Source: a virus. Taken from it: a DNA stretch of 64,000 nucleotides. The notes below the pieces were generated by a model. It worked only from the letters and a program-made list of their open reading frames with translations. It did not search any database and was not told where the DNA came from. The stretch is taken from positions 160,001 to 224,000 of IMG/VR virus record IMGVR_UViG_3300010224_000001; one strand, 5' to 3'. Shown one piece after another: positions 1 through 64,000 of this stretch. How positions within the stretch are numbered: the stretch's first letter is position 1; the number at the start of each line of letters is the position of its first letter. Position numbers and translations under genes: made by a program.

Positions 1-1
1 T

Positions 2-1402
2 AAGTTTGTAGTACTGACGATAAGTGGTGGTATCCACCAGCTGACCGCGTTGACGACGGTTCATGTTCGAACGCTTAGCGTCCAGGTTGTAACCGATGAA
101 CTCAGCACCTTTGAAGATGTCAGCAATGGTCTTACCAGTGCCGGTCTTCGTGTCCAGGTTGACGCCGTTCTGACGGACCGAGACGACTTGCAGCTTATTG
201 GTGAAAGCCGTGGTCGTGCCGAACTGAACGTTCATTTTGCCCGAGACAACGATGCCCAGACGAACTTCGTATTGACCAGCCACGATCGGAGCCAGCAGCG
301 TCGAAACGCCGTTGTCATACTTAACCGTGTCTTTGTTAACCGTCAGAACGTTGGTGTCGAAATTCAGCACCATGTCCTTGTAGTTACCTTGGACAGCGTA
401 GTTGAAGTTGCTCAGCGGCAGGTCCATCGTGTTGAAACGGACCACTTCTTTGGTCGAACCGTCAGCGTTGGTCAGCTGCAGGAACAGTTCCTTCAGGGTG
501 ACGCCCGGATCCACCGAGTCGGTGACGTCCATGACGCCAGCTTGCAGCAGAGCGTCGGTTTGCGACAGACCCAGCAGGTCGAATTCCGTACCCATGGCCA
601 GAGCCGAGGTCTGGATGGATTCACCATTGTCCATGGTGATGTTGACCGGAGCCATATCGGTCGACGGCACGAAGTAGTCTTCGTTGACGCCATCACGGAA
701 CACCGGGATGATGTTGGTAGCGTCGTTCTGCAGCAGCGTCGGGTAGGTCAGTGCGCGGATAACGTTCGAACGACGGAAGTCTTCGACAGCGCCCGAGGTT
801 TGATGCTTAGCATCGTTTTGCAGCATGACCAGGTCGATGGTCATCATCATACCAGCTTGATCCGGCGGGATCACGACGGTCGGGAACAGAGCTTCGCCGA
901 ACTCGTCTTGACGAGCAGCAGCCAGGTTGTAAGCGATCGAGAAAGCGACCGTGGTCGAGGTCGACTGTTCGTCGTAAGCTTCCAGAGCAGCACGACGGTT
1001 GTCCAGACCAACGCTATCGGCTTCCACGACCGAGATGCCTTCTTGGGCGATCACGTTCGATTTGATCGGAGCCTTGACAGCGGCGCCAATGTCACCACCC
1101 ATGATACCAGCATACAGAGCAGCTTGCATCTGAGCTTGGCTGACGTTTGCTTTACCCGACTTCTTGTCGACTTGCAGGTTGCTTTGGCAGATGCCTTCCA
1201 GCGAAGCGTGCAGTTGGCTAACTGCAGTGTTCAGTTCGGTCTTAGCGGTGATGTCGATCGATTCCATCGAGACAATGTTGCTAGCCAGCTTAGCGGCGTG
1301 ACTAGTACGGCCCTGGGAAGCTGCCAGTTGTTTAGTGGCTTCCAGGACACCCACCATACCTTTAGCACCGCTTTGGGTGATCGAGCTAAAAATATCATTC
1401 AT
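2..1402 (-). CDS. Major capsid protein, phiKZ gp120-like (partial, runs off the left edge)
   Basis: Manual translation from ATG at 1402 (RBS AAGGA): MNDIFSSITQSGAKG...ALEAYDEQSTSTTVAFSIAYNLAAARQDEFGEALFPTVVIPPDQAG, typical of phiKZ-like MCP with A-x-E propeptide cleavage sites. Strong codon bias; divergent from DnaB as in phiKZ gp118-120. Confidence 0.85.
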   Translation of the reverse strand, partial: MNDIFSSITQSGAKGMVGVLEATKQLAASQGRTSHAAKLASNIVSMESIDITAKTELNTAVSQLHASLEGICQSNLQVDKKSGKANVSQAQMQAALYAGIMGGDIGAAVKAPIKSNVIAQEGISVVEADSVGLDNRRAALEAYDEQSTSTTVAFSIAYNLAAARQDEFGEALFPTVVIPPDQAGMMMTIDLVMLQNDAKHQTSGAVEDFRRSNVIRALTYPTLLQNDATNIIPVFRDGVNEDYFVPSTDMAPVNITMDNGESIQTSALAMGTEFDLLGLSQTDALLQAGVMDVTDSVDPGVTLKELFLQLTNADGSTKEVVRFNTMDLPLSNFNYAVQGNYKDMVLNFDTNVLTVNKDTVKYDNGVSTLLAPIVAGQYEVRLGIVVSGKMNVQFGTTTAFTNKLQVVSVRQNGVNLDTKTGTGKTIADIFKGAEFIGYNLDAKRSNMNRRQRGQLVDTTTYRQYYKL

Positions 1403-1493
1403 GTTTGTAACCTATCCTTGCTTTATAAATAAAAGAAAAAAGGCTTTGGGGCTTTTGCCTCAAATCATTAGTAATTAATTACTTACTTTTGTT

Positions 1494-2174
1494 TTAGTGA
1501 GACATAGAAGCAAGTCTTACTAATTCTTCGAGATACTTTCGAAAGTATGGTGTCTTGCACACCGAAGCGTACGAGTTGTACACATACAATACTTTTAATA
1601 TCGACTTCAGAAGCGGATATCTGAAGTCTGAAAACTTATCCCGGTTGAAGTAACCCGGATATACGACAACGCCAATGATGTCACGAGTTAAGTCATAAGT
1701 AATAAAGGGTTCTTTATGTTGTTCTGAGAAACTCTCCTTACAAAACAGTCGTGAAGCAATCTCTTTTTCGGTAGAACTCGTCAGGTTGATGTAGTTCAGA
1801 GTATGAAATAAATCTTTTGTTGCCAAATCATTTGCAGCAACACTTTTACGCCAGATCTCTTCCAAGAACTTAGAGTCATACCACTCTGTAATATCTGTTC
1901 CTCTTTGAGGATACGCGTAGCTGATAGGGATGCCGTCAGCGTCGAACGTCGGATCAAATAATGAGTATGTTTGCAACTGAAGCAGAACACTTTGTTCTTC
2001 TAGACTTAAGATTTGCTTCATTACCTTGAAATCTAAAAACGTGTTGAGCGGCAGGTTGCGGCGTTCCAGCATGCCCTTAATCCAATACGGAATAAATACC
2101 ACAGTCTTCGGTGTCTCAGCTAACATAGCATGGAACACGCCAGACGGGTTGTGGGCTAATACTTGGTTTTCCAC
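1494..2174 (-). CDS. Conserved jumbo phage protein between MCP and DnaB (gp119-like position)
   Basis: 226-aa ORF, GTG start with GGGAG RBS; synteny only. Confidence 0.6.
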   Translation of the reverse strand: MENQVLAHNPSGVFHAMLAETPKTVVFIPYWIKGMLERRNLPLNTFLDFKVMKQILSLEEQSVLLQLQTYSLFDPTFDADGIPISYAYPQRGTDITEWYDSKFLEEIWRKSVAANDLATKDLFHTLNYINLTSSTEKEIASRLFCKESFSEQHKEPFITYDLTRDIIGVVVYPGYFNRDKFSDFRYPLLKSILKVLYVYNSYASVCKTPYFRKYLEELVRLASMSH

Positions 2175-2312
2175 GATAAAACTCCCTTGTGTGAATCAAT
2201 AAACACAGGTGAAAAAAACTAGCATGCCTCTTGATATGTGTAAGACGTATGCTGTCAAAAATAACAACCGCTTAAACTAACTTAAGCGGCATTTTAATTA
2301 CCACTCATAGCC

Positions 2313-3860
2313 ATGAATCCTAAGCTTTTACTTATCAGCGCAATCACACTGCTCTTTCGAGAAAGTCAACAAGTCGGTCATACCAATAACTCTGCAGAAC
2401 TAGTACGACAAGTTGTTGATGAAGTAAAGGCGCCTGAAGTTTCGCTAGGACGTGAAATTCATGATTTGCATACTGAAGTGTTAATGGGTCTTCGTGACAC
2501 TGCCTTCTATATGGCAACACTTCCCTATAATCATCAGTATGAAATCAACGAAATTCTCCAGCGTCTCAAAATCAACTGCGGTGCAGATGAAACGACGTAT
2601 GATGCATTGGTTGATGGCATCTCTCAAGAGTTGTCCGAGAATGCGTTAAAACGCACAGTTCTCAACATTCAAAAGCAAATTCGGAATTACTTCCGTGAAA
2701 AGGAGATCACTCAAGTAATTAGCCAAGCTTTTCAGAAACTTAAGTTTAATAAAGCCAAAATCCCCAACATGAACGAGTTCGTTCAAGAGGTTGTGGGTAA
2801 GCTTTCTGAGTACCAATCTGATAGCACAAACGCTGACCCAGCAGTCGTGGGTGAAGTTGACTTTGCGAATGTCAATGAAATCAGTGCCATTTTCAAGACT
2901 GCTAAAGAAGCAGACAACGATGAATGGACGATGACGACTGGCTTGCAAGGTTTGAATCGTGCATTAGATGGTGGCTTTCGGCGTGGTGAAAGTTGGGTGT
3001 TTGGCGCACTACCTCACAACTTCAAAACCGGTATGTCACTGACTATCTTTAGACAGATAGCCATGTATAACGTGCCGAAGATGCGGGATCCTAATAAGAA
3101 GCCGTTGTTGGTCCGTATCACATTTGAAGATAGCTTGAAAGAAAACTTCACGTTCATGTATCAGCAGATGTACACGAACGAGAATCGTATCAAACCCGAT
3201 ATGGCTGCTGTCACAGACGAAGACATGGCGGCGTATGTGATGGAACGCTTAACTCGTACTGGCTACCATATTCGCATGGTGGAAGTCAATCCGAGTGGCT
3301 GGACTTATTTGGATATTCAGAATAAGATCCTGCAATATGAAGCCGAAGGTTACGAAGTACATCTGTGTGCAATTGACTACCTGCCGATGATCCCGACTAC
3401 GGGTTGTATCATGACGACGATTGGTTCAGATATTCGCGATCTGTATCGTCGTATGCGTAACTTCTTTAAAGCACGCTGGACCACGATGATTACCCCACAT
3501 CAATTGTCGATGGATGCGAAGAAGTTAATCCGTGATGGTCATGGCGATCTAGTTAAACTGGTGCTCAATAAAGGCATGTACGACGCGTGTGGACGTCTTG
3601 ACCAAGAAGTTGATGGTGAGATGTTCCAGCATATCGAATACGTCAATAACAAGCCTTTCTTGACCTTCCAGCGTGGTAAACACCGTAAGACCCGTCAGAC
3701 ACCTCTCGTTGATCGTTACTTTGTCTTGACGTTGCATGAAATCGGCGACTTGTACGACGATATCGACGGTGAAGACACGACGCTGCGTCGTCCTGGCGGT
3801 GGTAAGATTGGTTCAGCAACGGAAACTCCGTACTGGGAATTTGATGCTCAACCTGCGTAA
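2313..3860 (+). CDS. dnaB: DnaB-like replicative helicase (phiKZ gp118-like)
   Basis: TTGLQGLNRALDGGFRRGE, Walker A variant ALPHNFKT, Walker B AIDY, TPHQLS, QEVD, QRGKHR. Confidence 0.85.
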   Translation: MNPKLLLISAITLLFRESQQVGHTNNSAELVRQVVDEVKAPEVSLGREIHDLHTEVLMGLRDTAFYMATLPYNHQYEINEILQRLKINCGADETTYDALVDGISQELSENALKRTVLNIQKQIRNYFREKEITQVISQAFQKLKFNKAKIPNMNEFVQEVVGKLSEYQSDSTNADPAVVGEVDFANVNEISAIFKTAKEADNDEWTMTTGLQGLNRALDGGFRRGESWVFGALPHNFKTGMSLTIFRQIAMYNVPKMRDPNKKPLLVRITFEDSLKENFTFMYQQMYTNENRIKPDMAAVTDEDMAAYVMERLTRTGYHIRMVEVNPSGWTYLDIQNKILQYEAEGYEVHLCAIDYLPMIPTTGCIMTTIGSDIRDLYRRMRNFFKARWTTMITPHQLSMDAKKLIRDGHGDLVKLVLNKGMYDACGRLDQEVDGEMFQHIEYVNNKPFLTFQRGKHRKTRQTPLVDRYFVLTLHEIGDLYDDIDGEDTTLRRPGGGKIGSATETPYWEFDAQPA

Positions 3861-4006
3861 ATAAGACCTGGCAAAGCTTAGAAATACTTTTGTTTTAAAC
3901 CAAAGAAAAATGTAGCAAACGTACACCTACTCACTAGCCTATCTTGTGGCTAGTGAGTAGGCAGTATGCTGTTATTCTTTCATTTATTTTCTTTGGAACT
4001 TTTGCC

Positions 4007-6070
4007 ATGTTTAGCGCATTACGAAAGATGGTTGGTAATATCAACATCGTGCAAAGAGGCAATCAAATCGTCATCGAGGGCTTACCTCGAGACGTGTATA
4101 TGAACGACATATACAAAATCTGGAAGACGTCTAAAATCGAAGACTACATGTTTACAAGAAGTACAAGTTCTTCGGTGATCTTCCATCAATTCTTTTTACC
4201 TGATGTTCTTTACACGCTAGAACAAGTTGTTGCTAACCCAAGACGTGGTACTGGTTTTAATTATCGTGTACTTCGGAAAGTCATTGATCAAATCAAGAAT
4301 GAAACATGGATGAGTCGGATTTACCGACAAGATACTCCAGACATCCTTGACTTTGACCAGTTGAATCTTCTCAAGTATAAACCCTTACCCCACCAAGCAG
4401 AATTCTTCCGTGTCTATAATGACATTGTGCCGCGTTATGGGCTGTTAGGACTGATGTTAGGTGCTGTGCCAGGTTCTGGTAAGACCTTAGCGTCGATCAT
4501 GCTCTCGTGCATGTTAAAGAACGATGTGACGATCATCATTTCGCCTAAGAACGCAATTGATCGGGTTTGGCAAGACACAGTCGCAACCTGCTTTAAAGAA
4601 CCAGTCGATTATTGGGTCTCTTCGATGAAAGAAGATCCAACGCCTGGTAAGCGCTTCTACATCTTCCATTACGAGCAATTAGACCGCGCTATTGAGTTCT
4701 TCACGAAACACAAACCAGTTAACCCAATGCTGGTGTTGGATGAATCGCACAACATGAATGAAGCCGATTCACTACGCACGCAACGTTTTGTGGAACTGGC
4801 TCGTGATGTGTTGAACTCGAAGCACGTGTTGTGGGCGTCTGGCACGCCGATCAAAGCGATTGGTAATGAAGCGATTCCGTTCTTACGTTGCATCGATCCG
4901 CTGTTTGATAGCTTTGCGGAAGAACGCTTCCGTAAGATCTTTGGCAAGAACGTGTCTCGTGCTGTCGACATTCTGCGTAACCGGATTGGTTTCTTGACCT
5001 TTAAGGTTGAGAAGATTGCGGTGATTAAGAATGAGGTTACGACGTACACTAAAGATATCGAGATCCCCAACGGGAAGATGTATACGCTCGACGTAATTAA
5101 AGAAGACATGAAACAGTTTGTGACTGAGCGCATGAACTATTACAAGTCAAACTTTAAGAAATACGAAGAGCAGTATAACCGCGGTCTTAAGTTACATGAA
5201 TCGATGATTGAGCGTGATAAAGCTAAGCGTGCTCAATTTGACATCTATCGTAAATACATTGCTATCATCCGTCGTGGCTTTGATGCTGCGACTATGAAAG
5301 AACAAGCGATGTTCTGTAACAAGTACGAGCTGAAAGAAATCATTCCGTTCTTGGCACCAGGTATCAAAGAAGAATTTAAGAATGCTCGTTCAGTGGTTAA
5401 GTACTACGATTTGAAAGTGCGTGGTGAAGCCTTAGGTCGTATCCTGGGTAAGAAGCGTGCTCAGTGTCACGTTGACATGGTGCCTTACTGTAACCTGGAA
5501 GAAGAGATCGATAACGCACGGAAGAAGACGGTGATCTTTACTAGCTATGTCGAAGTGGTGGACAAGATCTGCGACATGTTAGAAGCCAGTGGTTACAAAC
5601 CCTTACGTGTTTACGGTACGACTAATAAAGACCTGCCGAATATTGTTAAGACGTTTGGTGACGATGAAGATGCTAATCCGTTAGTCGCTACGTTCCAATC
5701 GCTCTCAACCGCTGTTCCACTCGTGATGGCATCTACTGCAATCATGATGAATAGTCCGTTCCGTATTCATGAATTAGAACAAGCTACTGCGCGTGTCGAT
5801 CGCATTGGTCAAGACGGCCCAGTGACAATTGTGAACATGTTCTTGAAGACCGGTACAGAAGGCAACATCTCGACTCGTTCGGGTGATATCCTGGAATGGT
5901 CCAGAGAGGCTGTAGATGCGATTTTGGGCCGAAATACTGACGTAGGTGATCTCGTTATGGAAGCAGTCGAATATGACGTCTGTAAGGCCCCGTATAGCGT
6001 CGAAAGAGAACTGTTTAATATCGACTATGTACCAGAAATGCCAGTAGCTCCTGTGTGGTCTGCTTGGTAA
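4007..6070 (+). CDS. SF2 (SNF2/DEAD-like) helicase
   Basis: GAVPGSGKT, LDESH, SGTP, QATARVDRIGQ motifs; ATG at 4007 preferred over TTG at 3944. Confidence 0.85.
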   Translation: MFSALRKMVGNINIVQRGNQIVIEGLPRDVYMNDIYKIWKTSKIEDYMFTRSTSSSVIFHQFFLPDVLYTLEQVVANPRRGTGFNYRVLRKVIDQIKNETWMSRIYRQDTPDILDFDQLNLLKYKPLPHQAEFFRVYNDIVPRYGLLGLMLGAVPGSGKTLASIMLSCMLKNDVTIIISPKNAIDRVWQDTVATCFKEPVDYWVSSMKEDPTPGKRFYIFHYEQLDRAIEFFTKHKPVNPMLVLDESHNMNEADSLRTQRFVELARDVLNSKHVLWASGTPIKAIGNEAIPFLRCIDPLFDSFAEERFRKIFGKNVSRAVDILRNRIGFLTFKVEKIAVIKNEVTTYTKDIEIPNGKMYTLDVIKEDMKQFVTERMNYYKSNFKKYEEQYNRGLKLHESMIERDKAKRAQFDIYRKYIAIIRRGFDAATMKEQAMFCNKYELKEIIPFLAPGIKEEFKNARSVVKYYDLKVRGEALGRILGKKRAQCHVDMVPYCNLEEEIDNARKKTVIFTSYVEVVDKICDMLEASGYKPLRVYGTTNKDLPNIVKTFGDDEDANPLVATFQSLSTAVPLVMASTAIMMNSPFRIHELEQATARVDRIGQDGPVTIVNMFLKTGTEGNISTRSGDILEWSREAVDAILGRNTDVGDLVMEAVEYDVCKAPYSVERELFNIDYVPEMPVAPVWSAW

Positions 6071-6091
6071 ACTAATAATAACGGTGAAAAC

Positions 6092-6826
6092 ATGAAAAGT
6101 GTTAAAGACTTATGGAATATCTTCGAAGAACAACTTCGTAAAGAAGAGCCAGTCGAGTTAAGGAAACTGAACGGGCCGGTTACAACAGCCGAGCTTAAGA
6201 AACTCGACGCGATCTTACCGCATGGTGCAAGACTACCTAATGATTATCTGGATCTGATTCGGATTCATAACGGTAGTAATCATGACAATGCATTTGACTT
6301 TGAAGGTTATGATTTCTTGTCGATGGATGGTATTTTGCAAGCTTACGGCTACATGAAAGATCGTGCTGATAAGTTTACGGCACAATACGGCGAAGGCGGT
6401 CCTAAGCCGGTAGCTGTTCATGGTGTTCAACAAGTGTTCAATAATCCTTTCTGGATTCCTGTTCTGGCTGCTTCTGATTGGAAGAACTTCATTTGCCTCG
6501 ACTATGATCCAGCTTCTGGTGGAACTAAGTGTCAAGTGATTGACGTACACTTCCGTGCTGGTCCAGTAGGTAAAGTCTTTAGGAACTTTACTGAATTCTT
6601 CAATGAACTCATGTGGTATCACATTGAAGACTCTAGTGTGAATGAAGAAACGAAACCAGCACAAGCTGAGGTAAAAGCTGCGCCAGTTAAAGAAGAAAGC
6701 AAAAAACCTCAAAAGACTTCTATCTGGTCAAGAATCTTTGCTAGAGAAAGCCTGAGTCAGGAGTCGATTGATATTAGCACACAGAGCAATAAGTCTGCTT
6801 ATAAGCCTACTTACTTGAAGTGGTAA
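6092..6826 (+). CDS. SMI1/KNR4 (SUKH) family protein with low-complexity C-terminal tail
   Basis: LNGPVTTAEL...LPNDYLDLIRIHNG...WIPV...ICLDYDPASGGTKCQVI. Confidence 0.8.
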   Translation: MKSVKDLWNIFEEQLRKEEPVELRKLNGPVTTAELKKLDAILPHGARLPNDYLDLIRIHNGSNHDNAFDFEGYDFLSMDGILQAYGYMKDRADKFTAQYGEGGPKPVAVHGVQQVFNNPFWIPVLAASDWKNFICLDYDPASGGTKCQVIDVHFRAGPVGKVFRNFTEFFNELMWYHIEDSSVNEETKPAQAEVKAAPVKEESKKPQKTSIWSRIFARESLSQESIDISTQSNKSAYKPTYLKW

Positions 6827-6887
6827 GCAAGTGGTTGAATTATATAGTTTACTCCCCCGTAACCTCTGTATTTAAGGAATTGATCAA

Positions 6888-8546
6888 ATGCGCAATAAGT
6901 ACGTGCAACCAACACCTGCTAAAAAGGCAGCTCTGGAATCCGACGATGTGAAGCTGAATGCTCCTGAATCGGAAGATAACCGCCCCATGGAACCGGCTTC
7001 GGCTGATAACGCCGAGAATGGTTCTGGCAAAGGTGGTGAGCAAGAAGTCAAAGTGACTGCTCCGGAAACCGAAGACAATCGTCCGACCGAACCCGCAGGT
7101 GATCCTGACGCTGCTCCGATGAGCAACACGTCTGGCGAAGAAACCGTTAAAGTCACGCAAGGTGAAACGGATGACGACCGTCCTCTGGAAGCTGAACAAA
7201 CGGCTAACACCGAAACCGATGCTGATGCTAACACCGGTGCTCTGGATGTGACTGACGTTGAATTCGAAATCATCGAAAACGCTGTCGACGAAGCTGACGT
7301 TGAGATCGAACAGAAACAACAGATCAATAACGCCGTTGAAGTCTTCGAAGGTTATCAAGAGACCATCCGTCATCTGCTGGCTACCGAATCATTTAGCGAT
7401 GCTACTGCAAATGTTCTGCAACAAGCGATTGCTGTGCAGATGCGTACGGTTAGCTCTGGCATTCCACATGTCTCGCTGGAAGACTTTGGTGGTTCCCTTA
7501 CAGCTAAAGCTCGTCATGAACAAATGCTGGGTCAGCTGATTCTTGAAGGCGCCGCGCTGAACACGATCGCGCAATCCTACGTGGTTAACTGGAAGCAAGG
7601 TTTCCGTGCCTATGCTGATCTGTTCCGTAGTAATGCCGGACTGGTTAAGAAGTATAAAGCTAAGTTGATGGATGCGCAGAAAGAGTTTGATGCTAAGAAA
7701 GCTAAATTTGGCACCGGCACGCATCAGGTTAGCTTGCTTCGCTTTAGTAGCATTTACGCTACTGGCGATGGTCGAGTTAAGGATATTATTGCGGCTCTGA
7801 CTGCAGACTTTGCGATGTCGCGTTATGCACTCGTAGAATACCCAACTAAGGTTCTGCAAGTTCTCACCAAGATTAACAGCATTGTTAGTTCTGGTAATAT
7901 GTCGACTCCTGACTCGGCAGCTAAAGTAATTGCCTCGATCGAAGCTATTCCGCATCCTGGCGATCTGTTTGATAAGAAGTTTATTGAAGGCAAATCTTAC
8001 CTCACCCAAGTCAATCTGGATGTCGACGTTAGCAAGACACGCGAATCTGTTGAAATCAACGGTAAACGGTTTGATAAACTGGCTAACCTGGCCACCAGGA
8101 AGAAAGTTGTTGAAGCTGGCGCGTGGGGCGCTAGAGCTGCTAACGGTTTCGGTAACGACGGCGCTGTCGCTGATGAAATCGTCGGTAAAGGTGTGGCTGG
8201 TATGACTACCGATCAAATTGGTAAACTGATTAAGTTCGGTATGGAATACTTGCATCTGGTTGAACAGAACATGGAGCTGGTCAAGAAATCGCAAAGCTTG
8301 ATGGATTCGATCAGTAGTGGTCTGAGGAAGATGGAAGATTCGATCGACAGAGGCGCTGAGAAAGCTATCGATCGTGCTTTCAATCAGATCTCTGACTTTG
8401 CAAGCAATGTAATGTTTGCTAACTTCATGAGTCCGGCTCGCAGTGAAGTCAAGCGCGCGATTAAGATCGCTTCTGCAAATCAGATGATGGCTCTGCGAGT
8501 CATTTACAATGCTGAACGTGGTGCGACTCAGAAACAAGCTAAATAA
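6888..8546 (+). CDS. Virion internal head/inner-body protein with acidic propeptide
   Basis: Acidic N-terminus with ALE/ATE/SLE prohead-protease sites (HVSLEDF); typical of phiKZ-like ejection proteins. Confidence 0.65.
   Translation: MRNKYVQPTPAKKAALESDDVKLNAPESEDNRPMEPASADNAENGSGKGGEQEVKVTAPETEDNRPTEPAGDPDAAPMSNTSGEETVKVTQGETDDDRPLEAEQTANTETDADANTGALDVTDVEFEIIENAVDEADVEIEQKQQINNAVEVFEGYQETIRHLLATESFSDATANVLQQAIAVQMRTVSSGIPHVSLEDFGGSLTAKARHEQMLGQLILEGAALNTIAQSYVVNWKQGFRAYADLFRSNAGLVKKYKAKLMDAQKEFDAKKAKFGTGTHQVSLLRFSSIYATGDGRVKDIIAALTADFAMSRYALVEYPTKVLQVLTKINSIVSSGNMSTPDSAAKVIASIEAIPHPGDLFDKKFIEGKSYLTQVNLDVDVSKTRESVEINGKRFDKLANLATRKKVVEAGAWGARAANGFGNDGAVADEIVGKGVAGMTTDQIGKLIKFGMEYLHLVEQNMELVKKSQSLMDSISSGLRKMEDSIDRGAEKAIDRAFNQISDFASNVMFANFMSPARSEVKRAIKIASANQMMALRVIYNAERGATQKQAK
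6960..7195 (+). repeat. Three degenerate peptide repeats (APESEDNRPMEPA / APETEDNRPTEPA / GETDDDRPLEAE)
   Basis: Visible in the translation and in DNA at ~6960, ~7059 and ~7161. Confidence 0.75.
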
Positions 8547-8551
8547 AGCGT

Positions 8552-8597
8552 CATAACTCCCTACTCTCCGCTGGTCTGGAGAGTAGGGGTTTTATGA
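8552..8597. terminator. Bidirectional hairpin terminator between convergent genes
   Basis: cataactccctactctcc-gctggtct-ggagagtaggggttttatg. Confidence 0.8.
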
Positions 8598-8601
8598 TCT
8601 A

Positions 8602-9012
8602 TCAAACTTTTTTGTAACGAGAGAGTGCTTTCTCTGCTACTTCAGGGAATTGATTCTTTACATCCGTAATGTATTTGTCAACATTACTTTTGAAACCTTC
8701 CACGGAGATTTCGTTAGTAACTGGTTTAGTGCAAAACAATTCAGTCGTGTCGATGTCTGTACCAGCACTCGCCATATCAGACACAGATTCAATTAATTGC
8801 TTTTCCACGTCACCAATCTCAGATGCTGAAGCCAGTATCTCTACAACGTCATTAGCGCCTTGCTGGATATCCTCAACACGAGCAATAGCGTGAGCGTTGT
8901 TTTGATCTTCGTTCATCTGATCTTGAATCTCACTCATTAAGATAGCTTCTTCTTCCAACGAGAGAACAATTGGTTTTGGTGCATTCTCTTTCTTTGTAAA
9001 AAACTGTTCCAT
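8602..9012 (-). CDS. Small head-protein propeptide-like protein
   Basis: SLEEEA...DMASAGTD...SVEGF pattern of phiKZ-like head protein propeptides. Confidence 0.6.
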   Translation of the reverse strand: MEQFFTKKENAPKPIVLSLEEEAILMSEIQDQMNEDQNNAHAIARVEDIQQGANDVVEILASASEIGDVEKQLIESVSDMASAGTDIDTTELFCTKPVTNEISVEGFKSNVDKYITDVKNQFPEVAEKALSRYKKV

Positions 9013-9083
9013 GTCACACTTTCGGGTCGGTTGGAGATAAACAATACGTTAAGTCATATCGATTAGCCAAAAAAAAAAGACGT

Positions 9084-9123
9084 CATAAGGACAGTGAGGA
9101 CAGCCCGAAGGCCATCCTCACTT
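9084..9123 (-). terminator. Intrinsic terminator with cUUCGg loop
   Basis: Minus strand agtgaggatggcc-ttcg-ggctgtcctcact, then ttatgacg and a T run. Confidence 0.8.
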
Positions 9124-9388
9124 TCCCACCTTTTCCACCATCTCTTGGAGTGATGCCTGGCAAGCATCCCTAAGGGTAATAGAAGAGCAGGCAAACTCAT
9201 TCATCCCCTTAAGGCTGACCACTAGACTACCGCGCGTATGACGCTGGACCGATACTCCTCATGACAACTTGATAGGTTGCAGCCTACCCGCACCGTTCGC
9301 TGTCTCCCCGAGCCCACATACTCAAAACAGCACCGCTTCAGTCTCTGATGTTACACGGTAAGTTGCATCAGGACATACCTGCACATAG
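9120..9388 (-). ncRNA. Candidate structured non-coding RNA (~270 nt)
   Basis: No ORF; GC-rich; at least 6 hairpins, several with G-U pairs favouring the minus strand; ends at a terminator. Confidence 0.5.
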
Positions 9389-9390
9389 TA

Positions 9391-9849
9391 TTAGTTATTT
9401 TGGGTAGGTTGAAGCGGTTCTGCTTTTCTACGCAGTAGTAGCAAATTCTCTTGTATTACAGTGTCATACTCACCTGCCAGTAGGCCGTTACAGTACGCGC
9501 CTTGTTCTCGTAACGATTCCCACAGCACTTCTGCAAACTCTCGCAAGAAGTCAGTGTACTTTGTCATGGCTGACATAATCGATTTGAGTTCAAGACCTTC
9601 GGTTTTAAAGTACTCGGCATAATCGTCGAGTAACTTATCCGCATACGCATGGACAACATGACCGCTCGAATGCTCAAACTTCATATTGCCAAGTAAGCAT
9701 TCAACTTCCATCGTAAACGTTTCCTGCTCATCATACTCAGGTGGTATCATTACACAAGTACGTCTGACTTCTGGCACTTGGTTAAAGTACTTTTCTCGAA
9801 TCTCCTTTAGATCGACAATGTACACCTTATCCTTGGGTGGATTGTTCAT
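9391..9849 (-). CDS. Hypothetical protein (paralog family A)
   Basis: ORF; L-x-E-x-G-x-Y pattern shared with 9827 and 10242. Confidence 0.7.
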   Translation of the reverse strand: MNNPPKDKVYIVDLKEIREKYFNQVPEVRRTCVMIPPEYDEQETFTMEVECLLGNMKFEHSSGHVVHAYADKLLDDYAEYFKTEGLELKSIMSAMTKYTDFLREFAEVLWESLREQGAYCNGLLAGEYDTVIQENLLLLRRKAEPLQPTQNN

Positions 9850-10252
9850 CCTGGTTCTCCTTTGCTAACTTGCGAGCATGCAGGACGATAAAGGAAGAAT
9901 GATAAGTGGACTCGTGGCACACTTTCAATTCTCCCTCGTCATTGTAAAGTCCATACTCTACTAGTTGATTAAAGATTCCTTGGGCATAATGCTGAAGCGT
10001 CTCTTCTAATTCTTCATCGAGAGGATTTCCAACATCCCTCATACTGACGAGATGTTCTTTATAACTATCGAGCGCCGTTGCCTTATATTCAAAATGCGCA
10101 AGCATTTCTTCATGTAAAGCTTCGATGTACATTTCTTCAGCGGAAATCATATTCGGATCAGAAGGTTCGTTCATGATCCGGTTATACGCTGCAATATACT
10201 TTCTTGTCTCTTCTCTTATACCTAGTAGGTAGACTTTAAGTTTAGTCGTCAT
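9827..10252 (-). CDS. Hypothetical protein (paralog family A)
   Basis: ORF; QLVEYGLY motif. Confidence 0.7.
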   Translation of the reverse strand: MTTKLKVYLLGIREETRKYIAAYNRIMNEPSDPNMISAEEMYIEALHEEMLAHFEYKATALDSYKEHLVSMRDVGNPLDEELEETLQHYAQGIFNQLVEYGLYNDEGELKVCHESTYHSSFIVLHARKLAKENQDEQSTQG

Positions 10253-10685
10253 AGGGTCGCAATACTAATGAATGTCCCATCATGCTATCGTAAACATATT
10301 TGGACACGAGATAAGTATCACGCAACCCGTATTCATAGGTCTGGGTAATAATGTCACGTGCGACTTCCATCCAGAGATAGCGCTGCATAGAAGTAAACTG
10401 GTAAAACGTGTATTCTTGAGCACGATCTAAACAATCGTCGATAGTGCGCTTTAAATGCTCGACGGTGTGAAAGTTCAGGTAATGCTCAAGGCTACTAAAC
10501 AAGTCGTTCATGAACAGATCCAATTCAATCGGATCGTCTAGATTGACTACACAAATTTCTCGATTCTTGATACACTCATTACGCACCATTTGTAGAAGAT
10601 GCGCGGTATTGAGAATGATGCGATGATCTTTCTGTTGGATGAATACACCATCAGGCGTATCGTTGACGACTACACCTCTTTGCAT
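10242..10685 (-). CDS. Hypothetical protein (paralog family A)
   Basis: ORF with AAGGAG RBS; QTYEYGL motif. Confidence 0.7.
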   Translation of the reverse strand: MQRGVVVNDTPDGVFIQQKDHRIILNTAHLLQMVRNECIKNREICVVNLDDPIELDLFMNDLFSSLEHYLNFHTVEHLKRTIDDCLDRAQEYTFYQFTSMQRYLWMEVARDIITQTYEYGLRDTYLVSKYVYDSMMGHSLVLRPYDD

Positions 10686-10696
10686 CTTATCTCCTT

Positions 10697-11293
10697 TTAA
10701 GAAGAAGCTTCGAACAACTTACTCCACTCATCCACTGATTCAGATTTGTCTGAATAAGAAGCATCAATAGCTTCTGCATATGGGCGAATGGGTAATGTGT
10801 TAAGTACGAAGCTATGATCGTCATTGAAATACATCTGCAGAATCACATAGTTCTCAGCATCGACTTCAGTTTCATGCATGAGAATTTCAATGATACTACG
10901 CGAACACATTGTTTCCATCATACCCGCGATGAGATCACGGCGATGGTTAAACGACCACATGAGGTTACTTAGCGCACCTGCGTTACTACGGTCACACATC
11001 GTCGTATTGCCGATGATCTTTTCTTCATCAACATAGACTGAACCTAACGCACTAACTGACCAATGAAAGTTATGCCGAGTAGGATTCCCTACCGAAGCTA
11101 ACTTAACATTCAGATGAAAGCATTGCAAATAGTCTTCTACATCCTTACTCGGTCTAGTGACTGAGACTTCACAGAAGTCACCTTTTACACGGGCAAAGTT
11201 GTACTTTACAATTCCTTCCTCAGAATCAATTGTCGAATGGGTACGTGGCATAACCACATAAAGCTTTTTGTGTCGATAGATGCAGATGCTCAT
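10697..11293 (-). CDS. Hypothetical protein
   Basis: 198-aa ORF in operon. Confidence 0.65.
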   Translation of the reverse strand: MSICIYRHKKLYVVMPRTHSTIDSEEGIVKYNFARVKGDFCEVSVTRPSKDVEDYLQCFHLNVKLASVGNPTRHNFHWSVSALGSVYVDEEKIIGNTTMCDRSNAGALSNLMWSFNHRRDLIAGMMETMCSRSIIEILMHETEVDAENYVILQMYFNDDHSFVLNTLPIRPYAEAIDASYSDKSESVDEWSKLFEASS

Positions 11294-11381
11294 TTTGTTC
11301 TTCTTGACGTAAAGTGGCTGTCAATAGATACCGAACTGCAGTTAGCTTTTACAGTTTTATAGTCAAAAAGAAATCATGCAA

Positions 11382-11978
11382 TTACCATGGACGAGATACT
11401 TCCTCAATTACTTTGCCCATTTGGATGTAGCCGTTTGGCCGAATCACTTCATGCGTTTTGCCATTAACTAAGAACGTAGGTCGCATTGACGAGGTCAAAC
11501 TCTTTGCTGATACGACATTTCTTCTTTTGATTAGAAAGGTAAGACGTATCATCATCTTGGTGTGAGAACCAATGGGATTTTCTTTGACTAACTTATCAAA
11601 CTCTTCCTTTGTGTAAAAGTAAGGCTGATAAATCGGATCGTTAGTCACAACACGATGAATCACTGCACCCATTTGCTCCGTAAACTTCTTCAAGTATTTA
11701 TACGGAACACACAAGGTCGGACATAACTCCATTGCTTGAACCAGAACGCTATCTATCACTTCTTCGATTGAATTATTGATGTTTAGTTCTGTAGCCACTT
11801 GATCAGAAGTTAACGTCTTAGCAACTGGTACAGCAAAATCAAAGGTTGCACCATAGAGGTTATCTGGGTTAGCAGGATCGTCGACAGGCATAAGCCTAAC
11901 ATTAGCTATAAACTTGTTGATATGGCTTTTCTGATCATCGCTAAGATTACTGATAAGATCTTTGATAAAATCCGGCAC
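11382..11978 (-). CDS. Hypothetical protein (paralog family B)
   Basis: GTG start after AGGAG; MPDFIK...LMPVD...NDPIYQPY shared with the neighbouring gene. Confidence 0.75.
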   Translation of the reverse strand: MPDFIKDLISNLSDDQKSHINKFIANVRLMPVDDPANPDNLYGATFDFAVPVAKTLTSDQVATELNINNSIEEVIDSVLVQAMELCPTLCVPYKYLKKFTEQMGAVIHRVVTNDPIYQPYFYTKEEFDKLVKENPIGSHTKMMIRLTFLIKRRNVVSAKSLTSSMRPTFLVNGKTHEVIRPNGYIQMGKVIEEVSRPW

Positions 11979-11991
11979 AATACTACTCCTT

Positions 11992-12585
11992 TTATTTCGT
12001 GTAAGGCATAGACTCAATAGGTGGGGTAAATTTGATTCTATCAGTTTCACCCGAGACGATGGAATCTGTTATACCTACTACAAACACCACTGGTTGGTCA
12101 ACCGATGTCTCTGGAATAAGTTCCTTAGAGTTCATGACCTTAAAAACAAGATGAAACCATAGCTTACAATGGAGCTTGTCAGGTTCACTATCCAACAGTT
12201 GCCGGTATTGTTCAAGCGGATGTAGATAAGGTTGGTATATTGGATCGTTAAATGCAATTTTTCTAACTGTCTGTTCAGCATCGTGTAGAAACATTTTTAC
12301 AAATTCGTCTCCTGCATATAAGTCAGGAAATTGATGAATCGCTTGATCCATTAATTTGTTTACAGTTTCTTCGATTAATCGAAACATATCTTTCTTGTGA
12401 TTGATTTGTTTCTCTGGGGTATTTTTATAGTAACCTAATGGAAAGTGGACTTCAGCTTTACAGTATACACCGGGTGACTTTTCTTGATCGACCGGAGTAA
12501 GTTTAACTTCCCTTACAGCCGTGAGAAAGTTATTCTCTAAATCATTGGCGGCTTTGGCAACTAGTTTCTTGATGAAATCAGACAT
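11992..12585 (-). CDS. Hypothetical protein (paralog family B)
   Basis: MSDFIK...LTPVD...NDPIYQPY. Confidence 0.75.
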   Translation of the reverse strand: MSDFIKKLVAKAANDLENNFLTAVREVKLTPVDQEKSPGVYCKAEVHFPLGYYKNTPEKQINHKKDMFRLIEETVNKLMDQAIHQFPDLYAGDEFVKMFLHDAEQTVRKIAFNDPIYQPYLHPLEQYRQLLDSEPDKLHCKLWFHLVFKVMNSKELIPETSVDQPVVFVVGITDSIVSGETDRIKFTPPIESMPYTK

Positions 12586-12643
12586 GATCTACCTCTTATT
12601 GATTATTAGGTCATAAAAGCCAGCCTTACTTGGCTGGCTGTCA

Positions 12644-12967
12644 TTATTCGTTGGCAGCCCAGTAGAAAGCTTCAACTCGGCCATGCATGAAGGCAATGAA
12701 ACGCGTAGCTGCTTCGACTACCACATCGTTACCATAGCGGTAGGTCAAACGAGCACGACGGTTATCATGTTTGTCGAACACCACTTTCCAGTTGTTGTTA
12801 AGGTCAACTACGTATTCATCTGTCCGTCCAGGCACAACTTCATACGGAATATTGTTGATCTCTTTACCGTGGGTGAAGAACCGCGATATAAATTCAGCAA
12901 AACCTTTGCGTTTTTCATCATTATCGAACGCAGCATTATTTGCCATCTGAACGTAGAGTGTGCCCAT
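12644..12967 (-). CDS. Hypothetical protein
   Basis: ORF with GAGGA RBS, flanked by terminators. Confidence 0.7.
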   Translation of the reverse strand: MGTLYVQMANNAAFDNDEKRKGFAEFISRFFTHGKEINNIPYEVVPGRTDEYVVDLNNNWKVVFDKHDNRRARLTYRYGNDVVVEAATRFIAFMHGRVEAFYWAANE

Positions 12968-13019
12968 ATCTTCCTCTTGTTATTGAAAGAGCCAGCATAA
13001 AAGCTGGCCCTTATGACGT

Positions 13020-13595
13020 TTAGCTGAACAGATCTTTCGCGCTGATAACTTCACCAGCTTTGATCTGAGCACCCAAACGATCTTGATAGATGCCAGAATA
13101 GATCGGCGCTTTCTCAGGCTGATACTGGTGTATGTCGAACGTTTCGTCTTTCTTACCAGTCGTCTTCAGGTGTTCCTGACGCTTGGCTTCGCGAGAGCGC
13201 TTCTCTTCGTCTTGAGCATTGTGGATACCCCAGACGACGCCGTGCGCTACTTCACGTTTGCTCAGATTAGGTTTGTTAGCCCATTCTTCAGCAATCTCGA
13301 AGTCACGATTCAAGTGCTTCTTGGCTTCACCGCTAAGAGTCTCTTTCCATTCTTCAGTGATCAGCTTGGAACTCTCGATGTTGCGAGTGCGTTGCTCCGG
13401 TGTGATTTCTTCACCAGATTCTTCGACCATCGCTTCGACTTCCAGATTCGAGTCTGGATATTTCGCCAGCAATACGTCACGTACTTGCTTCGAAACATCT
13501 TCACCGAGTTGAATAGCTTCCTGCGGAGTCAGGTTTTTCACTTGACCACCACCCATGACCATTACGTCATAGCTTTTCTTTTCTTGATCACTCAC
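13020..13595 (-). CDS. Hypothetical protein (paralog family C, IAExW..KP..HGV / SAKDLF tail)
   Basis: FEIAEEWANKPNLSKREVAHGVVW...SAKDLFS. Confidence 0.8.
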   Translation of the reverse strand: MSDQEKKSYDVMVMGGGQVKNLTPQEAIQLGEDVSKQVRDVLLAKYPDSNLEVEAMVEESGEEITPEQRTRNIESSKLITEEWKETLSGEAKKHLNRDFEIAEEWANKPNLSKREVAHGVVWGIHNAQDEEKRSREAKRQEHLKTTGKKDETFDIHQYQPEKAPIYSGIYQDRLGAQIKAGEVISAKDLFS

Positions 13596-13606
13596 TTGAT
13601 TCTCCT

Positions 13607-14365
13607 TTAGTCAAACAAGTCTTTAGCTGAAGGCATCAGACCATCTTTGATCTTGGTAGCCATATTGGCGTCATACAGCTGTGCGTATTCTGCGCCAGGA
13701 TCAATCGTGTTGATATATTGACCGTTCTGATAACCGTAGGTATCGCCGAAGTTCTTCTGCATTTCCCACGCAACACCATGAGCTGCTTGCGCCGCAGTGA
13801 TGTTCGGCTTCTGGCTCCAGCGTTCTGCGATATCGAAAGTCTTCTTCTGACCTTCCATACGCAGCGCGGCAATGTAATCGGAGACGCTCTTGAGCGCGTT
13901 ATCACGCTGGTCAGCGAATTCAATCATCTCCTCTTTTGAAGAAGTGCTGTCAATCCGCGCCGGATTGTTGTGCAACAGTTCATCAGTCGCTCGCGCCGCA
14001 AAGCCGACGATGGCGCGAGCGTCCGGACGAGTCGTTTCAGATTGAGGACCGCGATTATTATAATGCGGGCTCGAATAGCGCGGGCTAGGCGTATTGGTAC
14101 TAGCCAGAATAGCCCCCTGTTCTGGCGTAATGTTACCTACAGCCACATCGTGTATGTAACTCTTGATGTATGCGTAGTCGCCGCCGTGTTGAAGTTTCAG
14201 GTCGCTGATGAACTCTTCGACTCGCTTCAATTTCTCAGGTTCTTCGCTATACGCACTTCGTGCATCAGTTTTGAGAGCTTCAGTAATCCGCGTGTCAACC
14301 GCATCATACATCCGCGAATCGTAGTAAGAGCGATGTCCACCATATCGGCCTAGGTCGTAGCACAT
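13607..14365 (-). CDS. Hypothetical protein (paralog family C)
   Basis: FDIAERWSQKPNITAAQAAHGVAW...SAKDLFD. Confidence 0.8.
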   Translation of the reverse strand: MCYDLGRYGGHRSYYDSRMYDAVDTRITEALKTDARSAYSEEPEKLKRVEEFISDLKLQHGGDYAYIKSYIHDVAVGNITPEQGAILASTNTPSPRYSSPHYNNRGPQSETTRPDARAIVGFAARATDELLHNNPARIDSTSSKEEMIEFADQRDNALKSVSDYIAALRMEGQKKTFDIAERWSQKPNITAAQAAHGVAWEMQKNFGDTYGYQNGQYINTIDPGAEYAQLYDANMATKIKDGLMPSAKDLFD

Positions 14366-14382
14366 GTTCTTTTCTTCCTTTC

Positions 14383-14877
14383 TTAGTCGAACAACTCTTT
14401 TGCACTCTTAGCCAGAAACTCTTTGATTTCTGACGCTTTGTTATTGTCGTAGAACGAAGCATACTCAGGAGCACGATAGCTCGGTTCTACGGGAGCGTTA
14501 TCTACAGGGAGATCTGGATTGACATCCTGCAGTTCTTCAAACACTCGCATCCGGCGGTCATAATCTTCTTGAGCACGAAGATCACGCACACGATGCATTT
14601 CCCAGACTACGCCATGACAGCGTTCAGCATTCGTGAGGCTGGGCTTAGCAGCCCAACGCTCAGCGATTGCGAATTCTTGTTCATACATTGCCCGGCGTTT
14701 TTCATCGACTTTGTCCTTCCAGCCAGCAACTGGAACGACCTCGATTGGATAATTGATATCTGGTTCCGGTAACGGATGACCTTCGCCAGCAGGAATCGTA
14801 GGAAAGTCAAGACCTTCCATGTCTTCCATTTTATCGTAAACCAGATCTAAATCACGATCATTAAAATCGTCACTCAT
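14383..14877 (-). CDS. Hypothetical protein (paralog family C)
   Basis: FAIAERWAAKPSLTNAERCHGVVW...SAKELFD. Confidence 0.8.
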   Translation of the reverse strand: MSDDFNDRDLDLVYDKMEDMEGLDFPTIPAGEGHPLPEPDINYPIEVVPVAGWKDKVDEKRRAMYEQEFAIAERWAAKPSLTNAERCHGVVWEMHRVRDLRAQEDYDRRMRVFEELQDVNPDLPVDNAPVEPSYRAPEYASFYDNNKASEIKEFLAKSAKELFD

Positions 14878-14906
14878 TTCAGCAGACTCCTTTCTAGAGA
14901 GGTAGC

Positions 14907-15254
14907 TTAGGTATTAAAGAAATCGTAGATAAACTTTGCCGCCTTATAATACTCGTCGCATGTAAAATTGTGAACACCAGCTTGCACTGGAGCAACTTGC
15001 GTTGTCGAGTTAGGATCCTGATGCTCGCCGACAAACACACAAGCAGCATCGTTACCATTTCGAGAAGCGTAGACCCAGACGACTTTACCGGACACTTGGT
15101 CGAGTACACGTAAGGCAGAAACATCACCTAACGTTTCAGGACCCACCGCTAACTTGACATCAGTTACGACGTTATCATTGTCGTTAATTACCAGCAGACA
15201 AGCTACCACGGCTTCAGCAATCAACAAACTTGAATCTTTTTGAATCGTCAGCAT
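14907..15254 (-). CDS. Hypothetical protein
   Basis: ORF with RBS. Confidence 0.65.
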   Translation of the reverse strand: MLTIQKDSSLLIAEAVVACLLVINDNDNVVTDVKLAVGPETLGDVSALRVLDQVSGKVVWVYASRNGNDAACVFVGEHQDPNSTTQVAPVQAGVHNFTCDEYYKAAKFIYDFFNT

Positions 15255-15270
15255 TGTAAATTCCCTTTGT

Positions 15271-15825
15271 TTAGATTTCCCAACTACCTTTAAATTTACG
15301 GATCATAGAAGACCGACCATGATCCTTACCTGGAAGCTTTGCCCATTGTTCAGTGGCAGAGAGAGCTAACAGGTTCACAACATCACGCCTTATGTCTCTA
15401 GAGACAGAATGATCTAGTCTTAGAACGATAAAGGTTTCTGGCAGATCAATCTCTTTGCCAGTTTGGAGAAGATAGGAACCGTAAGGAGGTTCGCCCCTCA
15501 TGATCTCTTCGCAGAACAACATGTTGGCTTGTTTGCTTTTCTCGAAAGACTCCTCGATAACCTGGATGCCAGGAAATAGTTCTAGTGAACGCACCACAAG
15601 CTTGTGATGAAGTTCTTCCCAGAGGTTATCAATGAATGCTTTTACTTTGTCACGTTCTTCCTGTTTTGAAACTCGGAATGTGAATGGAATAAGTGTAGAA
15701 GCATACCCCATTGTAGCCGCGATACCCTCTTTCGAAACAAACGGCGGATCGACAATCTCGTAATCTGCTACCGAGATCAGGACAGTGCCGTCGCCGAATG
15801 GTTTTACGAAAGCATCATAATTCAT
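15271..15825 (-). CDS. Hypothetical protein (possible distant family B)
   Basis: ORF; SLELFPG...IMRGEPPY resembles AMELCP...NDPIY. Confidence 0.65.
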   Translation of the reverse strand: MNYDAFVKPFGDGTVLISVADYEIVDPPFVSKEGIAATMGYASTLIPFTFRVSKQEERDKVKAFIDNLWEELHHKLVVRSLELFPGIQVIEESFEKSKQANMLFCEEIMRGEPPYGSYLLQTGKEIDLPETFIVLRLDHSVSRDIRRDVVNLLALSATEQWAKLPGKDHGRSSMIRKFKGSWEI

Positions 15826-16595
15826 GACGGTTCCTCACCAAACAATTCATCGAACAGAAGCTCAATGGATTTCATTGCAGCTTCAATGTCGTAATACAGA
15901 TAAACCTTCTCTTCGTAGAGCGGATTACCGGTCTGTACGAACTCCATCAGAAGCTCGCCTGGCATTTTACGATTCTTTTCTTTATCGTAATTAACCACGT
16001 ACCCGTACCGAGCTAATACATAACCCTTTTTGATGAGGGTGTCAATCAACTCGTAAGCAAGCGCGGTATTGGATCCTCGATCACGTTCGCCATCTGCATC
16101 AGGATGTTCGTAAGCGTAGTTATACGCAACTGTTTGTACTTGTTTGAGATCAGTCTCAGGAGTCATGCTGACATCCTGGAGTAAAGTCTCGACATCGTAA
16201 TCAAACTTGTCTTTATAACCTTCCTTTGTCCCAAGCGCCAAGACCGTCATGGACAGTTCTTCAATCTTGCTGTTGCCAGCTTGATTGATAAGGCGCACGC
16301 AATTAACAAGACCAGTTTCTTCTTTATTGATGATGTTAATATCAGGTCCAGCCGCCGCGAACATGAGTTCCATGCTACTGGCGAATACCTCATGATTAGC
16401 CAGCCGATGTAATGTTTCGTAAAACATCGCTAGCGTGAGATTATAATCATTTTGCGTAGTACCTTTCAGCATACCGTCAAAATGGTCAATGTAAATCTTA
16501 GCACGCTCTCGAATCGTGTTGTTGGCATTAGTGAGGTCTTGTTTGATTTGTTGGCGTTTAGCGAGAGCGTCTTGAAAGTTGGTAATGTTTATCAT
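15822..16595 (-). CDS. Hypothetical protein
   Basis: 257-aa ORF, ATGA-coupled to the downstream gene. Confidence 0.7.
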   Translation of the reverse strand: MINITNFQDALAKRQQIKQDLTNANNTIRERAKIYIDHFDGMLKGTTQNDYNLTLAMFYETLHRLANHEVFASSMELMFAAAGPDINIINKEETGLVNCVRLINQAGNSKIEELSMTVLALGTKEGYKDKFDYDVETLLQDVSMTPETDLKQVQTVAYNYAYEHPDADGERDRGSNTALAYELIDTLIKKGYVLARYGYVVNYDKEKNRKMPGELLMEFVQTGNPLYEEKVYLYYDIEAAMKSIELLFDELFGEEPS

Positions 16596-16600
16596 TTTAG

Positions 16601-16975
16601 TTATTCCTTATCCGTCATCGTTTTTAGCATTTCCGGGACTCGGTAGACTTCATTGTAGAAGTGATCTATCGTAAGCTTAGGATCAGTGATGCTGTAGAAA
16701 CTACGGATCTCTTCTTCCGTATACAAACCGGAATCAAGAAAACCGCTCATCTCTAATGTATCTTTAAACGTTACGTCTTCGAGATCCTGTAATTCCATCT
16801 TAGCCAGCATGGCCTTAGCCATTGCTACTGTAGCGTCGAAATGGATCATGTCTTCCGATACTTGATCAGGAGGCAGCATCTTTGCGCGTAGCTTCTCCAT
16901 ATCGAAAATACTGCGGCGTATCGTCGCGATGTTACTACGCACGGTTTGGGAGCGAACACATTTACTTCGCAACAT
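16601..16975 (-). CDS. Hypothetical protein
   Basis: Start reassigned to MLRSK after AAGGAG. Confidence 0.65.
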   Translation of the reverse strand: MLRSKCVRSQTVRSNIATIRRSIFDMEKLRAKMLPPDQVSEDMIHFDATVAMAKAMLAKMELQDLEDVTFKDTLEMSGFLDSGLYTEEEIRSFYSITDPKLTIDHFYNEVYRVPEMLKTMTDKE

Positions 16976-16985
16976 AACAGTCTCC

Positions 16986-17528
16986 TTAATCAAACAGTTC
17001 TTCAGCAGAGATGGAGGGTCGTTCACGATAGTCATCGTAAGCTTGAGCATGTGCTGCTGCAAAACCGTTGTTTTCAGTTGTGACGATGGGGTGATCGAAA
17101 TTCCAGTTGTACTTATCGTACTCGTTGGATTTATAGTCCGTCACGTAACGATCATCGTTCTTCTGAGGATCGTATTGCGGAATCAAAACCATTGCCGGTA
17201 CGCGACCATGCCCTTTATCTAGCATCTGCAAAATGCTATTAGCAACGCCGTGACAGAGTTCGCTCTGCGTGAGATGCAGAGGCTTGTTATTCGCCCAGTC
17301 TTCCGCGATGTACCAAGCCTGCACGCCAATCTCATTAGCCTGAAGATCATCGCTAGCGGGTTCCATGGGATTGGAAGCGTCCGGATCTTTCTGCTGATCC
17401 AACACAGTAGACCTGACACCCACACCTTGTGGTTTATAGCTGCCCGGTTTTACGACTTCTTCGATCACTCGGTCTATATCACTGCGACCAATCTGATCTA
17501 CGCTGAGTACTTTTCCATCGACTTTCAT
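16986..17528 (-). CDS. Hypothetical protein (paralog family C)
   Basis: WYIAEDWANNKPLHLTQSELCHGVA...SAEELFD. Confidence 0.8.
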   Translation of the reverse strand: MKVDGKVLSVDQIGRSDIDRVIEEVVKPGSYKPQGVGVRSTVLDQQKDPDASNPMEPASDDLQANEIGVQAWYIAEDWANNKPLHLTQSELCHGVANSILQMLDKGHGRVPAMVLIPQYDPQKNDDRYVTDYKSNEYDKYNWNFDHPIVTTENNGFAAAHAQAYDDYRERPSISAEELFD

Positions 17529-17555
17529 GTCACACTCCTTTCTAAGAAGCTACAC

Positions 17556-17978
17556 TTAAATCTTGACGATCTTACGGAAACGACCGCCTACGGCAAAGTT
17601 ATTGATCAGTTCATGCACTGCGTTCGATTTACTTACAGCACCCATTGTGACGCTATGTTGCGTAACTTTATTCTTGACAATGAATTTTGCAAATCGCAGT
17701 GACACAGTTTCTGGCTGGGTACTCTTATTGAGTTTAACCTCGACAAAGCTGTCCATCTTCATACCGAGATCACGGCATGTGAATTTGACAATACCCATCG
17801 GCGCATAATCGCCATTGAAATCAAAGTCGATTTCTGCGGTAGCTTCGAGTGAGCCACTTACGTCAGGGAAGTAGATGCTGCGAGGAGTGCGATTGTTTCG
17901 CAATTCATCAATGAGAGGAAGCATGAAGTTAAATTCTTCACGGTTTTCCAGCTTAGCTTCGTTGATAATAACTTCCAT
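17556..17978 (-). CDS. Hypothetical protein
   Basis: ORF in operon. Confidence 0.65.
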   Translation of the reverse strand: MEVIINEAKLENREEFNFMLPLIDELRNNRTPRSIYFPDVSGSLEATAEIDFDFNGDYAPMGIVKFTCRDLGMKMDSFVEVKLNKSTQPETVSLRFAKFIVKNKVTQHSVTMGAVSKSNAVHELINNFAVGGRFRKIVKI

Positions 17979-17986
17979 TGTTCTTG

Positions 17987-18409
17987 TTACCTTTTCTTGT
18001 TCGTAAAAGTTGATTCAGACAGACTAAAAGAGCGCACAATGCGTTCGAAACTACCCTCAGGGGTAATCTCAAACACAAAGGCGTAAATCGTTTTGGGGCG
18101 CTGTATGTTCTCGCAAATGCGTAACACCAGCTGTCCTGGAATGTTGGACATCCAAGTCAAAGACGCTTTGATCTCGGCTTCTTCGTTATCAAGCTCTTTC
18201 TTGATGCTGAAAACGTAAGTCGCAATCGTATCGGTAATTTGTTGTTTGAGCGCTTTGTTAGGAGTGCAGGTGCGAATCAAATCTGCTAGTGTATCGGCAG
18301 TGGTCCACATCACTGCATTTTGCATGTAGAGGAAAATGCCAGGATGTTCATTTCCTCGGGTAGCACGCATGAAGTTTCTAAACCAGATCGGTTGTTCGAG
18401 CGAATACAT
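17987..18409 (-). CDS. Hypothetical protein
   Basis: ORF in operon. Confidence 0.65.
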   Translation of the reverse strand: MYSLEQPIWFRNFMRATRGNEHPGIFLYMQNAVMWTTADTLADLIRTCTPNKALKQQITDTIATYVFSIKKELDNEEAEIKASLTWMSNIPGQLVLRICENIQRPKTIYAFVFEITPEGSFERIVRSFSLSESTFTNKKR

Positions 18410-18444
18410 GTAAGCTTCTTTCTTGAGTTTTTAATAAACAGGAG

Positions 18445-18558
18445 TCCTCTGGCTGACTCTCTAATGGTAATCTGGCATTCCTCAATTTCAGGATTCCTGC
18501 TGCTGATCGCTCCACTACACGATTCACTTGACAGGCTAGCTGGGTCTACCCGGCCCTT
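18445..18558 (-). ncRNA. Putative TnpB omegaRNA (reRNA) scaffold plus guide
   Basis: Minus strand gggccgggtagacccagctagcctgtcaagtgaatcg...cgatcagcagcaggaa resembles IS605/IS1341-type reRNA scaffolds, directly 3' of tnpB. Confidence 0.65.
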
Positions 18559-18574
18559 GTAAAGTTAAAGTAAT

Positions 18575-19753
18575 TTATCTAGCGAAGCTAAATTCTGAAG
18601 CCTTGTTGTAAATATTCATAGCTGCCACTACATCAGCATTGTTAGAATATCCGCAATCAATGCAACAAAACTGTGATTGTGTCTTACGATTCTCTTTAGC
18701 TACAAAGGAACAGCTAGGACAAGTTTGACTAGTGTGTTTAGCGTTTACAACAGCTAAATAAGAACCATACCAACCACACTTGTAGGAGATTTGTCTTAAT
18801 AGCTCACCCCAACCTTGCTGTAGGATAGAGCGATTAAGTCCTCGTTTCTGAGCCACATTCCTACCAGGCTGTTCAATCGTACCTCTAGAACTCTTTGACA
18901 TTTGAGTAATCTTCAAATCTTCCATAATCACCGCGGCGTGGTTTTTGCTGATGTAAGATGAAAGTTTGTGAAGAGTATCATTACGCATGTCGGAAATACG
19001 TTTATGTTGCTTTGCTACTTTAAGTTTTGCTTCGTCGTGATTACGAGAACCTTTGACTTTACGAGTAAATCTTTTCTGTAAAATCTTGAGCTTTTCATAA
19101 GTTTCTCTCATTCGAGGATTATGATCAGTTATCTTGACTAGAGATCCATCAAAGGTAGTTGCTAGATGAACAATTCCAACATCAACTCCTATCGACTTAT
19201 TTGAAGTATTATATCTTTTCTCAATCTCGATTTCGCACAGAACGTTCGCATACCAGTGACCGGCTCTGTGCGAGATGGTAATTGACTTCGGAATACCTTC
19301 TAACGATCTATCTTTTCTATACTTAACTAACCCTACCTTTGGTAGCTTTAAATGCTTTTCTCTAATTTCGAAATATTGAGGAATCCTAAATGAATCACTA
19401 ATACCTTTCTTTTTGAATTGAGGGTAATTAGATTCTTTTCTAAAAAAGCGTTGAAAAGCCATACCAAGATTAGCAAGACTCTGCTGAAGGACTTGTCCAG
19501 AGCAATCGTTTAACCAGAAAGTATCAGGATTTTTCTTAAGTAACACTAACTCATTGCTTAATGAAAATACATTTACACTGATACTTTGCTGATGAAGTTC
19601 TTTCCAGCGCGCTAACCCCCAGTTATAAACAAAACGAGAACAACCGGAGAATTGCTTGAATATTTTCTCTTGTGCTGCATTACAGTCAAGTTTATATTTA
19701 AACGTTTTGTTGATTTTATTGACCCTTCTAGAAGGGTCTGATGAAACTATCAT
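18575..19753 (-). CDS. tnpB: TnpB RNA-guided endonuclease (IS200/IS605 family), no tnpA nearby
   Basis: N-terminal HTH (FSGCSRFVYNWGL), RuvC-I GVDVG, RuvC-II IMEDL, Zn finger CPSC...CIDC, RuvC-III NADVVAAMNI; AAGGAGG RBS. Confidence 0.92.
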   Translation of the reverse strand: MIVSSDPSRRVNKINKTFKYKLDCNAAQEKIFKQFSGCSRFVYNWGLARWKELHQQSISVNVFSLSNELVLLKKNPDTFWLNDCSGQVLQQSLANLGMAFQRFFRKESNYPQFKKKGISDSFRIPQYFEIREKHLKLPKVGLVKYRKDRSLEGIPKSITISHRAGHWYANVLCEIEIEKRYNTSNKSIGVDVGIVHLATTFDGSLVKITDHNPRMRETYEKLKILQKRFTRKVKGSRNHDEAKLKVAKQHKRISDMRNDTLHKLSSYISKNHAAVIMEDLKITQMSKSSRGTIEQPGRNVAQKRGLNRSILQQGWGELLRQISYKCGWYGSYLAVVNAKHTSQTCPSCSFVAKENRKTQSQFCCIDCGYSNNADVVAAMNIYNKASEFSFAR

Positions 19754-19795
19754 CTTTACCTCCTTTGAAGAAAGATAATCGTAGTGTATATGTTA

Positions 19796-19814
19796 GTAAT
19801 ATATACTTGAAAAA
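19796..19814 (-). promoter_or_regulatory. phiKZ-type early promoter upstream of tnpB
   Basis: Minus strand TTTTTCAAGTATATATTAC contains the exact TATATTAC early consensus of phiKZ. Confidence 0.7.
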
Positions 19815-19835
19815 CTATCTAGTCTAAAAATGAAC

Positions 19836-19885
19836 AAAAAAAAGAATAGCCTAAGCCATTCTTTTTGTAGACCCGAAGGTCTACG
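19836..19885 (-). terminator. Tandem hairpins/terminator
   Basis: gtagacc-ttcg-ggtctac, then aaaaagaatggc-ttag-gctattcttttttt. Confidence 0.7.
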
Positions 19886-19891
19886 TTTATA

Positions 19892-20056
19892 TCAAGCACA
19901 CCACCAAGGACGTTTCCATGGATCGTTAGAACGAGCACAGATGAAAGCTTCGGTGCGTTCAATGGCGGTGGGTTCCTTACCAGTCTTTCTGCGGTAAGTG
20001 TCCAAGCACTCGCGATAAAGCGTGGCAGCTTTACCTTTGAGTTGAATGATTGCCAT
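19892..20056 (-). CDS. Small hypothetical protein (54 aa, not in ORF track)
   Basis: MAIIQLKGKAATLYRECLDTY...PWKRPWWCA, GGGAG RBS. Confidence 0.6.
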   Translation of the reverse strand: MAIIQLKGKAATLYRECLDTYRRKTGKEPTAIERTEAFICARSNDPWKRPWWCA

Positions 20057-20067
20057 TAGACTCTCCC

Positions 20068-20328
20068 TTATCCTGAAACCACGTTGAAAGTCTTATGAAA
20101 GTCCACAGCGGTGTAGACCTCCGTCAGTTCTTTGTTGGGCATCTTGACAACGAAGTTGCCAGGACGAACCATCACTGCATCACGGAGCATGTCCATCTGG
20201 CTGGCGTTGACCCATGCAGTGCCATTCTTATCCGTAGTGACAAGACGACACTTTACGCCTGGCTGCCATTCCCAGGCTTCACCCTGAACAACTATGGGTT
20301 CTACCTTGAGCTTTGCAGTAGTTTTCAT
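20068..20328 (-). CDS. Hypothetical protein
   Basis: Start reassigned to MKTTAK after AAGGA. Confidence 0.65.
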   Translation of the reverse strand: MKTTAKLKVEPIVVQGEAWEWQPGVKCRLVTTDKNGTAWVNASQMDMLRDAVMVRPGNFVVKMPNKELTEVYTAVDFHKTFNVVSG

Positions 20329-20329
20329 T

Positions 20330-21616
20330 TTAGTCCTTCTTATTAGGGTCCGAGGTAAAATTACCTTCTTCGGTTTCACCATCATCGATGTAGGTAGTTT
20401 TATCGGACAACATTTCATCTGAACCAGGATCGTTATCAGCAAACTTCACAAGCAGTAATTCATCATCGCCAATGTATGGAATGAGGCGACTTTTCAGATC
20501 ATCCCTGGTAAACTTGACAGTTTCTGGAAGACCTTTAACGACCTCACTGATAAGTTCCTGACGATGTTTCAGACTACCATCATACTCCATAACCTCATCG
20601 CCTTCGCGCGGAATATGTTTTTCCGCGTTAGCCATGAGTTGCTCCTGCTCCATCCTTGCAAACTTCTGCTTGAGAAGATCACCCAAGCTAGGTGGATTAC
20701 CTTGTTTGTCTTTAGGACGAGTAAGCTCAGCTGGAGATTCGAGAAACGCGCCAGCAACTGCGCTGTTGCATAACTTAATTGGTTTTCCATCTTCTCCGGT
20801 TGGTGGAAATGAGAACATTCCCGGAATGAATGGACTGTCAGAAGTATCGTCAGATGCGACAAGATCTGCGGTGACATCGTAGTCACGATAACCGCTAGGA
20901 ACATACTTGTCAGCGTCATCGAAAATTACAACCGCACGAGGAATGGAATCCAAAGCATTCATGGATTTCATGATGTCTCCGTCATATTCTTCCTGCGCTG
21001 TATAAGCTTTCATGCGGCACTTCGGAATAAGACGTTTGACAACTTGATGAAGCTTCTTCTTGCTAACATGGTAACGATGCGGGCCATCAAATGTTTTGGT
21101 TGGCTCAATGACTTTGACGATATGCGTGTCGAAAATCATACCGACGAGTTTCTCATGATTCACAAGCTCGTCAGGTTTCATGTACTTATTAGAAACGTAC
21201 ATGACCAAATCATCGAAGGCACTTACATCGTAATAGGAAGGGTGCTTGATCCAACCGTATTGAATCGCCAGGTAATTCTCTACCTCCCAGAATTCTTTGA
21301 AGAAAGCACTGTCGTCACCGTTATCGATCATTGCCACACCTGGAGCACGGTGAGTGATCTCCAACACATTCAAAATGCTATATGTTTCTGGTTCAGCATT
21401 TTCTTTTGGAGTGTACCAAATATGCGCCATCGGTTTGCCGGTGATGACGTAATTGTCCGGCGTGTTCTTACTCAGCTTCTGAACTTCCAGCTTGATGTGT
21501 ACAGCGTCAATTACCTTTCCATCAGAATGGCTGTATGCTTTAACCACAGCGATTGTACCTTTGCTGAAGAAGGCAGGCGAGAACTTACGACGATACGGAT
21601 TAAATTTGTTGCTCAT
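20330..21616 (-). CDS. Hypothetical protein (paralog family D)
   Basis: FSPAFFSKGT...ITHRAPGVA...SKKKL shared with 21662. Confidence 0.75.
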   Translation of the reverse strand: MSNKFNPYRRKFSPAFFSKGTIAVVKAYSHSDGKVIDAVHIKLEVQKLSKNTPDNYVITGKPMAHIWYTPKENAEPETYSILNVLEITHRAPGVAMIDNGDDSAFFKEFWEVENYLAIQYGWIKHPSYYDVSAFDDLVMYVSNKYMKPDELVNHEKLVGMIFDTHIVKVIEPTKTFDGPHRYHVSKKKLHQVVKRLIPKCRMKAYTAQEEYDGDIMKSMNALDSIPRAVVIFDDADKYVPSGYRDYDVTADLVASDDTSDSPFIPGMFSFPPTGEDGKPIKLCNSAVAGAFLESPAELTRPKDKQGNPPSLGDLLKQKFARMEQEQLMANAEKHIPREGDEVMEYDGSLKHRQELISEVVKGLPETVKFTRDDLKSRLIPYIGDDELLLVKFADNDPGSDEMLSDKTTYIDDGETEEGNFTSDPNKKD

Positions 21617-21661
21617 TTTGATTCTCCTTTATTGATTATTAACAGCTAAATAGTGAATGGA

Positions 21662-22564
21662 TTAGGAAAAGAAATCGTCGCCGAAATGTGCTTCCATCAT
21701 GCGGTCATCTTCGCGAGCACACATGTCGCACATCATTCCGGTACCTTTATTGACATAGCGTTCATAACAAGTATTGCAAACCGGGATATTCTTGCTACAG
21801 TCACCCGGATCTTCCATCATCATCTGTTTATGACCGTGTTCATTGACTGTTTCGAAACGAATAGCGCGGTCGTCTTCACGATCATCCGGATCATCATGCA
21901 AGTGTTCCCATTCACGGTCGTTTTCGTCTTGTGCCTTGTATTGATTCATCAAGCACTTGTTGAAAACACGTTTGATGGCTTTACGCAGCTTCTTCTTATT
22001 GACAGAAGACATGTAACCCCAATCGACATTATCGAGATGGAAGATGTGCTGTTGCCTCAACAACGAAACCATCTTTTCCACATCGATGACGTGATCCATG
22101 GAGTTAGCTATTTCGAAGGCAATGCCGCCGACTAGTCGATTAACGTCCATCACCTTGTAGCGCGAATGGTGTTTTACTTCAGTCGGATCATAGCAGCGCA
22201 TGTTGTTCTTGACGTTTTCGTCAAAGAACTCCTTCAGATATTTCTTGTTCGGCACGCCATAACCGTGACCGGCTTCATGAACCACTGCGACGCCTGGAGC
22301 GCGCTTGATGATCTTCCTCACGTAGCAGATGTTGAACGCTTCGTTACACCCCGTAACATCCTTGAACACCGGAGTTTCCAGGATGTAACTGTGAGGACCA
22401 TTCTTGATCAGCCGCTTGACCTCAATTGTCAGATCGCCGCCACAGACGTTGACAACGCAGGTTGTACCTACGGTAAAGAAAGCGGTCGAGAACGGATGCG
22501 TTTCTTTACGTTCTTTACGGGAATTCTTGTATTCGTTTGATTTGGTATTGACTTGAGTGTTCAT
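21662..22564 (-). CDS. Hypothetical protein (paralog family D) with C-terminal Cys cluster
   Basis: FSTAFFTVGT...IIKRAPGVA...NKKKL; CNTC...CDMC. Confidence 0.75.
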   Translation of the reverse strand: MNTQVNTKSNEYKNSRKERKETHPFSTAFFTVGTTCVVNVCGGDLTIEVKRLIKNGPHSYILETPVFKDVTGCNEAFNICYVRKIIKRAPGVAVVHEAGHGYGVPNKKYLKEFFDENVKNNMRCYDPTEVKHHSRYKVMDVNRLVGGIAFEIANSMDHVIDVEKMVSLLRQQHIFHLDNVDWGYMSSVNKKKLRKAIKRVFNKCLMNQYKAQDENDREWEHLHDDPDDREDDRAIRFETVNEHGHKQMMMEDPGDCSKNIPVCNTCYERYVNKGTGMMCDMCAREDDRMMEAHFGDDFFS

Positions 22565-22605
22565 GATGGACTTTCCTTTCTAATTGGTTATTAAGAGTGC
22601 AGCAT

Positions 22606-23145
22606 TTAGATGTGAACGAAACCGGACGTTGCTGTGGGGTCTCCCGACACCCAGAGTGAAAGATATTTGGATCGCGGTTGCTCGGACGAAAGGTAGTGAT
22701 CGATCATCTTGGTGATTTCGATAACATAACCTTTACCGAGCGGGTATTCTACGATCTTTGCGATCGTTCCTTCGACCACCGCCCGCGTATTAAGGAAGTA
22801 ACAATGAATCAAGACCTTGCCACCTTCGGCTTTATCACGAGGTAGGTATTCTTTACGCACTGCCTTAAGAATGGGATGGGGATTACCACCTTTGAAGTTG
22901 GAAATTGCTTTTGCAAACATTTCTTCATCTGAAGAAGTCCATTGCACTTCTTCGTTAACTTCGTAGTAATCTTTTTTGCTGTAAGCTTCTTGCAGAGCGA
23001 TTGCAGCTTTTGCCAGTTCGGTCTTACCAGGGGACATCGGTTTACCTTCGAGATGCCACTGAACATAAAGACCAACAAGCTTCATGTTCATGTTTTCAAC
23101 CGGAACAGAAGAAGCTTGCAGTTGTTGATCGATAGTAAAAGACAT
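22606..23145 (-). CDS. Hypothetical protein
   Basis: ORF with AAGGA RBS. Confidence 0.65.
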   Translation of the reverse strand: MSFTIDQQLQASSVPVENMNMKLVGLYVQWHLEGKPMSPGKTELAKAAIALQEAYSKKDYYEVNEEVQWTSSDEEMFAKAISNFKGGNPHPILKAVRKEYLPRDKAEGGKVLIHCYFLNTRAVVEGTIAKIVEYPLGKGYVIEITKMIDHYLSSEQPRSKYLSLWVSGDPTATSGFVHI

Positions 23146-23232
23146 GGGGATTCCTTATAGTTGATTATTAGTTAACAGCATAAATAAAAGGAGAGTGATA
23201 CCGTTATTCTGGTATCACTCTACTGGGTTGTA

Positions 23233-23766
23233 TTACGTGAAAAGGATTTCGGCTTTGGTGTAACCCAGCGAAGCCATACCCCATTTGAGATGGAGCCAGT
23301 CGATTTGATCTTGCTTCAAGCTGTCCATAAGACCGAGCGTCATGATGCCGACACTAAGTCCTGGGAATTTCGCAGTGAAGAATTGCTCCACACACTCAGT
23401 CAACTGCTCCTCACTCAGACCGCTCTTTTTGAGAGCTTCCTTGAAGATGTTAGCGAAATGATGATGTTCCTCGATTTTCGACGAGGTCATTTCGACAACG
23501 ACTTCAAATGGATCTTCGACACTGACAGTGACCCATTCAACATCCGCAAAATCCGGATCAGCTTTCAAGGTTTCCAGATCAACCAGACTAACGGTAGACG
23601 GGTAACCGAGTTCGCGTGACGTGACCAGATGACTAACAATTGCATCACGCGCATTCGTAACCGCTTCGTCTTTGGTATCACCAGAGCTAAAACAACCCAG
23701 CAGATTAGCTATCGTAACACCGTAGCATCTTTCTTGACCTTTGTGAATCGCTAGATAGTAATTCAT
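23233..23766 (-). CDS. HicB-like antitoxin domain protein
   Basis: YYLAIHKG..CYGVTIANLLGCFSSGDTKDEAVTNARDAI, a HicB N-terminal RNase H-like pattern. Confidence 0.75.
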   Translation of the reverse strand: MNYYLAIHKGQERCYGVTIANLLGCFSSGDTKDEAVTNARDAIVSHLVTSRELGYPSTVSLVDLETLKADPDFADVEWVTVSVEDPFEVVVEMTSSKIEEHHHFANIFKEALKKSGLSEEQLTECVEQFFTAKFPGLSVGIMTLGLMDSLKQDQIDWLHLKWGMASLGYTKAEILFT

Positions 23767-23778
23767 CTACTCCCTTTC

Positions 23779-25029
23779 TTAATAGGCTTGTTGCAAGGCC
23801 GGATCACCGTAATGACCGCCGTAACCACGACCATTACGCCACGGCATACGGACACGCTCGAACTCTTCCTGGGCTTCACGGAACTTGGCATGGTAAGCGT
23901 CGCGGTCAATATAACGGCAGATGTAAGACACGTCGCCTTTCTTGAACTCGAGCTTAGTCTTGTCGTCAGCGAAGTAGCCCACGAAATCATCTTGCGACAG
24001 CTTGATCGTCACGTTCTCGGCAGACTTCTTGTCTTCCTTGAATTCGTAATACGACACGTCGATAGAGAATTTATCTTTGTTCAGATAAACGCCCTGGAAG
24101 CTACCGACTGCTGTGCCAGTGTGGACTTCTTTGCAATCCTGATACGCCTTCATTTCGAAGTACGAGTTAGTATTGCGACCATTGGTGGCCATGATCTCGA
24201 TGCACTCGTTCAGATCGTTGTCGAACTGATTCATCTCTTCAACGAAACTTGCCATGCCGTCAAAGTTCATGCCAACCTTATCGTTAGCATGCGACAGAGC
24301 CAAATGAACGAATGCACCAACATGTGATTCATCTTTGTCTTTCAGATGTTCACGCACATATTCTTCAACCGTGTTCACATCCATGTGCTTAAAGCGAATG
24401 ATGTAACGAACGCGGGAAGGACGATCTTGCAGGTACTTCGAGATCAAATGCATGTCGTTGGCCGTGAGGACGGTAAGTTTCTTACCTGAAGCTGAAACAC
24501 CGTCGAGCACTTGCAGAATCGAATCCTGCGCTTTCGAACCGTACTGCTGACCATGTTTATTCTGCTCGCTATACGTTTTGCAGAATTCATCGAAGGCCAG
24601 CATACAGTCCTGCGTGATCGAAGCCAGGAAGCTGACAAACAAATCACCAGCGTAAGGCTGATTGATCAGAATCACCGGCATATCCAGATCAATTGCAGCT
24701 TTAGCCATTGCCTTGAGGGTAATGGTTTTGCCAGAACCACGTTCGCCTACCAGCAGCGCGCCGAGGTTCTTGTTGTTGATGCAATACGACTTGAAGAAGC
24801 GGTCGATGTTCTTGAGCACATTACCATAGACACGCTTGGGAAGCTCAAAGTCGAGTGCAGGTTTCAGATAGAAGTAAGCTTCAGTCTGGGTTTCATGATA
24901 GCTGAGGATATACACCCCGGCAGGCAGTTTAGTACTAGGTTGATGGCGCGGCACCGTACCGACGCGAAACGTCTTGTCTGCGATCTCATGAAAGTTGTAC
25001 TGAATCTCGTCTTTCTTGGGATTTGCCAT
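23779..25029 (-). CDS. AAA+ ATPase
   Basis: Walker A GERGSGKT, Walker B AFDEFCK, ILQVLDG, LTAN, DRPSR. Confidence 0.85.
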   Translation of the reverse strand: MANPKKDEIQYNFHEIADKTFRVGTVPRHQPSTKLPAGVYILSYHETQTEAYFYLKPALDFELPKRVYGNVLKNIDRFFKSYCINNKNLGALLVGERGSGKTITLKAMAKAAIDLDMPVILINQPYAGDLFVSFLASITQDCMLAFDEFCKTYSEQNKHGQQYGSKAQDSILQVLDGVSASGKKLTVLTANDMHLISKYLQDRPSRVRYIIRFKHMDVNTVEEYVREHLKDKDESHVGAFVHLALSHANDKVGMNFDGMASFVEEMNQFDNDLNECIEIMATNGRNTNSYFEMKAYQDCKEVHTGTAVGSFQGVYLNKDKFSIDVSYYEFKEDKKSAENVTIKLSQDDFVGYFADDKTKLEFKKGDVSYICRYIDRDAYHAKFREAQEEFERVRMPWRNGRGYGGHYGDPALQQAY

Positions 25030-25086
25030 AGTTGGACTTACTCCTATATTGGTTAAAAAAGAGGCAATGTAAATTGCCCCTCTCGT

Positions 25087-25680
25087 TTATTGCACAGCTG
25101 ATGGGGTCATTGCTGTGATCTTGCCATCGAAGCCGTAGACTGGCTCCAGCATAGCCAGTTCAAGAGCGTCTTCGATAGATACGTTGTCGATGCGAACCAA
25201 GGTCAGAATACTGATCAAGGTATCGGCATCGAGTTTGAAAAGCTTGGTCATCACCTCGTCGCTATCAGCGCCGATCATTGCAACCAAGGTAGCCTTCAAG
25301 GTGTAGCTGCCGGTAATGAAACCAGCGCCGAGCTTGATGAAGAGTGGTTTACCTTTAGTGACTTCCATCACACGGTCCAGAACGACGTTCTTGTACTGTT
25401 CCGGGATACCTTTGTTGAACGGATTATTCACAGCGCTGTAGTAAGCCGCTTCCATCAGCAGCTTCATTTCTTCAGCACTACCTTCGTAGGTGACGACGTC
25501 GATGCAGTCGAGCACGCGCGTCTTGATCACCACTTTGGTATCCGTGACATCCTGCACAGTGCCACCGAAACCGATCTCGTGTTTCAGCAGACCATACAGA
25601 GCACGCGGTACGTCTTGTTCGCGATCAGACGGAAACACTTCACCGTACGGTTTATAACGAACGTCGGTAATTTTGATCAT
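25087..25680 (-). CDS. Hypothetical early protein
   Basis: First gene after an early promoter; strong codon bias. Confidence 0.7.
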   Translation of the reverse strand: MIKITDVRYKPYGEVFPSDREQDVPRALYGLLKHEIGFGGTVQDVTDTKVVIKTRVLDCIDVVTYEGSAEEMKLLMEAAYYSAVNNPFNKGIPEQYKNVVLDRVMEVTKGKPLFIKLGAGFITGSYTLKATLVAMIGADSDEVMTKLFKLDADTLISILTLVRIDNVSIEDALELAMLEPVYGFDGKITAMTPSAVQ

Positions 25681-25764
25681 GATAAATCCTTTCAGTTTTG
25701 TAATTGGTTATTAGTAAGTGAATAAACATTTCGATAGAAAACACACAGTTCTCTATTCACGCCA

Positions 25765-25782
25765 ATGATATATATCTGAAAA
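25765..25782 (-). promoter_or_regulatory. Putative early promoter
   Basis: TTTTCAGATATATATCAT on the minus strand, just after a terminator. Confidence 0.55.
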
Positions 25783-25846
25783 TTTTTATCGCCATACAAA
25801 AAAATAAAGAGGGCCGGAACCCTCTTTATTTATGCTGCTTTATTTT

Positions 25847-26665
25847 TTAGAACGTTTTGGTGACCAGCCAGTTCATAGCTGCTTGCACTACCACTTCAGC
25901 GTCAGTGTCAGGAGTATCGGGGAAAACATCTTCCGATTTCTGCGCAGGAGAGCCGTCGCTCTTGAGATAAGAAAGACGCACCGAACCATCTTCCATACCC
26001 ATCAAACGAATCATTTGCTGCATGTTGCCAGTGCTGGAACCAGCGCGGATACCAATCACACCCGGCTTGCGATCGAATACCGCACCAATCACATTGCTCT
26101 TGTAAAGACGAGACATAACTTCAACAGCAATCTCGAGCAGATGCATCGAGTCTTTCACGGTTTCTGCTTGCAGGGCTTCTTGCAGCTTTGCTTTATCGCA
26201 GTTACCGTTATTTACCCAATCTTCAACAATGTGAATAATGCGCTGACGTTGTGATTCGTTAACGGCGTTGTTGATGTACGAGCTGATCAGTAAATTGTGG
26301 GAATTGTCCTGACCATTACCAGCAGCATTGTCCGCTTGAGGATGCGGTTGGATCTGGTAGCTTGTGCTGTAAGCCGTAGCGTTCGGAGCATTGTCCGACG
26401 TAGTTGCAGTATCGGAAGCTTGATTACCATTGCTGGAAGCAGCACCTTCAGCGTAATCGGAAGCCGTGGCACCTGCGGCGATTTCATGACCAGGCTTGAT
26501 GTCAGCCAATACAACAGCCGGAGCTACAGCATCGCTAGCGCCTTCAGCATTGACTGTCTGGCCAGGAATCGGTTGCTGCGTCTGTGGAAGACTTGCCAAC
26601 TGTCGCTCAACATTTTCTTCCGGCATGCTGGTGACTGTGGGCTTGTCGGCTTCATTGATGCTCAT
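25847..26665 (-). CDS. Hypothetical protein with disordered N-terminus
   Basis: ATG after AAGGAG; Ala/Ser/Asn-rich N-terminal half. Confidence 0.7.
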   Translation of the reverse strand: MSINEADKPTVTSMPEENVERQLASLPQTQQPIPGQTVNAEGASDAVAPAVVLADIKPGHEIAAGATASDYAEGAASSNGNQASDTATTSDNAPNATAYSTSYQIQPHPQADNAAGNGQDNSHNLLISSYINNAVNESQRQRIIHIVEDWVNNGNCDKAKLQEALQAETVKDSMHLLEIAVEVMSRLYKSNVIGAVFDRKPGVIGIRAGSSTGNMQQMIRLMGMEDGSVRLSYLKSDGSPAQKSEDVFPDTPDTDAEVVVQAAMNWLVTKTF

Positions 26666-26726
26666 GACTTCTCCTTTCATTAACAACAAAGAAATGCAAG
26701 AGGGTTAGAGTCTCTTGCTCTAGAAC

Positions 26727-26945
26727 TTAATGCGTTGTCGATGGCTTACCAGGATAACCTAACGAACCTAACGGGAACTGGAGTCCAAATGTGGTGTTAT
26801 TACGTGTCTTGCCGCTTGGAAAACGCGCAATGCCATCTTCCCCAATAGTGACGTTGTATTGTTTATCAAAGTCAGCCAGAGCTTGAATAGAGCGAGCTTG
26901 AATCTCTTCTTTTTCTTCCTGAGTCATTTCGGAGATAGATTTCAT
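26727..26945 (-). CDS. Hypothetical protein
   Basis: ORF with AAGGAG RBS. Confidence 0.6.
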   Translation of the reverse strand: MKSISEMTQEEKEEIQARSIQALADFDKQYNVTIGEDGIARFPSGKTRNNTTFGLQFPLGSLGYPGKPSTTH

Positions 26946-26947
26946 CT

Positions 26948-27673
26948 TTATTCTCCTTTATTCTGATGTGAGCTAGCTGTAAAGTCGATTTGACGATGCC
27001 GTGGTTTAGACGGGTGGATGTTGGCGTTGATACGAACTTCCTTACTGAGGAATTCTGCAAGGGTTTCGTCTTCTGCAGTTCCGCGCACAGCCATCCCTTT
27101 TAGGAGGTCGTCAAGGATTTCAATAGGTTCTTCGGCTTCGATGCGTTTGAAATTATTGAAACCGTGCTTAGTGAGACCTTCGATAAGAATGGCTTCAATG
27201 AGTGTTTTGCCGGTATGATGATAGCCACCAATAAGCACTTCAAGCGGTGCTTTACGATGATTATCGAATTGCGCTTCACACAAACGCTGATCGGCGTTGT
27301 ATGCAGCATTGGTAAAGCTAATGTTCGGAAGACGGTTGATTTGGAGAGCCCGAAGAGCAGTCACTTCTTCCTGCAGTTGACTAATCTTTTCATGCAGCGA
27401 TACTTCAGACACTTGCATGAGTGCCATTTGCTGAATGATGAATTCCACATGCGGCAGTAGCGGTTGTTCGTCAATTACGATACCGCTGCCATTTTTCATT
27501 TGCAGCAGTTTCTCAGCACGTTTCGCAATCAGGATAATGACGCTGTTATCACCACCCATCAGTGCGATCTCAGGTTCATTCTCCATCTTGGAGATGATTT
27601 GATCTTCCGTCAAACCTGCCTGATGCAGAGCCGCCATGCGATTGCGCACGTATTCCAGATTACTAGCCGACAT
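26948..27673 (-). CDS. Hypothetical protein with degenerate P-loop (GGYHHTGKT)
   Basis: Coiled coil followed by VLIGGYHHTGKTLI. Confidence 0.65.
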   Translation of the reverse strand: MSASNLEYVRNRMAALHQAGLTEDQIISKMENEPEIALMGGDNSVIILIAKRAEKLLQMKNGSGIVIDEQPLLPHVEFIIQQMALMQVSEVSLHEKISQLQEEVTALRALQINRLPNISFTNAAYNADQRLCEAQFDNHRKAPLEVLIGGYHHTGKTLIEAILIEGLTKHGFNNFKRIEAEEPIEILDDLLKGMAVRGTAEDETLAEFLSKEVRINANIHPSKPRHRQIDFTASSHQNKGE

Positions 27674-28241
27674 TAGCTTCTCCTTCTTGTTGGGTTTGTG
27701 CTTCTTCTTCAGTAATGTTGACCTGAATATGTTTGGCCTTCATGGCACGTACTTGATTAGCCGTACCTTCGTAGACAGAGTGGTAACCAGTTGCGCTCTT
27801 ATCGCCATCACTTTGTGCGAGATGTTCTTCCCATTCCTTCTTCAAGCCATCTGCTGCCGTTTGCAGCTTGTCTGCAATGTGATCAACGGCTTGATTGTAG
27901 GCTTGCAGAGCGACTTTTTCCAGGTCTTGTTGCGTTATAGCTTTATCGGCCATCTCGCGTTCCTTGCGGATCATCAAACCTTCTACAACCATTTGACCCA
28001 GGTAGCAACGAACAGTTTCTTGCAACAGCAAGAGTTCAATACCGACGATTGGACGATCCAGCGAAATCGTACCATCTTCTTCATGAATCTTCAGGTTGAC
28101 ACGGTCTCGAGCATCAATCACCACCTTACGACCATCCGATAATTCGGTATCGTAATAAGGTTGCGATATTAACGTAGCGATGATTTGATCCGGGTCTACA
28201 CCTTGTTCTTGCAGTATTTTAAACTGTTGCTCCAAAATCAT
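27663..28241 (-). CDS. Hypothetical protein
   Basis: ORF; N-terminus (LQEQGVDPDQIIATL) resembles 26948 (LHQAGLTEDQIISKM). Confidence 0.65.
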   Translation of the reverse strand: MILEQQFKILQEQGVDPDQIIATLISQPYYDTELSDGRKVVIDARDRVNLKIHEEDGTISLDRPIVGIELLLLQETVRCYLGQMVVEGLMIRKEREMADKAITQQDLEKVALQAYNQAVDHIADKLQTAADGLKKEWEEHLAQSDGDKSATGYHSVYEGTANQVRAMKAKHIQVNITEEEAQTQQEGEANVG

Positions 28242-28704
28242 TTTCTTTCCTTTTTGCTATTTGTATTTTGAATTGCTTCATGCCGTTACTAACTACTTGG
28301 CGAATCCTCTTTAACCAATCGCGATCATGTTCACGTAATGCTACGATAGCATGCTCGCTGATCTTGTTGAGAATCGCGAATTCTTCAAACTCAATACCGT
28401 CACTGGTTTGAGCTTTATAGATCATCTCAGAGATCTGTTTGAAGGTGTTGTTGATAAAGAAATCATTACAACCATTAAAGAACTGATCGACTGTAGCGTA
28501 ACGATTGGTATCTTTTACGGCTTCTAATAACTTCTCAACAGTAAAGTTATCAGGATCAAATTCATAATTTACTGCCAGTAAAGCAGCGTAGACTTTTTCA
28601 AGCTTCTTGCGGCTCACGATGTACATCGATATTCTCCTCGGCTTGCTCTTTATCGTCCGACCAGATTTCGCGTTCGCGACCGCATTTGATACACTCTCTT
28701 TCAT
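28219..28704 (-). CDS. Hypothetical protein (true start may be near 28626)
   Basis: ORF in operon. Confidence 0.55.
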   Translation of the reverse strand: MKESVSNAVANAKSGRTIKSKPRRISMYIVSRKKLEKVYAALLAVNYEFDPDNFTVEKLLEAVKDTNRYATVDQFFNGCNDFFINNTFKQISEMIYKAQTSDGIEFEEFAILNKISEHAIVALREHDRDWLKRIRQVVSNGMKQFKIQIAKRKENDFGATV

Positions 28705-28810
28705 TCGGATTGTGACCTACGCCGCAACGACAGATCCAGCGTGTGTTCGGATAGACGATAGCGCTTTTCACAGGGTCCCACGGTGATGCGGATGTAGCAA
28801 CTCGTTTCAT
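28598..28810 (-). CDS. Small Zn-ribbon protein
   Basis: WICRCG..HN....CIKCG, RanBP2-like. Confidence 0.55.
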   Translation of the reverse strand: MKRVATSASPWDPVKSAIVYPNTRWICRCGVGHNPNERECIKCGREREIWSDDKEQAEENIDVHREPQEA

Positions 28811-28861
28811 GTCGTAATAAGTAGAGATAAGGATTACCCTACCTCTACTCCTCTCCTATTG

Positions 28862-29278
28862 TTAATTGTTTTCAGTAGGCGTAGGGATAAACCCTTTTGC
28901 CAAGTATTTGTGAACATCCCTGTGCGCAATTGACATTTCATGTATCTGATAGCCAATTGCCGCTGCGTACTTTTGCGGTTGATGATTCACGGTACGACCA
29001 AACAGGATCACCATGTCTACACCATTCTCTGCCAAACTAATGCTGACGTAGCGAGCGCTATCTGGTGGCGACAAATGAAAACCAAGCAAGGTCACATTGC
29101 CTACCGTCACAAGCTTGATTCGATATACGCGAATAAAGTCACCATTCAAAGGAGCAACACGATGGTAACGAATTGCTTTGCTATTTTCTAGCTTCTTTGT
29201 ACCGGTGATAACTTCTAATGCCATCTCTTCGATTCGACGCACTTGTTGCTCATTCCAACGCGGAATAGTCATGGCCAT
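28862..29278 (-). CDS. Hypothetical protein
   Basis: ORF; C-terminus YLAKGFIPTPTENN resembles 29520 YLANGITPVPTNL. Confidence 0.65.
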   Translation of the reverse strand: MAMTIPRWNEQQVRRIEEMALEVITGTKKLENSKAIRYHRVAPLNGDFIRVYRIKLVTVGNVTLLGFHLSPPDSARYVSISLAENGVDMVILFGRTVNHQPQKYAAAIGYQIHEMSIAHRDVHKYLAKGFIPTPTENN

Positions 29279-29508
29279 TATCTGTCTCCTTTCCTTGTTA
29301 TCATTATCAGCTCAAATGGTGAGTAATGATAGGAAGCAAAGAAAAGAGCGCAACCTACAATGAACAGAATAACGGCAAACAGCAACTCTCTGTTCCATTT
29401 GCCGTTATAGCTCATGACACTAAAGCAGACGCAGACGTAAGCTGCAATCCAGCAGCCGACACCAAGTAAGATCAAAACAATCAAGCCTACAATTGCAAGT
29501 GGATTCAT
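29278..29508 (-). CDS. Small membrane protein
   Basis: Two hydrophobic helices. Confidence 0.6.
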   Translation of the reverse strand: MNPLAIVGLIVLILLGVGCWIAAYVCVCFSVMSYNGKWNRELLFAVILFIVGCALFFASYHYSPFELIMITRKGDR

Positions 29509-29519
29509 GTTTGTTTTTA

Positions 29520-29888
29520 TTAGAGGTTGGTAGGAACAGGTGTAATCCCGTTGGCAAGATACTCGACGATATCTCGACGCGCAATATCGATTTCTTCTGG
29601 CTTATACGCAATCGCGATCTTGGTACTCGTTGGTTTCTTTCGATGCAATACATGGAAGCACAGAACAAACTTACCAGTTAGACGTTTAGTCGAAATGGCC
29701 ACAAACGGACCAGTATCAGGCTTCCAGTCAGCAGGCATCATTCGGTGTTCTACACGTGGTAGACGAAAGAAGAACGCGATACTCGGATCCAGAGTACGAT
29801 AAATACGATAGTTATGCGAATAACGATCCTTCTCAAGCAACTCAATGTTGGGAAGGATCTTTTGAATCATATCTTGCGCAACGGGCAT
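29520..29888 (-). CDS. Hypothetical protein
   Basis: ORF; paralog of 28862. Confidence 0.65.
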   Translation of the reverse strand: MPVAQDMIQKILPNIELLEKDRYSHNYRIYRTLDPSIAFFFRLPRVEHRMMPADWKPDTGPFVAISTKRLTGKFVLCFHVLHRKKPTSTKIAIAYKPEEIDIARRDIVEYLANGITPVPTNL

Positions 29889-29914
29889 TTTTTCTTATTC
29901 CTTTTTATTGGTAT

Positions 29915-30316
29915 TTAGTTTTTCGGTGCCAGATTAAACCACTCTGCTGGAAGGGTGGTCAGGAGTTTGGGATCGTACGGGTCGTCACGGTACAGACTGT
30001 GAACATCACCGAATACGTCTCGACGCCAGATGCAGATCAAGCGACCAGTCTCTTCATTCCATACCACAGCAATCCACGCTTTATCGTGCGTATTCTCATG
30101 CAGGTAATCCTGAGCATTCTTGGAAATGTTCCGCGGGTTCAGACCACGATTACGCCATACTGGTTTGATGGAATCGTTGAGGGAGAAGAAATCAGCGATG
30201 ATGGGATAAGTCTTTTTCTCGCGCATGATCGTTTTCTTGACAGTGCGGAGCGGCACGACGTTGGAGGGAGTTTCGGAAACTGCAGTAGTTTGTGCGTTAA
30301 GCATTGGAATCATCAA
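29915..30316 (-). CDS. Hypothetical protein
   Basis: ORF in operon. Confidence 0.6.
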   Translation of the reverse strand: MMIPMLNAQTTAVSETPSNVVPLRTVKKTIMREKKTYPIIADFFSLNDSIKPVWRNRGLNPRNISKNAQDYLHENTHDKAWIAVVWNEETGRLICIWRRDVFGDVHSLYRDDPYDPKLLTTLPAEWFNLAPKN

Positions 30317-30391
30317 CTTTCTATTTAAGGTTGATGGGAAGGTGGTCCTTCCTTCTTATTGGTTATTATAAAGTACAACGAAGGATGCTAC

Positions 30392-31090
30392 TTAAAACAG
30401 GTAACGTAAGAGATTGATAAACGTTACATTCTTAGGACGGTACAAGTCACTGTACTTTGGAGTAAACGCCAGACTAATCGCATTATCGAGTTCTTTTTCG
30501 AAACCATCCCAGTAATTATCATCTGATGGAATGAAACCCTCTTTGACTTCCGGGAACAATGTTTCGATGACTTCTTGTTCAGTGCTGGTATCACTTGCAC
30601 CACTATCTGGCTTGTAACCATTTTTAACATGGATACCTTGATCGATTTCTTCTGCCTGCCTAGTGGGGATAGCACGTACAAAACGGAATAGACCATGCGG
30701 ATCAGCATCACCATCAAAATAGATACGGTCGGCCTTGAGCCAATTGGTAGGACACGAGTGTTCATTATAAAAGTAGCTCTTATCCAAATCCATGGCTTCG
30801 CCTTTCTTGACGAAATCCATACCTTCCACTACCACATACAGCGGTTTATCTTGAGGCGGTAGTACCAGCAATACCTCAAGCTTTTCAACACGTTTATAAT
30901 CCAAGAGCTTGATATCGATATCGGTAGCGGAGTTGATTACCAATTCGAAATAATTGCCGCACGCGTCGCAAGACCAAGGCCCTACCTCTTTTGGAAGTTT
31001 ATCTTCCAACAAGTGATCGATGTAACTGCCAGTATCTCCCTGGCAATGCGGACAAACGATGTAATGCTTGGTGTAGATTTGAGCTTTCAC
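30392..31090 (-). CDS. Zn-finger-containing phage protein
   Basis: CPHC...WSCDAC and HSCPTNW motifs. Confidence 0.7.
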   Translation of the reverse strand: MKAQIYTKHYIVCPHCQGDTGSYIDHLLEDKLPKEVGPWSCDACGNYFELVINSATDIDIKLLDYKRVEKLEVLLVLPPQDKPLYVVVEGMDFVKKGEAMDLDKSYFYNEHSCPTNWLKADRIYFDGDADPHGLFRFVRAIPTRQAEEIDQGIHVKNGYKPDSGASDTSTEQEVIETLFPEVKEGFIPSDDNYWDGFEKELDNAISLAFTPKYSDLYRPKNVTFINLLRYLF

Positions 31091-31207
31091 TTTTGTTATT
31101 CCTTATTATCGACTAGCGGAGTCACCCAATTACGTAGTTGGGTATTTTTAGAAATCAACGAGACGGCATAAAAGAGAGGGATTTCTCCCTCTCCTTATGA
31201 TGCTTTA

Positions 31208-32434
31208 TTAACCTTTCACACAGACGACTTGTTTAAGCGTATACACCACTTCCACCAGATCAGACTGCGCATTCATGACTGCGTCAATGTCTTTGTACGC
31301 CATCGGGATCTCATCAATCACTTCAGCATCCTTACGGCATTCAACACCTTCCGTAGCCTTGATCTGGTCTTCCACAGTAAAGTTTTCTTTTGCTTTAGTG
31401 CGGCTCATCTTACGACCAGCTCCGTGCGAGCAGCTGTCGAATGACTCAGGATTACCTTTGCCGCGCACGATAAAGCTCTTGGCACCCATCGAGCCAGGAA
31501 TGATACCCAGCTGACCAGGTTTAGCCGAGACAGCACCTTTACGCGTCACCAACACTTCTTGACCAAAGTGGGTTTCTTTCTGGACGTAGTTATGATGGCA
31601 ATTGATGGCTTCGATGTGGGTTTCGAAAGGCTTTTTGATTACAGTGCGGATAGCGTCAATGACATTACTCATCATGACTTCGCGATTCATTCGAGCAAAC
31701 TTCTGCGCCCAACCAACCGCTTCGACATAATCGTCATAATGCTGCGTACCTTCCTTCAGATACGCCAGATCCTTATCCGGCACGTTGATCTGGTGAACAC
31801 GCATGTCTTCTTTAGCCAGCTCGATGAATTGCATCCCGATGCTATTACCGACACCACGTGAGCCAGAGTGCAGCATGATCCAAACCGTCTGGTGTTCATC
31901 CAAACACAGTTCGATAAAGTGGTTACCAGTGCCGAGCGTGCCTAGATGAGTAACGTTATTCGTTTTAGCTAGGCGTGGATATTTGTCGGTAATTGCAACG
32001 AACTCATCAAACAAAGTATTCCAAGCGCGAAGCGTGTCAACAGGAGGATGACTCCACGCGCCACGATCACCACGGCCGCCATTGTTGGTACGACCATGCG
32101 GTACAGCTTGCTCGATAGCCGATCGGATAGCAAACAGGTTGTCAGGAAGATCGCTAGCAGTCAGTGTAGTTTTAGCAGCCATCATGCCGCAGCCAATATC
32201 CACACCTACCGCAGCTGGAATAATCGCACCTAACGTGGGAATCACACTACCGATGGTGGAGCCTTTGCCGACATGCACGTCCGGCATCACAGCGATGTGT
32301 TTGTAGATGAACGGCATCTTAGCGATATTCGACAGCTGTACTTTGGCTTCTTCTTCGACCGGAACACCTTTAGTCCACATCTTGATCGGTTTGCTGCCTT
32401 CGTTGTTCAGGACTTCGTAGTTGTCTTGAGACAT
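31208..32434 (-). CDS. rtcB: RtcB RNA 2',3'-cyclic-phosphate/5'-OH ligase
   Basis: MPDVHVGKG, VGVDIGCGM, GTLGTGNHFIE, LHSGSRG, HHNY, RKGA, PGSMG, SCSHGAGR, DEIPMAYK. Confidence 0.95.
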   Translation of the reverse strand: MSQDNYEVLNNEGSKPIKMWTKGVPVEEEAKVQLSNIAKMPFIYKHIAVMPDVHVGKGSTIGSVIPTLGAIIPAAVGVDIGCGMMAAKTTLTASDLPDNLFAIRSAIEQAVPHGRTNNGGRGDRGAWSHPPVDTLRAWNTLFDEFVAITDKYPRLAKTNNVTHLGTLGTGNHFIELCLDEHQTVWIMLHSGSRGVGNSIGMQFIELAKEDMRVHQINVPDKDLAYLKEGTQHYDDYVEAVGWAQKFARMNREVMMSNVIDAIRTVIKKPFETHIEAINCHHNYVQKETHFGQEVLVTRKGAVSAKPGQLGIIPGSMGAKSFIVRGKGNPESFDSCSHGAGRKMSRTKAKENFTVEDQIKATEGVECRKDAEVIDEIPMAYKDIDAVMNAQSDLVEVVYTLKQVVCVKG

Positions 32435-32444
32435 GCTTCTTTCC

Positions 32445-33215
32445 TTATTGTTCGTTATTAATAAAATGCAAATCGCCACGAGGAATCTTGAGATTACCCA
32501 TGCGTTTTTCTAACAACTCCATTGCTTCTTCGCATGCGATCCGCAGGATGTCATTGGACACGAGGTCTTTAAACAATGTTACGTTAGGATCACGTCGGAA
32601 GCTAAACAGATAATTTTGATCGAAGATTTTTGTATGGCCGTAAACGCGATACGGATTCTTCTTATACGTACGCTTACTGGTCTGTGCATGAAACCATACA
32701 CCATTGCCGAGATCAAGCAAGATGCGCGGCGGTGCAGTCATATCGTCCGGATCAAAAATGAGTTTAGAACCAGTCGGAAAGGGATGGAAGATGCTGTTCC
32801 ATAATGCATCTATCATTACCTTTGTCAGGGTGGGCATCTTAGCTTCAATCGTTGCGTTACCAAATTTTAATTTGGAAAGGCCGCCGAGTTCAAAAGAATA
32901 CCTCAAACTTTCAACAAGATAATGTTTTGCATTATCAATCTTTTTTACTTCTTCGTCGTTGAGATTGACATCTTCCGGAAATGTTAATTTAACATCGTGC
33001 TGACACGTGATCGGTTGTTCGTTAGAAAAGTTGAGGTACAGATCTTTATAACTGGTTTTGTAATCAGTAGCTAAACCGTTTACAGAAGGTTCTTTGATTG
33101 ATGCTGTGATACGAAAGCCAGGTAGTTCAGAAAGAACATTGACTTTCTTACCGTCATGCTCGAGGACATCGATCGTTACGAAAGGAAGGGGGATTTCATG
33201 GATTTTCTTAAACAT
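32445..33215 (-). CDS. Hypothetical protein (paralog family E)
   Basis: IPLPFVT...LWNSI...LDLGNG shared with 55070 and 62047. Confidence 0.7.
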   Translation of the reverse strand: MFKKIHEIPLPFVTIDVLEHDGKKVNVLSELPGFRITASIKEPSVNGLATDYKTSYKDLYLNFSNEQPITCQHDVKLTFPEDVNLNDEEVKKIDNAKHYLVESLRYSFELGGLSKLKFGNATIEAKMPTLTKVMIDALWNSIFHPFPTGSKLIFDPDDMTAPPRILLDLGNGVWFHAQTSKRTYKKNPYRVYGHTKIFDQNYLFSFRRDPNVTLFKDLVSNDILRIACEEAMELLEKRMGNLKIPRGDLHFINNEQ

Positions 33216-33330
33216 GGTATTTTCCTATAAAAGGAGATGCGATTCTGACAAGCATAGGTCGCATGGAGTTACTGATTAGAATATTCTAATCAGGGTGAAA
33301 CAGGAACATTATCTATTCCTATTCTTACTA

Positions 33331-33347
33331 GTAATGTATGCCTAAAA
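33331..33347 (-). promoter_or_regulatory. Putative early promoter
   Basis: TTTTAGGCATACATTAC on the minus strand, after a terminator. Confidence 0.6.
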
Positions 33348-33399
33348 TGTCTTAGGACAACAAAAAAAAGAGGTAGGATTCCTACCTCTCTTATGACGC

Positions 33400-34539
33400 T
33401 TATTCAACAATCATGCGGGAATACTCTTCAACGATTTCCATGACTTGATCGAACTCTTCGCATTGCAACACATCGATAATGAAACGCAGACGTTGTTTAT
33501 TATCTTTCAAATGCCAATGGATAGCGTTCCAACCATGATCTTCAAGTGACTTATCCTTCACCTGAATGATGCAATGAAGTTGCAATGGATCTTGAATACC
33601 ATCCTCGTAGTCAAATGCAATAACTACTGGACAATCATCTGCTTTAAGGATGGCCTTGCCTTGTTCATATTCGACTTCGAATTGAACGATAAGCGAAGTC
33701 ATGTCCCCTTCGCCTTCGACATTTGAAGATACGAGATCGTACAGGAAATTCACGTCGAATTCCTTACGCCACTCTTCGTACTTGGTAATCTCTGCATCAA
33801 AGAGCTTTACGCCATCCCCATCGTAACCATACGCCGGAATACCGAAAGACGGTTCTTTACCCCAGTCGATGGTTTCAGGTTCGTACTTCTCACGCAGATG
33901 GAGAATCTTACGCTCCAACTCCGCAAAAGCCAAGGCTAGCATATATTCGCCTGAACTGATATCGAAGTCTACTGCTTTAGGCACGCCATCCATGCCAACA
34001 ATGCTAGCTTTCTTACCGTTTTCTGTGACGATAAAGTAACCTTGATCGCCAGCTAAAACGACAGTAGGATTCTTCAACATTTCTTCAATGTGACTATCCT
34101 CTTCCTTTTGCTTTGCCTCAATCTGTTTAAAACGCTCAACACACAAACTGATCACCTTTGCTTTATTCTCGATCGACGGTTTAGGCGCCATTGCGATCTC
34201 CGTTACAAACGCCTTTTCACGTTTTGCAAAAGGAGTAATTAGCATGCCAGCTTCACTCCACAGGGCCATGGGAATAAACTTCAGTGCTTGCTGAACGTAA
34301 GTGCTAAACTCACCATCGACAGTTGGATCGTATTTCTTTAGCGCTTCTTCCATTTCAGTGCGGTAGCATTCGAAATCTTTTACCAGGGTATCGAAGATAC
34401 CTTTCGGCAGCAGGATCGCATTGTTTTGCTCTTGTACAGAATCACTACCAGTAAGAAGCTTGGTGTCGCCTTCTGTTTCAATGTTGTAAGCAAACTTCAA
34501 GAAGTCTTCGAGAGTGATCGGATGCGATGTAGTATTCAT
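33400..34539 (-). CDS. Hypothetical acidic protein
   Basis: 379-aa ORF. Confidence 0.7.
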   Translation of the reverse strand: MNTTSHPITLEDFLKFAYNIETEGDTKLLTGSDSVQEQNNAILLPKGIFDTLVKDFECYRTEMEEALKKYDPTVDGEFSTYVQQALKFIPMALWSEAGMLITPFAKREKAFVTEIAMAPKPSIENKAKVISLCVERFKQIEAKQKEEDSHIEEMLKNPTVVLAGDQGYFIVTENGKKASIVGMDGVPKAVDFDISSGEYMLALAFAELERKILHLREKYEPETIDWGKEPSFGIPAYGYDGDGVKLFDAEITKYEEWRKEFDVNFLYDLVSSNVEGEGDMTSLIVQFEVEYEQGKAILKADDCPVVIAFDYEDGIQDPLQLHCIIQVKDKSLEDHGWNAIHWHLKDNKQRLRFIIDVLQCEEFDQVMEIVEEYSRMIVE

Positions 34540-34594
34540 GTTGGACTCGTCATAAACGCCAGGAGAAATTTTCCTCCTGGCTTATTGTTAATTA

Positions 34595-34999
34595 TTAGTG
34601 TTTAGCAGCACTGACCATCACACCGGTTTCATTACCAGTATTAGGACGTGCCATCAGACTCATTGCATCCAGAAGACGCGGCACCTCATCGACCGTGTCG
34701 ATATCGATTAAGCGATACTCGGCAGAACGCGAAATGCGCAGCGCCAGACGCACGCCTACGTATTCACCATCACGACGGAAAGCGCGCAGTGTATAGCGAT
34801 TACCATCCGCGGTATGGAATTCATGGACGTTGTTACCAGTCTTCCACAGAGTAAATCCCAGCGCAGTCATCTTATCCTTCATGGCGTCGATGAATGGCAG
34901 GATTGCTTTAGCGTGATGGTCAGCGTTGTCGTAGCTACCTTCGATACCCTTGCTATCTTTACGCAGCAGCTTTACTTCAGTTTGTACATTGTGAGACAT
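34595..34999 (-). CDS. Hypothetical protein
   Basis: AAGGAG RBS; ADHHA motif. Confidence 0.7.
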   Translation of the reverse strand: MSHNVQTEVKLLRKDSKGIEGSYDNADHHAKAILPFIDAMKDKMTALGFTLWKTGNNVHEFHTADGNRYTLRAFRRDGEYVGVRLALRISRSAEYRLIDIDTVDEVPRLLDAMSLMARPNTGNETGVMVSAAKH

Positions 35000-35161
35000 A
35001 ATAGCTCCTTAGTTGCAGCTTATTTAGTTTACAGCGAAATTGCTATAAACCGACTCGATCCCAAAATCTGAGTCAAAGAATTGGTGAGCTAGGTTATTTT
35101 TTCATCGTTACGAATAAACGGCATAAAGTCGAGAACCCGAAGGCTCTCGACTCTACGTCAA

Positions 35162-36889
35162 TTAGCTGTAACGGTCAATGAGGTACTTGGTCTTGATACC
35201 ATTCGTGACGACATGGATTTCGTAACCGAGACCGCCGCCGGGATGGTTGTGAACAGCCAGACCACCGAACGGTTCCAGACCTTCCGGTTGCGGTTCCATC
35301 TTACCACTCGTGAAGAAGTTCTCCAGAGTGGAACGGATTTCATGCAAGTCGTTATGCACCCACGATGCAGCCAGCGGGATCTGTTGAAGACCTGTATCCT
35401 TGGCGCCTTCCAGAGCCATGATCAGCGTTACGTTATCGCCAGTAGCAGCGCCCGGTTCTTTCATTTCGTGCGGCACAACAACGATGGCATTAACCGGCAC
35501 CAGAGTGAACGGTTGCAGGTTCCATTGTTGAGCGAACGAGCCCTTATCGTAACGATAAGCAGCAAGCGGATTACGCGCATTCTCATCGTCCCAAGCCATC
35601 AGAGGCGCAGCTTCCGGATCAACCGAAGTCGATACCGTCATGAAATCCATCCGGCTTGCTGTGACACGAACAAACAGGTTATCAGCCGTAGCCAACACTT
35701 CCTGTTTGAAACGCACCCACGACATGATACCGCCGTCGATGGTAGTCGGCAGTTGCGAAGCAGTGACCTTTGGAGCCACATCTTCTTTGGTTTTCAGATG
35801 ACCGAACAGACCTTGCTTAGCTTCCTCTTTGGCTTCCTTGACTTCCTTCGGTTCCCACACTTTGTACACCATCTCTTCCAGTGTAGCGAAGCGGCGCTTC
35901 AAAGCAGAAGCCAGACCCAGAGCTTCAAAGACCTTTTCTGCACGCATTACATTACCTTGCGTCGGTGGCGTTTGAGCACGGCCTTTCGTCAGCGAATCCG
36001 TTTGTTCCTTCCAACGTTTCTTCGCCAGGTCAAAGCTCATACCTTTCTCGATACCCTTGATGAATTCACCCAGAACAGTCGAGCCGATGTGAGTGCGATC
36101 TTTGTAGAGAGTCGCGACAGCATGCCAGACCAGACGAGCTTTCTGACGACGATCCTTCATCTCGTATGCGGTCTTCTGGAATTCGATGAACCATTCGAGA
36201 GTCTCGATGTACTTCTTCTCGTGACGCATGTCGCGCTCGTTCTTGAAGTAAATCAGAACTTTCTTTACGGTTTCCGGATTGAGAGAGGCGTCTTCGAACT
36301 TCTCTTCGCCACCTTTCTCTTTAATGCGACGCTTAACGAAACCCAGCGCTTCACTCAGAATACGGTAGTCTTCACGCGATTCGGAGATAGCTTGACCAGG
36401 CGTCTTCGTCCTCGAGAATTGCGGAACAATGGCACGCTGAACTTGCAGGTGATTGAAGGTATTCAGTTCAATCTGACCCAGCGTCTCGAAGCGGCTATAC
36501 CACACAGCTTCGATGTTTGCTTTCTCGACCAGAGCTTTCATCGCCTCGAACGAAGCACGGAAGTACGGGTCAACTTTATCGACCGCCGACCACATGGCGG
36601 AGACCAGATTGAAAACGCCTTGTGCATCTTTCTCGATAAAGACCAGGCGACCATAGCGACGGATGAAGTCCAGGCAGCACGAGCAGGTATTACGCTTGGC
36701 TTGGTCGTCAGCGAAACCACTCAGGAAAGCTGCTTGAATTGCTTCGTCGGTTACGTCAGTCATGAAGATGTTGGAATTCTTCATGTTGACTTTGTTGAAG
36801 TTGGCTTCGATGATCTTCGACAGCACGACATAGCGACCGTCGAGTTCTTCTTTTGCTTGAATGTTCGGTTGTTGCAGTACAGTTTCCAT
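35162..36889 (-). CDS. Conserved phage protein of unknown function
   Basis: 575 aa, CSCCLDFIRRYG motif, strong codon bias. Confidence 0.8.
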   Translation of the reverse strand: METVLQQPNIQAKEELDGRYVVLSKIIEANFNKVNMKNSNIFMTDVTDEAIQAAFLSGFADDQAKRNTCSCCLDFIRRYGRLVFIEKDAQGVFNLVSAMWSAVDKVDPYFRASFEAMKALVEKANIEAVWYSRFETLGQIELNTFNHLQVQRAIVPQFSRTKTPGQAISESREDYRILSEALGFVKRRIKEKGGEEKFEDASLNPETVKKVLIYFKNERDMRHEKKYIETLEWFIEFQKTAYEMKDRRQKARLVWHAVATLYKDRTHIGSTVLGEFIKGIEKGMSFDLAKKRWKEQTDSLTKGRAQTPPTQGNVMRAEKVFEALGLASALKRRFATLEEMVYKVWEPKEVKEAKEEAKQGLFGHLKTKEDVAPKVTASQLPTTIDGGIMSWVRFKQEVLATADNLFVRVTASRMDFMTVSTSVDPEAAPLMAWDDENARNPLAAYRYDKGSFAQQWNLQPFTLVPVNAIVVVPHEMKEPGAATGDNVTLIMALEGAKDTGLQQIPLAASWVHNDLHEIRSTLENFFTSGKMEPQPEGLEPFGGLAVHNHPGGGLGYEIHVVTNGIKTKYLIDRYS

Positions 36890-36973
36890 TATTACTTATT
36901 TTCCTATGTTAATTGGACTGACGTCATTTATTGCATTTTATTAACAACGCCAGTCTTTTTTCACTTTTTGATA

Positions 36974-37612
36974 TTACTGGTAATCCAGCGGTTGTGGAGA
37001 AGCTGACTTAAGATCGTCTTCAACATCAGCGACAATTGCTTCGAGAGTAGAAGCATAGAAGTCGTAGGAAACGACAGGTGTATAAGGATAGTAATACAGC
37101 TTACAAATATTACCTTGTTCAGACACCTTAAGACGTTCTTCTGTGCTAACAAAATCTTCGTCCTCAACCTCCGTTATGCTAAGAAACGCACCAAGGTCGT
37201 GACCACTACTGAACTGAGGATTATACTGAATGCCTAGTGAAGTGTTATTGTCCTGATGTACGATGAGTGTTTTGAGAAGACGTTCAAGTTTATGGATATC
37301 TACTTGAGCTGGTAGATTAGCTTGACCACGACCAAATACGCGCGCAACAACAGTCGTCAGAAGTCGATAAAGATTGTCACTGTACAGAGTGAGAACAGGT
37401 GCATCTTTACTCTGCATATAAAACTTCCAGACAGTGTTAGTCTGAATCGCATTATCTCGATCGATTGGGGAAGACCAATCTTTATCGCTCCATTCTCTAC
37501 TTACTTCTTCCACAGTTTGATAATTCAGACGTGGACCATTGTATTCCAAGAATACAGAGATGTTGTTATCAGTAATTCGTTTAAACAGAGCGTCAAGAAG
37601 TTGGATGTTCAT
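36974..37612 (-). CDS. Hypothetical protein with internal duplication
   Basis: ORF; YYYPYTPVVSY motif; the two halves are similar. Confidence 0.65.
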   Translation of the reverse strand: MNIQLLDALFKRITDNNISVFLEYNGPRLNYQTVEEVSREWSDKDWSSPIDRDNAIQTNTVWKFYMQSKDAPVLTLYSDNLYRLLTTVVARVFGRGQANLPAQVDIHKLERLLKTLIVHQDNNTSLGIQYNPQFSSGHDLGAFLSITEVEDEDFVSTEERLKVSEQGNICKLYYYPYTPVVSYDFYASTLEAIVADVEDDLKSASPQPLDYQ

Positions 37613-37628
37613 TATAATTCCTTTTTAT

Positions 37629-37877
37629 TTAGTCATCAGAACCGAAATCAAAATCTAGATCCCAGTCGCTATCGTGATTGCAACAGTGACTTGAACCACC
37701 ACCTGATGTACCTGAGAACATACCTAGGGAATAGAAGAACACTACTGCAAACACAATACACAATACGATCGCTACAAACAAACCAGGAACACCGTATTCT
37801 CCAAGTTTTGGAATAAAAACCGTGTAGTGTAGAATATTCAGTGCTACTGCAAAAATAAACTTCAAGATCGATTTCAT
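37629..37877 (-). CDS. Small membrane protein
   Basis: Two TM helices; paralog of 37906. Confidence 0.6.
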   Translation of the reverse strand: MKSILKFIFAVALNILHYTVFIPKLGEYGVPGLFVAIVLCIVFAVVFFYSLGMFSGTSGGGSSHCCNHDSDWDLDFDFGSDD

Positions 37878-37905
37878 GTTGTTGTTATTCCCTAGTTAAT
37901 TCTAG

Positions 37906-38100
37906 TTAAGTAGTGATTGTTTTCTCTTCTGGCTTAATCATGCCGATCGACACCAGGAAGACAGCTGCGAAGAAGAAAGTCAAAACAATAGCGATGGCGA
38001 TACCTATCGGTCCGGTCGTTTCCAAACGATGGAACACAAAGGCGTGGAAGATCACGTTAAGCATGATCGCGGTCAAGACGTCTAGGATAACCATCATCAT
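37906..38100 (-). CDS. Small membrane protein
   Basis: Two TM helices; LN..H..VF..L...G..G..IAIVL shared with 37629. Confidence 0.6.
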   Translation of the reverse strand: MMMVILDVLTAIMLNVIFHAFVFHRLETTGPIGIAIAIVLTFFFAAVFLVSIGMIKPEEKTITT

Positions 38101-38588
38101 TGTTCTGTTCCTTTCATAAGTTCAAAAGCTTTCTCTAACGATTCGCCGAGATTGAGGTAGTAACCGTTTGGATCTTTACTCCATGGGTTACCGCCAAAGA
38201 CACCAGCAACCTGATGAAGCGAGATAGGGATGGCCAGCGTTATGCCTGGAAGGTACAGAAGATCCTGCGCAAACCAGGTACGCAATTCATCATCGTAGTG
38301 ATCATAAATGACAGCAGCACCCAGACGGGTATTGACTGCAAGAATACGACGACCATGATCGCTGATAGCACGGACAACTTTACCGTAGGGTAGCGAAGTA
38401 AAGTCCGAATGATAAACAGCAGCATCCATCGATGTGTGTTTGTTATCCGGAATCTTAGTTTCCCATTCAGCATTGAAATCGATAGTATCAGTAACTTCCG
38501 TCCAACGCATGGTAAAGAACTCTACGATCTCACGATCACGTTGAATATATGCTGGTACGTTAGACATCGGTATCCTCCTCAAAGTCAT
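38097..38588 (-). CDS. Hypothetical protein
   Basis: GRRILAVNTRLGAAVIY motif. Confidence 0.65.
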   Translation of the reverse strand: MTLRRIPMSNVPAYIQRDREIVEFFTMRWTEVTDTIDFNAEWETKIPDNKHTSMDAAVYHSDFTSLPYGKVVRAISDHGRRILAVNTRLGAAVIYDHYDDELRTWFAQDLLYLPGITLAIPISLHQVAGVFGGNPWSKDPNGYYLNLGESLEKAFELMKGTEQ

Positions 38589-39699
38589 TCATGCAGTTCT
38601 TGATATAGTCAATCACTTCCCAGCGACCGTTCTCGACTACCCATTGTTCAAAGCTATGCCAACGAGTATCTTTCAGCGGTAAGCTATTCTTGCAATAGGT
38701 CATGAATCGACCCAGCTTCTCGCCAGAGTAACCAGTCGTCTCACTTACCAGCTTACCATTCCAATGCTGCTTAGCTTGACGCTTGATGATTTCGACGGTT
38801 TCGATATTCTTGTATTCTGCTTCCAGACCAGGAAACGTAGAATAAGCCACCACCAAGAAACCATTTCGTTCCGTATTACGACGATACAGATCATAGTCAG
38901 TCGCATTCTTCGGATCATAAACATGCCAGGCAGATTTATCCAGTTCTGGTTTATCAGCCATCCATTCCAAGAAACCACGATAAGAAGAACGTTTTGCATC
39001 ACGAGCGCGAGACTTGTGGTTACGATTCTCCAGCTGGAACGGTAGACGGCTAAAGTACTGCGTCGAAGCTGCATATTCGTAAACTTCTTCCAGGGTATTG
39101 AAGCCTTGTTTGAAACGATTGTAATCGTAACCCAAGAAATCAAACACCTTAGCAGTATCACGACTTACGAGGATCTTACCAACAACCTCGTCTTCAACAC
39201 GCACTTCTTTCCAGAAACCATCCCAACCGTATTTGAAGCCCATGCGCTCAGCGATACGACCCATGAAATTACCGAGGTCATTGAAAGCATAATAAACACG
39301 AGCTGCGTGGAATTCATTGCGGTTTACAAGGATGAGATCAACCTGCAGACCTTGCACGTCAAACGAAACCGAGAAGCAATCTGGACTTACTTCAGGAACA
39401 CTGTCATCCCACTTGTAAGAAAACGGTGAGCCACCGAAACGATTCACCACCATGTTCTGCGGTGCGAATGCTTTGTGAATGATGCTGATCCAGTTGGCAG
39501 GCAGTTCATCGCGTTCGAGGATGATGTCGCCATCGCCAAAGCTTTCTTTATTAGCATAAGCTTTGACAGGAGCGAGCATGGACCAGGAAAACATATTGCT
39601 GAGTTTCCAGCAAGTGCGTTCCATGATGCGATGATATTCGTCTGCTGGCTTACGACCAGGCTTGACATCGTAAGTTTGATCTACGGCATTACCACCCAT
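38560..39699 (-). CDS. Pol-beta superfamily nucleotidyltransferase
   Basis: KESFGDGDII and QVDLI motifs, NDLGN..GR. Confidence 0.7.
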   Translation of the reverse strand: MGGNAVDQTYDVKPGRKPADEYHRIMERTCWKLSNMFSWSMLAPVKAYANKESFGDGDIILERDELPANWISIIHKAFAPQNMVVNRFGGSPFSYKWDDSVPEVSPDCFSVSFDVQGLQVDLILVNRNEFHAARVYYAFNDLGNFMGRIAERMGFKYGWDGFWKEVRVEDEVVGKILVSRDTAKVFDFLGYDYNRFKQGFNTLEEVYEYAASTQYFSRLPFQLENRNHKSRARDAKRSSYRGFLEWMADKPELDKSAWHVYDPKNATDYDLYRRNTERNGFLVVAYSTFPGLEAEYKNIETVEIIKRQAKQHWNGKLVSETTGYSGEKLGRFMTYCKNSLPLKDTRWHSFEQWVVENGRWEVIDYIKNCMNDFEEDTDV

Positions 39700-39701
39700 G
39701 T

Positions 39702-40103
39702 TTATTCCCTTTCTTTACTAGTTTGGAAACGCTCCGGATATTGTTTAGCATAGCTATTATAGATAGCCAAACATTCCGCTTCCGTCGGACGACGAGGCGC
39801 ATCCCTTTCGAACAGCAGCCACATTGCTTGGGTGCGGCCACGTCGTTTATACCACTGCACCCAGAGTGTCATTGCTTCACCAACACCTGGAATTTGACAG
39901 ACGTTAATTGTCGAATAACGTTCATCGTTTTCCAAGTTCACCAGATGTACGTCACTGATATCTTCAAGTTCGGCAATATCACGAATCTTACCAACGGTAG
40001 CGCAGTTCCAGTTATCGGCATTGAAAAGCGCATCTTCGAAAGCACACTTGGGGTCAGTGCCGTTCCAGGGTTTACCGCGCTCAATACAAGCTTTGCATGG
40101 CAT
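39702..40103 (-). CDS. Cys-rich hypothetical protein
   Basis: CKAC...CAF...NWNCAT...WYKRRGRT. Confidence 0.7.
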   Translation of the reverse strand: MPCKACIERGKPWNGTDPKCAFEDALFNADNWNCATVGKIRDIAELEDISDVHLVNLENDERYSTINVCQIPGVGEAMTLWVQWYKRRGRTQAMWLLFERDAPRRPTEAECLAIYNSYAKQYPERFQTSKERE

Positions 40104-41347
40104 TATACTTCTCCTTTAAGTTCTCTAAGTAGTTTCTTAACAGCCGAAACACGAACAGCATGGATCGCGTCCTTAAGTTCTCGAACATTCGTCCTGGCTT
40201 TCTGCTGATACTTAACCGCCACGACACCTACTGCCACGCCGCGTGCGGCTGACATAGCTGTCCGGCAGTATTCGGCTTGTGGATAAGGACGATCTTTGAA
40301 CGACACCGTTCTACTAGCTCGACCTCGAGCATCGCACATTGCGGCATCAATGACTTTCAAGAAGCGTTCAGGACGGCGATAGATATCGCAACGTTCAAAC
40401 ATCTTCACCAAAGTAGCAACGCGAATGTCCATAGCCCTGTGAATGTTAAGATGCTCGCGAGAAGTCATTACGGCAATCTCCTCGCAATCCTTAGGAATAC
40501 GCATCCGTTCGCAAATAGCCTTAATCAACGGAACACCAGCTTCTTCATGACCGTGGTGACTTGGCCACTGATCTTCAGGTGTTACTCCTTTGCCAACATC
40601 ATGCATCAACACTGCAAAACGAGTTTCGAGATCATAACCCATTTCAGCAGCATAATTGAGAGAGAGTTCAATGTGTGCTCCTGTCCAAATCTCAGGATGA
40701 TGTTGTTCAGCTTGGGGCACATGCCAGAGTCGATCTAACTCTGGAAAGAAACCAGCCATCAAACCAAAAGCCGTCATCATGGTAAACATCCGTCCTGGTT
40801 TAACTTCCATCAAACCACGAGAAAATTCTTTCCAGATACGCTCCGGGTTAGCACCAACCAATCGATTCTCTAAGAACAACCTTCTCGATAACCAGAATGT
40901 GTCAGTGTCGATTTTAAAGTCAAGATATCGTGCATAGAACCTGCACAACCGAAACGTACGAATCGGGTCTTCTCTGAAGCTTTCTTCAGACACCATTCGC
41001 AGTACTTTGTTCTGAATGTCAGCGCGGCCGTTATGCGGGTCGATGTATTCACGGGTTTCCGGATCATACGCAATCGCATTAATCGTCAGATCACGCTTAG
41101 CCAGATCCTCTTCCAGTGTTACACTGGGATCGAAGGTGGCCACGCCGCCCTGACGTTCACGACGTGCTAGCGAATACTCTTCTTTTGTGAATGGATGCAG
41201 AAAGGTCGGGAAGTCTTTACCGACTTGAATGTAGCCGAGACTAATCATTACCTCAGCAGTAGTGCCTACTACGACCCAGTCTTTATCCTTGGGTGTAATT
41301 CCCATCAGCTGATCTCTTACAGCTCCACCTACTAAATAGACTTTCAT
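40103..41347 (-). CDS. cca: Multifunctional CCA-adding tRNA nucleotidyltransferase with HD domain
   Basis: VGGAVRD..DKDW, KRDLTINA, EDPIR, ERIWKE, HHPE, MHDVGKG. Confidence 0.92.
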   Translation of the reverse strand: MKVYLVGGAVRDQLMGITPKDKDWVVVGTTAEVMISLGYIQVGKDFPTFLHPFTKEEYSLARRERQGGVATFDPSVTLEEDLAKRDLTINAIAYDPETREYIDPHNGRADIQNKVLRMVSEESFREDPIRTFRLCRFYARYLDFKIDTDTFWLSRRLFLENRLVGANPERIWKEFSRGLMEVKPGRMFTMMTAFGLMAGFFPELDRLWHVPQAEQHHPEIWTGAHIELSLNYAAEMGYDLETRFAVLMHDVGKGVTPEDQWPSHHGHEEAGVPLIKAICERMRIPKDCEEIAVMTSREHLNIHRAMDIRVATLVKMFERCDIYRRPERFLKVIDAAMCDARGRASRTVSFKDRPYPQAEYCRTAMSAARGVAVGVVAVKYQQKARTNVRELKDAIHAVRVSAVKKLLRELKGEV

Positions 41348-41589
41348 TTACTCTTCCTTCTCTTTTGTCTCGCCATAAATGGCGTAAAGCCTAATACAAC
41401 AAAACTGAATGTCAGAATTACGGTTGATATCCAGTCTAGAACATCTTTCCAGTTATTGACATGCAAAGTGTGATATCGCAAATACTCTTGCCAGACCACG
41501 CCATTTAGCGTGATCAGCAGAGCAAGCCAGATAAACGCCACAAGAGTTACAACAACGGAACATACCGCATTTACTATTTTGTTTAACAT
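41344..41589 (-). CDS. Small membrane protein
   Basis: Two TM helices, basic tail. Confidence 0.6.
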   Translation of the reverse strand: MLNKIVNAVCSVVVTLVAFIWLALLITLNGVVWQEYLRYHTLHVNNWKDVLDWISTVILTFSFVVLGFTPFMARQKRRKSK

Positions 41590-41606
41590 GACTTGCTCTT
41601 AAAAGG

Positions 41607-42434
41607 TTAAGCTTGTTTTGCAACCTTGATGTTGTGCTCCATGATCTTTTCAATCATAGCCGAACTTACTTTGACACGACGTTCATTGTCTTGCGACATC
41701 GACGGCATCGGAATAGGACGCATGTCTTCGAAGTAGAAATCAAAAGCAGTTTCGAGAACATCTTCAGCCATTTCCATCGCATCCTTGTCGTTCTCACCTT
41801 GAGTGATAGCTTCAGGGATATCGCGGAACGTCACAACGTAGCCTGTTGTGGCTGGAGCGAATTTAGCCGGATAGGTAAACTCAGCTTTCTTTTCTTCAGC
41901 GTTGACTTCTTGTTCCGGTTCTTCGAACTCGATAGTCGAGCGCGACGATTTACCAATCGCTACCACACCTTCACCACGTGGGAAGTCTTTGGCTTTACGA
42001 TCATAGATGTAATCCGCCAGATTCTCGAATTCACCACGCAGAACTTGATCAGGATGCAGATAGATGATTTCGATACCTTCATCCTTAGCGTAGTTGATTT
42101 CTTGTTCCACACCTTCCGACGAATCCCAACCATCAATCGTCAGAACAACCACGAAGTCAGCTTTCTTCAGCAAGGTAATCGAATAGCTACCCCAGAAGTT
42201 CCAATCGCCCGGCAACTTGTCAGTATAGCAACGCACCAAATGCATCAGCAGCGGCGAATACGGTTTGATGCCGACCTTGACCATTTGTTCCAGACACAGG
42301 CTGAAAGTTTGCATACGCTGCGAGATGACAGGTACGTCTTCCTTACCTTGTGTGTTCTTAGCGGAATAAGGACCGCACACATACACCGCGTTTTGGCTGT
42401 TTTCACCGATGAGTCGTTTGATGAGTTCGTTCAT
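41607..42434 (-). CDS. NDT-like (DUF1937-type) domain fused to HicB domain
   Basis: VYVCGPYS...YSPL..H...GWDSSEGVEQEI; C-terminal YPAKFAP..TGYVVTFRDIPEAITQG...AMEMAEDVL. Confidence 0.75.
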   Translation of the reverse strand: MNELIKRLIGENSQNAVYVCGPYSAKNTQGKEDVPVISQRMQTFSLCLEQMVKVGIKPYSPLLMHLVRCYTDKLPGDWNFWGSYSITLLKKADFVVVLTIDGWDSSEGVEQEINYAKDEGIEIIYLHPDQVLRGEFENLADYIYDRKAKDFPRGEGVVAIGKSSRSTIEFEEPEQEVNAEEKKAEFTYPAKFAPATTGYVVTFRDIPEAITQGENDKDAMEMAEDVLETAFDFYFEDMRPIPMPSMSQDNERRVKVSSAMIEKIMEHNIKVAKQA

Positions 42435-42490
42435 TGGAAATTCCTTTTAATTAGTTGTTGTGAAGCATAGGGTAAAGCAGCTAGGTATTT

Positions 42491-42703
42491 TTAGTTGTTG
42501 GTATCGATACGGTCGCGCACCATGTCTTTGGCAGTCTCGTCAGTGGCGTTATACAGCTTATCGCAGAACTCGCGATCTTGCGTGCATTTATCCAGTTGCA
42601 TGAAGTCATAAAACGATTGACCCCAACGCAGACCTGAATTAGGATCAAAACGAAACTGATTTACACGAGAAGCTGGGAAGGTCAAAACAGAAACAGTCAC
42701 CAT
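42491..42703 (-). CDS. Small conserved phage protein
   Basis: LRWGQSFY motif. Confidence 0.6.
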   Translation of the reverse strand: MVTVSVLTFPASRVNQFRFDPNSGLRWGQSFYDFMQLDKCTQDREFCDKLYNATDETAKDMVRDRIDTNN

Positions 42704-42705
42704 GG

Positions 42706-43014
42706 TTAATCCTTTTGAGTCGATTTAGTTCTTTTTGGTTTACGAAGATTCTCTTTAGCTTCCGGAATCTGTGCTTCGATTTCTGCTAATGTTTCAGCTG
42801 GTAGTTTCTCTTTAAGAAATTCAATACCGACTTGGAGAAGCTGCAAGAGAACACGAGTGCGGTCCGTTGCAATCACGGTGGCAGTGGCGTCAATGAATGC
42901 AAAGTCATCCATTGGTCCACGAATGCTAATGTGCGCTTTCTCTTTATCACCTGCTTTTGACAGGCGGCTATTTGCGACGACTTCAGCGACGAGAGCGTCA
43001 AGTTGGGTTGTCAT
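42706..43014 (-). CDS. Possible ribbon-helix-helix-like regulator
   Basis: HISIRGP...FIDA...RTRVLLQLL. Confidence 0.45.
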   Translation of the reverse strand: MTTQLDALVAEVVANSRLSKAGDKEKAHISIRGPMDDFAFIDATATVIATDRTRVLLQLLQVGIEFLKEKLPAETLAEIEAQIPEAKENLRKPKRTKSTQKD

Positions 43015-43113
43015 TGTTATTCCCTTTTAATTAATTATTAAATAAAACTACCTTCCTATTCTGTGAGTGTTTAGTGACACAACACTTTTTCTAACCAAAC
43101 CGATAGGAAAATT

Positions 43114-44022
43114 ATGGAAAACGATACTCAAGAAACTACTACTGTCATCACTGCAACGCAGCAACAACCTTCTTATGACGATACTCCAGTTGAAACTGAT
43201 CCGCCTGCAGTAGTGGAATCAGCGGTTGAAGTAGCGTCTGCGGTGGTGGAACAAGCACCTGCGGAACAACCTTCGACCCCGGTTGTGCAAGTGTCCGCAG
43301 AACAAGCTCCGGCTGCAGAAGCTCCGGTCGAACAACCGCCAGTGGCACAAGCTGTGGAACAACCTCCGGTAGAAGAAGCACCAGCAGTACAAACTCCGGT
43401 TACGGACACCACGGTAGGGCAATCTCAACCAGAAACCACTCAGCAACCGGCTGTTGAAGTTCCTGTACAAGATGCTCCTGTTCCTGCACCCGTACCGGTA
43501 GAGGAAACCGCTCCCGTTGTTCAAGCTCCTGCTCCTGTGCAAGCTCCAGTGGAAGCACCTGAAGCTACTCCAGTTGTGGCAACGACCTCGAGTGAGTTAT
43601 CCGCACAATCGCAGCATGCCATTAACGGGTTGCACGAATATGTGGAAAAGATGAAGCATATCTACCCGAGCTATCTGACGCTGGGCGGCCAATACCAGCA
43701 GGCTCTCTACAGCCACCTGGTGAAGATCCTCCACACCGGTGAAGAAGAGTTTGAAACTGTTCTGTCGCACGCTTTACAGATCATCAAAGACAATCTGGGT
43801 GGCGTGTTCCATGAACGCTTCATGGCTCGTTACGCTAACCAAACTAAACTGGCTGCGGATGAAGCTAGTCATCTGCATCATCTGTTAACTGGTCTGGTCG
43901 CTTTGGCTGACCCGGTAACTCGTGAAGCTCAGAAAGTTGTGGTTAATGTCGAGAAGATGCTGCCGTTGCACAAAATCGCAGAAGAAGCACGTGATCGCGT
44001 GAAGTCGTTCTTTAACTTCTAA
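43114..44022 (+). CDS. Pro/Ala/Val/Gln-rich protein with globular C-terminal domain
   Basis: Only plus-strand gene in the accessory region; EQAP/EQPP repeats. Confidence 0.75.
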   Translation: MENDTQETTTVITATQQQPSYDDTPVETDPPAVVESAVEVASAVVEQAPAEQPSTPVVQVSAEQAPAAEAPVEQPPVAQAVEQPPVEEAPAVQTPVTDTTVGQSQPETTQQPAVEVPVQDAPVPAPVPVEETAPVVQAPAPVQAPVEAPEATPVVATTSSELSAQSQHAINGLHEYVEKMKHIYPSYLTLGGQYQQALYSHLVKILHTGEEEFETVLSHALQIIKDNLGGVFHERFMARYANQTKLAADEASHLHHLLTGLVALADPVTREAQKVVVNVEKMLPLHKIAEEARDRVKSFFNF

Positions 44023-44024
44023 TC

Positions 44025-44069
44025 ACTTCCACCCTACCGACCCATTGAGGTTGGTGGGGTGGTTTATGA
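44025..44069. terminator. Bidirectional terminator
   Basis: ccaccctaccgacc-cattga-ggttggtggggtgg-tttatg. Confidence 0.75.
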
Positions 44070-44570
44070 CGCTTTATGTTTAAGCTGCCGTTCCTGAAGC
44101 CATGCTTCTTGACCGATTTCATATACCCGATCTAAATCACTTTGAAGACTACCATCGTTAATGCTGTCGATGTATTGACCTAGACCTTTATGTACGATAG
44201 AGGGGTAATTATCAAATGCAATATAAAAACCAGTCTTTGCTGTGAGAGCATCTTTCTCTACGATGTGTTTGTGAGGATGTTCAAATGAATCATAACACTC
44301 GTAGAGACGCTCACAGATACGACCATAACCATGATCCTCGAAAGGACTTTCATCGTAATGGTAATACAGAAGCGACGCTAGGAGATAATGATGTAACAAC
44401 TGACCTGGTTTCATTCGATCAACCAGACGAGTGTCTAATGTACGAAGGATAGTGTAGTGTCTATTTTTACGAGACTTACCGATTGTGAAGGTAACACTCG
44501 TAAAAGTTTCGTTCTTACTTACCACTTTGCGCCGTACAGAACTCTTTGAAGTAGTAGTTTCTTGCGACAT
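44064..44570 (-). CDS. Protein with stand-alone NAD-dependent DNA ligase domain Ia-like module
   Basis: YLLASLLYYHYDESPFEDHGY..ICERL...HPH. Confidence 0.6.
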   Translation of the reverse strand: MSQETTTSKSSVRRKVVSKNETFTSVTFTIGKSRKNRHYTILRTLDTRLVDRMKPGQLLHHYLLASLLYYHYDESPFEDHGYGRICERLYECYDSFEHPHKHIVEKDALTAKTGFYIAFDNYPSIVHKGLGQYIDSINDGSLQSDLDRVYEIGQEAWLQERQLKHKAS

Positions 44571-44571
44571 G

Positions 44572-45015
44572 TTAATGATTCGTTTTACAGAAGGTTTTCT
44601 CGACAATCGCTACTAATTTATCCAAATCTTCGCGATTCCACTGAATGGCTTCACCTTCTTGAACCTGTTTTCCACAGAAGCCGCTTACAGTAAGGCCAGG
44701 GACTCTTGAGAACGACAAGGCGTCAATCTTACCTTGCCAGAATGAATCGATCGTACTGCGGACAAAATCAAGCGATGCTCGCTCTGCGCGTGGTAGTTTT
44801 TCAACCAATTGGATGCTAGCCAATTCACCACTCTCCAGGTATGTAAACAGGATGCCTACGCCACCATTCCCAGGCTTACGCTGTTCCTTACCGTCAAAGG
44901 TGTCCGTAATGTTTTCGATAACCACGAGATTATCAGGGTATTTAGATTCAATCCTGGTAATCAGAATAGGTCCGCCGACGTCTTCGAAGGGATGAAATTT
45001 GTTTTCTTGGTTCAT
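44572..45015 (-). CDS. Hypothetical protein
   Basis: AAGGAG RBS. Confidence 0.65.
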   Translation of the reverse strand: MNQENKFHPFEDVGGPILITRIESKYPDNLVVIENITDTFDGKEQRKPGNGGVGILFTYLESGELASIQLVEKLPRAERASLDFVRSTIDSFWQGKIDALSFSRVPGLTVSGFCGKQVQEGEAIQWNREDLDKLVAIVEKTFCKTNH

Positions 45016-45108
45016 GATAAATCTCCTTTCAAGAGAATATGAGAGTAAGGTATTTTCGTTCTTACGTCATAAAGCCAGGGTGTTACCCCTGGCCCTTATG
45101 CCGTCTTA

Positions 45109-46983
45109 TTACGCGTGATACGGAATGTAATCAAAACCGTTGTTCATCACACCGATCAGATTAGCTACGTTTTCTGCACTGTCTGCAAATGACAGAACCA
45201 GGTCAGAAACATTGCTCTGACCATTGTTCATTGCATTGAGCCAGAAGTCATGGCCAGCTTGATCAGGAGCACGATGGAGTACGTTCTGATATACCGAGTC
45301 AACCAAGACTTCATTGGAAGGATTCGCACCATACAGCTTGATAGCTTCCGCAGAGGTCATGAATTGTTTAGCGATGTCGTTAATCGACACACCAGTGTCT
45401 TTAGCGTTGATCCAGAAACCCAAACCGCTCTGATCTGGAGTACGACCAAATGCTGCCTGATACAAACGATAGACCTGGCCAGCATCACCGCTAATATCCA
45501 GAGCAACATTCTTGTCAGTGAACACCAGGCGTTCCAGATTGGTTACTGTATCTACACCATCCGCACCCGAGTTATCAGCCACGGTAAATACCGCACCGTT
45601 ATGATTGATCACGTAGTTAGCACGAACACCATGCAGTTGCAGAATATCCAAACCAGCACCGCCATCAAACGATTCAGTCGCAGAGGTCGAGACAAACTTA
45701 TCCGCACCAGAAGTACTACCGGACAGCAGAGCAGCTTTAGCTGGTGAATCCGTTACCATACTACCGCTAATGATTTTGTTGATAATCTCCGTAGAAGTCG
45801 CATTCGGATTTTGTTGATACAGCAGCGCTGCGAGTCCCGCCACATATGGACCAGCAAACGACGTACCGCCATCCGAATGGTAAGTATAGCTGCCGGTGGT
45901 ATTCGGCTCATAACCGCTCGAAGAACTTACCACCCATGGGAAAGGATTAGCACCAGGGCTATTCGAGGATTGGAACAGAGTACCGCCCAGAGCATCATAA
46001 TTACCCACTGCAATTGCTTCACCAGATTTAGCAATCAACGCCAGACCAGTTGCGCCATAGGTGCTAAAGTTACCACCGATGATTACCGTAGTGACATTGT
46101 GGGTATAAGCATAATGCACCGCGTCTGCAACCTGTTGGTCAATCACAGCTGTGTTGTTCTGCAACGGCATGCAGATAACTTTCGCTCCGTTGTCAACCGC
46201 CCAATGAATACCTTGAGCAATCTTGTCACTCGAGGAACCCTGGGAAGAACCAACGCGCACATTCAGCAACTGCGCATCAGGAGCCACACCCATGGTATCT
46301 TGACCTGCATGAACGAGATGGCTACCTGCAATGATCGATGCTACACCCAGAGCATGGTCGCTATAGGCGCCGTTATCAGGAGAAGGATCGCTGTCGTTTT
46401 GATAGAAGTCATAACCGCCTACAATGTTACTGTTGACTTCAGCATTACTTGCGATACCGACATCAATCACAGCCACCTTCACACCTTTGCCAGTAATACC
46501 AGCATCCCAGGCAGAAGAAGCGCTGATGAGGTTAAGAGCCAAGTTGTTATTCTGCCCAGCCATCGACAGTTCATAACTATGGTCGGTAACACCGAGAGAT
46601 TTAGCTACGTTAATGAGACCATAACCTTCAGCAGAAGACCATAGACCCTGAGAAGTCGATACTACTTTCTCAGAGAAGTCAACGAAGCCGATATCGGTAG
46701 CGCTCTTAACATCGATTTGACCAGGAGTCGTCGGATAGAACTTGTAACCGATCGAACCATCGTCCGATTTGATTTCCCAAGCGTGGGAGGAATAGGTAGT
46801 TTGCGTCTGACTTTGACCAGGATTCAGAGTAGCGTACTTCTGTTCAACACCACTACGATCGATCCAGTACAGATTAAGAACTGTATTGGTATCGTTGGTC
46901 AGAATGAATTGGGTAGGACTGCCGGTGTCAGTCGAAATGATAGTAGACGACAGTGATTGGAAGTTGATGACGTTCGAGAGCAT
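45109..46983 (-). CDS. VHL-beta-like + subtilisin S8 peptidase + RTX-like + DUF4214 protein
   Basis: LNLYWIDRSG..KYATL.PG....TY..HAW; triad VIDVG / DHALGVAS / GTSFAGP; GGAGLD; YRLYQAAFGRTPDQSGLGFW. Confidence 0.85.
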   Translation of the reverse strand: MLSNVINFQSLSSTIISTDTGSPTQFILTNDTNTVLNLYWIDRSGVEQKYATLNPGQSQTQTTYSSHAWEIKSDDGSIGYKFYPTTPGQIDVKSATDIGFVDFSEKVVSTSQGLWSSAEGYGLINVAKSLGVTDHSYELSMAGQNNNLALNLISASSAWDAGITGKGVKVAVIDVGIASNAEVNSNIVGGYDFYQNDSDPSPDNGAYSDHALGVASIIAGSHLVHAGQDTMGVAPDAQLLNVRVGSSQGSSSDKIAQGIHWAVDNGAKVICMPLQNNTAVIDQQVADAVHYAYTHNVTTVIIGGNFSTYGATGLALIAKSGEAIAVGNYDALGGTLFQSSNSPGANPFPWVVSSSSGYEPNTTGSYTYHSDGGTSFAGPYVAGLAALLYQQNPNATSTEIINKIISGSMVTDSPAKAALLSGSTSGADKFVSTSATESFDGGAGLDILQLHGVRANYVINHNGAVFTVADNSGADGVDTVTNLERLVFTDKNVALDISGDAGQVYRLYQAAFGRTPDQSGLGFWINAKDTGVSINDIAKQFMTSAEAIKLYGANPSNEVLVDSVYQNVLHRAPDQAGHDFWLNAMNNGQSNVSDLVLSFADSAENVANLIGVMNNGFDYIPYHA

Positions 46984-47161
46984 GATAGTTTCCTTTTTAG
47001 TGGTTATTCAGAATAATTGATCAAAACGTTGAAATACTTCTAATTCTTACTCACACAAGGAATATCTATCTATATTGCTCTAGAACAACATCGTTTTAAA
47101 CAAAAAATAAAGAGACGTCATAACAGCCAGAGCACGAGGCTCTGGCCATTACTTGTTTCGA

Positions 47162-47797
47162 TCAGAAAGTAAACAAAGTGACTAAGCTAATCACGAGTCC
47201 TACACATAACACCCAAACCGAGAACCAAATATACATTTCTCGTTGACTGGTATCCATCGTGAACTTCTTCATCACCGAACGACGGAACATACCGAAGAAC
47301 ACCGGCACTTCTTCATACTCTACTTCTTCATAGGCTTTCCGGGTAAACAGATAAAGCGCCAGAGTAAGCGTAATGGTTAAGAACAAGAGACCAAACCCGA
47401 TGTGAACCAGCGGACCGCCTACCACTTTATACACAACCACCAGCATGGTGATTCGACCAAGCGGCGTTTGAACAAAGTCATTAGCGGCAATACCCAGTTC
47501 TTTAGCTGCACCAGCGGCAGCCTTACCCATGTTACTACCCAGCTCGACCCACTTGGTTGCTTCGGTGCGAACTGATTCCGAAATGTTGGACGGATTGTTT
47601 GCTTCTTTTTGCAGATCAGCCACTTGACCCAGTAATTTGGTCTTCTGCTCAGGACTGAGTTTGCTGACATCAATCGAGTTGATGGTTTGTGGATTGGTCT
47701 GAGCATGCGCTGGCTGGACGATTGCCATGGCAATCAGTGCTGCAACGATCGGAAGAACCAGGGAAAGGATAAAGTCTCTTACAAGTTTGCTTTTCAT
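47162..47797 (-). CDS. Membrane protein with N-terminal signal/TM segment
   Basis: Signal-like N-terminus (AHA), AAKELGIAANDF, C-terminal TM helices. Confidence 0.7.
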   Translation of the reverse strand: MKSKLVRDFILSLVLPIVAALIAMAIVQPAHAQTNPQTINSIDVSKLSPEQKTKLLGQVADLQKEANNPSNISESVRTEATKWVELGSNMGKAAAGAAKELGIAANDFVQTPLGRITMLVVVYKVVGGPLVHIGFGLLFLTITLTLALYLFTRKAYEEVEYEEVPVFFGMFRRSVMKKFTMDTSQREMYIWFSVWVLCVGLVISLVTLFTF

Positions 47798-47818
47798 GTT
47801 GTTTAAAGTTGGGGTTAA

Positions 47819-48205
47819 TTAATAAGCGACGAATTCAGGAGGAATATTGCCGTTGCGGTCATACACAAACCAAGTATCACCTACACCGCGACGCATCATC
47901 ATTTCTCGAGCTTGATCTGCATTCATCGCATATTGCGTCGGACGATTACTGATTTCGATACGATACTGCCAGCCTTCTGGAGGCACACCTTTCTGCGCGT
48001 GCTCACGTGCAATGCGACGAGCGTCTGCTTTGACGTGTTCTTCGTACCAGTCCAGGTATTCCTGCTGAGTAACACCAGCTTCTTCCCAGTTGACGGCCCG
48101 AACAACAATGGCTAGACCAAGATACTTGGTCAGATTGCACAGTACTGCAGCCATCTTAGAATTGGTGATACGGTCTTGTGCTGCTTCCGCGTCATAACAA
48201 GGCAT
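47819..48205 (-). CDS. Hypothetical protein
   Basis: MPCYD start typical of phage small proteins. Confidence 0.65.
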   Translation of the reverse strand: MPCYDAEAAQDRITNSKMAAVLCNLTKYLGLAIVVRAVNWEEAGVTQQEYLDWYEEHVKADARRIAREHAQKGVPPEGWQYRIEISNRPTQYAMNADQAREMMMRRGVGDTWFVYDRNGNIPPEFVAY

Positions 48206-48206
48206 A

Positions 48207-48365
48207 TCAGTTCTCCATCATTACTTGTTCATCGGCATCGATAGTCACCATGATACCGATATTAGGGCTAAAAGCGGCTGCATTTCCAGCTACGCGTTCT
48301 AGCACTTTGTCGCCGAAATCAACATGCATGAATTTCTGGCCGAGATTCAGTTCTTCAAACGTCAT
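48207..48365 (-). CDS. Small hypothetical protein (52 aa, not in ORF track)
   Basis: MTFEELNLGQKF..., AAGGAG RBS, fills the gap between neighbours. Confidence 0.55.
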   Translation of the reverse strand: MTFEELNLGQKFMHVDFGDKVLERVAGNAAAFSPNIGIMVTIDADEQVMMEN

Positions 48366-48664
48366 CACGCTTCTCCTTCAGGTTTGGTAACGATCTGCAG
48401 ACTGTGTTCCGGAAAGCCATGATTCCACTGATACTTGCTCTCGTGGTGTTTCATACCGAGAGCGTACAGCGGTGTCTGATCACAGTCACGGTGATGTGCT
48501 TTCACATACAACCGCTCACCTGACGGTTTGCCATCATCGTCGAGTAACTCCACCAGAGTATCCAGAGGAATGTTGTGCTGTTTTTCAGCGTTGACTTGAC
48601 GGTAGCTGCGACCTTGTGGATCGTCAGGATCTTTAAGATCAGCGATGTTAACAAGTTGGACCAT
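48365..48664 (-). CDS. Hypothetical protein
   Basis: HNIPL.TLVE...RDCDQTPLY. Confidence 0.7.
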   Translation of the reverse strand: MVQLVNIADLKDPDDPQGRSYRQVNAEKQHNIPLDTLVELLDDDGKPSGERLYVKAHHRDCDQTPLYALGMKHHESKYQWNHGFPEHSLQIVTKPEGEA

Positions 48665-48687
48665 GATATATTTTCCTTTCTAGTTGA

Positions 48688-49149
48688 TTATTCTGGAAGT
48701 TCAGTAACGATGTTGCGGATATGAACGTCTTCAGCATCGCCGTCTGGCTGATTGTCAATAATCCGTTTAACCATTACATGGAGTTTGCTTTTGTGACCTC
48801 TTCCTATTAGTAGCATAGGTAGATGTTTATTAGCAGGATGAAAACCATCGACGTAGACAACTTTACCTTCGTAGTTCTTAAGAAGATCAATGGTCTGATT
48901 GCGAAGACGTTTCCATTCTGTTTGCTTGTCTTCACGTTGTTTGGTTTGTTCTTCTTTGTAACGCGTATTGAATTTACGCACATGCCAAAGAATGCGAGGT
49001 AGTGTCAGTCGATCATGTCGCATGGAGGCAAGGACTCCTTTGCCACCAGTGACATCACTAGAGTAAGGTTGACGTTTTGCCATCCTTACTAGTTCGTCGA
49101 AGTACTCGCGAGAGATAACGATTTGATGAGGATCGTTATTTTCTTTCAT
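48688..49149 (-). CDS. Hypothetical protein
   Basis: ORF in operon. Confidence 0.6.
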   Translation of the reverse strand: MKENNDPHQIVISREYFDELVRMAKRQPYSSDVTGGKGVLASMRHDRLTLPRILWHVRKFNTRYKEEQTKQREDKQTEWKRLRNQTIDLLKNYEGKVVYVDGFHPANKHLPMLLIGRGHKSKLHVMVKRIIDNQPDGDAEDVHIRNIVTELPE

Positions 49150-49173
49150 TTTACTTATCCTTTCTAACGACCG

Positions 49174-49599
49174 CTAGTCACGTTCCGGATCGCCGTATTG
49201 CTCATAAGCCCTTGTCGGGTTACCCACAGTAGCAGCGCACAGAGTCACTTGCTTAGGTACGCGGTTAAACACGTGAGGAAAACGTTTCTTGGCTTCGTCA
49301 AACATGCCTTCTGGAGAAATACTCAGATCGTTAACGAAGATAATGCTGTTCGAACCGCTCCGAGTATCGACACTATAATCCCAGAACGCAATAGCGCAAA
49401 CACCCCAGCCGTCTAGACGGGAGAAGGCCGCCACGTAAGGTTGGGTATTGTCTTGTGGAGTTAATAGACCATCTAGCTTGCGAAGCTTGTTGTATTCAGC
49501 ACCCCAGAGCTGTTTCATCTTGTCGTCAAATAGATAATGACCAGCACCATGGTCGCAGCCAAAATAGAACCATTTTTGTTCTGATTCAGAAATTCGCAT
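49174..49599 (-). CDS. Hypothetical protein
   Basis: YFGC...AGHYL...FWDYSVDTRSGSNS. Confidence 0.7.
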   Translation of the reverse strand: MRISESEQKWFYFGCDHGAGHYLFDDKMKQLWGAEYNKLRKLDGLLTPQDNTQPYVAAFSRLDGWGVCAIAFWDYSVDTRSGSNSIIFVNDLSISPEGMFDEAKKRFPHVFNRVPKQVTLCAATVGNPTRAYEQYGDPERD

Positions 49600-49663
49600 T
49601 TTGTTCTCGTAACGTTATAAAGACGATTGCTACTTTGCGTAGCAATCGTCTAGTTGGAAGAAA

Positions 49664-50560
49664 TTAAACCTTTGGAGGAATCGGCGAAGCTGCTTGACCT
49701 TGGTATTTACCACCACGATCTTTATACGACACATCACAGTCTTCATCCGACTCGAAGAACAGCACCTGAGCGCAGCCTTCATTGGCGTAAATCTTAGCGG
49801 GCAACGGCGTCGTATTCGAGAACTCGAGTGTCACATAACCTTCCCATTCTGGTTCGAACGGCGTTACGTTAACGATGATACCGCAGCGCGCATAAGTCGA
49901 CTTACCCAGACACACAGTCAGAACATTTCGCGGAATGCGGAAGTATTCGACGGTACGGGCCAAAGCAAACGAATTCGGCGGAATGATGCAGACATCGCCT
50001 TTGAAATCGACAAAAGAATTGTTGTCGAAGTTCTTCGGATCAACGATGCAGCTATTAATGTTGGTGAAGATCTTGAATTCATCTGCACAGCGCACATCGT
50101 AGCCATACGACGAAGTACCATACGAGACGATCTTCGCATACAACCACAATTCACCATTTCGCATTTGCGCACCTTGCACATGCTCGCCGAGCTTAGCAGT
50201 CACCTCTTCATGCGTTGCGCCAGATAGTGCCAAACGTTCTTTATCTGTAGCTTTGCGCCAATCCCACCGCACCTGACCAGGTTCGAATGGTTCAATCATT
50301 GGCTTGAAACCATCGTCAACAGGTTCTGTCCGGATAATGGAGAACTTCTCTTTCTCAAAAGCTTCTTTACCCACAACCTGCTCGATCTCTTTATAGAAGA
50401 GTTCCGAACCAAACGGATTGTAGAGCGGTGTCGAAGTTTCTTTCTCTACGTGGCGAGTAGAACGCACATTATCGCGATGGCGAACATATGCTGTCGGTTT
50501 GGCGCTCATGCGCTTGATCCAGCGATCTGCCTTGATACCTGCGGTGGGTTTATCAAACAT
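49664..50560 (-). CDS. dcd: dCTP deaminase with two insertions
   Basis: [47 protein letters not shown]. Confidence 0.92.
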
Positions 50561-50596
50561 GGGAGCTTATTTCCTAGTTTTTAGTTGTTGATGAAA

Positions 50597-51160
50597 TTAG
50601 ACGTAAGTCTGCGAAAGGATCTTGGTTACCTGGAACAGTTCTGGTGAATTCTCAATACGCTCTTGCCGTTGCACGTAGATATTAACAGCGATCGTACTTT
50701 GATCAGCGCCCGCCATAGTTGTACCTGCAAAGATCATAAAGACATTTTGCAACTCAATCATGACCGTAGATTCTTCGACCAAATTAAGAATAGGCGTAGG
50801 GCTAAGTGAATCCTTGTACTCAGCACTACCGTTAAGAATGTCACGGATGATATCTACGTTTGCATTACTTACCTTTGTAGCGAATTCGGGGTCTACATAG
50901 AAACCCTTAAACTGTTCCATAGCGAGTTGCTCTACGCGGAACGCCAACTCGTAGTAAAGCTTCTTGAAGTGGGCAAGGAGTTTCTCATGCATAGACTCAT
51001 CTGTCTCTACATGAGTAAAGAAAAAGCGGTCGTGGTGATGTGCTTTGATCGAAGGGAACTGTGGGTTGTTCACAGCTTCCAGTTTCAGATTAGCCAAATC
51101 ATCAACTGTTTCTTTCGAAAGTTCTTTCGACAAAGCATCATAGTCTGCAAATGATTTCAT
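50597..51160 (-). CDS. Hypothetical protein (possible distant family B)
   Basis: LAMEQFKGFYV...IIRDILNG..EY. Confidence 0.65.
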   Translation of the reverse strand: MKSFADYDALSKELSKETVDDLANLKLEAVNNPQFPSIKAHHHDRFFFTHVETDESMHEKLLAHFKKLYYELAFRVEQLAMEQFKGFYVDPEFATKVSNANVDIIRDILNGSAEYKDSLSPTPILNLVEESTVMIELQNVFMIFAGTTMAGADQSTIAVNIYVQRQERIENSPELFQVTKILSQTYV

Positions 51161-51174
51161 ATCTGCATCCTTTT

Positions 51175-51639
51175 TTACATTGGAATATTGCCGTGCATCA
51201 GAAACTCGAATACAGCCTTGGATGCGTAGAAAAGAGAATGTTCATTACCATGCGTATAATCACGCGTCGTTTCGAACAATTCTTTACAATGCGGCAGAGG
51301 ACGGCGGAACATAACAGTGTAACGATTCTTAGCGTTAAGATGATCGATGTAAATCATCCGTTCACTCATTTCTTTCTCTATGCGGTCCGAGAATTTCCGT
51401 TCAACTGCCGTAAACTGACTGTAATCGAAGACAGGTTCCATTTTCACTACCATCACCATCACATCTTTGCGGTCGAGCGTGAAGGTAGGAATGTTCTCCG
51501 GAAAGAGTGCTAGGTTATAGTTTTTCTTTTGTGTGACAATGGGACGTATCAAATCACATACTGCGCCGATGAGTTCGACATGATGAGGTGCCGTATCCAT
51601 CAGACGTTTTGCTTCTTGTTGCGCTGCGATGTTATCCAT
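51175..51639 (-). CDS. Hypothetical protein
   Basis: ORF with RBS. Confidence 0.65.
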   Translation of the reverse strand: MDNIAAQQEAKRLMDTAPHHVELIGAVCDLIRPIVTQKKNYNLALFPENIPTFTLDRKDVMVMVVKMEPVFDYSQFTAVERKFSDRIEKEMSERMIYIDHLNAKNRYTVMFRRPLPHCKELFETTRDYTHGNEHSLFYASKAVFEFLMHGNIPM

Positions 51640-51699
51640 TCTTTATTCTTTCCTTCTATGATTGGAATAGCCTTTGTTAAGCTTGGACAGGCTTTATAT

Positions 51700-52194
51700 T
51701 TACAACGGGGTACTAACTAAATCAAACGTAACAATCTCGTGAATTCTGGTAACGATCATGCCGTCTCGTTCTACAAAACCACGCATACCAAAATGTAATG
51801 AGTTTATTTCGAGAAGCCTCTCAAAGAGTTTCGCATAAGGACCGCATGGAGTCGCATCACCTTTTACTACACCATCTTCTACACGGATATTCGTAATGTA
51901 GTGCGAGACATTGTCTTCGTGAATCTGCATAATGCGAGCTACTTGATGATGTAGTACGCCATTATTGCTATGCTTGACTCGAGCGTGTTTATCTTCACGA
52001 ACAATCGTATTGGTTTCACGGGTAGCTTTTATCGGTAGCGTTACGTGAGGCATTTGATGCTCACCCCGCAATAGGCCACGTTTTAACAAACGACCGAAGT
52101 TGAATGTCTTTACAGCTTCGGTATAATCGAGACCGGTCCTACTCGACACACCCGCCTTAAGCAGTTCAACAGTAATGAATTTCTTCTCTTCCAT
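51700..52194 (-). CDS. Degenerate prohead-protease (phiKZ gp175/T4 gp21-like) homolog
   Basis: LRGEHQMP...RIMQIHEDNVSHYI...TPCGPY...FGMRGF...IVTFDLVSTP. Confidence 0.6.
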   Translation of the reverse strand: MEEKKFITVELLKAGVSSRTGLDYTEAVKTFNFGRLLKRGLLRGEHQMPHVTLPIKATRETNTIVREDKHARVKHSNNGVLHHQVARIMQIHEDNVSHYITNIRVEDGVVKGDATPCGPYAKLFERLLEINSLHFGMRGFVERDGMIVTRIHEIVTFDLVSTPL

Positions 52195-52203
52195 GACCTA
52201 TCC

Positions 52204-52704
52204 TTATTCTGGCAAAATACCGGAGTGCATCCAGTTGAACGCATCTTTACCAGCATTGATATCCAGCTCACCGATGCCGTCACTGTAGTAATCATAAGTA
52301 CGGTGCGTGGCAAAATCAATCTTGCCCTCATGTTTACCCATGCAATGAAACCAGACGGTCAGTTTCTTTTCTTCTTGGTTGTCGCAGACGTAAACAACGC
52401 GCCGTGCCATGATCATACACCGTGCGGTATACTCATCGGAATCGAGCGTGATGATTACCTTGTGCGGATGCAGAGTTATGAATAAGCCAAGCGTATGTTC
52501 TTTTACGTTATCTGGTTTAGGAACATTGTCTAAAACCGAATGGATTGGTTCGAGACGATACGGTTCTTTAGCGCCGGTAACCGTAAAGGTAGCGTGTGTC
52601 TTTCCTACTTCAACTCCTAAACTCATTCCGAACTGATACATGACAGGACGGTTCATGAATTCTTGGGCGACTTCTTGAGATGCAGGGTGCGGTTTGGTGA
52701 ACAT
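52204..52704 (-). CDS. Hypothetical protein
   Basis: ORF in operon. Confidence 0.6.
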   Translation of the reverse strand: MFTKPHPASQEVAQEFMNRPVMYQFGMSLGVEVGKTHATFTVTGAKEPYRLEPIHSVLDNVPKPDNVKEHTLGLFITLHPHKVIITLDSDEYTARCMIMARRVVYVCDNQEEKKLTVWFHCMGKHEGKIDFATHRTYDYYSDGIGELDINAGKDAFNWMHSGILPE

Positions 52705-53009
52705 TCTTTCTTTTCCTTTACTCTATTTTTTACAACGTAACTATAGCTCATCGTGACTTGCCAAGGGAGAATGAAGTAATAGATCTGCTTAGCTTGATTT
52801 CTTATACCTTCCAAGTCTAAGCTCTCCCTCAGCTCGCGAGCTTTCATCAGAAACACAGTTAATGCCGCTTTCGCAATTGCAAACTCTTTGTCTGGCAGAT
52901 ATTCTTTATGTTCTTTTAACTGCTCGATATACCAGGCATAAATCTTGTAATACAAGTTATCCACTTCACGTTCTTCATCTAACGTGAGTATTTTCTTCAA
53001 ATTACCCAT
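52653..53009 (-). CDS. Hypothetical protein
   Basis: First gene after an early promoter. Confidence 0.55.
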   Translation of the reverse strand: MGNLKKILTLDEEREVDNLYYKIYAWYIEQLKEHKEYLPDKEFAIAKAALTVFLMKARELRESLDLEGIRNQAKQIYYFILPWQVTMSYSYVVKNRVKEKKECSPNRTLHLKKSPKNS

Positions 53010-53062
53010 GTATGATTCCTGCCTTGGACTTCGAAAGAAGATAGTGCACTATCCTCACCAAG

Positions 53063-53079
53063 GTTATATAGGTCCAAAA
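53063..53079 (-). promoter_or_regulatory. Putative early promoter
   Basis: TTTTGGACCTATATAAC on the minus strand, after a terminator. Confidence 0.5.
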
Positions 53080-53152
53080 TTATTTACTACTTTACACATT
53101 TGAAGAGACAAAAAAAAGAGAGGGGTGTTACCCCCTCTCAAAGGCTCTCACA

Positions 53153-53422
53153 TCACACATCAAACTTGCCAGTACTATTACTTTTATCTATTGCTCTTTC
53201 GATAGAGGCGTCAATTCCTGCAGAGACTGCAAGATGAAGAAGATGGTTTAACTCTTCTTCGGAAAATAGGTAAACAGGCTTTCGCGATGAACCGACCTTC
53301 ATCTTACTCAGCTTAGACGCACTAGCTTCATGCTTCTTGAGACTATATTGCCCTTTCAATATAGCAAGAGCCGAAATACGGAGCGCGTACTCGTGGTCGT
53401 AAGTGGGGTCGTGGCTACTCAT
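53153..53422 (-). CDS. Hypothetical protein
   Basis: ORF. Confidence 0.55.
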   Translation of the reverse strand: MSSHDPTYDHEYALRISALAILKGQYSLKKHEASASKLSKMKVGSSRKPVYLFSEEELNHLLHLAVSAGIDASIERAIDKSNSTGKFDV

Positions 53423-53447
53423 GTTAACACCTATTTATAGACGGTTA

Positions 53448-53681
53448 TCAAAGAGGATTACCAGAGATATCACACTGTGCTGCTTCTGCTGCTTTCGCGA
53501 GTCGTTCTGCCCAGACTTTAGCATTTTCATCAGCAGCCCGCGGACCTTGTGAGTCTGCGAGAAGGTTATAGAAAGTGCCGCCTCGCTGATACTTCTTTGA
53601 CGTAGGGTAGACGAGCAGCATCAAGTGCTGCCGACGACGCATAATCATTTCTTGCTGCTTTTGCTCTTCAGTTTCGGACAT
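53448..53681 (-). CDS. Hypothetical protein
   Basis: ORF. Confidence 0.55.
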   Translation of the reverse strand: MSETEEQKQQEMIMRRRQHLMLLVYPTSKKYQRGGTFYNLLADSQGPRAADENAKVWAERLAKAAEAAQCDISGNPL

Positions 53682-53794
53682 GATGTTCTCTTTCTGATTT
53701 CACTACCAGCTTTGGACAAATGATCAGCTGAGACTACACTGACATAATAAACAGACTAGCTACGATATTCGTAGCTAGTCTGGTGTTATTGTTA

Positions 53795-54160
53795 TTAAGG
53801 TTTATTGGCTTTGGAAGTAGCTACGTAAGTCTTCCAGATAGCGTCAACTGCTTCTATATCGAGATGCAGTGTTTCTTTTTCGGAGATCTGTTTCATGTTT
53901 TGCATCACACGTTTCAGATACTGCTTCACACTGATGAACATGTGAACAAAGTCCTTTTGGGAGTGTTCTTCTTTGTACGGTACGTTTTCAAACTTCACCG
54001 TAAAGTAAACATCACGCAGGACTTTCGGTTTCTGACGAGAAAACTGACTGATCTGACCACTTATCACAACACCTGCTTTACCAGCACAGCCATCCTTTGG
54101 CGCTTCCAAAGGTTCTTGCGAAGTAGTAATGTGAGTACGTTCGTTTGCTAAGGCTTCCAT
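53795..54160 (-). CDS. Hypothetical protein
   Basis: AAGGA RBS. Confidence 0.6.
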   Translation of the reverse strand: MEALANERTHITTSQEPLEAPKDGCAGKAGVVISGQISQFSRQKPKVLRDVYFTVKFENVPYKEEHSQKDFVHMFISVKQYLKRVMQNMKQISEKETLHLDIEAVDAIWKTYVATSKANKP

Positions 54161-54174
54161 CTTTATCCTTTTCG

Positions 54175-54717
54175 TTAAAACGTAGTTGGGAAATGATCAG
54201 CTCGAGTCACTACATCAAACGTCTCTGTAGGATGATCATGATCAGACATGAATTTGTTTCGTAAAGCGACAGCTTCATCGAATGTCAACCAGAGCGCGTC
54301 ATTCCGATGACCGAATATGCCATCAACCCTCAAGTAACACAGCTCCATTGGGTAATACAGCAGATAACGATGGCTTTGTTCCCAGTCGTGTGCTGCTGCC
54401 CACAGTTCATCTTCAACCCAAGCAATGCCTTGTTGAAGCAGGTGAAGATTAGCAGGAGGCACGCTAAGTGCTTTGGAAATTGCATGACGCACTTCACGAT
54501 AGAGATATGAACGATCGGAATAACCGCTACGAGAAATGATCACTTTCTGGAAACATACTCCGTATTCGCACTCCCGGTTACCTTGGTCATCATGCAGATA
54601 AAGCTTACTCCAATAAGAAAACTTGGTATCAGCTTTATCTTTCGCATCTGGAGTTACATCATCAAAAACCTTTACTTTGATTTGAGCATGCTGAATACCA
54701 GCGTTGGTGGGCGCCAT
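54175..54717 (-). CDS. Hypothetical protein
   Basis: ORF coupled to the upstream gene. Confidence 0.6.
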   Translation of the reverse strand: MAPTNAGIQHAQIKVKVFDDVTPDAKDKADTKFSYWSKLYLHDDQGNRECEYGVCFQKVIISRSGYSDRSYLYREVRHAISKALSVPPANLHLLQQGIAWVEDELWAAAHDWEQSHRYLLYYPMELCYLRVDGIFGHRNDALWLTFDEAVALRNKFMSDHDHPTETFDVVTRADHFPTTF

Positions 54718-55055
54718 TATTCTTTACCTTTCTCGACAGGAGCAGTGCGCAAATTAACCGCAACGAAGTCGACATTATCCACATACTTACCGAACTCTTT
54801 GATGGTGTAAGCACTCCAGATATCGGCTTCGTTGATGTCGTCTGTCCAAATGGGACGATAAGTGGCTACAAACGCGATCTGTTCCTTGACTTCTTCGATA
54901 GTCGGATTCTTAGCTTTCATCCAGCCTTGTTCACCCCAAATCCATTTCAGGATATTCAAGGTGTACAGCTTCGTCTCTTTGTGACGTGCGACAAAGATCG
55001 AAGAACGATTCGATTCATTATCGAGAATCTGCTGCTCTTTCTCATTAAGACTCAT
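54717..55055 (-). CDS. Hypothetical protein
   Basis: ORF in operon. Confidence 0.6.
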   Translation of the reverse strand: MSLNEKEQQILDNESNRSSIFVARHKETKLYTLNILKWIWGEQGWMKAKNPTIEEVKEQIAFVATYRPIWTDDINEADIWSAYTIKEFGKYVDNVDFVAVNLRTAPVEKGKE

Positions 55056-55069
55056 ACTCTCTATTTCCT

Positions 55070-55879
55070 TTATTCTTGATTATTAAATTTCAAATCAGTG
55101 AGCATTAACGAAGTGTTTGGCATCAAATCGTAAAAGTTACCGTCGAGTACATCGTAAATACGAGTCTGTAACTGATCATGGTCGAGCATACCACACAGCT
55201 TATTCACACCACGCTCCCACCACAACAAACTTCGAATTGCAAAGTTGTAGGAGCTTTTACCCAGCACAGTACAAGTACCAGAACATGCCGAAGTCATCAT
55301 CTCACGATGCCTTTGACTGGATGGGTCGTTACGAAACGCCGTAAAGGTCAGGTAGTTACCCAGATTAAGCTTGAGGTTATACGTCGGTTCACTACCCGCA
55401 GTATTCACAAACAAAGTACACTGCTTGCCTTCTTTGTCGTTTTGATACTCAACCATGCGAATCAACGAATTCCAGATAGAGTCTGCGTCATCCACATTGT
55501 CTTTACTGGAAGAAGACGTTTCTTGATTCTGTTTGGCCTGGCGAGCCATACGAGGCGAAGGCGGTAGCACAACCAACGGAAAAGCACGACCGTTGTTGAC
55601 TAACGTATTGGCCTGCATGATTTGATTAATGATGCTGTTATAAAAATAACGACGAACAGTATTACGATCCATTCGTTTGACATCACGGTCTTTAATTTCA
55701 TACTGCATGTAAAAGATCACGTGACGCTCAGCAACGTTATCAAACATCACGACAGACGTATGGGGGATACAATCAACGTCAGTCATGGTGCGTGGTGTCG
55801 GTGGCTGTAAGAACTTTACAGTAACGAATGGAAGTTCCAGCGGTTCAGGAATCCTGATGTTATTTGAATACGTCTTCAT
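55070..55879 (-). CDS. Hypothetical protein (paralog family E)
   Basis: LELPFVT...IWNSL...LNLGNY. Confidence 0.7.
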   Translation of the reverse strand: MKTYSNNIRIPEPLELPFVTVKFLQPPTPRTMTDVDCIPHTSVVMFDNVAERHVIFYMQYEIKDRDVKRMDRNTVRRYFYNSIINQIMQANTLVNNGRAFPLVVLPPSPRMARQAKQNQETSSSSKDNVDDADSIWNSLIRMVEYQNDKEGKQCTLFVNTAGSEPTYNLKLNLGNYLTFTAFRNDPSSQRHREMMTSACSGTCTVLGKSSYNFAIRSLLWWERGVNKLCGMLDHDQLQTRIYDVLDGNFYDLMPNTSLMLTDLKFNNQE

Positions 55880-55911
55880 GTATGCAAATTTCTTCTCTTG
55901 GTTATTGATTT

Positions 55912-56643
55912 TTAATAGGAGAATCGATAGATCTGTTTGATCTTCGGTTTGCCGCTTACGTCGATTTCAGCTAAGCTTAAACCATATTCACCATCCTTTC
56001 TAGCCTCCTCCATAAAGGCACCAGTATCCATGTAGACATGGTTACCGATCTGTGTAACAAAACGACTGATACGGTGACCTACGAACGAAAGAGAAAGACC
56101 TGCATGTTTCTCATGACTCACCCTTCGTTCAAAGAGTTCTTTACCCCATTGCAGTGAAAGTGGAACACGGCGATCTTTCACGTTAATGAGTTCATCCAAC
56201 TGAGTATCCGAACCATGGAACTCAGCATGGAATACGTTAAAGCGTCGTTCGCCCTCACCCACTACAATTACGATGGGAAGTTCAAACAACTTCTTCACAT
56301 ACTCCATGCGTTTCGCTCTTGGCATCTCTTCAGCCCAGCTACCGCCATGAATAATCCAGTTATCCCAGTTAAAGGCAATCCGTGGATCACATGAATCAAT
56401 GAAGATTTCCTCGTGATTACCGGCAGTGCTACGCACCCAGTCTTCGTCGAGCAAACCAAAGCATTTCTCCGATTGCGGTCCACGATCACCTAAATCGCCA
56501 GGTAGATAAAGAATGTCTTTCTCTTTATCAAAGTTGACACGATCGAGCAGTGTTTCTAATTGATGATAACAGCCATGCAAATCGCCAGCGACAAAGGTAC
56601 GCCCTTTGTCGTTATGCGGGTAGTACTTAATAACAGGAACCAC
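55912..56643 (-). CDS. Calcineurin-like Ser/Thr phosphatase (lambda NinI/PphA-like metallophosphoesterase)
   Basis: GDLHG, GDLGDRG, GNHE, VGH, DTGA; GTG start after AAGGA. Confidence 0.88.
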   Translation of the reverse strand: MVPVIKYYPHNDKGRTFVAGDLHGCYHQLETLLDRVNFDKEKDILYLPGDLGDRGPQSEKCFGLLDEDWVRSTAGNHEEIFIDSCDPRIAFNWDNWIIHGGSWAEEMPRAKRMEYVKKLFELPIVIVVGEGERRFNVFHAEFHGSDTQLDELINVKDRRVPLSLQWGKELFERRVSHEKHAGLSLSFVGHRISRFVTQIGNHVYMDTGAFMEEARKDGEYGLSLAEIDVSGKPKIKQIYRFSY

Positions 56644-56659
56644 TTTATTCCTTTCTTTG

Positions 56660-58069
56660 TTAAGGTAGCGATGCGAACGCCGTGTCGATTTCACGGGCCA
56701 TATGGTCCAGATAGCTGAGGTCTGGCGCGATGACCGGGGGAAACAGCGAGTTAGCAAACGTTGGAACAAGATAATGGCGAGCATCTTCACAATCCCACTC
56801 CATTGTAAACTGGCTGTTGCCAAACAGATCAAAACGACCTACCAGTGTAAGATTGATTGCGTTGCGGTGCGTGAGCATCGAGAAAACACGGTTTTCGATT
56901 TCTTCTTCGAAAGCTTTAATGTCTTCTTCTTTCACGAAGTCATCTACCCCGGCAGTGCCGATAACGTTAACACCAGTCTGTCCGTAGATATTGCTACCGT
57001 TAAAGTCCACTACTCGGATGCCATACTTCGCCATAATAGCCGGGACGCTATGTGCAATCGCACTAGCTGCTACCGTAGCTGCATCGCTACCTCCCCAGGA
57101 TTCATACTGCACGTCAGGGTTGCTCTGAGGAGTTACGTTGATATGGCAAACATTAAGTGCATTCGGATCCATGACACGCAGATCGTCCAACTTAATGTTG
57201 TTGATTGCCACGCCATTTTTAATCATAGCGAGTGCGCGCATAACGGGATTTTGCGTAACTGGCCGATCCATTACAAACCTTCTCAACGTCTCGATGTAAT
57301 GCATGGAATGACGATTCTTTACTTCACCAGCCGATTCCATTTGGATTGTTGCAGAGACATCAGTACTTACAATGGTTTGTAACCAGCTGCTCATATCTAC
57401 ATATTCGTAATCAGAAAACACAGGCGTGGCGACATGCGTTGTACGAAGATCCACAGTAGTCACACCGGCGACATTAAGCATTGGATCAGTAACAGAGGAC
57501 ATGCGAGCAAATACATCCATCGGACGAGTCCGTTGCATATTTGGCTTATCGACACCCACGTAATCAGGGTTCGCCAAAACCTGATAACCCTTGATGAGCT
57601 TCTCAGTACCATTCGGAGTGAGATACGAACGTACTTCAAAGATCGAATTGATCGTAAGGATCGTTTCTGGATCAAACAGAGCACCTTCTTTGTTTTCCCA
57701 AGGGCGATCAGTGTAACCGGAAACATAGTACTTGAACGGTCTTTTCGCGCCTGCGATCATACCTTCAATCTCGGCAACGAAACAAGCTACATCCATATCC
57801 CAGCTTTCGCCAGTTGCGGTAGGAAGTTTAACCGGATTACCGATGGAGCTAACATGAATCAGTCCTTCGATATACGGAATAGTGATACTGCTCGGGGTTT
57901 CTTCCGGACTATGCTTGCTATGTTCAGCAATCGCTTGATTGAGAAGCTGAAACTTCGGCAGAGTATCACTGTTGATGTTGGTGACGAAAGTGCGCAGGAA
58001 TTGCTGCTGATGTTTACCTCCAGCCATGAACTCAATGCTATTGATTTTGAATTGTACATTGTTCAGCAT
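56660..58069 (-). CDS. Divergent phiKZ gp69 (PicA/Imp1)-like protein
   Basis: Recalled family pattern: YYVSGYTD..FDP..LTINS, RPMDVF, QNPVMRAL, WGGSD..TVAAS.IA..VP.IM..GI..V.F..SN, DLFG, PTFANSLFPPVI; length ~470 aa. Confidence 0.55.
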   Translation of the reverse strand: MLNNVQFKINSIEFMAGGKHQQQFLRTFVTNINSDTLPKFQLLNQAIAEHSKHSPEETPSSITIPYIEGLIHVSSIGNPVKLPTATGESWDMDVACFVAEIEGMIAGAKRPFKYYVSGYTDRPWENKEGALFDPETILTINSIFEVRSYLTPNGTEKLIKGYQVLANPDYVGVDKPNMQRTRPMDVFARMSSVTDPMLNVAGVTTVDLRTTHVATPVFSDYEYVDMSSWLQTIVSTDVSATIQMESAGEVKNRHSMHYIETLRRFVMDRPVTQNPVMRALAMIKNGVAINNIKLDDLRVMDPNALNVCHINVTPQSNPDVQYESWGGSDAATVAASAIAHSVPAIMAKYGIRVVDFNGSNIYGQTGVNVIGTAGVDDFVKEEDIKAFEEEIENRVFSMLTHRNAINLTLVGRFDLFGNSQFTMEWDCEDARHYLVPTFANSLFPPVIAPDLSYLDHMAREIDTAFASLP

Positions 58070-58136
58070 GATGATTTTTCCTTTGACGTGAGCGTAAAAT
58101 TGGAATGATTAATTATTTGTTTTTCTTGTTACTTCT

Positions 58137-58940
58137 TTATTTAATACAATTGCCTGACCCATCTGGTTGATCGCGTGTTTCTTTAAATAATTCATCCATT
58201 GGATCATCGAGCATTTGAGTTTCAATAACTCGATCTAAAAAACCTGTAGCTGGGTTAGATAGAATCTTTTTAACTACTACACCCTTTACTTCTGATCTTT
58301 CCCACGCTCTACCGTAAAGAAGATAGTGGTCGCCGTTATTTACAAGTTTGAACTTAACATTATTGCGATCATCAGGTGAGATTACTTGCCCCAACAAGGT
58401 CACCATTTCTAATGCCTCTTGCCGAAAATGACAGCCAGTCATATCGGTACTGATCTGTTTAATCTTTAGCATTAAATGCTTAAAGTTCATAGTTAGTTCG
58501 AACTTAAAACTTTCAAGACGCGGCTTATCTTGATTTCGAATGGCTAAGACAATTTCACTTTCTTCTTTACCATAAAGTAGATTGTTAACCCACTTGTTAT
58601 CCATCTTTTCAAGAATGTCATCCCAATCTTTGTAACCAAGAGCAGCAGCTACTCGATCGTAAACAAACTGGCGACCTACGGCCTTCTCACCCATGATCCG
58701 TGGGATATCCATGAATAGAGTCCAGATATCCTGTTTCAATTCACGAATAGAAAGCCCTGGTTTATTCGTTATATTGAGAATACGACGTTCAATCCAGTTA
58801 TGTGGCTCTGGTTCTGGTAGATAACCTTTTTGATTATTAGCAGATTCAAAAGCTTCCTTATGCTCTTTGAGATTTTCTGAACGCCGTTTTACTGTCAAAG
58901 TCTTACGCGGTTGTTGCGTAGGAAGAGACTTGATTTCCAT
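58137..58940 (-). CDS. Hypothetical protein
   Basis: AAGGAG RBS; VAAALGYKDW motif. Confidence 0.65.
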   Translation of the reverse strand: MEIKSLPTQQPRKTLTVKRRSENLKEHKEAFESANNQKGYLPEPEPHNWIERRILNITNKPGLSIRELKQDIWTLFMDIPRIMGEKAVGRQFVYDRVAAALGYKDWDDILEKMDNKWVNNLLYGKEESEIVLAIRNQDKPRLESFKFELTMNFKHLMLKIKQISTDMTGCHFRQEALEMVTLLGQVISPDDRNNVKFKLVNNGDHYLLYGRAWERSEVKGVVVKKILSNPATGFLDRVIETQMLDDPMDELFKETRDQPDGSGNCIK

Positions 58941-58995
58941 TTCATGATTCTCCTTTCGTTATTGATTATTAGTTTTTATCCAACTTGAACAGGTT

Positions 58996-59388
58996 TTAAG
59001 CTTTTGGCACTACTACTAATTCACCGTAACGTGGCGCGTTCATTATTTCGGCGATCTTATCGGTGTGTTCAGCCAAACAAACGGCCGGAATATGCAGATC
59101 AGTACCATCTTTCCTGTTCACTAAACCTAGAGAATTGACTATCAGGTCCTTCATTAGGAAAAAGATACCTTCCACATGGGTAGGTAATGCGAGATCGACT
59201 TTGAATGGCGCATCTCTATCATTACCAGGCTCAGCATTAACGACAATAGTTTCGATGCTCGCCAGACCATTTCCATCGTCTACCAAGGTAAAGTATTCTG
59301 TTTTTAAACCGACGATCTGTACGCCTATATGAACACTATTATGTTTTGCAATCTCGTCGATGAAGCTTTGACTAATGAACATTATCAT
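58996..59388 (-). CDS. Hypothetical protein
   Basis: ORF. Confidence 0.6.
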   Translation of the reverse strand: MIMFISQSFIDEIAKHNSVHIGVQIVGLKTEYFTLVDDGNGLASIETIVVNAEPGNDRDAPFKVDLALPTHVEGIFFLMKDLIVNSLGLVNRKDGTDLHIPAVCLAEHTDKIAEIMNAPRYGELVVVPKA

Positions 59389-59401
59389 TCCTTTTTTATG
59401 T

Positions 59402-59653
59402 TTAGAGAGGTTTTAGACCTTCTTCCTCAATGAACTTCACCAAACCGAAGAAGTCCCAGATCGGTTCTTTATCTTTAAAGATAATGACGAAACCATTAAC
59501 CGGACTGACATTACCCTTCGACAACTTCATCACTTTCTCACGACTCAAATAAGTCGTAGTCTTTATGCCGCAATGGACCAAGATAGCACGACATGCGGTG
59601 AGATTATCAGACGGAAAGTAATTTTCATCAGTAACAAATATTTCTGCTTTCAT
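59402..59653 (-). CDS. Small hypothetical protein (glutaredoxin-like size and pattern, no CxxC)
   Basis: ORF. Confidence 0.5.
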   Translation of the reverse strand: MKAEIFVTDENYFPSDNLTACRAILVHCGIKTTTYLSREKVMKLSKGNVSPVNGFVIIFKDKEPIWDFFGLVKFIEEEGLKPL

Positions 59654-60148
59654 TTATCCTCCGTAAATGTCTTTAGATCCAGCCAGCCATTGTTCAAATT
59701 CTTCTTTCTTTCCACTGCTTTTCACCCATTCAACTTGACGAGGCGTGATGTCGTTAGAAAGCACCATGGCATTGAATACTGCAAGGCGCTTCTTATCCGA
59801 CGAAAGAATCTGATCAAACTTTTCACTGTCTTCCACCTTGGTGAGTTGACCGTGAATCATCAAAGAGAATTCCTCGAAGAACTTGGTGTCCATGTAGTTG
59901 ATCGCAAATATTTCGCAGATCTTCTTAAGAGCAGTATAGACTTCAGTACCAGCTACCATGGCTTTTTCTAAAGCAGGGTTGTTCTTATTACCTAGCAACT
60001 TACTGATTACTTCCGGAGGAATGTTTTTAGGACCGCCGTATTTCCATTTGTAGAAAGCAAAGCGGATACTAAACCAAATGTTACTAATGTCTCGAGCTAG
60101 ATTACTAACATTCATCTGGAATGTATAAACAAGTTGCTTGATGATCAT
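59654..60148 (-). CDS. Hypothetical protein
   Basis: ORF. Confidence 0.6.
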   Translation of the reverse strand: MIIKQLVYTFQMNVSNLARDISNIWFSIRFAFYKWKYGGPKNIPPEVISKLLGNKNNPALEKAMVAGTEVYTALKKICEIFAINYMDTKFFEEFSLMIHGQLTKVEDSEKFDQILSSDKKRLAVFNAMVLSNDITPRQVEWVKSSGKKEEFEQWLAGSKDIYGG

Positions 60149-60164
60149 GATTAGACTTTCTTTA

Positions 60165-60638
60165 TTAGTGCCGCTTCACGCGTCCAAACTTTTGCAGTAG
60201 AACAAGTTCCAACTTCGTATTGAGAGCAGGGGATTTTGATTGTTTACGAAATTTATGGATCGTTTCCTTGCTTAGTTTAAAGCTAATCGGATGCGGGCGC
60301 GCCGGAATATAGATCGATGCAAAGATCTTCGATTCCGTCGGTAAGAAGTATGGTTTGACATACATACGCACACCCATGGACGTACAGTGGCTCCACCAGT
60401 CATCGAACATCTTGTAATTGATGATTTTAACGTCCATATACGGAATGAAATTTTCAAGCATCATCGAGTAGAGCGACTTGCCGGAATTATACAACGTATC
60501 TTCGACCTTGACCGATGAACGAGCACCAATATTAGCGGAGCGCATCAAACGTTCAACACTAATGTGATGTGGAACGCTATGATATTTTGCAGAGATAACT
60601 GCTCCGCTACATTCATGAAAAGCACTGGTATTATTCAT
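60165..60638 (-). CDS. Hypothetical protein
   Basis: Start reassigned to MNNTS. Confidence 0.6.
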   Translation of the reverse strand: MNNTSAFHECSGAVISAKYHSVPHHISVERLMRSANIGARSSVKVEDTLYNSGKSLYSMMLENFIPYMDVKIINYKMFDDWWSHCTSMGVRMYVKPYFLPTESKIFASIYIPARPHPISFKLSKETIHKFRKQSKSPALNTKLELVLLQKFGRVKRH

Positions 60639-61473
60639 CCTTATTCTCCTTGTCAATTGCAACGATAGGAACGGCACCATTAAAGATGACGTCAACTCGG
60701 TTGGTTACCTTATCGAAAACCGGCATGGCAAAGTCGCCTTGAAATTCATAGACGATGTTGCGACGTAGTTTCAGATCAGGATTAGTTCTTGCGTGGTGTT
60801 TCTCAGGCAGCTTTTCAATCTCAGCAAACGTGTACGGTGTTTCAACAACACGCCGCTGAATAAAAGTACCACGTTTAAAGAAGGCCGGATAGTGGTTCCA
60901 GTTGATGCCTTTTTCCATCAACATATCCAAACGCTCTTTACCGTTCTTACCCAACACTTGCTTATGGCTGTAGTATGCGGTCGCTGCCATGCTAATACTG
61001 TTCTTCGTAGCATCACGCTCACGCCACAGGAAGTTATTTGCTGCTTCTTCCAGATTTGGTAAATTGAATGCGCGGCAATCAAACGCAGGACGCTTATGTT
61101 TGTACTCAGGCAGACGCTCCGCGACAATCTCGTTAAAGATTACGGAAGCTTTAGCTGCAAGAGCTGTATTCATTTTCAGAATACGACCATCGAACCACAC
61201 TTGACTTTTGAGACTATCAGAATACCATGCCAGAGTAATTTCATCGCTTTGGGTATAAGCGCATACCGCATGCGTCTCTTCCAACAAACGTTTGGCGGTC
61301 TCAATCATGGCATACGACATAAGCGGATCATACGGTCGCTTCATGCCACGGGTGAACTTGCTGAAACCCATCCCATCCAAACGTGCCACGATCGGAAGCA
61401 GTGGCATAAAACGGCGATCAGATTCGACGTTTTCATACATCTTCATGCGATCGCCGAGTGCGTCTTTACTCAT
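60631..61473 (-). CDS. thg1: tRNA(His) guanylyltransferase Thg1-like 3'-5' polymerase
   Basis: LGDRMK.YE, RLDGMGFSKFT, YTQSDEITL, FDCR, WRERDATKNSI, FKRG. Confidence 0.9.
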   Translation of the reverse strand: MSKDALGDRMKMYENVESDRRFMPLLPIVARLDGMGFSKFTRGMKRPYDPLMSYAMIETAKRLLEETHAVCAYTQSDEITLAWYSDSLKSQVWFDGRILKMNTALAAKASVIFNEIVAERLPEYKHKRPAFDCRAFNLPNLEEAANNFLWRERDATKNSISMAATAYYSHKQVLGKNGKERLDMLMEKGINWNHYPAFFKRGTFIQRRVVETPYTFAEIEKLPEKHHARTNPDLKLRRNIVYEFQGDFAMPVFDKVTNRVDVIFNGAVPIVAIDKENKDE

Positions 61474-61478
61474 TATTG

Positions 61479-61649
61479 TTATTCCTTAGGTTTCTTAGTT
61501 TTGGTGTGAGTCAGAGTCATAGCTTGATAAAAGTTTTCACCATCTTTTATGATAGTGTCGTGTAACTTCCATCCAGCATTTAACTTTGCGTTAACCTTTT
61601 GTTCTAGATAACGTAGACTAGCTGCTTCAATTATTTTGAACGTAACCAT
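61479..61649 (-). CDS. Small DUF1737-like protein (56 aa, not in ORF track)
   Basis: MVTFKIIEAASLRYLEQKVNAKLNAGWKL...FYQAM. Confidence 0.55.
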   Translation of the reverse strand: MVTFKIIEAASLRYLEQKVNAKLNAGWKLHDTIIKDGENFYQAMTLTHTKTKKPKE

Positions 61650-61969
61650 TAGTTAACCAGATCCCGTTCTTTCTCAGCTTCGTAGAACTTCTTCAGTTGA
61701 TCATCATCAAGTGGTTCGAGCCAATCGTCGGCGCAAGTTGCATTGTTGCTTTCACGGAAGGTATGGCTTTGCATGTCAGGAGAAGTGATCTTCACTCGGA
61801 ACTGAGAGCCGTCGATTGCTTCTACATCCCACATGTCGCCCCAGACCACATGGTCGGGAGGATCAGCACGATCTCTTACCTTGACAATCTTACCGACAGA
61901 ACTCCCAGTGGGTCCTACCGACGAACCAATGATTCTGCAGATAACACCTGGTTCTACTTTCTTAGCCAT
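61649..61969 (-). CDS. Hypothetical protein
   Basis: MAKKVEPG...GKIVKV...D.WLEPL. Confidence 0.65.
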   Translation of the reverse strand: MAKKVEPGVICRIIGSSVGPTGSSVGKIVKVRDRADPPDHVVWGDMWDVEAIDGSQFRVKITSPDMQSHTFRESNNATCADDWLEPLDDDQLKKFYEAEKERDLVN

Positions 61970-62046
61970 AATGCTTTCCTTATTTTCTATTAGAAATGAC
62001 AACAACAGAGAGGACGTAGTGTCCTCTCCTTTATGACGTTTATTGA

Positions 62047-62886
62047 TTACACGAGCTGGTGTTCGTTACCCGGACGTTTGAATTCATCGTCGAAACGAAT
62101 ATCAGAAATCACATTCGGGAGAACTGCTTCGCCCATGAATGCGAAGTTCTTCTTAACTGCGTTGATGATTTCTTTCTTCATCACATCACGCGATACCCAG
62201 TTAGCCAGATCAATAGGGGTGTCGTGGTGCAGAGTAAAACGACTGTCGGAACGAGCCACAACAAAGCGACTCTTCTTACCGAACATGTAAAACTCGCCGG
62301 TCATACCCCAGGCCATCGGGTTAGTGTAGTAATGAAGATTGCAATTCTCTTCCTCGTCTGTGGAGGAGTAGAAGCTAAGGCTCTTACCGAGAACGATATT
62401 CAGATTAACATTGTCGGGAGTGCCCATCATGTTAAAGTTAGAGATACGTTCGTAACGATGGCGGCCGCCCATGCTGTAGATGGAATGGAGAATCTGACCG
62501 CACCATTCACCGATTGCACGGAAAGTTTCACGCTCAACATCTTCTTTGGTGAGACCTTGTGCATTATTAAAGGCACGCAGCTTACTACCGTGGATATTCG
62601 TGACTTGACGCTCGACATTGATCCCGAGTACATCCTTAGCGTATTTGCTGATCATTTCGTGCAGCTTTTCACCCATGACTGCCGTGACATTATCGTGGTT
62701 ATCCGTCAGAGGTTGCTTATTAGTGAAGGCGATGTAGAACTTGATGTCTTGACCGGTGTCTTTATTGTAATAATTGACATGGTGGTCCGGAAGGTCAGCC
62801 AAGCTTTCAGTCGTTTTAACTGTCGGTTCGGCGATCAGATGGAGGGTGATGTACGGGAGAACCAGAGTGTCGAGAATGGTTTGCAT
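62047..62886 (-). CDS. Hypothetical protein (paralog family E)
   Basis: LVLPYIT...ILHSI...IVLGKS. Confidence 0.7.
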   Translation of the reverse strand: MQTILDTLVLPYITLHLIAEPTVKTTESLADLPDHHVNYYNKDTGQDIKFYIAFTNKQPLTDNHDNVTAVMGEKLHEMISKYAKDVLGINVERQVTNIHGSKLRAFNNAQGLTKEDVERETFRAIGEWCGQILHSIYSMGGRHRYERISNFNMMGTPDNVNLNIVLGKSLSFYSSTDEEENCNLHYYTNPMAWGMTGEFYMFGKKSRFVVARSDSRFTLHHDTPIDLANWVSRDVMKKEIINAVKKNFAFMGEAVLPNVISDIRFDDEFKRPGNEHQLV

Positions 62887-62918
62887 GATGAATTTCCTTT
62901 TCTATTGATGTGATTGAA

Positions 62919-63221
62919 TTACAGGTTTTCGATTTTTGCTTTTATGTCTTTGATTTCTGAACGTAAATTAAATTGCTGTTTTGCCATCGCAGCGGCCGGA
63001 GTATCTTTGAGTTCAAGCACCGCGTTCGCGAGTTCGGTTAATGTAATGCCTAACACTCTCACTAGAGCATCCGCGGTGATAAAGTCAAGATTTAACTTAG
63101 CATTCTCAATGCGACTAACTGTATAACCTGGCAGATTAGCTGATAGCGACAAAGCCTGAGCTGTCAATTTACGTTTTTGGCGTAACTTGCGTAGCGCCAA
63201 ACCTACTACAACTGAGTCCAT
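62919..63221 (-). CDS. XRE-family HTH protein
   Basis: LRKLRQKRKLTAQALS...VSRIENAK. Confidence 0.8.
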   Translation of the reverse strand: MDSVVVGLALRKLRQKRKLTAQALSLSANLPGYTVSRIENAKLNLDFITADALVRVLGITLTELANAVLELKDTPAAAMAKQQFNLRSEIKDIKAKIENL

Positions 63222-63230
63222 GACCTAACC

Positions 63231-63905
63231 TTAGTTGTTCTTACTGAAATGCTTCAGATAAAGGTCAGCAGCCTTCATCCAATCGTTCCACTTCTTTTGA
63301 TGGCCTTCAGTCATTTTAATGCTGACATTCTCAGCACCGATTTTACGACTTATCAGCAGGTGAGACAACCAGTGGATCAAACGACCAGCCATCGATTGCT
63401 CGGGAATACCGAGTTCTTTTTGCAGCAGGTAGTTAAGATGGAAGACGTCAATATTCCACAACTCTTTTACCTTAGGCATTGGGATCGTGTCGTAATTCGG
63501 AAACTCACGAATCTTTGCCATGTCTCGCATATACCGCACGAGTTTATACGGCGTGTCCAACATGCGGATGTCACGATGTCCATTAATGTAAGCAAACACC
63601 GAACGATCAGGATCGTCAGACTCCAAATCACAGATACGAATTGGAGCGCGAGCACCCATCTGGTTAAGCATACGCGCATGAGCAATGCTGTACTCTACCG
63701 GCAGCACATTGTAGGCGATGTCAGACAAGACTTCCAGCAGGCTGAAGTTTTCCAGTTCGACGGCAGACACACGTGCCGTATCATTTTCAAACGAACTAGC
63801 ATACATCTGTTTACGAGATGCAGGCGCACAACCACCATACGCAAAAGGGTTTAAGCCATTTGTCACATTGAGTTCTGAATAATGCTGATTTGGTTCATGT
63901 TTCAT
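63231..63905 (-). CDS. Hypothetical protein with nvRNAP beta (gp71/73) N-terminus-like leader
   Basis: NQHYSEL...GLNPF...ASRKQMYAS. Confidence 0.65.
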   Translation of the reverse strand: MKHEPNQHYSELNVTNGLNPFAYGGCAPASRKQMYASSFENDTARVSAVELENFSLLEVLSDIAYNVLPVEYSIAHARMLNQMGARAPIRICDLESDDPDRSVFAYINGHRDIRMLDTPYKLVRYMRDMAKIREFPNYDTIPMPKVKELWNIDVFHLNYLLQKELGIPEQSMAGRLIHWLSHLLISRKIGAENVSIKMTEGHQKKWNDWMKAADLYLKHFSKNN

Positions 63906-64000
63906 TGTCTTCTCCTTTATTAGCCATCATCTTTCTCGCGCACCAAGGCTTGAAAGTATTCTTGATTAAGTCGAGGGAAACCAGCGCGGTCATTATCCAC

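Follow-up and report, generated by a model that had tools for sequence, protein, structure and literature searches.

A nucleus-forming jumbo phage keeps an intact RNA-guided nuclease, TnpB, together with a minimal 89-nt guide RNA scaffold, in a natural lineage from which the transposase parts have disappeared, and the pair lies behind a promoter of the phage's own family that, by analogy, appears to be of the early type. The cassette is located in the window—the whole 64,000-nucleotide stretch of viral DNA analyzed, positions 160,001 to 224,000 of IMG/VR record IMGVR_UViG_3300010224_000001—and the 322,570-bp phage encodes chimallin. The cassette is not a conventional insertion sequence (IS), because it occurs only once, has a shortened guide RNA and lacks both TnpA and end hairpins; the original prediction had likewise denied that the phage carries a passive IS, and on this point it held. 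We propose that the cassette is a transposase-independent, promoter-riding element of the homing type, a reading to which we assign a probability of about one half, and that it probably spreads between related phages as a homing endonuclease does. If so, phages can host RNA-guided nucleases as free-standing homing genes, and the cassette would offer a way to approach how nucleus-forming phages exchange genes and compete, besides a compact natural guide scaffold for engineering. The features of the locus are listed in the table in the order of transcription.

Table. Features of the tnpB cassette and its flanks, in window coordinates.
Feature	Position	Strand	Basis and details
Upstream phage ORF, 54 aa	19892..20056	(-)	ORF list; no Pfam or PHROG match
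Two hairpins closing the upstream unit	19839..19885	(-)	Terminator scan; first (19885-19866) a perfect stem with TTCG loop, second (19866-19839) terminator-like, then a T-run
11-mer CATTTTTAGAC	19822..19832	(-)	Exact match to the chimallin promoter's proximal element
Phage promoter, putatively early-type	19793..19816	(-)	T-tract, CAAGTA, core TATATTAC (19803-19796), TA
42-nt leader	19754..19795	(-)	Ribosome-binding site AAGGAGG at 19765-19759
tnpB	18575..19753	(-)	392 aa; RuvC D191/E278/D374 triad and zinc finger intact
Shortened omegaRNA scaffold	18470..18558	(-)	Covariance model, 95.9 bits; 89 nt
Predicted guide, about 16-20 nt	18450..18471	(-)	Start at 18471 or 18469; templated by flanking phage DNA
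Terminator-like hairpin GAGTC..GACTC, then CTGTTTATT	18431..18459	(-)	Terminator scan
Downstream phage ORF, 140 aa	17987..18409	(-)	ORF list; no Pfam or PHROG match

The tnpB frame translates into an intact protein bearing the motifs SIGVDVG, IMEDL and NNADV, and its Pfam matches—HTH_OrfB_IS605 (52.7 bits), OrfB_IS605 (78 bits) and Cas12f1-like_TNB (70.8 bits)—all exceed the curated cut-offs. The nearest solved structure is that of ISDra2 TnpB (8H1J, E 3.4e-54), to which residues 15-385 could be aligned. Across an alignment of 13 TnpB proteins, every one of them full length, D191, E278 and D374 are invariant, confirming the earlier observation that all three acidic residues of RuvC were kept, and the same is true of C345, C348, C364 and C367 in the CxxC..CxxC zinc finger. 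From its sequence, such a protein would be expected to perform RNA-guided, TAM-dependent DNA cleavage. The gene, present once in the phage record, is compositionally foreign: its GC content of 36.9%, against 46.2 ± 3.6% for the genome, is the lowest among 161 genes, which gives tnpB the look of a visitor and not of an old resident. The other complete carrier (G001) displays the same foreignness, with 39.6% against 54.2 ± 4.5%.

The omegaRNA scaffold following tnpB folds into three helices and a 4-bp pseudoknot (GGUA at 18550-18547 with UGCC at 18477-18474) and ends in ...GCCAG(AT). Of the cells in this structure, 90.5% are paired—a level reached by none of 500 shuffles, with slid controls at 27-48%—and seven pairs are changed on both sides in a compensatory manner within a set of only five sequences. 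No Rfam family rose above chance at the locus (best RybB, E 0.14). Two forms can be told apart by length, i.e., 86-89 nt in five jumbo-phage loci vs. 134-165 nt in seven long-type relatives, bacterial and other; a terminal 9-bp hairpin is found in all seven long-type scaffolds and in none of the five jumbo-phage scaffolds. The scaffold model matches once per genome, and the present phage, with one tnpB, one scaffold and no second copy or mini-element, bears out the view that this is not one of several recent copies. The guide boundary was placed by register with nine Aquaspirillum copies that cease to resemble one another immediately past the scaffold. The guide thus predicted has no other match in the genome at up to two mismatches, guides differ across all five phage loci, and the interval 16500-21500 contains no tandem or spaced repeats, no CRISPR array and no second guide. 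The terminator-like hairpin, which overlaps the distal part of the predicted guide, is likely the 3' end of the tnpB/scaffold transcript.

The promoter in front of tnpB truly belongs to a promoter family of this phage. On a matrix of the proximal part built from 19 other sites it scores 21.2 bits, a value reached by only 17 sites in the genome and by none in three shuffled genomes; on the full-length matrix it obtains 9.0 bits, the lowest rank in the family, with only the proximal part matching strongly. The core octamer and the strong ribosome-binding site do occur as the original prediction reported, both on the minus strand, and the family membership supports its call of a promoter; the exact word TATATTAC is not enriched, appearing seven times in the genome against approximately 16 expected from base composition. 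The enriched pattern is a wider family, TATAT[CAT]A[CT] plus a T-tract, with some 20 members in this phage. Because members also precede the chimallin gene (146 bits) and an RNA polymerase beta gene, we regard the family, by analogy, as early-type. The early promoters of phiKZ consist of an AT-rich -10 element and a T-rich tract in about 28-32 copies, one of which lies before the chimallin gene PHIKZ054 (PMC8244752, PMC7598289); the promoter described here has the same AT-rich core and upstream T-tract, a likeness at the level of description, as the text of PMC8244752 does not spell out the octamer. The 11-mer CATTTTTAGAC has only two occurrences on both strands of the 322,570 bp and may represent a relic of another promoter half.

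Both the transposase and the end structures on which it would act are missing. Searches for the Y1 transposase (PF01797) returned no match in the whole 322,570-bp record or in G001 (controls positive in 6 of 14 genomes)—which agrees with the earlier claim that there is no tnpA—and those for serine recombinase (PF00239) returned none in the whole record (controls positive in 12 of 14 genomes). Bacterial carriers of the long form had nine and four Y1 TnpA matches. One of the bacterial relatives, from Aquaspirillum (45% amino acid identity), has at least nine right ends with diverging flanks among 23 pieces in its genome, a left end of about 140 nt that begins after TTTAT and carries a similar hairpin (two distinct junctions), and a Y1 TnpA. 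The phage cassette has no subterminal hairpin at the left or right end; in particular, the leader between the promoter core and the ATG holds no hairpin, as had been noted at the outset, and no likeness to the bacterial left end. Given that the hairpin-less form recurs in four other phage loci at 41-58% identity, the loss is old. The hairpin at 19885-19866 was evaluated as an IS left-end hairpin, a TTGAT that overlaps the stop codon upstream being taken for the TAM, and rejected: a terminator and the promoter both follow it, it resembles the TTCG-loop hairpins of the phage's own terminators, and L082, a relative described below, shows nothing comparable.

Relatives of the cassette occur elsewhere in other jumbo phages. 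The closest TnpB proteins with retrievable DNA (58, 47 and 41% identity) are all encoded on related jumbo-phage contigs, each in a different gene context. The first (L082) belongs to a 218,701-bp chimallin phage, where it is found among other genes behind that phage's own, different promoter type; the neighboring genes of the other two (L002 and L003) match those of the present phage. In a further genome, G005, the scaffold alone is kept, 62 nt behind a family promoter, and tnpB has been lost; the junction of this scaffold is unoccupied in G001, which is colinear but diverged, so that the two make a distant pair. The cassette sits behind a promoter-family member in three of the three phages with a definable family, a count outside which L002 (an 11-kb contig) and L003 fall, as no family could be defined for them. 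The TnpB clade comprises 18 proteins, four of them with genomic context at hand; in its tree, the row Aserpens_L189 is a wrong ORF (the longest frame, branch length 4.56) whose placement is meaningless. Relatives among the matches listed by the metagenome scan had at most 47% identity, with none at 55-70% among them; closer proteins do exist, such as P0002 (70% identity) and P0003 (62%, encoded on a 141-kb contig). In a set of 50,697 phage records, neither megablast of 17000-21500 nor tblastn of two proteins from the flanks produced a match, and peptide scans of IMG/VR, one using the flank protein and one using only TnpB, were likewise empty. With no close relative of the phage found, there is consequently no empty-site allele at the nucleotide level. 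Three sequencing runs containing only 7-9% of the sampled words gave seven short contig pieces, none of them on tnpB, and no joint.

On this basis, we infer that the cassette would be expressed early, would cut DNA and would home. Transcription by the virion RNA polymerase probably begins at the early-type promoter, and one transcript would carry both tnpB and the scaffold; TnpB would then process this transcript into a guide RNA whose guide portion equals the phage DNA just downstream. Since the guide corresponds to adjacent phage DNA, a related genome devoid of the cassette would likely be targeted at this very promoter-gene junction, and ..TAT, the 5' half of the core, may serve as TAM. The downstream ORF would, in this reconstruction, probably be the gene that the cassette's promoter served before the insertion. 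Upon co-infection, the empty allele would be cut and then repaired by recombination with the occupied genome, whereby the cassette would be copied—homing without TnpA, with the competitor damaged or converted. Homing alone would leave an element at a single locus and therefore does not account for the different places occupied in the present phage (G000), G001, G005, L002 and L003. The loss of tnpB in one relative indicates that selection is not strict, and the chimallin shell may separate the genomes of co-infecting phages or exclude TnpB, which would count against homing. The flanks speak in both directions: in favor of this reading, the DNA right after the scaffold scores as the 3' half of a promoter in L082 and L176 (top 0.13% and 0.67%, respectively); against it, the right flank in the window does not (-1.9 bits, top 9%), and the site in front of tnpB is the weakest member of its family on the full-length matrix. 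A bolder version, which we put forward only tentatively, makes this TnpB/guide-RNA lineage a specialist of chimallin-phage early promoters: using the 5' half of the core (..TAT) as TAM, it would land where the virion RNA polymerase starts, with no promoter, transposase or hairpins of its own, and spread between co-infecting nucleus-forming phages by cutting unoccupied promoters. For such a lifestyle, the nuclease-RNA complex would have to gain access to DNA within the phage nucleus or else earlier, before that compartment has formed.

The original prediction had cast the nuclease as a programmed weapon, expressed early against a plasmid, a co-infecting phage or the chromosome of the host; on this reading, TnpB has been domesticated as an early gene of the phage, and its guide is directed at such DNA or at an unrelated phage. 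An intact nuclease, an early-type promoter and the loss of transposase parts would all suit this role, and phage-borne TnpB-derived systems directed against other DNA exist (TldR preprint, PMC10705468), but we consider it unlikely: the guide equals adjacent phage DNA with no second match in the genome and differs in all five phage loci, no array or second guide accompanies it, and tnpB is the gene of lowest GC. Moreover, the conserved position that was to be looked for in related phages did not emerge, as the location differs among them and G005 has lost the gene. These features fit a selfish element of the homing type, which could still hurt co-infecting relatives. To the same limited degree we can credit a decaying remnant, in which an IS landed behind the promoter, lost its ends and persists as an expressed passenger without function. 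Shortened ends, the scaffold-only state of G005 and a solo long-type right end in another viral contig would all fit such decay. The 13 full-length proteins with invariant catalytic residues speak against it, as do the divergence of tnpB from L082 (dN 0.40, dS saturated), the shortened scaffold kept with compensatory changes in five loci and the position behind a promoter-family member in every phage where that family could be defined.

That the cassette is a recent insertion of an ordinary tnpB-only IS (IS1341 type), mobilized in trans by a TnpA of the host, seems improbable in view of the missing end hairpins, the want of a second copy or mini-element and the recurrence of the hairpin-less form in four diverged phage loci—even though the bacterial members of the family are such elements, the gene is compositionally foreign and phage records often contain TnpB (631 of 50,697). 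Least probable in our estimation is an RNA-guided regulator, the complex of which would bind partly matching early promoters, its own included, and tune early transcription without cutting. This idea draws on the guide start resembling the 3' half of a promoter in L082 and L176. In the window, the likeness is not significant, 2155 of 5000 shuffles being as high, and a specific direct repeat between the cassette's own promoter and the guide flank was discarded on this count. The own promoter is not the best guide-flank match in this phage or in G001, where it only ties with another promoter, and the RuvC triad is intact. The homing-type reading thus remains the one we prefer.

TnpB, the ancestor of Cas12, is usually read as a helper of the transposase. 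All three domains of the phage protein, together with its zinc finger and RuvC triad, recur in the ISDra2-type proteins (8H1J, 8BF8, 8EX9; IS200/IS605 and tnpB-only IS1341-type), as does a 3'-encoded guide RNA with a flank-templated guide; the phage cassette differs from them in its shorter scaffold, lack of end hairpins and of a genomic TnpA, single copy and phage promoter. A compact RuvC nuclease descended from TnpB, Cas12j (CasPhi), is encoded by huge phages; it gives a weak match (7ODF, E 8.7e-08) and employs a CRISPR array, whereas no array or repeat accompanies tnpB. TldR proteins, nuclease-dead TnpB derivatives that act as RNA-guided repressors and in some cases reside in prophages (PMC10705468), likewise represent a TnpB lineage outside the transposon life cycle, but one in which the RuvC activity retained here was lost. 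A looser DNA pattern run over IMG/VR hit seven loci—five by chance, one long-type right end and one already known.

The notion of TnpA-independent homing is already in print: spread that depends on TnpB and not on TnpA is discussed as 'non-restorative homing' (PMC13565253), a process described for plasmid populations and called theoretical for phages (PMC13565253; Meers et al. PMC10055086). Its logic is the one proposed above, with the unoccupied allele cut and the element copied by recombination, except that here it would be the sole route left to a phage element lineage. Our literature search found no paper joining TnpB and chimallin. A selfish endonuclease in a chimallin phage, able to harm a co-infecting relative, has a counterpart in gp210 of the nucleus-forming phage PhiPA3, an HNH intron homing endonuclease in an RNA polymerase gene (PMC11620839); that enzyme is protein-guided and intronic, whereas the nuclease described here is RNA-guided and located in an intergenic leader behind a promoter.

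We read the tnpB of this phage, together with the shortened guide-RNA (omegaRNA) scaffold behind it, as a transposase-independent homing-type element, at a probability of about one half. The source record of 322,570 bp (an IMG/VR virus, here G000), whose bases 160001-224000 form the window, has terminal repeats and encodes chimallin (PF25677, 145.5-146.3 bits; phrog_4795). An RNA polymerase beta gene of the multisubunit type is present too (phrog_3295, E 2e-202) and, judged by these two genes, G000 is a nucleus-forming-type jumbo phage. It holds a single tnpB and a single scaffold. The open frame in the ORF listing of the window encodes 392 aa with HTH_OrfB_IS605, OrfB_IS605 and Cas12f1-like_TNB domains—each above the curated Pfam cut-off—and the solved structure of ISDra2 TnpB (8H1J) aligns to residues 15-385 (E 3.4e-54). 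RuvC residues D191, E278 and D374 and four zinc-finger cysteines were invariant in an alignment with the 12 best relatives, which agrees with the motifs GVDVG, MEDL and NAD of the original prediction. Its remark that tnpA is missing was likewise borne out: searches of G000 returned neither a Y1 transposase nor a serine recombinase; of 14 control genomes, six gave a match in the first search and 12 in the second. No CRISPR-like array or tandem repeat was found in 16500-21500.

Behind the tnpB stop codon, four phage loci have three helices in common, which show compensatory changes. With five loci and a 4-bp pseudoknot included, 90.5% of cells pair and seven pairs are changed on both sides; none of 500 shuffles paired as highly, and slid controls gave 27-48%, on the small base of five sequences. 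A 35-nt pattern from this scaffold, used as a query, recovered 12 bacterial or archaeal loci, nine of them in Aquaspirillum serpens DSM 68, whose genome contains 23 TnpB pieces (best 45% identity) and nine TnpA matches. All nine have a longer scaffold with a terminal 9-bp hairpin, followed by AGGATGTCAA and then by differing flanks; the left end begins after TTTAT (two distinct junctions) and carries, about 140 nt ahead of the ATG, a hairpin resembling the right-end one. Formally aligned, the scaffolds of the five jumbo-phage loci measured 86-89 nt versus 134-165 nt for seven of the long type, and the phage form is devoid of two long-type hairpins, the terminal one included. From what is established about IS200/IS605 elements, and because the left-end and right-end hairpins resemble each other, we take these hairpins to be the TnpA binding sites. 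The predicted guide comprises the 16-20 nt directly after the scaffold end, its distal part overlapped by a terminator-like hairpin; it has no second match with two or fewer mismatches elsewhere in G000. Long-type right ends were also seen at L175, a solo right end with hairpin and without tnpB on an unrelated, GC-rich viral contig of 37.9 kb (G006), and at L229, adjoining the apparent 3' end of a tnpB.

The original prediction placed tnpB behind an exact phiKZ early-promoter motif; what the site matches, in its proximal part, is this phage's own early-type promoter family. In G000, TATATTAC occurs seven times versus about 16 expected from base composition and is therefore not an enriched signal. 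From 36 listed TATAT[ACGT]A[CT] sites, 17 were chosen by eye for a common layout, in which CTAGA or CTAAA is followed by a T/A tract, then CAG, a three-base spacer, the core and TA, with TG a few bases on; all 17 lie on the minus strand. A full-length matrix built without the tnpB site found 21 sites above a 12-bit threshold in G000, all on the minus strand, versus one in a shuffled genome; the tnpB site scored 9.0 bits, the set's lowest, its distal CTAGA being shifted out of register by 2 nt and its TG absent. On a proximal matrix (positions -13 to +3, built from 19 other sites), it scored 21.2 bits, a value reached by 17 G000 sites (16 seeds and the tnpB site) and by none in three shuffled genomes. 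An ORF preceded by a ribosome-binding site starts within 260 nt of 16 of the 20 family sites, at core-to-start distances of 42-212 nt (42 nt for tnpB); chimallin and the RNA polymerase beta gene are among the genes that the family serves. In jumbo phages with their own RNA polymerases, a phage-specific, bioinformatically visible AT-rich motif is described as the early promoter wherever tested (PMC7598289); phiKZ is reported to have 28-32 of these sites, preceded by a T-rich tract and giving leaders mostly of 31-40 nt, and one of the sites lies ahead of PHIKZ054 (PMC8244752). By analogy, we infer that the tnpB promoter is early in timing. We also observed that the roughly 20 early-type family sites of G000 occupy the minus strand without exception, and that the 11-mer CATTTTTAGAC has just two copies in G000, one in the chimallin promoter and one upstream of tnpB, where it resembles one half of a further promoter directly ahead of the tnpB promoter.

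The best TnpB matches among 5.8 billion proteins showed 70, 69, 62 and 58% identity. The 58% match (locus L082) lies in a 218,701-bp IMG/VR record with chimallin (G001), where seven adjoining ORFs match G000 proteins from 49-73 kb (29-49% identity); the G000 tnpB is at 178.6 kb. On the contigs of two further tnpB loci, L002 (47%) and L003 (41%), five neighbouring ORFs (23-38% identity) and one (34%), respectively, match G000 proteins. The repeated motif of G001 differs, a T/A tract being followed by ACATAT[CTA]A (14 sites chosen by eye among 30 matches), and its tnpB starts 31 nt behind such a site. In a third chimallin phage (G005, 221,460 bp), a short scaffold stands alone (L176), 62 nt behind a promoter of the same motif family as in G001; no tnpB was found in this record, which is 82% complete, and the corresponding promoter-gene junction of G001 has no insert. 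A cassette or remnant thus lies directly behind a family promoter in all three phages with a definable family. Scored as a promoter 3' half, the DNA directly after the scaffold reached 7.99 bits at L082 (top 0.13%) and 5.29 bits at L176 (top 0.67%), and -1.9 bits in the window (top 9%). In a 72-row tree, a group of 18 rows (SH-aLRT 98) takes in all four TnpBs known on jumbo-phage contigs, the other 14 rows being proteins without known context. The GC content of tnpB is 36.9% versus 46.2 +/- 3.6% for 161 genes of this phage, the lowest of all, and 39.6% versus 54.2 +/- 4.5% in G001; the L002 and L003 copies are likewise lower than their contigs. Unlike the tnpB composition, the promoters before the cassettes are of each phage's own type, and these sequences are most simply read as resident promoters and a comparatively mobile guest, the cassette, that comes to lie directly behind early promoters.

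Under the homing-type reading, a single early transcript would contain tnpB and scaffold, and TnpB would process its own mRNA, as has been reported (PMC10278001). A co-infecting relative would be targeted at the same junction, where the guide would pair with its unoccupied allele; repair would then copy the cassette into that allele. The candidate target-adjacent motif (TAM) would be the ..TAT closing the promoter core's 5' half: the junctions read TATAT here, CATAT in G001 and G005 and TTTAT in the bacterial relative, and across these three ..TAT may be the TAM. Against homing count the failure to find a nucleotide-level empty site for G000, the right flank in the window, which is not promoter-like, and the chimallin shell, which may make the target DNA inaccessible; homing by itself does not account for the differing loci of the cassettes.

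The original prediction had seen a programmed weapon. Directed at host or plasmid, such a weapon is unlikely: nuclease residues and early-type promoter would suit it, and the lone scaffold of G005 would not. A decaying passenger, to which that lone scaffold could belong, is just as unlikely beside the invariant RuvC residues. An ordinary IS mobilised in trans has a parallel in the TnpA-bearing bacterial genome and is more improbable still, given the hairpins missing here, and a regulator, which the promoter-like guide start at L082 and L176 might suggest, is the least probable of the four.

As for precedent, TnpB matches occur in 631 of 50,697 phage records, and TnpB is described as common in phages (PMC12607003). 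Its role as a homing nuclease is established according to PMC10055086 and PMC10690162, TnpA-independent homing is discussed in PMC13565253, and PMC11620839 gives a case of chimallin phages in which a homing endonuclease serves as a weapon of one against another. Within the library searched, no paper contained both TnpB and chimalli*, and nothing equivalent was found on TnpB with jumbo phages or TnpB with homing and phages.

Coordinates of the features (window positions unless a record is named)
Feature	Position	Strand	Remark
tnpB	18575-19753	minus	
Promoter core TATATTAC	19796-19803	minus	
CATTTTTAGAC	19822-19832	minus	
Scaffold end	18472 or 18470		register with the bacterial end
Terminator-like hairpin	18459-18442		
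L176 scaffold	G005:13425-13521	minus	
Main chimallin gene	G000:37226-39160		
Second chimallin-like gene	L215:1738-3438 = G000:264737-266437	minus	divergent
Paralogue-like pair	20330-21616; 21662-22564	minus	428 and 300 aa
Terminators with following motif	8547-8601; 12051-12100; 31091-31207		examples
TAATAA(T/C)CAAT	21617-21661; 22565-22605; 23146-23232; 25681-25846; 30329-30391		leaders of minus-strand genes

Besides the main chimallin gene, G000 carries a second, chimallin-like one (phrog_4795, E 3.7e-22; Pfam 26.8 bits against a cut-off of 27). Two neighbouring genes that both match phrog_16056 and have N-terminal motifs in common look like a local paralogue pair. Most terminator hairpins of G000 are directly followed by TTATGACGT or TTATGCCGT, and G001 shows the same placement; this may be a late-type TATG promoter set directly after terminators. 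The most enriched intergenic 8-mer of G000 is TTATGACG, with 27 of 42 genome copies intergenic. Finally, TAATAA(T/C)CAAT recurs a few bases ahead of ribosome-binding sites, and leaders in G001 and G005 contain the similar ..CAATCATTCA...

Follow-up and report, generated by a model that had tools for sequence, protein, structure and literature searches.

The minus-strand sequence immediately 3' of tnpB in this phage is the omegaRNA gene of an intact TnpB, and it is a compacted natural derivative of the IS605-type omegaRNA. The window analysed here is a 64-kb stretch, bases 160001-224000 of a 322,570-b virus record (G000, the window's own phage) that has direct terminal repeats and is rated complete. 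We hold the identity, anatomy and boundary of the RNA described below with good confidence. The fuller explanation, in which this compacted omegaRNA serves a TnpB module with a proposed life cycle of homing or retention, is in our judgement probably correct, with a wider margin of doubt. What is distinctive about the locus is the pairing of a nuclease-intact TnpB with an omegaRNA that has lost precisely its transposase-related parts, an arrangement conserved in three related large phages.

The protein encoded by tnpB (Table 1) matches OrfB_IS605 (8.8e-22), Cas12f1-like_TNB (1e-19) and HTH_OrfB_IS605 (2.9e-14) in Pfam, all above the cut-off, and aligns with the ISDra2 TnpB chains 8h1j and 8bf8 at an E value of 3e-54. 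In the ISDra2 alignment the GVDVG motif, the xEDL/xEHL motif and the aspartate of NAD/DRD fall in register, and the three catalytic residues are invariant among 18 relatives, as are the four zinc-finger cysteines in the relatives compared. Thus the TnpB is intact and, as its residues predict, nuclease-competent. A protein search returned 2611 TnpB relatives, with top identities of 70, 69, 62 and 58% ahead of a large plateau at 40-45%. Pattern scans gathered 159 related loci, 79 viral and 80 metagenomic (153 of them with a locatable tnpB stop), and the single one of these above the plateau was a locus at 58%, L002, in the sibling large viral contig G002. A nucleotide search of GenBank phages with the window locus gave no match, and scans of IMG/VR for close relatives, using TnpB alone or the neighbouring proteins, returned neither a relative nor an empty allele of the window locus. 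Contigs from two sequencing runs, of 252 nt (20044-20295) and 243 nt (19804-20047), contain no joints and both lie outside the omegaRNA.

The omegaRNA was identified with a covariance model (CM) built from 12 canonical full-size relatives, the window sequence being left out. The CM match lies just 3' of tnpB and covers positions 1-140 of the 140 in the model (39.4 bits, E 6.8e-9), which bears out an earlier note that had assigned an omegaRNA to the adjoining TnpB from the letters of the sequence; the strings quoted in that note are all present on the minus strand where it had placed them. The scaffold begins 13-19 nt past the tnpB stop and thus does not overlap the ORF. This is the sole CM match in the window, and the 322,570-b genome as a whole contains no other, so no array adjoins the nuclease, and no repeat family involving the scaffold was found in 18200-20300. 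Rfam has nothing at the omegaRNA locus, its three matches all being under the gathering score and elsewhere. Folding energy by itself is not significant (MFE -24.9 kcal/mol, z -1.27, with 25 of 200 shuffles folding equally well), and the support for the scaffold is therefore comparative.

That comparative support comes from a family with a well-defined architecture. RNAalifold, applied to an alignment of 12 non-identical relatives whose omegaRNA lies entirely downstream of the ORF, returned four stems with 38 pairs, 25 of which show compensatory changes. The CM then gave 51 matches from 46 sources, 50 of them untruncated. With a pseudoknot added by hand, 95.8% of cells are paired, against 40-50% when the partners are slid and none of 500 shuffles reaching the observed value, the alignment having been fitted to the model for the four stems and the pseudoknot being absent from it. 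All five pairs of stem 1 carry double-sided changes (99.6% of cells paired), and the model helices that make up stem 2, helices 3-6, are 80-98% paired. The pseudoknot joins bases 2-5 of the stem 1 loop to a UGUC that lies 3-6 nt from the 3' end; over 50 sequences, 96% of the cells in its four pairs are paired, and three of the four change on both sides. An equivalent arrangement is described in parts of a study of the ISDra2 complex (PMC10097598), in which the scaffold has four stems and a pseudoknot that pairs positions -5 to -3 with the stem 1 region, a geometry matched by both the family and the window.

Table 1. Positions of the features discussed, in window coordinates unless a sibling locus is named.
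Feature	Coordinates	Strand	Remarks
tnpB	18575..19753	minus	392-aa ORF; RuvC triad intact (D191, E278, D374)
omegaRNA scaffold	18472..18562	minus	CM match; structured core 18556-18472
Stem 1, GGGCC/GACCC	18542..18556	minus	CM alignment; 5-nt loop GGGUA (18551-18547)
Pseudoknot 5' strand	18550-18547	minus	stem 1 loop bases
Stem 2	18496..18535	minus	outer CCUGU/GCAGG (18535-18531/18500-18496), inner UGAAUCG/CGAUCA
Mini-hairpin UCCU-GAAAUUG-AGGA	18479..18493	minus	basal 4 bp of the 9-bp TnpA-type right-end hairpin
Pseudoknot 3' strand UGCC	18477-18474	minus	-6 to -3 from scaffold end; aligned by the CM to family UGUC
Predicted guide, 16 nt, ATTACCATTAGAGAGT	18456..18471	minus	inferred from scaffold end 18472; 20 nt reaches 18452
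Terminator-like hairpin GAGUC-N8-GACUC, then CUGUUUAUUA	18442..18459	minus	starts at guide position 13
Sigma-70-like promoter TAGACT-17-TATATT	19798..19826	minus	consensus scan; upstream of tnpB
TATATTAC	19796-19803	minus	upstream of tnpB
Two terminator-like hairpins	19839..19885	minus	between tnpB and upstream 54-aa ORF, at left-end position
Weak direct repeat sites	window 19770-19790 / 18460-18472; L002 ~2925-2945 / 4227-4240; L162 both scaffold sides
Compact scaffold in sibling G001 (L162)	L162:3396-3488 = G001:C1:13430-13522	minus	complete, own distinct guide, without tnpB
G001 locus syntenic to the G002 element (L333)	L333:2262-2402	minus
Proteins compared with G001/G002	2313-3860 and 6888-8546		DnaB-like helicase, 552-aa protein

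Read from 5' to 3', the RNA would consist of stem 1 with its pseudoknot loop, stem 2, a 2-nt linker, a 4-bp hairpin stub and the tail AUGCCAG, whose UGCC would close the pseudoknot. Stems 1 and 2 match the model base for base, and stem 2, aligned to helices 3-6, is also present in the MFE fold. Stem 1 contains one C.A mismatch (18553/18545); across the 50 sequences the lone non-pair at stem 1 pair 10:18 comes from the window. An 80-aa ORF on the plus strand (18320-18562) runs antisense to the omegaRNA and guide region; it is unsupported and probably spurious.

The position of the 3' boundary matters for everything downstream of it, and here our analysis departs from the earlier note, which had placed the scaffold end near 18465, given the scaffold a length of about 95 nt, and begun the guide at 18464 (TTAGAG...). 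The family ending that the note had described, GGAATC followed by a large hairpin and GATGTCAA, is real: the word G[AG]NGTCAA occurs close to the tnpB stop in 130 of 153 loci, and in the relatives GGAATC leads into a hairpin of 7-9 bp with a TTTA-type loop, which is followed by GGATGTCAA, with divergence afterwards. Among IS605-type relatives, pairs of copies in differing contexts stop exactly after GTCAA, and TTTAT preceded all seven left boundaries examined. The CM aligns the window tail GAAUGCCAG to the family terminus GGAUGUCAA, which puts the scaffold end at 18472 instead of at about 18465. BLAST homology to the sibling loci L002 and L162 covers 18558-18473 and stops at 18473, and in the three-way alignment of window, L002 and L162 the sequences diverge after GAAUG[CU]CA. 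Counted from 18558 to 18472, the scaffold is thus 87 nt long. With its end at 18472, the guide is predicted to start at 18471 (ATTACC...), 7 nt upstream of the earlier start. The predicted right boundary in the window is based on homology, not on an insertion junction.

The same alignment bears on the pseudoknot. The earlier note had seen in GGTA/TACC a compensatory pair; the homologous partner of the loop is instead the TGCC at 18477-18474. In the window, which reads GGAATGCCAGATTACCA at 18481-18465 on the minus strand, UGCC pairs with G18550, G18549, U18548 and A18547 as G:C, G:C, U:G and A:U. Since UGCC already pairs with the loop GGUA, a compensatory TACC is unnecessary. In the family the second pseudoknot pair is A:U in 37, G:U in 11 and G:C in 2 of 50 sequences, the window being one of the two with G:C, and the third is C:G in 40, U:G in 7 and U:A in 1 of 50. 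The window pseudoknot therefore lies on the ordinary path of family covariation, with no new partner required.

We considered whether the earlier register, with the scaffold running to about 18465, a GGUA:UACC pseudoknot and the guide TTAGAGAGTCAGCCAGAGGA (18464-18445), might be correct after all. The TACC 8 nt downstream could pair with the loop too, its UACC (18469-18466) forming four Watson-Crick pairs where UGCC forms three and one G:U, and both registers leave the pseudoknot strand some 2-6 nt from the guide, as in the ISDra2 complex described in part of PMC10097598. The shifted register is thermodynamically possible, and thermodynamics does not decide between the two. The comparative evidence speaks against it: the CM puts GAAUGCCAG, not the TACC segment, on the invariant family terminus; both siblings lose similarity at the equivalent of 18473, with no second pairing block; the flank in G002 that is common to a TnpB-less locus (see below) starts right after the equivalent of 18472; and two pseudoknot positions have G:U in 11 and 7 of 50 sequences, so frequent a pair that UGCC needs no compensation. 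We regard the 18465 register as very unlikely. The predicted guide and the earlier 20-mer have 13 nt in common, and the predicted one adds 7 TAM-proximal bases. The correction is of practical consequence, as a guide in the earlier register would miss these first 7 seed bases. By analogy with ISDra2 TnpB and TldR, in the portions of PMC10097598 and PMC10705468 that describe them, we infer a guide length of 16 nt.

Compared with its relatives, the window scaffold has undergone two separate reductions. The earlier note had called it a minimal omegaRNA, and so it is: among the 50 untruncated CM matches from 46 sources, those in the window, L002 and L162 measure 91-93 nt and all 47 others fall between 123 and 201 nt. 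The 79 viral loci have 81 untruncated CM matches, of which only that in L002 is shorter than 123 nt. The first reduction affects the canonical right-end hairpin (model helix 10), where 24 model positions have shrunk to 6 nt and the distal 5 bp and the loop are lost. The collapse of the TnpA-type hairpin had been recognised in the earlier note, which took the hairpin to be absent; the stem has in fact gone from 9 bp to 4 bp, and the stub that persists covaries in the two siblings, as UCUC/GGGA in L002 and UCUU/GAGA in L162, pairs 3 and 4 changing on both sides and staying paired. The second reduction, missed at that time, is the loss of internal stem 3, for which 38 model positions are replaced by 4 nt. 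Where relatives read CAGCAGGAA-CCCACC, stem 3 and then GUAGGAA-UC, the window passes directly from CAGCAGGAA to UC. Stem 3 is cleanly missing, as if by deletion between the two GGAA repeats. In addition, the terminal TCAA of the family reads CCAG in the window, which accordingly has neither the subterminal right-end hairpin nor the TCAA cleavage motif in the form seen in IS200/IS605.

The same compact form is found in two sibling large viral contigs, G001 and G002, which were retrieved with a sequence pattern specific to it. G002 (218,701 b) encodes a 390-aa TnpB, 57-58% identical to that of the window, followed by the same compact scaffold; G001 (221,460 b, rated 82% complete) also has the scaffold. 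The three minimal scaffolds are 73-84% identical to one another with pair-preserving changes, and their flanks are unrelated. The three phages are related but distant, the DnaB-like helicase being 39-41% identical and a 552-aa protein 32% identical between them. The TnpB identity between G000 and G002 exceeds both values, and either the nuclease is better conserved than these two core phage proteins or it was transferred between the phages at a later time.

No TnpB was found anywhere in the 221-kb, 82% complete G001 record, and its scaffold at L162 stands without the gene. By eye, the sequence upstream of it contains a left-end-like stretch that resembles the region upstream of tnpB in G002, together with what appear to be the first tnpB codons, and L162 can be read as a copy that has undergone an internal deletion. 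Elsewhere in G001, the locus L333 is syntenic with the surroundings of the G002 element; there a terminator hairpin and a left-end-like stretch run to CACATAT and are followed directly by the homologue of the G002 right flank, without the tnpB 5' UTR, tnpB or scaffold. The homology of L333 to the G002 flank begins no more than a few bases from the G002 scaffold end (L002 4228). It has a global score of 30, against 9.7 +/- 3.8 for shuffles, of which 1 in 2000 reaches it; the same L333 stretch shows no resemblance to the G002 5' UTR (score 4). Because of this homology, the sequence after the G002 scaffold is ordinary phage flank, found also in a relative that has neither tnpB nor scaffold. The earlier note had set against its own reading the case of a guide that is simply the element's own flank, and for the sibling G002 the homology fits that case. 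The comparison of G002 with L333 supports the register that we transfer, as a prediction, to the window. Given the left-end-like part that it retains, L333 may be a deletion scar instead of a naive site.

At all three scaffold loci, the first 10-12 nt or so after the scaffold resemble the sequence just past the conserved CACATAT upstream of tnpB (weak direct repeat sites in Table 1). A post hoc, position-anchored test of this repeat gave cis p values of 0.06, 0.01 and 0.14, with all three cis scores above all six trans scores, and aligning each guide freely and locally with the 150 nt upstream gave no significant result (p 0.69, 0.05 and 0.14). In G002, the left- and right-end hairpins are alike and both about 4 bp long, CCTT-GATTG-AAGG and TCTC-GATTTTA-GGGA (L002:2895-2925, 4205-4225), a likeness that hints at parallel shrinkage of the two ends of this element.

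We next consider how such a module might move. A Y1 transposase (PF01797) gave no match in the complete 322,570-b genome, in a search whose control was positive in 6 of 14 genomes, and none was found in the G001 and G002 records. The canonical relative L084, by comparison, carries a divergent Y1 tnpA. No canonical left-end motif was found in 18400-20400 (GCCGTAAAAC with up to 2 mismatches, GGAGATAT with up to 1), and neither a left boundary nor an empty allele of the window element was found. With no tnpA in the genome, no left-end motif and an altered TCAA, the module should be unable to move by the usual peel-and-paste route.

The sequences around the module contain candidate expression signals. 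The terminator-like hairpin over the guide (Table 1) is one of 6 such sites found by consensus scan in 1.9 kb, against 1.3 expected from shuffles. The scan for sigma-70-like sites gave 2, against 4.3 expected, and the promoter candidate upstream of tnpB is weak by itself; the stretch ATTACTAACATATACAC is similar to sequence that precedes the sibling elements. The word TATATTAC was tried as a recurrent early-promoter motif and is unconfirmed, since its count in the 322-kb genome is 7 where about 16 would be expected, and exact k-mers from upstream of tnpB show no notable repetition. The first bases of the guide (18460-18472) form a 13-nt inverted repeat, 92% complementary, with the beginning of the upstream 54-aa ORF (20048-20060); 11 inverted pairs of this quality, itself included, occur in 2.1 kb, and it is probably due to chance.

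What the guide is directed against is approached here through sequence collections. The earlier note had seen no match to its guide in the window, and this extends to the whole genome: no match to a guide of either register was found in the phage's own genome at up to 4 mismatches in 20 or up to 3 in 16. The 20-mer guide has no exact match in a set of one genome from each of 185,579 species, 18-mers of both registers have none in IMG/VR, matches in GenBank phages are at chance level (E = 6), and plasmids contain none. Complementarity to a host promoter, a trait of TldR, was likewise without a guide match in the collections searched.

The most likely reading of these data is a transposase-independent TnpB-omegaRNA module whose guide is its own right flank and which acts in homing or retention. 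It is favoured because the three elements have three unrelated guides and because the guide of G002 is local flank. The specific role in homing or retention is offered tentatively, as somewhat less than an even bet, on the model of the retention mechanism that Meers et al. describe in part of PMC10055086. We suggest that tnpB and its 3' UTR would be transcribed from their own promoter and that TnpB would trim the transcript to scaffold plus guide, a self-processing of the 3' UTR that is reported for TnpB (PMC10278001). The resulting RNP would cut TAM-bearing DNA next to the sequence that is normally at the right flank of the element; its substrates would be the TnpB-less alleles that related phages bring into a co-infection, or genomes from which the cassette has been lost. 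Once such cassette-less DNA is cut, recombination would tend to copy the cassette or to keep it in place. Transcription, self-processing, the 3' end, the 16-nt guide and the TAM-adjacent cleavage are all steps that we infer. Some decay is possible, given the C.A mismatch in stem 1 and the unexceptional fold energy.

A bolder version of this reading treats the compact cassette as a transposase-independent, RNA-guided homing element, in effect a gene drive, among related jumbo phages, which would have shed the omegaRNA parts used only by TnpA and kept the 87-nt core. It would spread as TnpB cuts cassette-less alleles in co-infection, with recombination to follow, and the weak direct repeat at CACATAT would be a trace of integration or of the policing of its own deletion. 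We consider this possible but unlikely.

The module might, on the other hand, be a domesticated weapon or regulator with a fixed guide against the host, one of its defence elements or a competing phage, like TldR with the nuclease kept. Phage-borne TldR likewise has lost tnpA and recognisable LE/RE and has a short scaffold of 97 nt with a 16-nt guide, as given in part of PMC10705468; the module in the window has its own promoter-like and terminator-like signals, and its compact scaffold is conserved in three related large phages. However, no target for the guide was found in the species genomes, IMG/VR, GenBank phages or plasmids, although one may exist in the host; three unrelated guides in three elements fit a guide taken from local flank better than a conserved target, and the G002 guide region is ordinary flank common to a TnpB-less relative. 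We consider such a domesticated function improbable.

Equally improbable in our estimate is that the locus is a decaying, functionless relic of an IS605-type insertion, readable as such and with no active RNP or target. Such a relic would account for the erosion of both ends and the loss of TCAA, the stem 1 mismatch, and the terminator-like hairpin that lies over guide positions 13-30, and G001, with its solo scaffold and scar-like locus, shows that deletion of the cassette occurs. Against this, the 392-aa ORF is intact and retains every catalytic and zinc-finger residue, changes in the scaffold preserve pairs, and TnpB is more conserved than two core phage proteins. Moreover, the same two deletions are common to elements whose TnpB proteins are 57-58% identical, which implies that the compact form is long-lasting.

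The module that we favour, a nuclease with a guide drawn from its own flank, has clear kinship with the IS200/IS605 TnpB-omegaRNA systems (ISDra2, PDB 8h1j and 8exa; L084). The protein family and catalytic triad are the same, the omegaRNA is located 3' of tnpB, and stem 1, stem 2 and the guide-adjacent pseudoknot are shared. That IS200/IS605 TnpB takes its guide from the flank right after the scaffold is established, as the relevant parts of PMC10705468 and PMC10097598 describe. In contrast to these systems, the window element lacks tnpA, the left-end motif and internal stem 3, its right-end hairpin is reduced to 4 bp, and TCAA has become CCAG; and whereas the 123-201-nt scaffolds of canonical relatives often overlap the ORF, the 87-nt scaffold lies wholly outside it. 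Absence of tnpA in itself is common, as the majority of bacterial TnpB genes are without it according to a portion of PMC10055086.

The resemblance to the TldR proteins of temperate phages, in phage carriage, in the lost transposase and ends and in the short scaffold, stops at the protein and the target. In TldR, RuvC is inactivated and the guide matches a host promoter, flagellin promoters being the aim of TldR guides; in the window the triad is intact, the nuclease is thus kept, and no target was found. A parallel for the RNA is the engineered ISDra2 pair Trim1/Trim2, from which the 5' region and stem 3b have been taken out with activity maintained or improved (PMC10097598, in the part that treats them). 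The deletion in the window removes the stem analogous to ISDra2 stem 3b, but it is natural, and the hairpin needed by TnpA is shortened as well. L162, a scaffold without a tnpB gene in its record, is reminiscent of the protein-less PATEs, the omegaRNA-bearing forms of which need TnpB in trans (Meers et al., in the relevant part of PMC10055086). Unlike PATEs, L162 keeps a remnant of the tnpB start and is without full-size end hairpins, and it looks like an internal deletion, not a mobilisable mini-transposon. In contrast to transposon-CRISPR intermediates and Cas12 arrays, the window has no repeated scaffold and no repeat-spacer array. We found no description of an omegaRNA without the right-end hairpin in a jumbo phage in the part of the literature covered, and the supplementary tables of the TldR study might hold similar scaffolds.

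The locus has the character of a natural experiment that separates the nuclease parts of an IS605-type omegaRNA from its transposase parts. Stem 1, stem 2, the pseudoknot and the 4-bp stub, the nuclease parts, have been kept and covary; the distal right-end hairpin, the TCAA end and the left end, the transposase parts, have been lost. The natural 87-nt scaffold and its 392-aa nuclease are, in addition, a practical starting point towards compact genome editors. Should the homing reading hold, RNA-guided nucleases would join the selfish homing genes that shape jumbo-phage genomes.

A last observation concerns the flanks of the three scaffolds. In L002 (4245-4252) and L162, an exact GTAACATC is found in small hairpins 7-13 nt past the scaffold end, and the terminator-like hairpin of the window sits at the same distance past its scaffold as these GTAACATC hairpins do in the siblings.

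Follow-up and report, generated by a model that had tools for sequence, protein, structure and literature searches.

Imp1b gene and its surroundings

The window analysed here is a stretch of 64,000 nucleotides (positions 160,001 to 224,000) of the IMG/VR virus record IMGVR_UViG_3300010224_000001, the complete 322.6-kb genome (G000) of a giant, nucleus-forming phage. It contains an intact 469-aa open reading frame (ORF) on the minus strand, designated Imp1b, with the ATG at 58069 and the stop at 56660 (Table 1); read on the plus strand, this interval has stops throughout. The original prediction of a 469-aa ORF at this place was borne out by translation, and the strand, which it had not given, is the minus strand. 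All seven motifs that it had listed were found in the translated protein: SGYTD (117–121), RPMD, NPVMRAL, WGGSDAATVAASAIA (325–339), FNGSN, DLFG and PTFANSL. Judged from the upstream sequence, the string directly before the ATG would form a strong Shine-Dalgarno site, and a nearly identical string precedes the ATG of a second chimallin gene located elsewhere in the same genome. A phosphatase gene in the same orientation follows Imp1b after 19 nt.

Table 1. Features of the Imp1b locus (window coordinates) and of the core block of the same genome (genome coordinates)
Feature	Position	Strand	Evidence
Imp1b, 469-aa PicA/Imp1 paralog (phiKZ gp69 family, phrog_3141)	window 56660..58069	-	ORF, profile, BLASTP, AF2 model
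Putative ribosome-binding region of Imp1b, AAAGGAAAAATCATC, directly before the ATG	window 58070..58084	-	upstream sequence only
WGGSDAAT, W325–T332, best-conserved family motif	window 57076..57099	-	alignment; coordinates computed from ORF start 58069
Canonical Imp1, 538 aa	genome 27398–29014		phrog_3141 at 237–240 bits; between gp68-like and gp70-like genes
gp68-like gene, 470-aa ORF	genome 29032–30444		phrog_3209 at 274 bits; BLASTP from phiKZ gp68
gp70-like gene (phrog_3520)	adjoins canonical Imp1		
Canonical chimallin (ChmA)	genome 37226–39160		phrog_4795 at 285 bits; Pfam PF25677 at 146 bits

The genes gp68 and gp70–74 had been described as missing near Imp1b, and inspection of ten flanking ORFs agreed with this: eight had no PHROG assignment, and the other two encoded a metallophosphatase and a Thg1-like enzyme. 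When the 12 immediate neighbours of Imp1b in the window were searched by tblastn (E ≤ 1e-3) against the corresponding arms of three other genomes (G001, G009 and L033), no match was obtained, which indicated that Imp1b has been retained in a fluid region. A conserved operon partner was rejected on the same result (0/12 flanking ORFs matched). The arm that carries Imp1b is collinear among G000, G001 and G009. The description of the gene as displaced is misleading, in that the second locus is itself conserved in three phages. The arm also holds a Tad2-like anti-defence domain. Counts of sigma-70-like promoters and terminators at window positions 55000–60000 were below or within the shuffle expectation, and no cultured-phage DNA near-identical to window positions 50000–64000 was found by megablast. 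None of the runs recorded as RNA contained window positions 55900–59000; the five runs that shared sequence with it carried 0.05–0.12 of the sampled words.

Imp1b belongs to the phiKZ gp69 family

PicA/Imp1 (phiKZ gp69) has been described as an essential, shell-associated import-specificity factor of Chimalliviridae and a single-copy core gene, which forms puncta on the nuclear shell, binds Imp6 (gp67) and licenses specific cargo (PMC11087766, 10.1101/2024.03.27.586873; text available in part). The assignment of Imp1b to this family, as originally predicted, was upheld by profile, pairwise alignment and predicted fold. In the PHROG profile scan, Imp1b matched phrog_3141 over residues 5–463 with an E-value of 6.1e-41 and 140–142 bits; phiKZ gp69 itself scored 598 bits on this profile. 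By BLASTP, Imp1b was 32% identical to phiKZ gp69 (E = 6e-15) over the C-terminal 133 residues only, and by tblastn it matched the RNAP-adjacent gene of RSF1 and 11 other jumbo-phage records. The AF2 model of Imp1b had a pLDDT of 70.8 and a pTM of 0.78. All 15 of its Foldseek matches in BFVD at E ≤ 0.001 were phage proteins of 482–567 aa (E of 8.9e-28 to 1.1e-17, TM of 0.64–0.75) and gp69-family models, and the seven named in the output were all from jumbo phages; the next match had an E-value of 1.6e-3 and a TM of 0.17. The top match, ORF218 of RSF1, is itself a phrog_3141 protein (462 bits). The order of secondary-structure elements in Imp1b was the same as in the model of the canonical copy encoded by the same genome. 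Imp1b is thus a member of the phiKZ gp69 (PicA/Imp1) family.

An identity as a gp68-like nvRNAP subunit (phrog_3209) was rejected, because the PHROG scan gave only phrog_3141 and the gp68-like gene of the genome is a separate ORF (Table 1). Pfam has no gp69 family; Imp1b, its own canonical copy and phiKZ gp69 all lacked hits above threshold, and a match to ASFV_J13L (E = 0.67) was regarded as sub-threshold and due to chance. Among solved structures, neither the subfamily profile nor phiKZ gp69 had a match by sequence, and Foldseek of the Imp1b model against the PDB gave no match at E ≤ 0.001. In a VIA-align comparison with 48,161 chains, the best Z of 6.4 over 95 residues was within the stated background of the tool. 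Solved structures therefore offered no fold-based clue to the mechanism, in agreement with a statement of the published authors.

A canonical copy in the same genome and the origin of Imp1b

The search for a canonical gp69 beside gp68 was successful. A canonical Imp1 gene, flanked by a gp68-like and a gp70-like gene, was found 188 kb from Imp1b; the block around it is collinear with phiKZ gp65–gp75. This phage has chimallin (ChmA), Imp3-like and Imp6-like genes, a setting that Imp1b shares with PicA/Imp1. Because a second, canonical copy occupies the gp65–gp75-like block and Imp1b lies outside the gp68/gp70 core position, Imp1b is a true paralog and not an ortholog. Neither of the two outcomes named as contrary to the original prediction, an absence of structural similarity to gp69 and a status as the only gp69 homolog in the genome, was observed. 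By BLASTP, the two copies were 26% identical over essentially their full lengths (E = 5e-36, residues 6–460 against 30–508); Imp1b lacks the N-terminal ∼29 and C-terminal ∼30 residues of the canonical copy, tails that are of low confidence in the model of the latter.

With two PicA/Imp1 copies each, G000, G001 and G009 depart from the single-copy feature of the family. In cultured phages, the canonical copy matched 150 records, each at a single place. No description of an Imp1/PicA duplication was found in the literature consulted. Gene duplication may thus have been a route by which control of import diversified.

The Imp1b subfamily is small, with about 12 clusters. For each of the five homologs from the first search (P0002–P0006), Imp1b gave a better score than the canonical copy did. 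In a search of 1.84 billion proteins, nine representatives were obtained at 257–717 bits, followed by a drop to 195 bits and a continuum below it (1399 hits overall); a scan of IMG/VR with the Imp1b protein alone found no relatives. The Imp1b clade had a support of 100 in both trees. Its sister group was formed by the canonical copies from the same phage lineage (25 vs 32 rows, SH-aLRT 96). The family tree has no outgroup, and its topology is compatible both with a duplication in the common ancestor of this lineage and with an older duplication followed by loss elsewhere, of which parsimony favours the former.

Among the 146 canonical rows, 46 columns were conserved at ≥80%, and the Imp1b subfamily has kept most of them, a pattern that may reflect purifying selection on Imp1b. 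Several changes were fixed in 12/12 paralogs: Y221 in place of R, W229 in place of Y, N440 in place of D, and the loss of one G. It might be argued that Imp1b is a decaying or neutral duplicate without function, since the canonical copy is longer and scores higher on the profile (237 vs 140 bits) and since Imp1b resides in a fast-evolving arm. This explanation is disfavoured and considered highly improbable: the frame is open over its full length behind a strong putative ribosome-binding site, the 12 distinct subfamily members are all full length (456–567 aa) with 23 invariant columns, three phages have kept the gene at a syntenic locus amid neighbours that turn over, and the model is a confident one by its pTM.

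Divergence of Imp1b and its arm

Between G001 and G009, the canonical copies were 52% identical and the Imp1b copies 28%, with a path ratio of 4.2. Between G000 and either G001 or G009, Imp1b and the canonical copy were about equally diverged, with path ratios of 1.2–1.25, so that the rate excess of Imp1b was clear in only one of the three pairs. There is also a relative, P0156, whose canonical copy is 87% identical. Fast evolution is a property of the entire accessory arm. Of the 87 ORFs of the G009 arm, only 21 had a detectable match in G001; among these 21, Imp1b (28.3%) was the third lowest, with neighbours at a similar 28–29%. The second chimallin followed the same pattern, being 25% identical between G001 and G009 compared with 58% for the canonical chimallin. 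In comparison with PicA/Imp1, Imp1b stands apart by its position outside the gp68–gp70 block, the absent tails, the subfamily-fixed substitutions at conserved columns and the faster divergence.

The fast divergence of both genes in the G001–G009 pair, within a fluid accessory arm that holds a Tad2-like domain, would also be expected if Imp1b were a look-alike of Imp1 used as a weapon, which would block or hijack the import of co-infecting rivals, shield the phage's own machinery or counter host factors. Reviews state that import selectivity excludes the products of co-infecting phages, which is in line with such a role. However, the same locus is kept across phages whose canonical copies are only ∼30% identical, a persistence that a gene serving conflict alone would not usually show, and no defence system that senses Imp1 was found in the literature consulted. 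We consider this explanation distinctly unlikely. The original prediction had put forward an alternative import gate, an added cargo specificity or a decoy for defences; all three are functional proposals, and for the decoy no supporting evidence was found in this analysis.

Proposed role of Imp1b

The likeliest role of Imp1b would be that of a second import-specificity factor. Surface residues of Imp1 set cargo specificity according to published PicA/Imp1 work, and the reported import-specificity substitutions in phiKZ gp69 are H365Q, H366P and T367P (PMC11087766). By BLASTP alignment and column mapping, W325–T332 of Imp1b aligns with W360–T367 of phiKZ gp69, so that the W-G-G-x-D-x-x-T motif in which these substitutions lie is kept, and the corresponding residues of Imp1b are A330, A331 and T332. 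This retention of the motif with different flanking residues is one of the points in favour of a second specificity factor. The sites of cargo-specific Imp1 mutations were variable among canonical copies as well and therefore do not single out Imp1b. Like Imp1, Imp1b would sit at the chimallin shell and license folded proteins through patches on their surface; its binding surfaces would differ, and it would consequently admit another cargo set, which is probably specific to the lineage and quick to change. Imp1b may act jointly with the diverged second chimallin, which every Imp1b-bearing genome examined encodes. Taken as a whole, the proposal of a functional second PicA/Imp1 at the shell, admitting a different cargo set and perhaps acting with the second chimallin, is tentative, and we rate it as a little short of an even chance.

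The other import partners examined, the Imp6/gp67-like (genome 30835–31677) and Imp3/gp59-like genes, were present in one copy each, so that a complete second import machine is absent. Single partners would also suit a modulating subunit, in which case Imp1b would co-assemble with canonical Imp1, the Imp6-like protein or both at one shared punctum, and tune or widen the specificity of that complex. Most family-conserved core residues are kept in Imp1b, and according to published work the resident system suffers genetic interference from a foreign Imp1 homolog, which selects for dominant mutations in imp1. On the other hand, the reported complex comprises two gp67 to one Imp1, Imp1 is not known to form homo-oligomers, and the absent tails and subfamily-fixed substitutions could equally remove shared contacts. 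A modulating subunit is regarded as unlikely.

This conserved and diverged copy offers a natural comparison for cargo recognition and for passage through the chimallin lattice. Surfaces common to both copies should mark contacts with the shell or with partners, and differing surfaces should mark cargo choice; copy-specific cargo sets would reveal if there are several types of gate in the phage nucleus. Immediate testability is limited, as the phage is uncultured.

Second chimallin and its association with Imp1b

A second, diverged chimallin was found in 3/3 genomes with Imp1b (G000, G001 and G009) and in 0/4 complete genomes without it. It is shorter at both ends, and it lies in the same collinear arm as Imp1b. 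All three genomes come from a single lineage, so that the co-occurrence amounts to a single evolutionary observation and may reflect shared ancestry rather than function. A scan of IMG/VR with the second-chimallin alignment found no relatives. A second low-similarity chimallin, as in G000, G001 and G009, has been noted in passing in the metagenomic 'variant G3' genome (PMC12625630); the passages retrieved from that paper have no mention of a second PicA/Imp1 or of a link between the duplications.

The co-occurrence (3/3 vs 0/4), the shared collinear arm and the shared rate excess in the G001–G009 pair led us to consider that Imp1b and the shorter second chimallin are a co-evolving pair, which would form a second specialised gate in the shell, separate from the canonical Imp1 punctum and with its own cargo, changing fast through conflict with hosts or rivals. 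Such a pair seems rather unlikely. A functional pairing, if there is one, would suggest that gates of this kind are organised by minor components of the shell.

The association with a chimallin shortened at both ends might instead reflect a shell-associated role other than import, for example a capsid-docking or RNA-export site built with the second chimallin, and the chemistry of the family is unconstrained by any solved fold. But import licensing is the only function shown for the family in published work, and no packaging or RNA-binding gene linked to Imp1b was found among the flanking ORFs. Such a role is judged improbable, and a second import-specificity factor remains the preferred reading.

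An AAA ATPase gene adjoined the second chimallin in 3/3 genomes. It was rejected as a specific partner, since a homolog that is 47% identical occurs in FLC9, which lacks a second chimallin, and a partial homolog occurs in phiKZ.

Imp1b is a member of the gp69 family

The sole PHROG family matching Imp1b, the 469-aa product of the window gene, was phrog_3141 (E of 6.1e-41, residues 5–463), the family of the phage nuclear import factor PicA/Imp1. The phrog_3141 profile scored 598 bits with phiKZ gp69 (PHIKZ069), 462 bits with RSF1 ORF218 and 290 bits with FLC9 gp373, and all the motifs on which the original prediction had based its gp69 assignment were found in the Imp1b translation. The BLASTP match of Imp1b to phiKZ gp69 (E of 6e-15) spanned the C-terminal 133 residues, at 32% identity. 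A tblastn search of 50,697 phage records matched 12, all Ralstonia, Burkholderia or Vibrio jumbo phages, at one place per record and with at least 84% of the query covered in each; the matched gene of RSF1 adjoined the RNAP beta and beta-prime genes.

The AlphaFold2 model of Imp1b, for which six subfamily sequences were used as input, had a pLDDT of 70.8 and a pTM of 0.78. It gave 15 matches in BFVD (E of 8.9e-28 to 1.1e-17, TM of 0.64–0.75), with RSF1 ORF218 as the best; the first match after those 15 had an E of 1.6e-3 and a TM of 0.17. PDB fold searches with the model yielded nothing over background; Pfam holds no family for gp69, and no solved gp69 structure was found. Another gp69-family protein in BFVD, A0A1L7N194 of Ralstonia phage RP12 (TM of 0.71 to the model), carries the UniProt label 'Major capsid protein', which is probably a mis-annotation.

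The Imp1b ORF was intact, while the plus-strand frame of the same interval was riddled with stops. AAAGGAAAAATCATC was located directly upstream of the ATG. The co-oriented phosphatase gene has its GTG start 19 nt past the Imp1b stop, and the two genes are probably co-transcribed. This gene was not conserved as a neighbor of Imp1b in the other phages compared.

Two gp69-family genes in one genome

The window covers bases 160001–224000 of G000, a virus record that is complete at 322,570 bp and has direct terminal repeats; the profile search found two phrog_3141 genes in it (see the table). The original prediction had left open a simple rearrangement of a single gp69 gene; a canonical copy does exist elsewhere in the genome, with phrog_3141 next to phrog_3209, so Imp1b is not the only copy. 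The canonical block runs SbcD-like, phrog_3229, phrog_3284, phrog_3209, phrog_3141, phrog_3520, a small opposite-strand gene, RNAP beta, RNAP beta-prime and helicase, and is collinear with phiKZ gp65–gp75 and also with RSF1 and FLC9. BLASTP from phiKZ proteins confirmed homologs of gp50, gp54, gp55, gp59, gp65–gp71 and gp73–gp75 in G000. Imp1b aligned with its own canonical copy over the full length at 26% identity (E of 5e-36). Compared with Imp1b, the canonical copy has ∼29 N-terminal and ∼30 C-terminal extra residues, which are low-confidence in its model (pLDDT of 63, pTM of 0.59); otherwise the secondary-structure elements of the two models are in the same order.

Two phrog_3141 copies were also present in the IMG/VR records G001 (226 kb, 83% complete) and G009 (271 kb, terminal repeats, 100% complete). 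The complete genomes of phiKZ, RSF1 and FLC9 had one each at E ≤ 1, and the complete record G012 (279 kb) had one. Twelve fragmentary records also had one each, but at 10–82% completeness they are uninformative on copy number. All 150 cultured-phage records matched by the canonical copy were matched at one place each.

No report of a paralog or duplication was found in the literature on Imp1/PicA, nor of a second PicA/Imp1 in that on chimallin paralogs. A second PicA/Imp1 is not mentioned in the accessible portions of PMC11087766, 10.1101/2024.03.27.586873, PMC13573597, 10.1101/2025.11.23.690004, 10.64898/2025.12.19.695335, PMC12625630, 10.64898/2026.09.21.753271, PMC12908238 and PMC13282480; in those of the founding papers (the first two), the strings 'paralog' and 'duplicat' are absent.

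Coordinates of Imp1b and related features (G000 unless stated; L024 and L044 are loci from G000 and G001, L033 is a metagenome contig)
Feature	Position	Strand	Match or remark
Imp1b, 469 codons	window 56660–58069	−	
Imp1b, phrog_3141 match	genome 216675–218057		140 bits
Canonical copy, phrog_3141 match	genome 27461–28927		237 bits; 538-aa ORF in core block
NinI-like or calcineurin-like metallophosphatase	window 55912–56640	−	phrog_246, E 1.2e-45; PF00149
Thg1-like tRNA-His guanylyltransferase	window 60631–61473	−	phrog_4717; same accessory arm as Imp1b
tRNA nucleotidyltransferase	window 40103–41347	−	phrog_2244; same accessory arm
dCTP deaminase-like gene	window 49664–50560	−	phrog_1663; same accessory arm
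416-aa AAA ATPase	window 23779–25029	−	phrog_2376; PF00004
Homolog of 416-aa AAA ATPase	L033:8433–9740		
Imp1b gene of L033	L033:9986–11689		
Extension-like stretch of G001	L044, about 215–385	−	
Canonical chimallin	genome 37226–39160		phrog_4795, 285 bits
Second chimallin-like ORF, 566 aa	genome 264737–266437 (L024:6738–8438)	−	phrog_4795, E 3.7e-22; outside window
358-aa AAA ATPase	G000:C1:263597–264673 (L024:5598–6674)	−	PF00004, E 2.5e-10; outside window
289-aa protein	G000:C1:267147–268016 (L024:9148–10017)	−	PF11195 and PF25620; outside window

Conservation of the locus and divergence of Imp1b

Imp1b was kept at a conserved second locus. Its arm was collinear in G000 (216–305 kb), G001 (1–60 kb) and G009 (170–210 kb), and the neighbors on L033 were similar to those of the arm; none of the 12 immediate Imp1b neighbors in the window was matched in the arms of G001, G009 or L033. 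On L033, a homolog of the 416-aa AAA ATPase lies immediately upstream of the Imp1b gene; homologs are also present in the Imp1b arm of G001 and in that of G009 (two copies).

The canonical copies of G001 and G009 were 52% identical to each other, and their Imp1b copies 28% (path ratio of 4.2). Between G000 and either of them, both copies were ∼29–32% identical, with a path ratio of 1.2–1.25. Of 87 called ORFs in the G009 arm, 21 matched G001, and Imp1b was the third least conserved among these.

Five relatives (51, 39, 29, 29 and 31% identity) were retrieved from 5.8 billion proteins by a word-indexed search, and each had a better score with Imp1b than with the canonical copy. A profile search, run on 1.84 billion representatives, yielded 1399 matches at E ≤ 0.001, with nine at the top at 257–717 bits and then a fall to 195 bits. 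The Imp1b subfamily formed a clade of 13 rows with a support of 100, both by FastTree (159 rows) and by IQ-TREE (LG+C20, short search). The latter used 57 hand-picked rows: all paralogs, all canonical copies of the same lineage, 24 other rows and a further 12 taken from retrieved loci. In it the same-lineage canonical copies formed a clade of 12 rows (support of 99), and these two clades were separated from the 32 other canonical copies with an SH-aLRT of 96. The tree has no outgroup; its topology is consistent with duplication at the base of this lineage and also, less parsimoniously, with an older duplication followed by loss elsewhere.

Most of the 46 columns at least 80% conserved in 146 canonical rows were retained in 12 paralogs. 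Fixed in all 12 were changes of R to Y221, Y to W229 and D to N440, and the deletion of one G; at V94 of Imp1b, where 95% of canonical rows have R, the paralogs have V, L or M. The 12 subfamily members are of 456–567 aa and share 23 invariant columns. These comparisons show Imp1b to be a paralog of the import-licensing factor that has been maintained, has diverged and evolves faster than the canonical copy.

In two of the 12 members (P0003 and P0006), the C-terminus is extended by ∼90 aa; the extension has a conserved KYNP..GDGEHP..GYWDW motif and no Pfam match. In G001, a separately encoded stretch just downstream of Imp1b was 48–49% identical to it, suggesting a partner domain that has been fused or split. 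A counterpart was not found in G000.

Specificity sites and the second chimallin

The accessible text of PMC11087766 describes the PicA substitutions H365Q (which excludes GFPmut1), H366P and T367P. These fall in W360–T367 of phiKZ gp69, aligned to W325–T332 of Imp1b, where WGGADHHT of the former is WGGSDAAT in the latter. Among the canonical rows, 129 of 146 keep T367, and so do 8 of the 12 paralogs. The remaining sites known from the accessible published text (G88, R90, I226, A270, Q297, H300, R306 and E310) were variable in canonical rows and paralogs alike. Imp1b would most likely act as a second import-specificity factor with cargo surfaces of its own. The Imp6-like (gp67-like) and Imp3-like (gp59-like) genes are single-copy in the genome, which counts against a full second import machine.

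Imp1b co-occurred with a second, diverged chimallin, both being present in G000, G001 and G009. By BLASTP, phiKZ gp54 matched two ORFs of G000. The second scored 26.8 bits with the Pfam chimallin family (cut-off of 27) and matched PDB chimallin 7SQQ with an E of 1.9e-4; its identity to the canonical chimallin was 19%, and it was the shorter of the two at either end. The same pair was present in G001. The second chimallin of G009, a 561-aa ORF, was detected only with the subfamily profile (E of 9.1e-12) and not by phrog_4795 at E ≤ 0.01. One chimallin each was found in phiKZ, RSF1, FLC9 and G012. Identity between G001 and G009 was 58% for the canonical chimallin and 25% for the second one. One chimallin duplication is noted in the accessible part of PMC12625630.

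In G000, G001 and G009, the gene of the 358-aa AAA ATPase is the immediate neighbor of the second chimallin gene, with varying gene order. This link is weak, because FLC9, without a second chimallin, has a homolog of the ATPase (47% identical). The 289-aa protein, encoded two genes from the second chimallin of G000, combines a Tad2-like domain with a fragment of a phiKZ-type major capsid protein.
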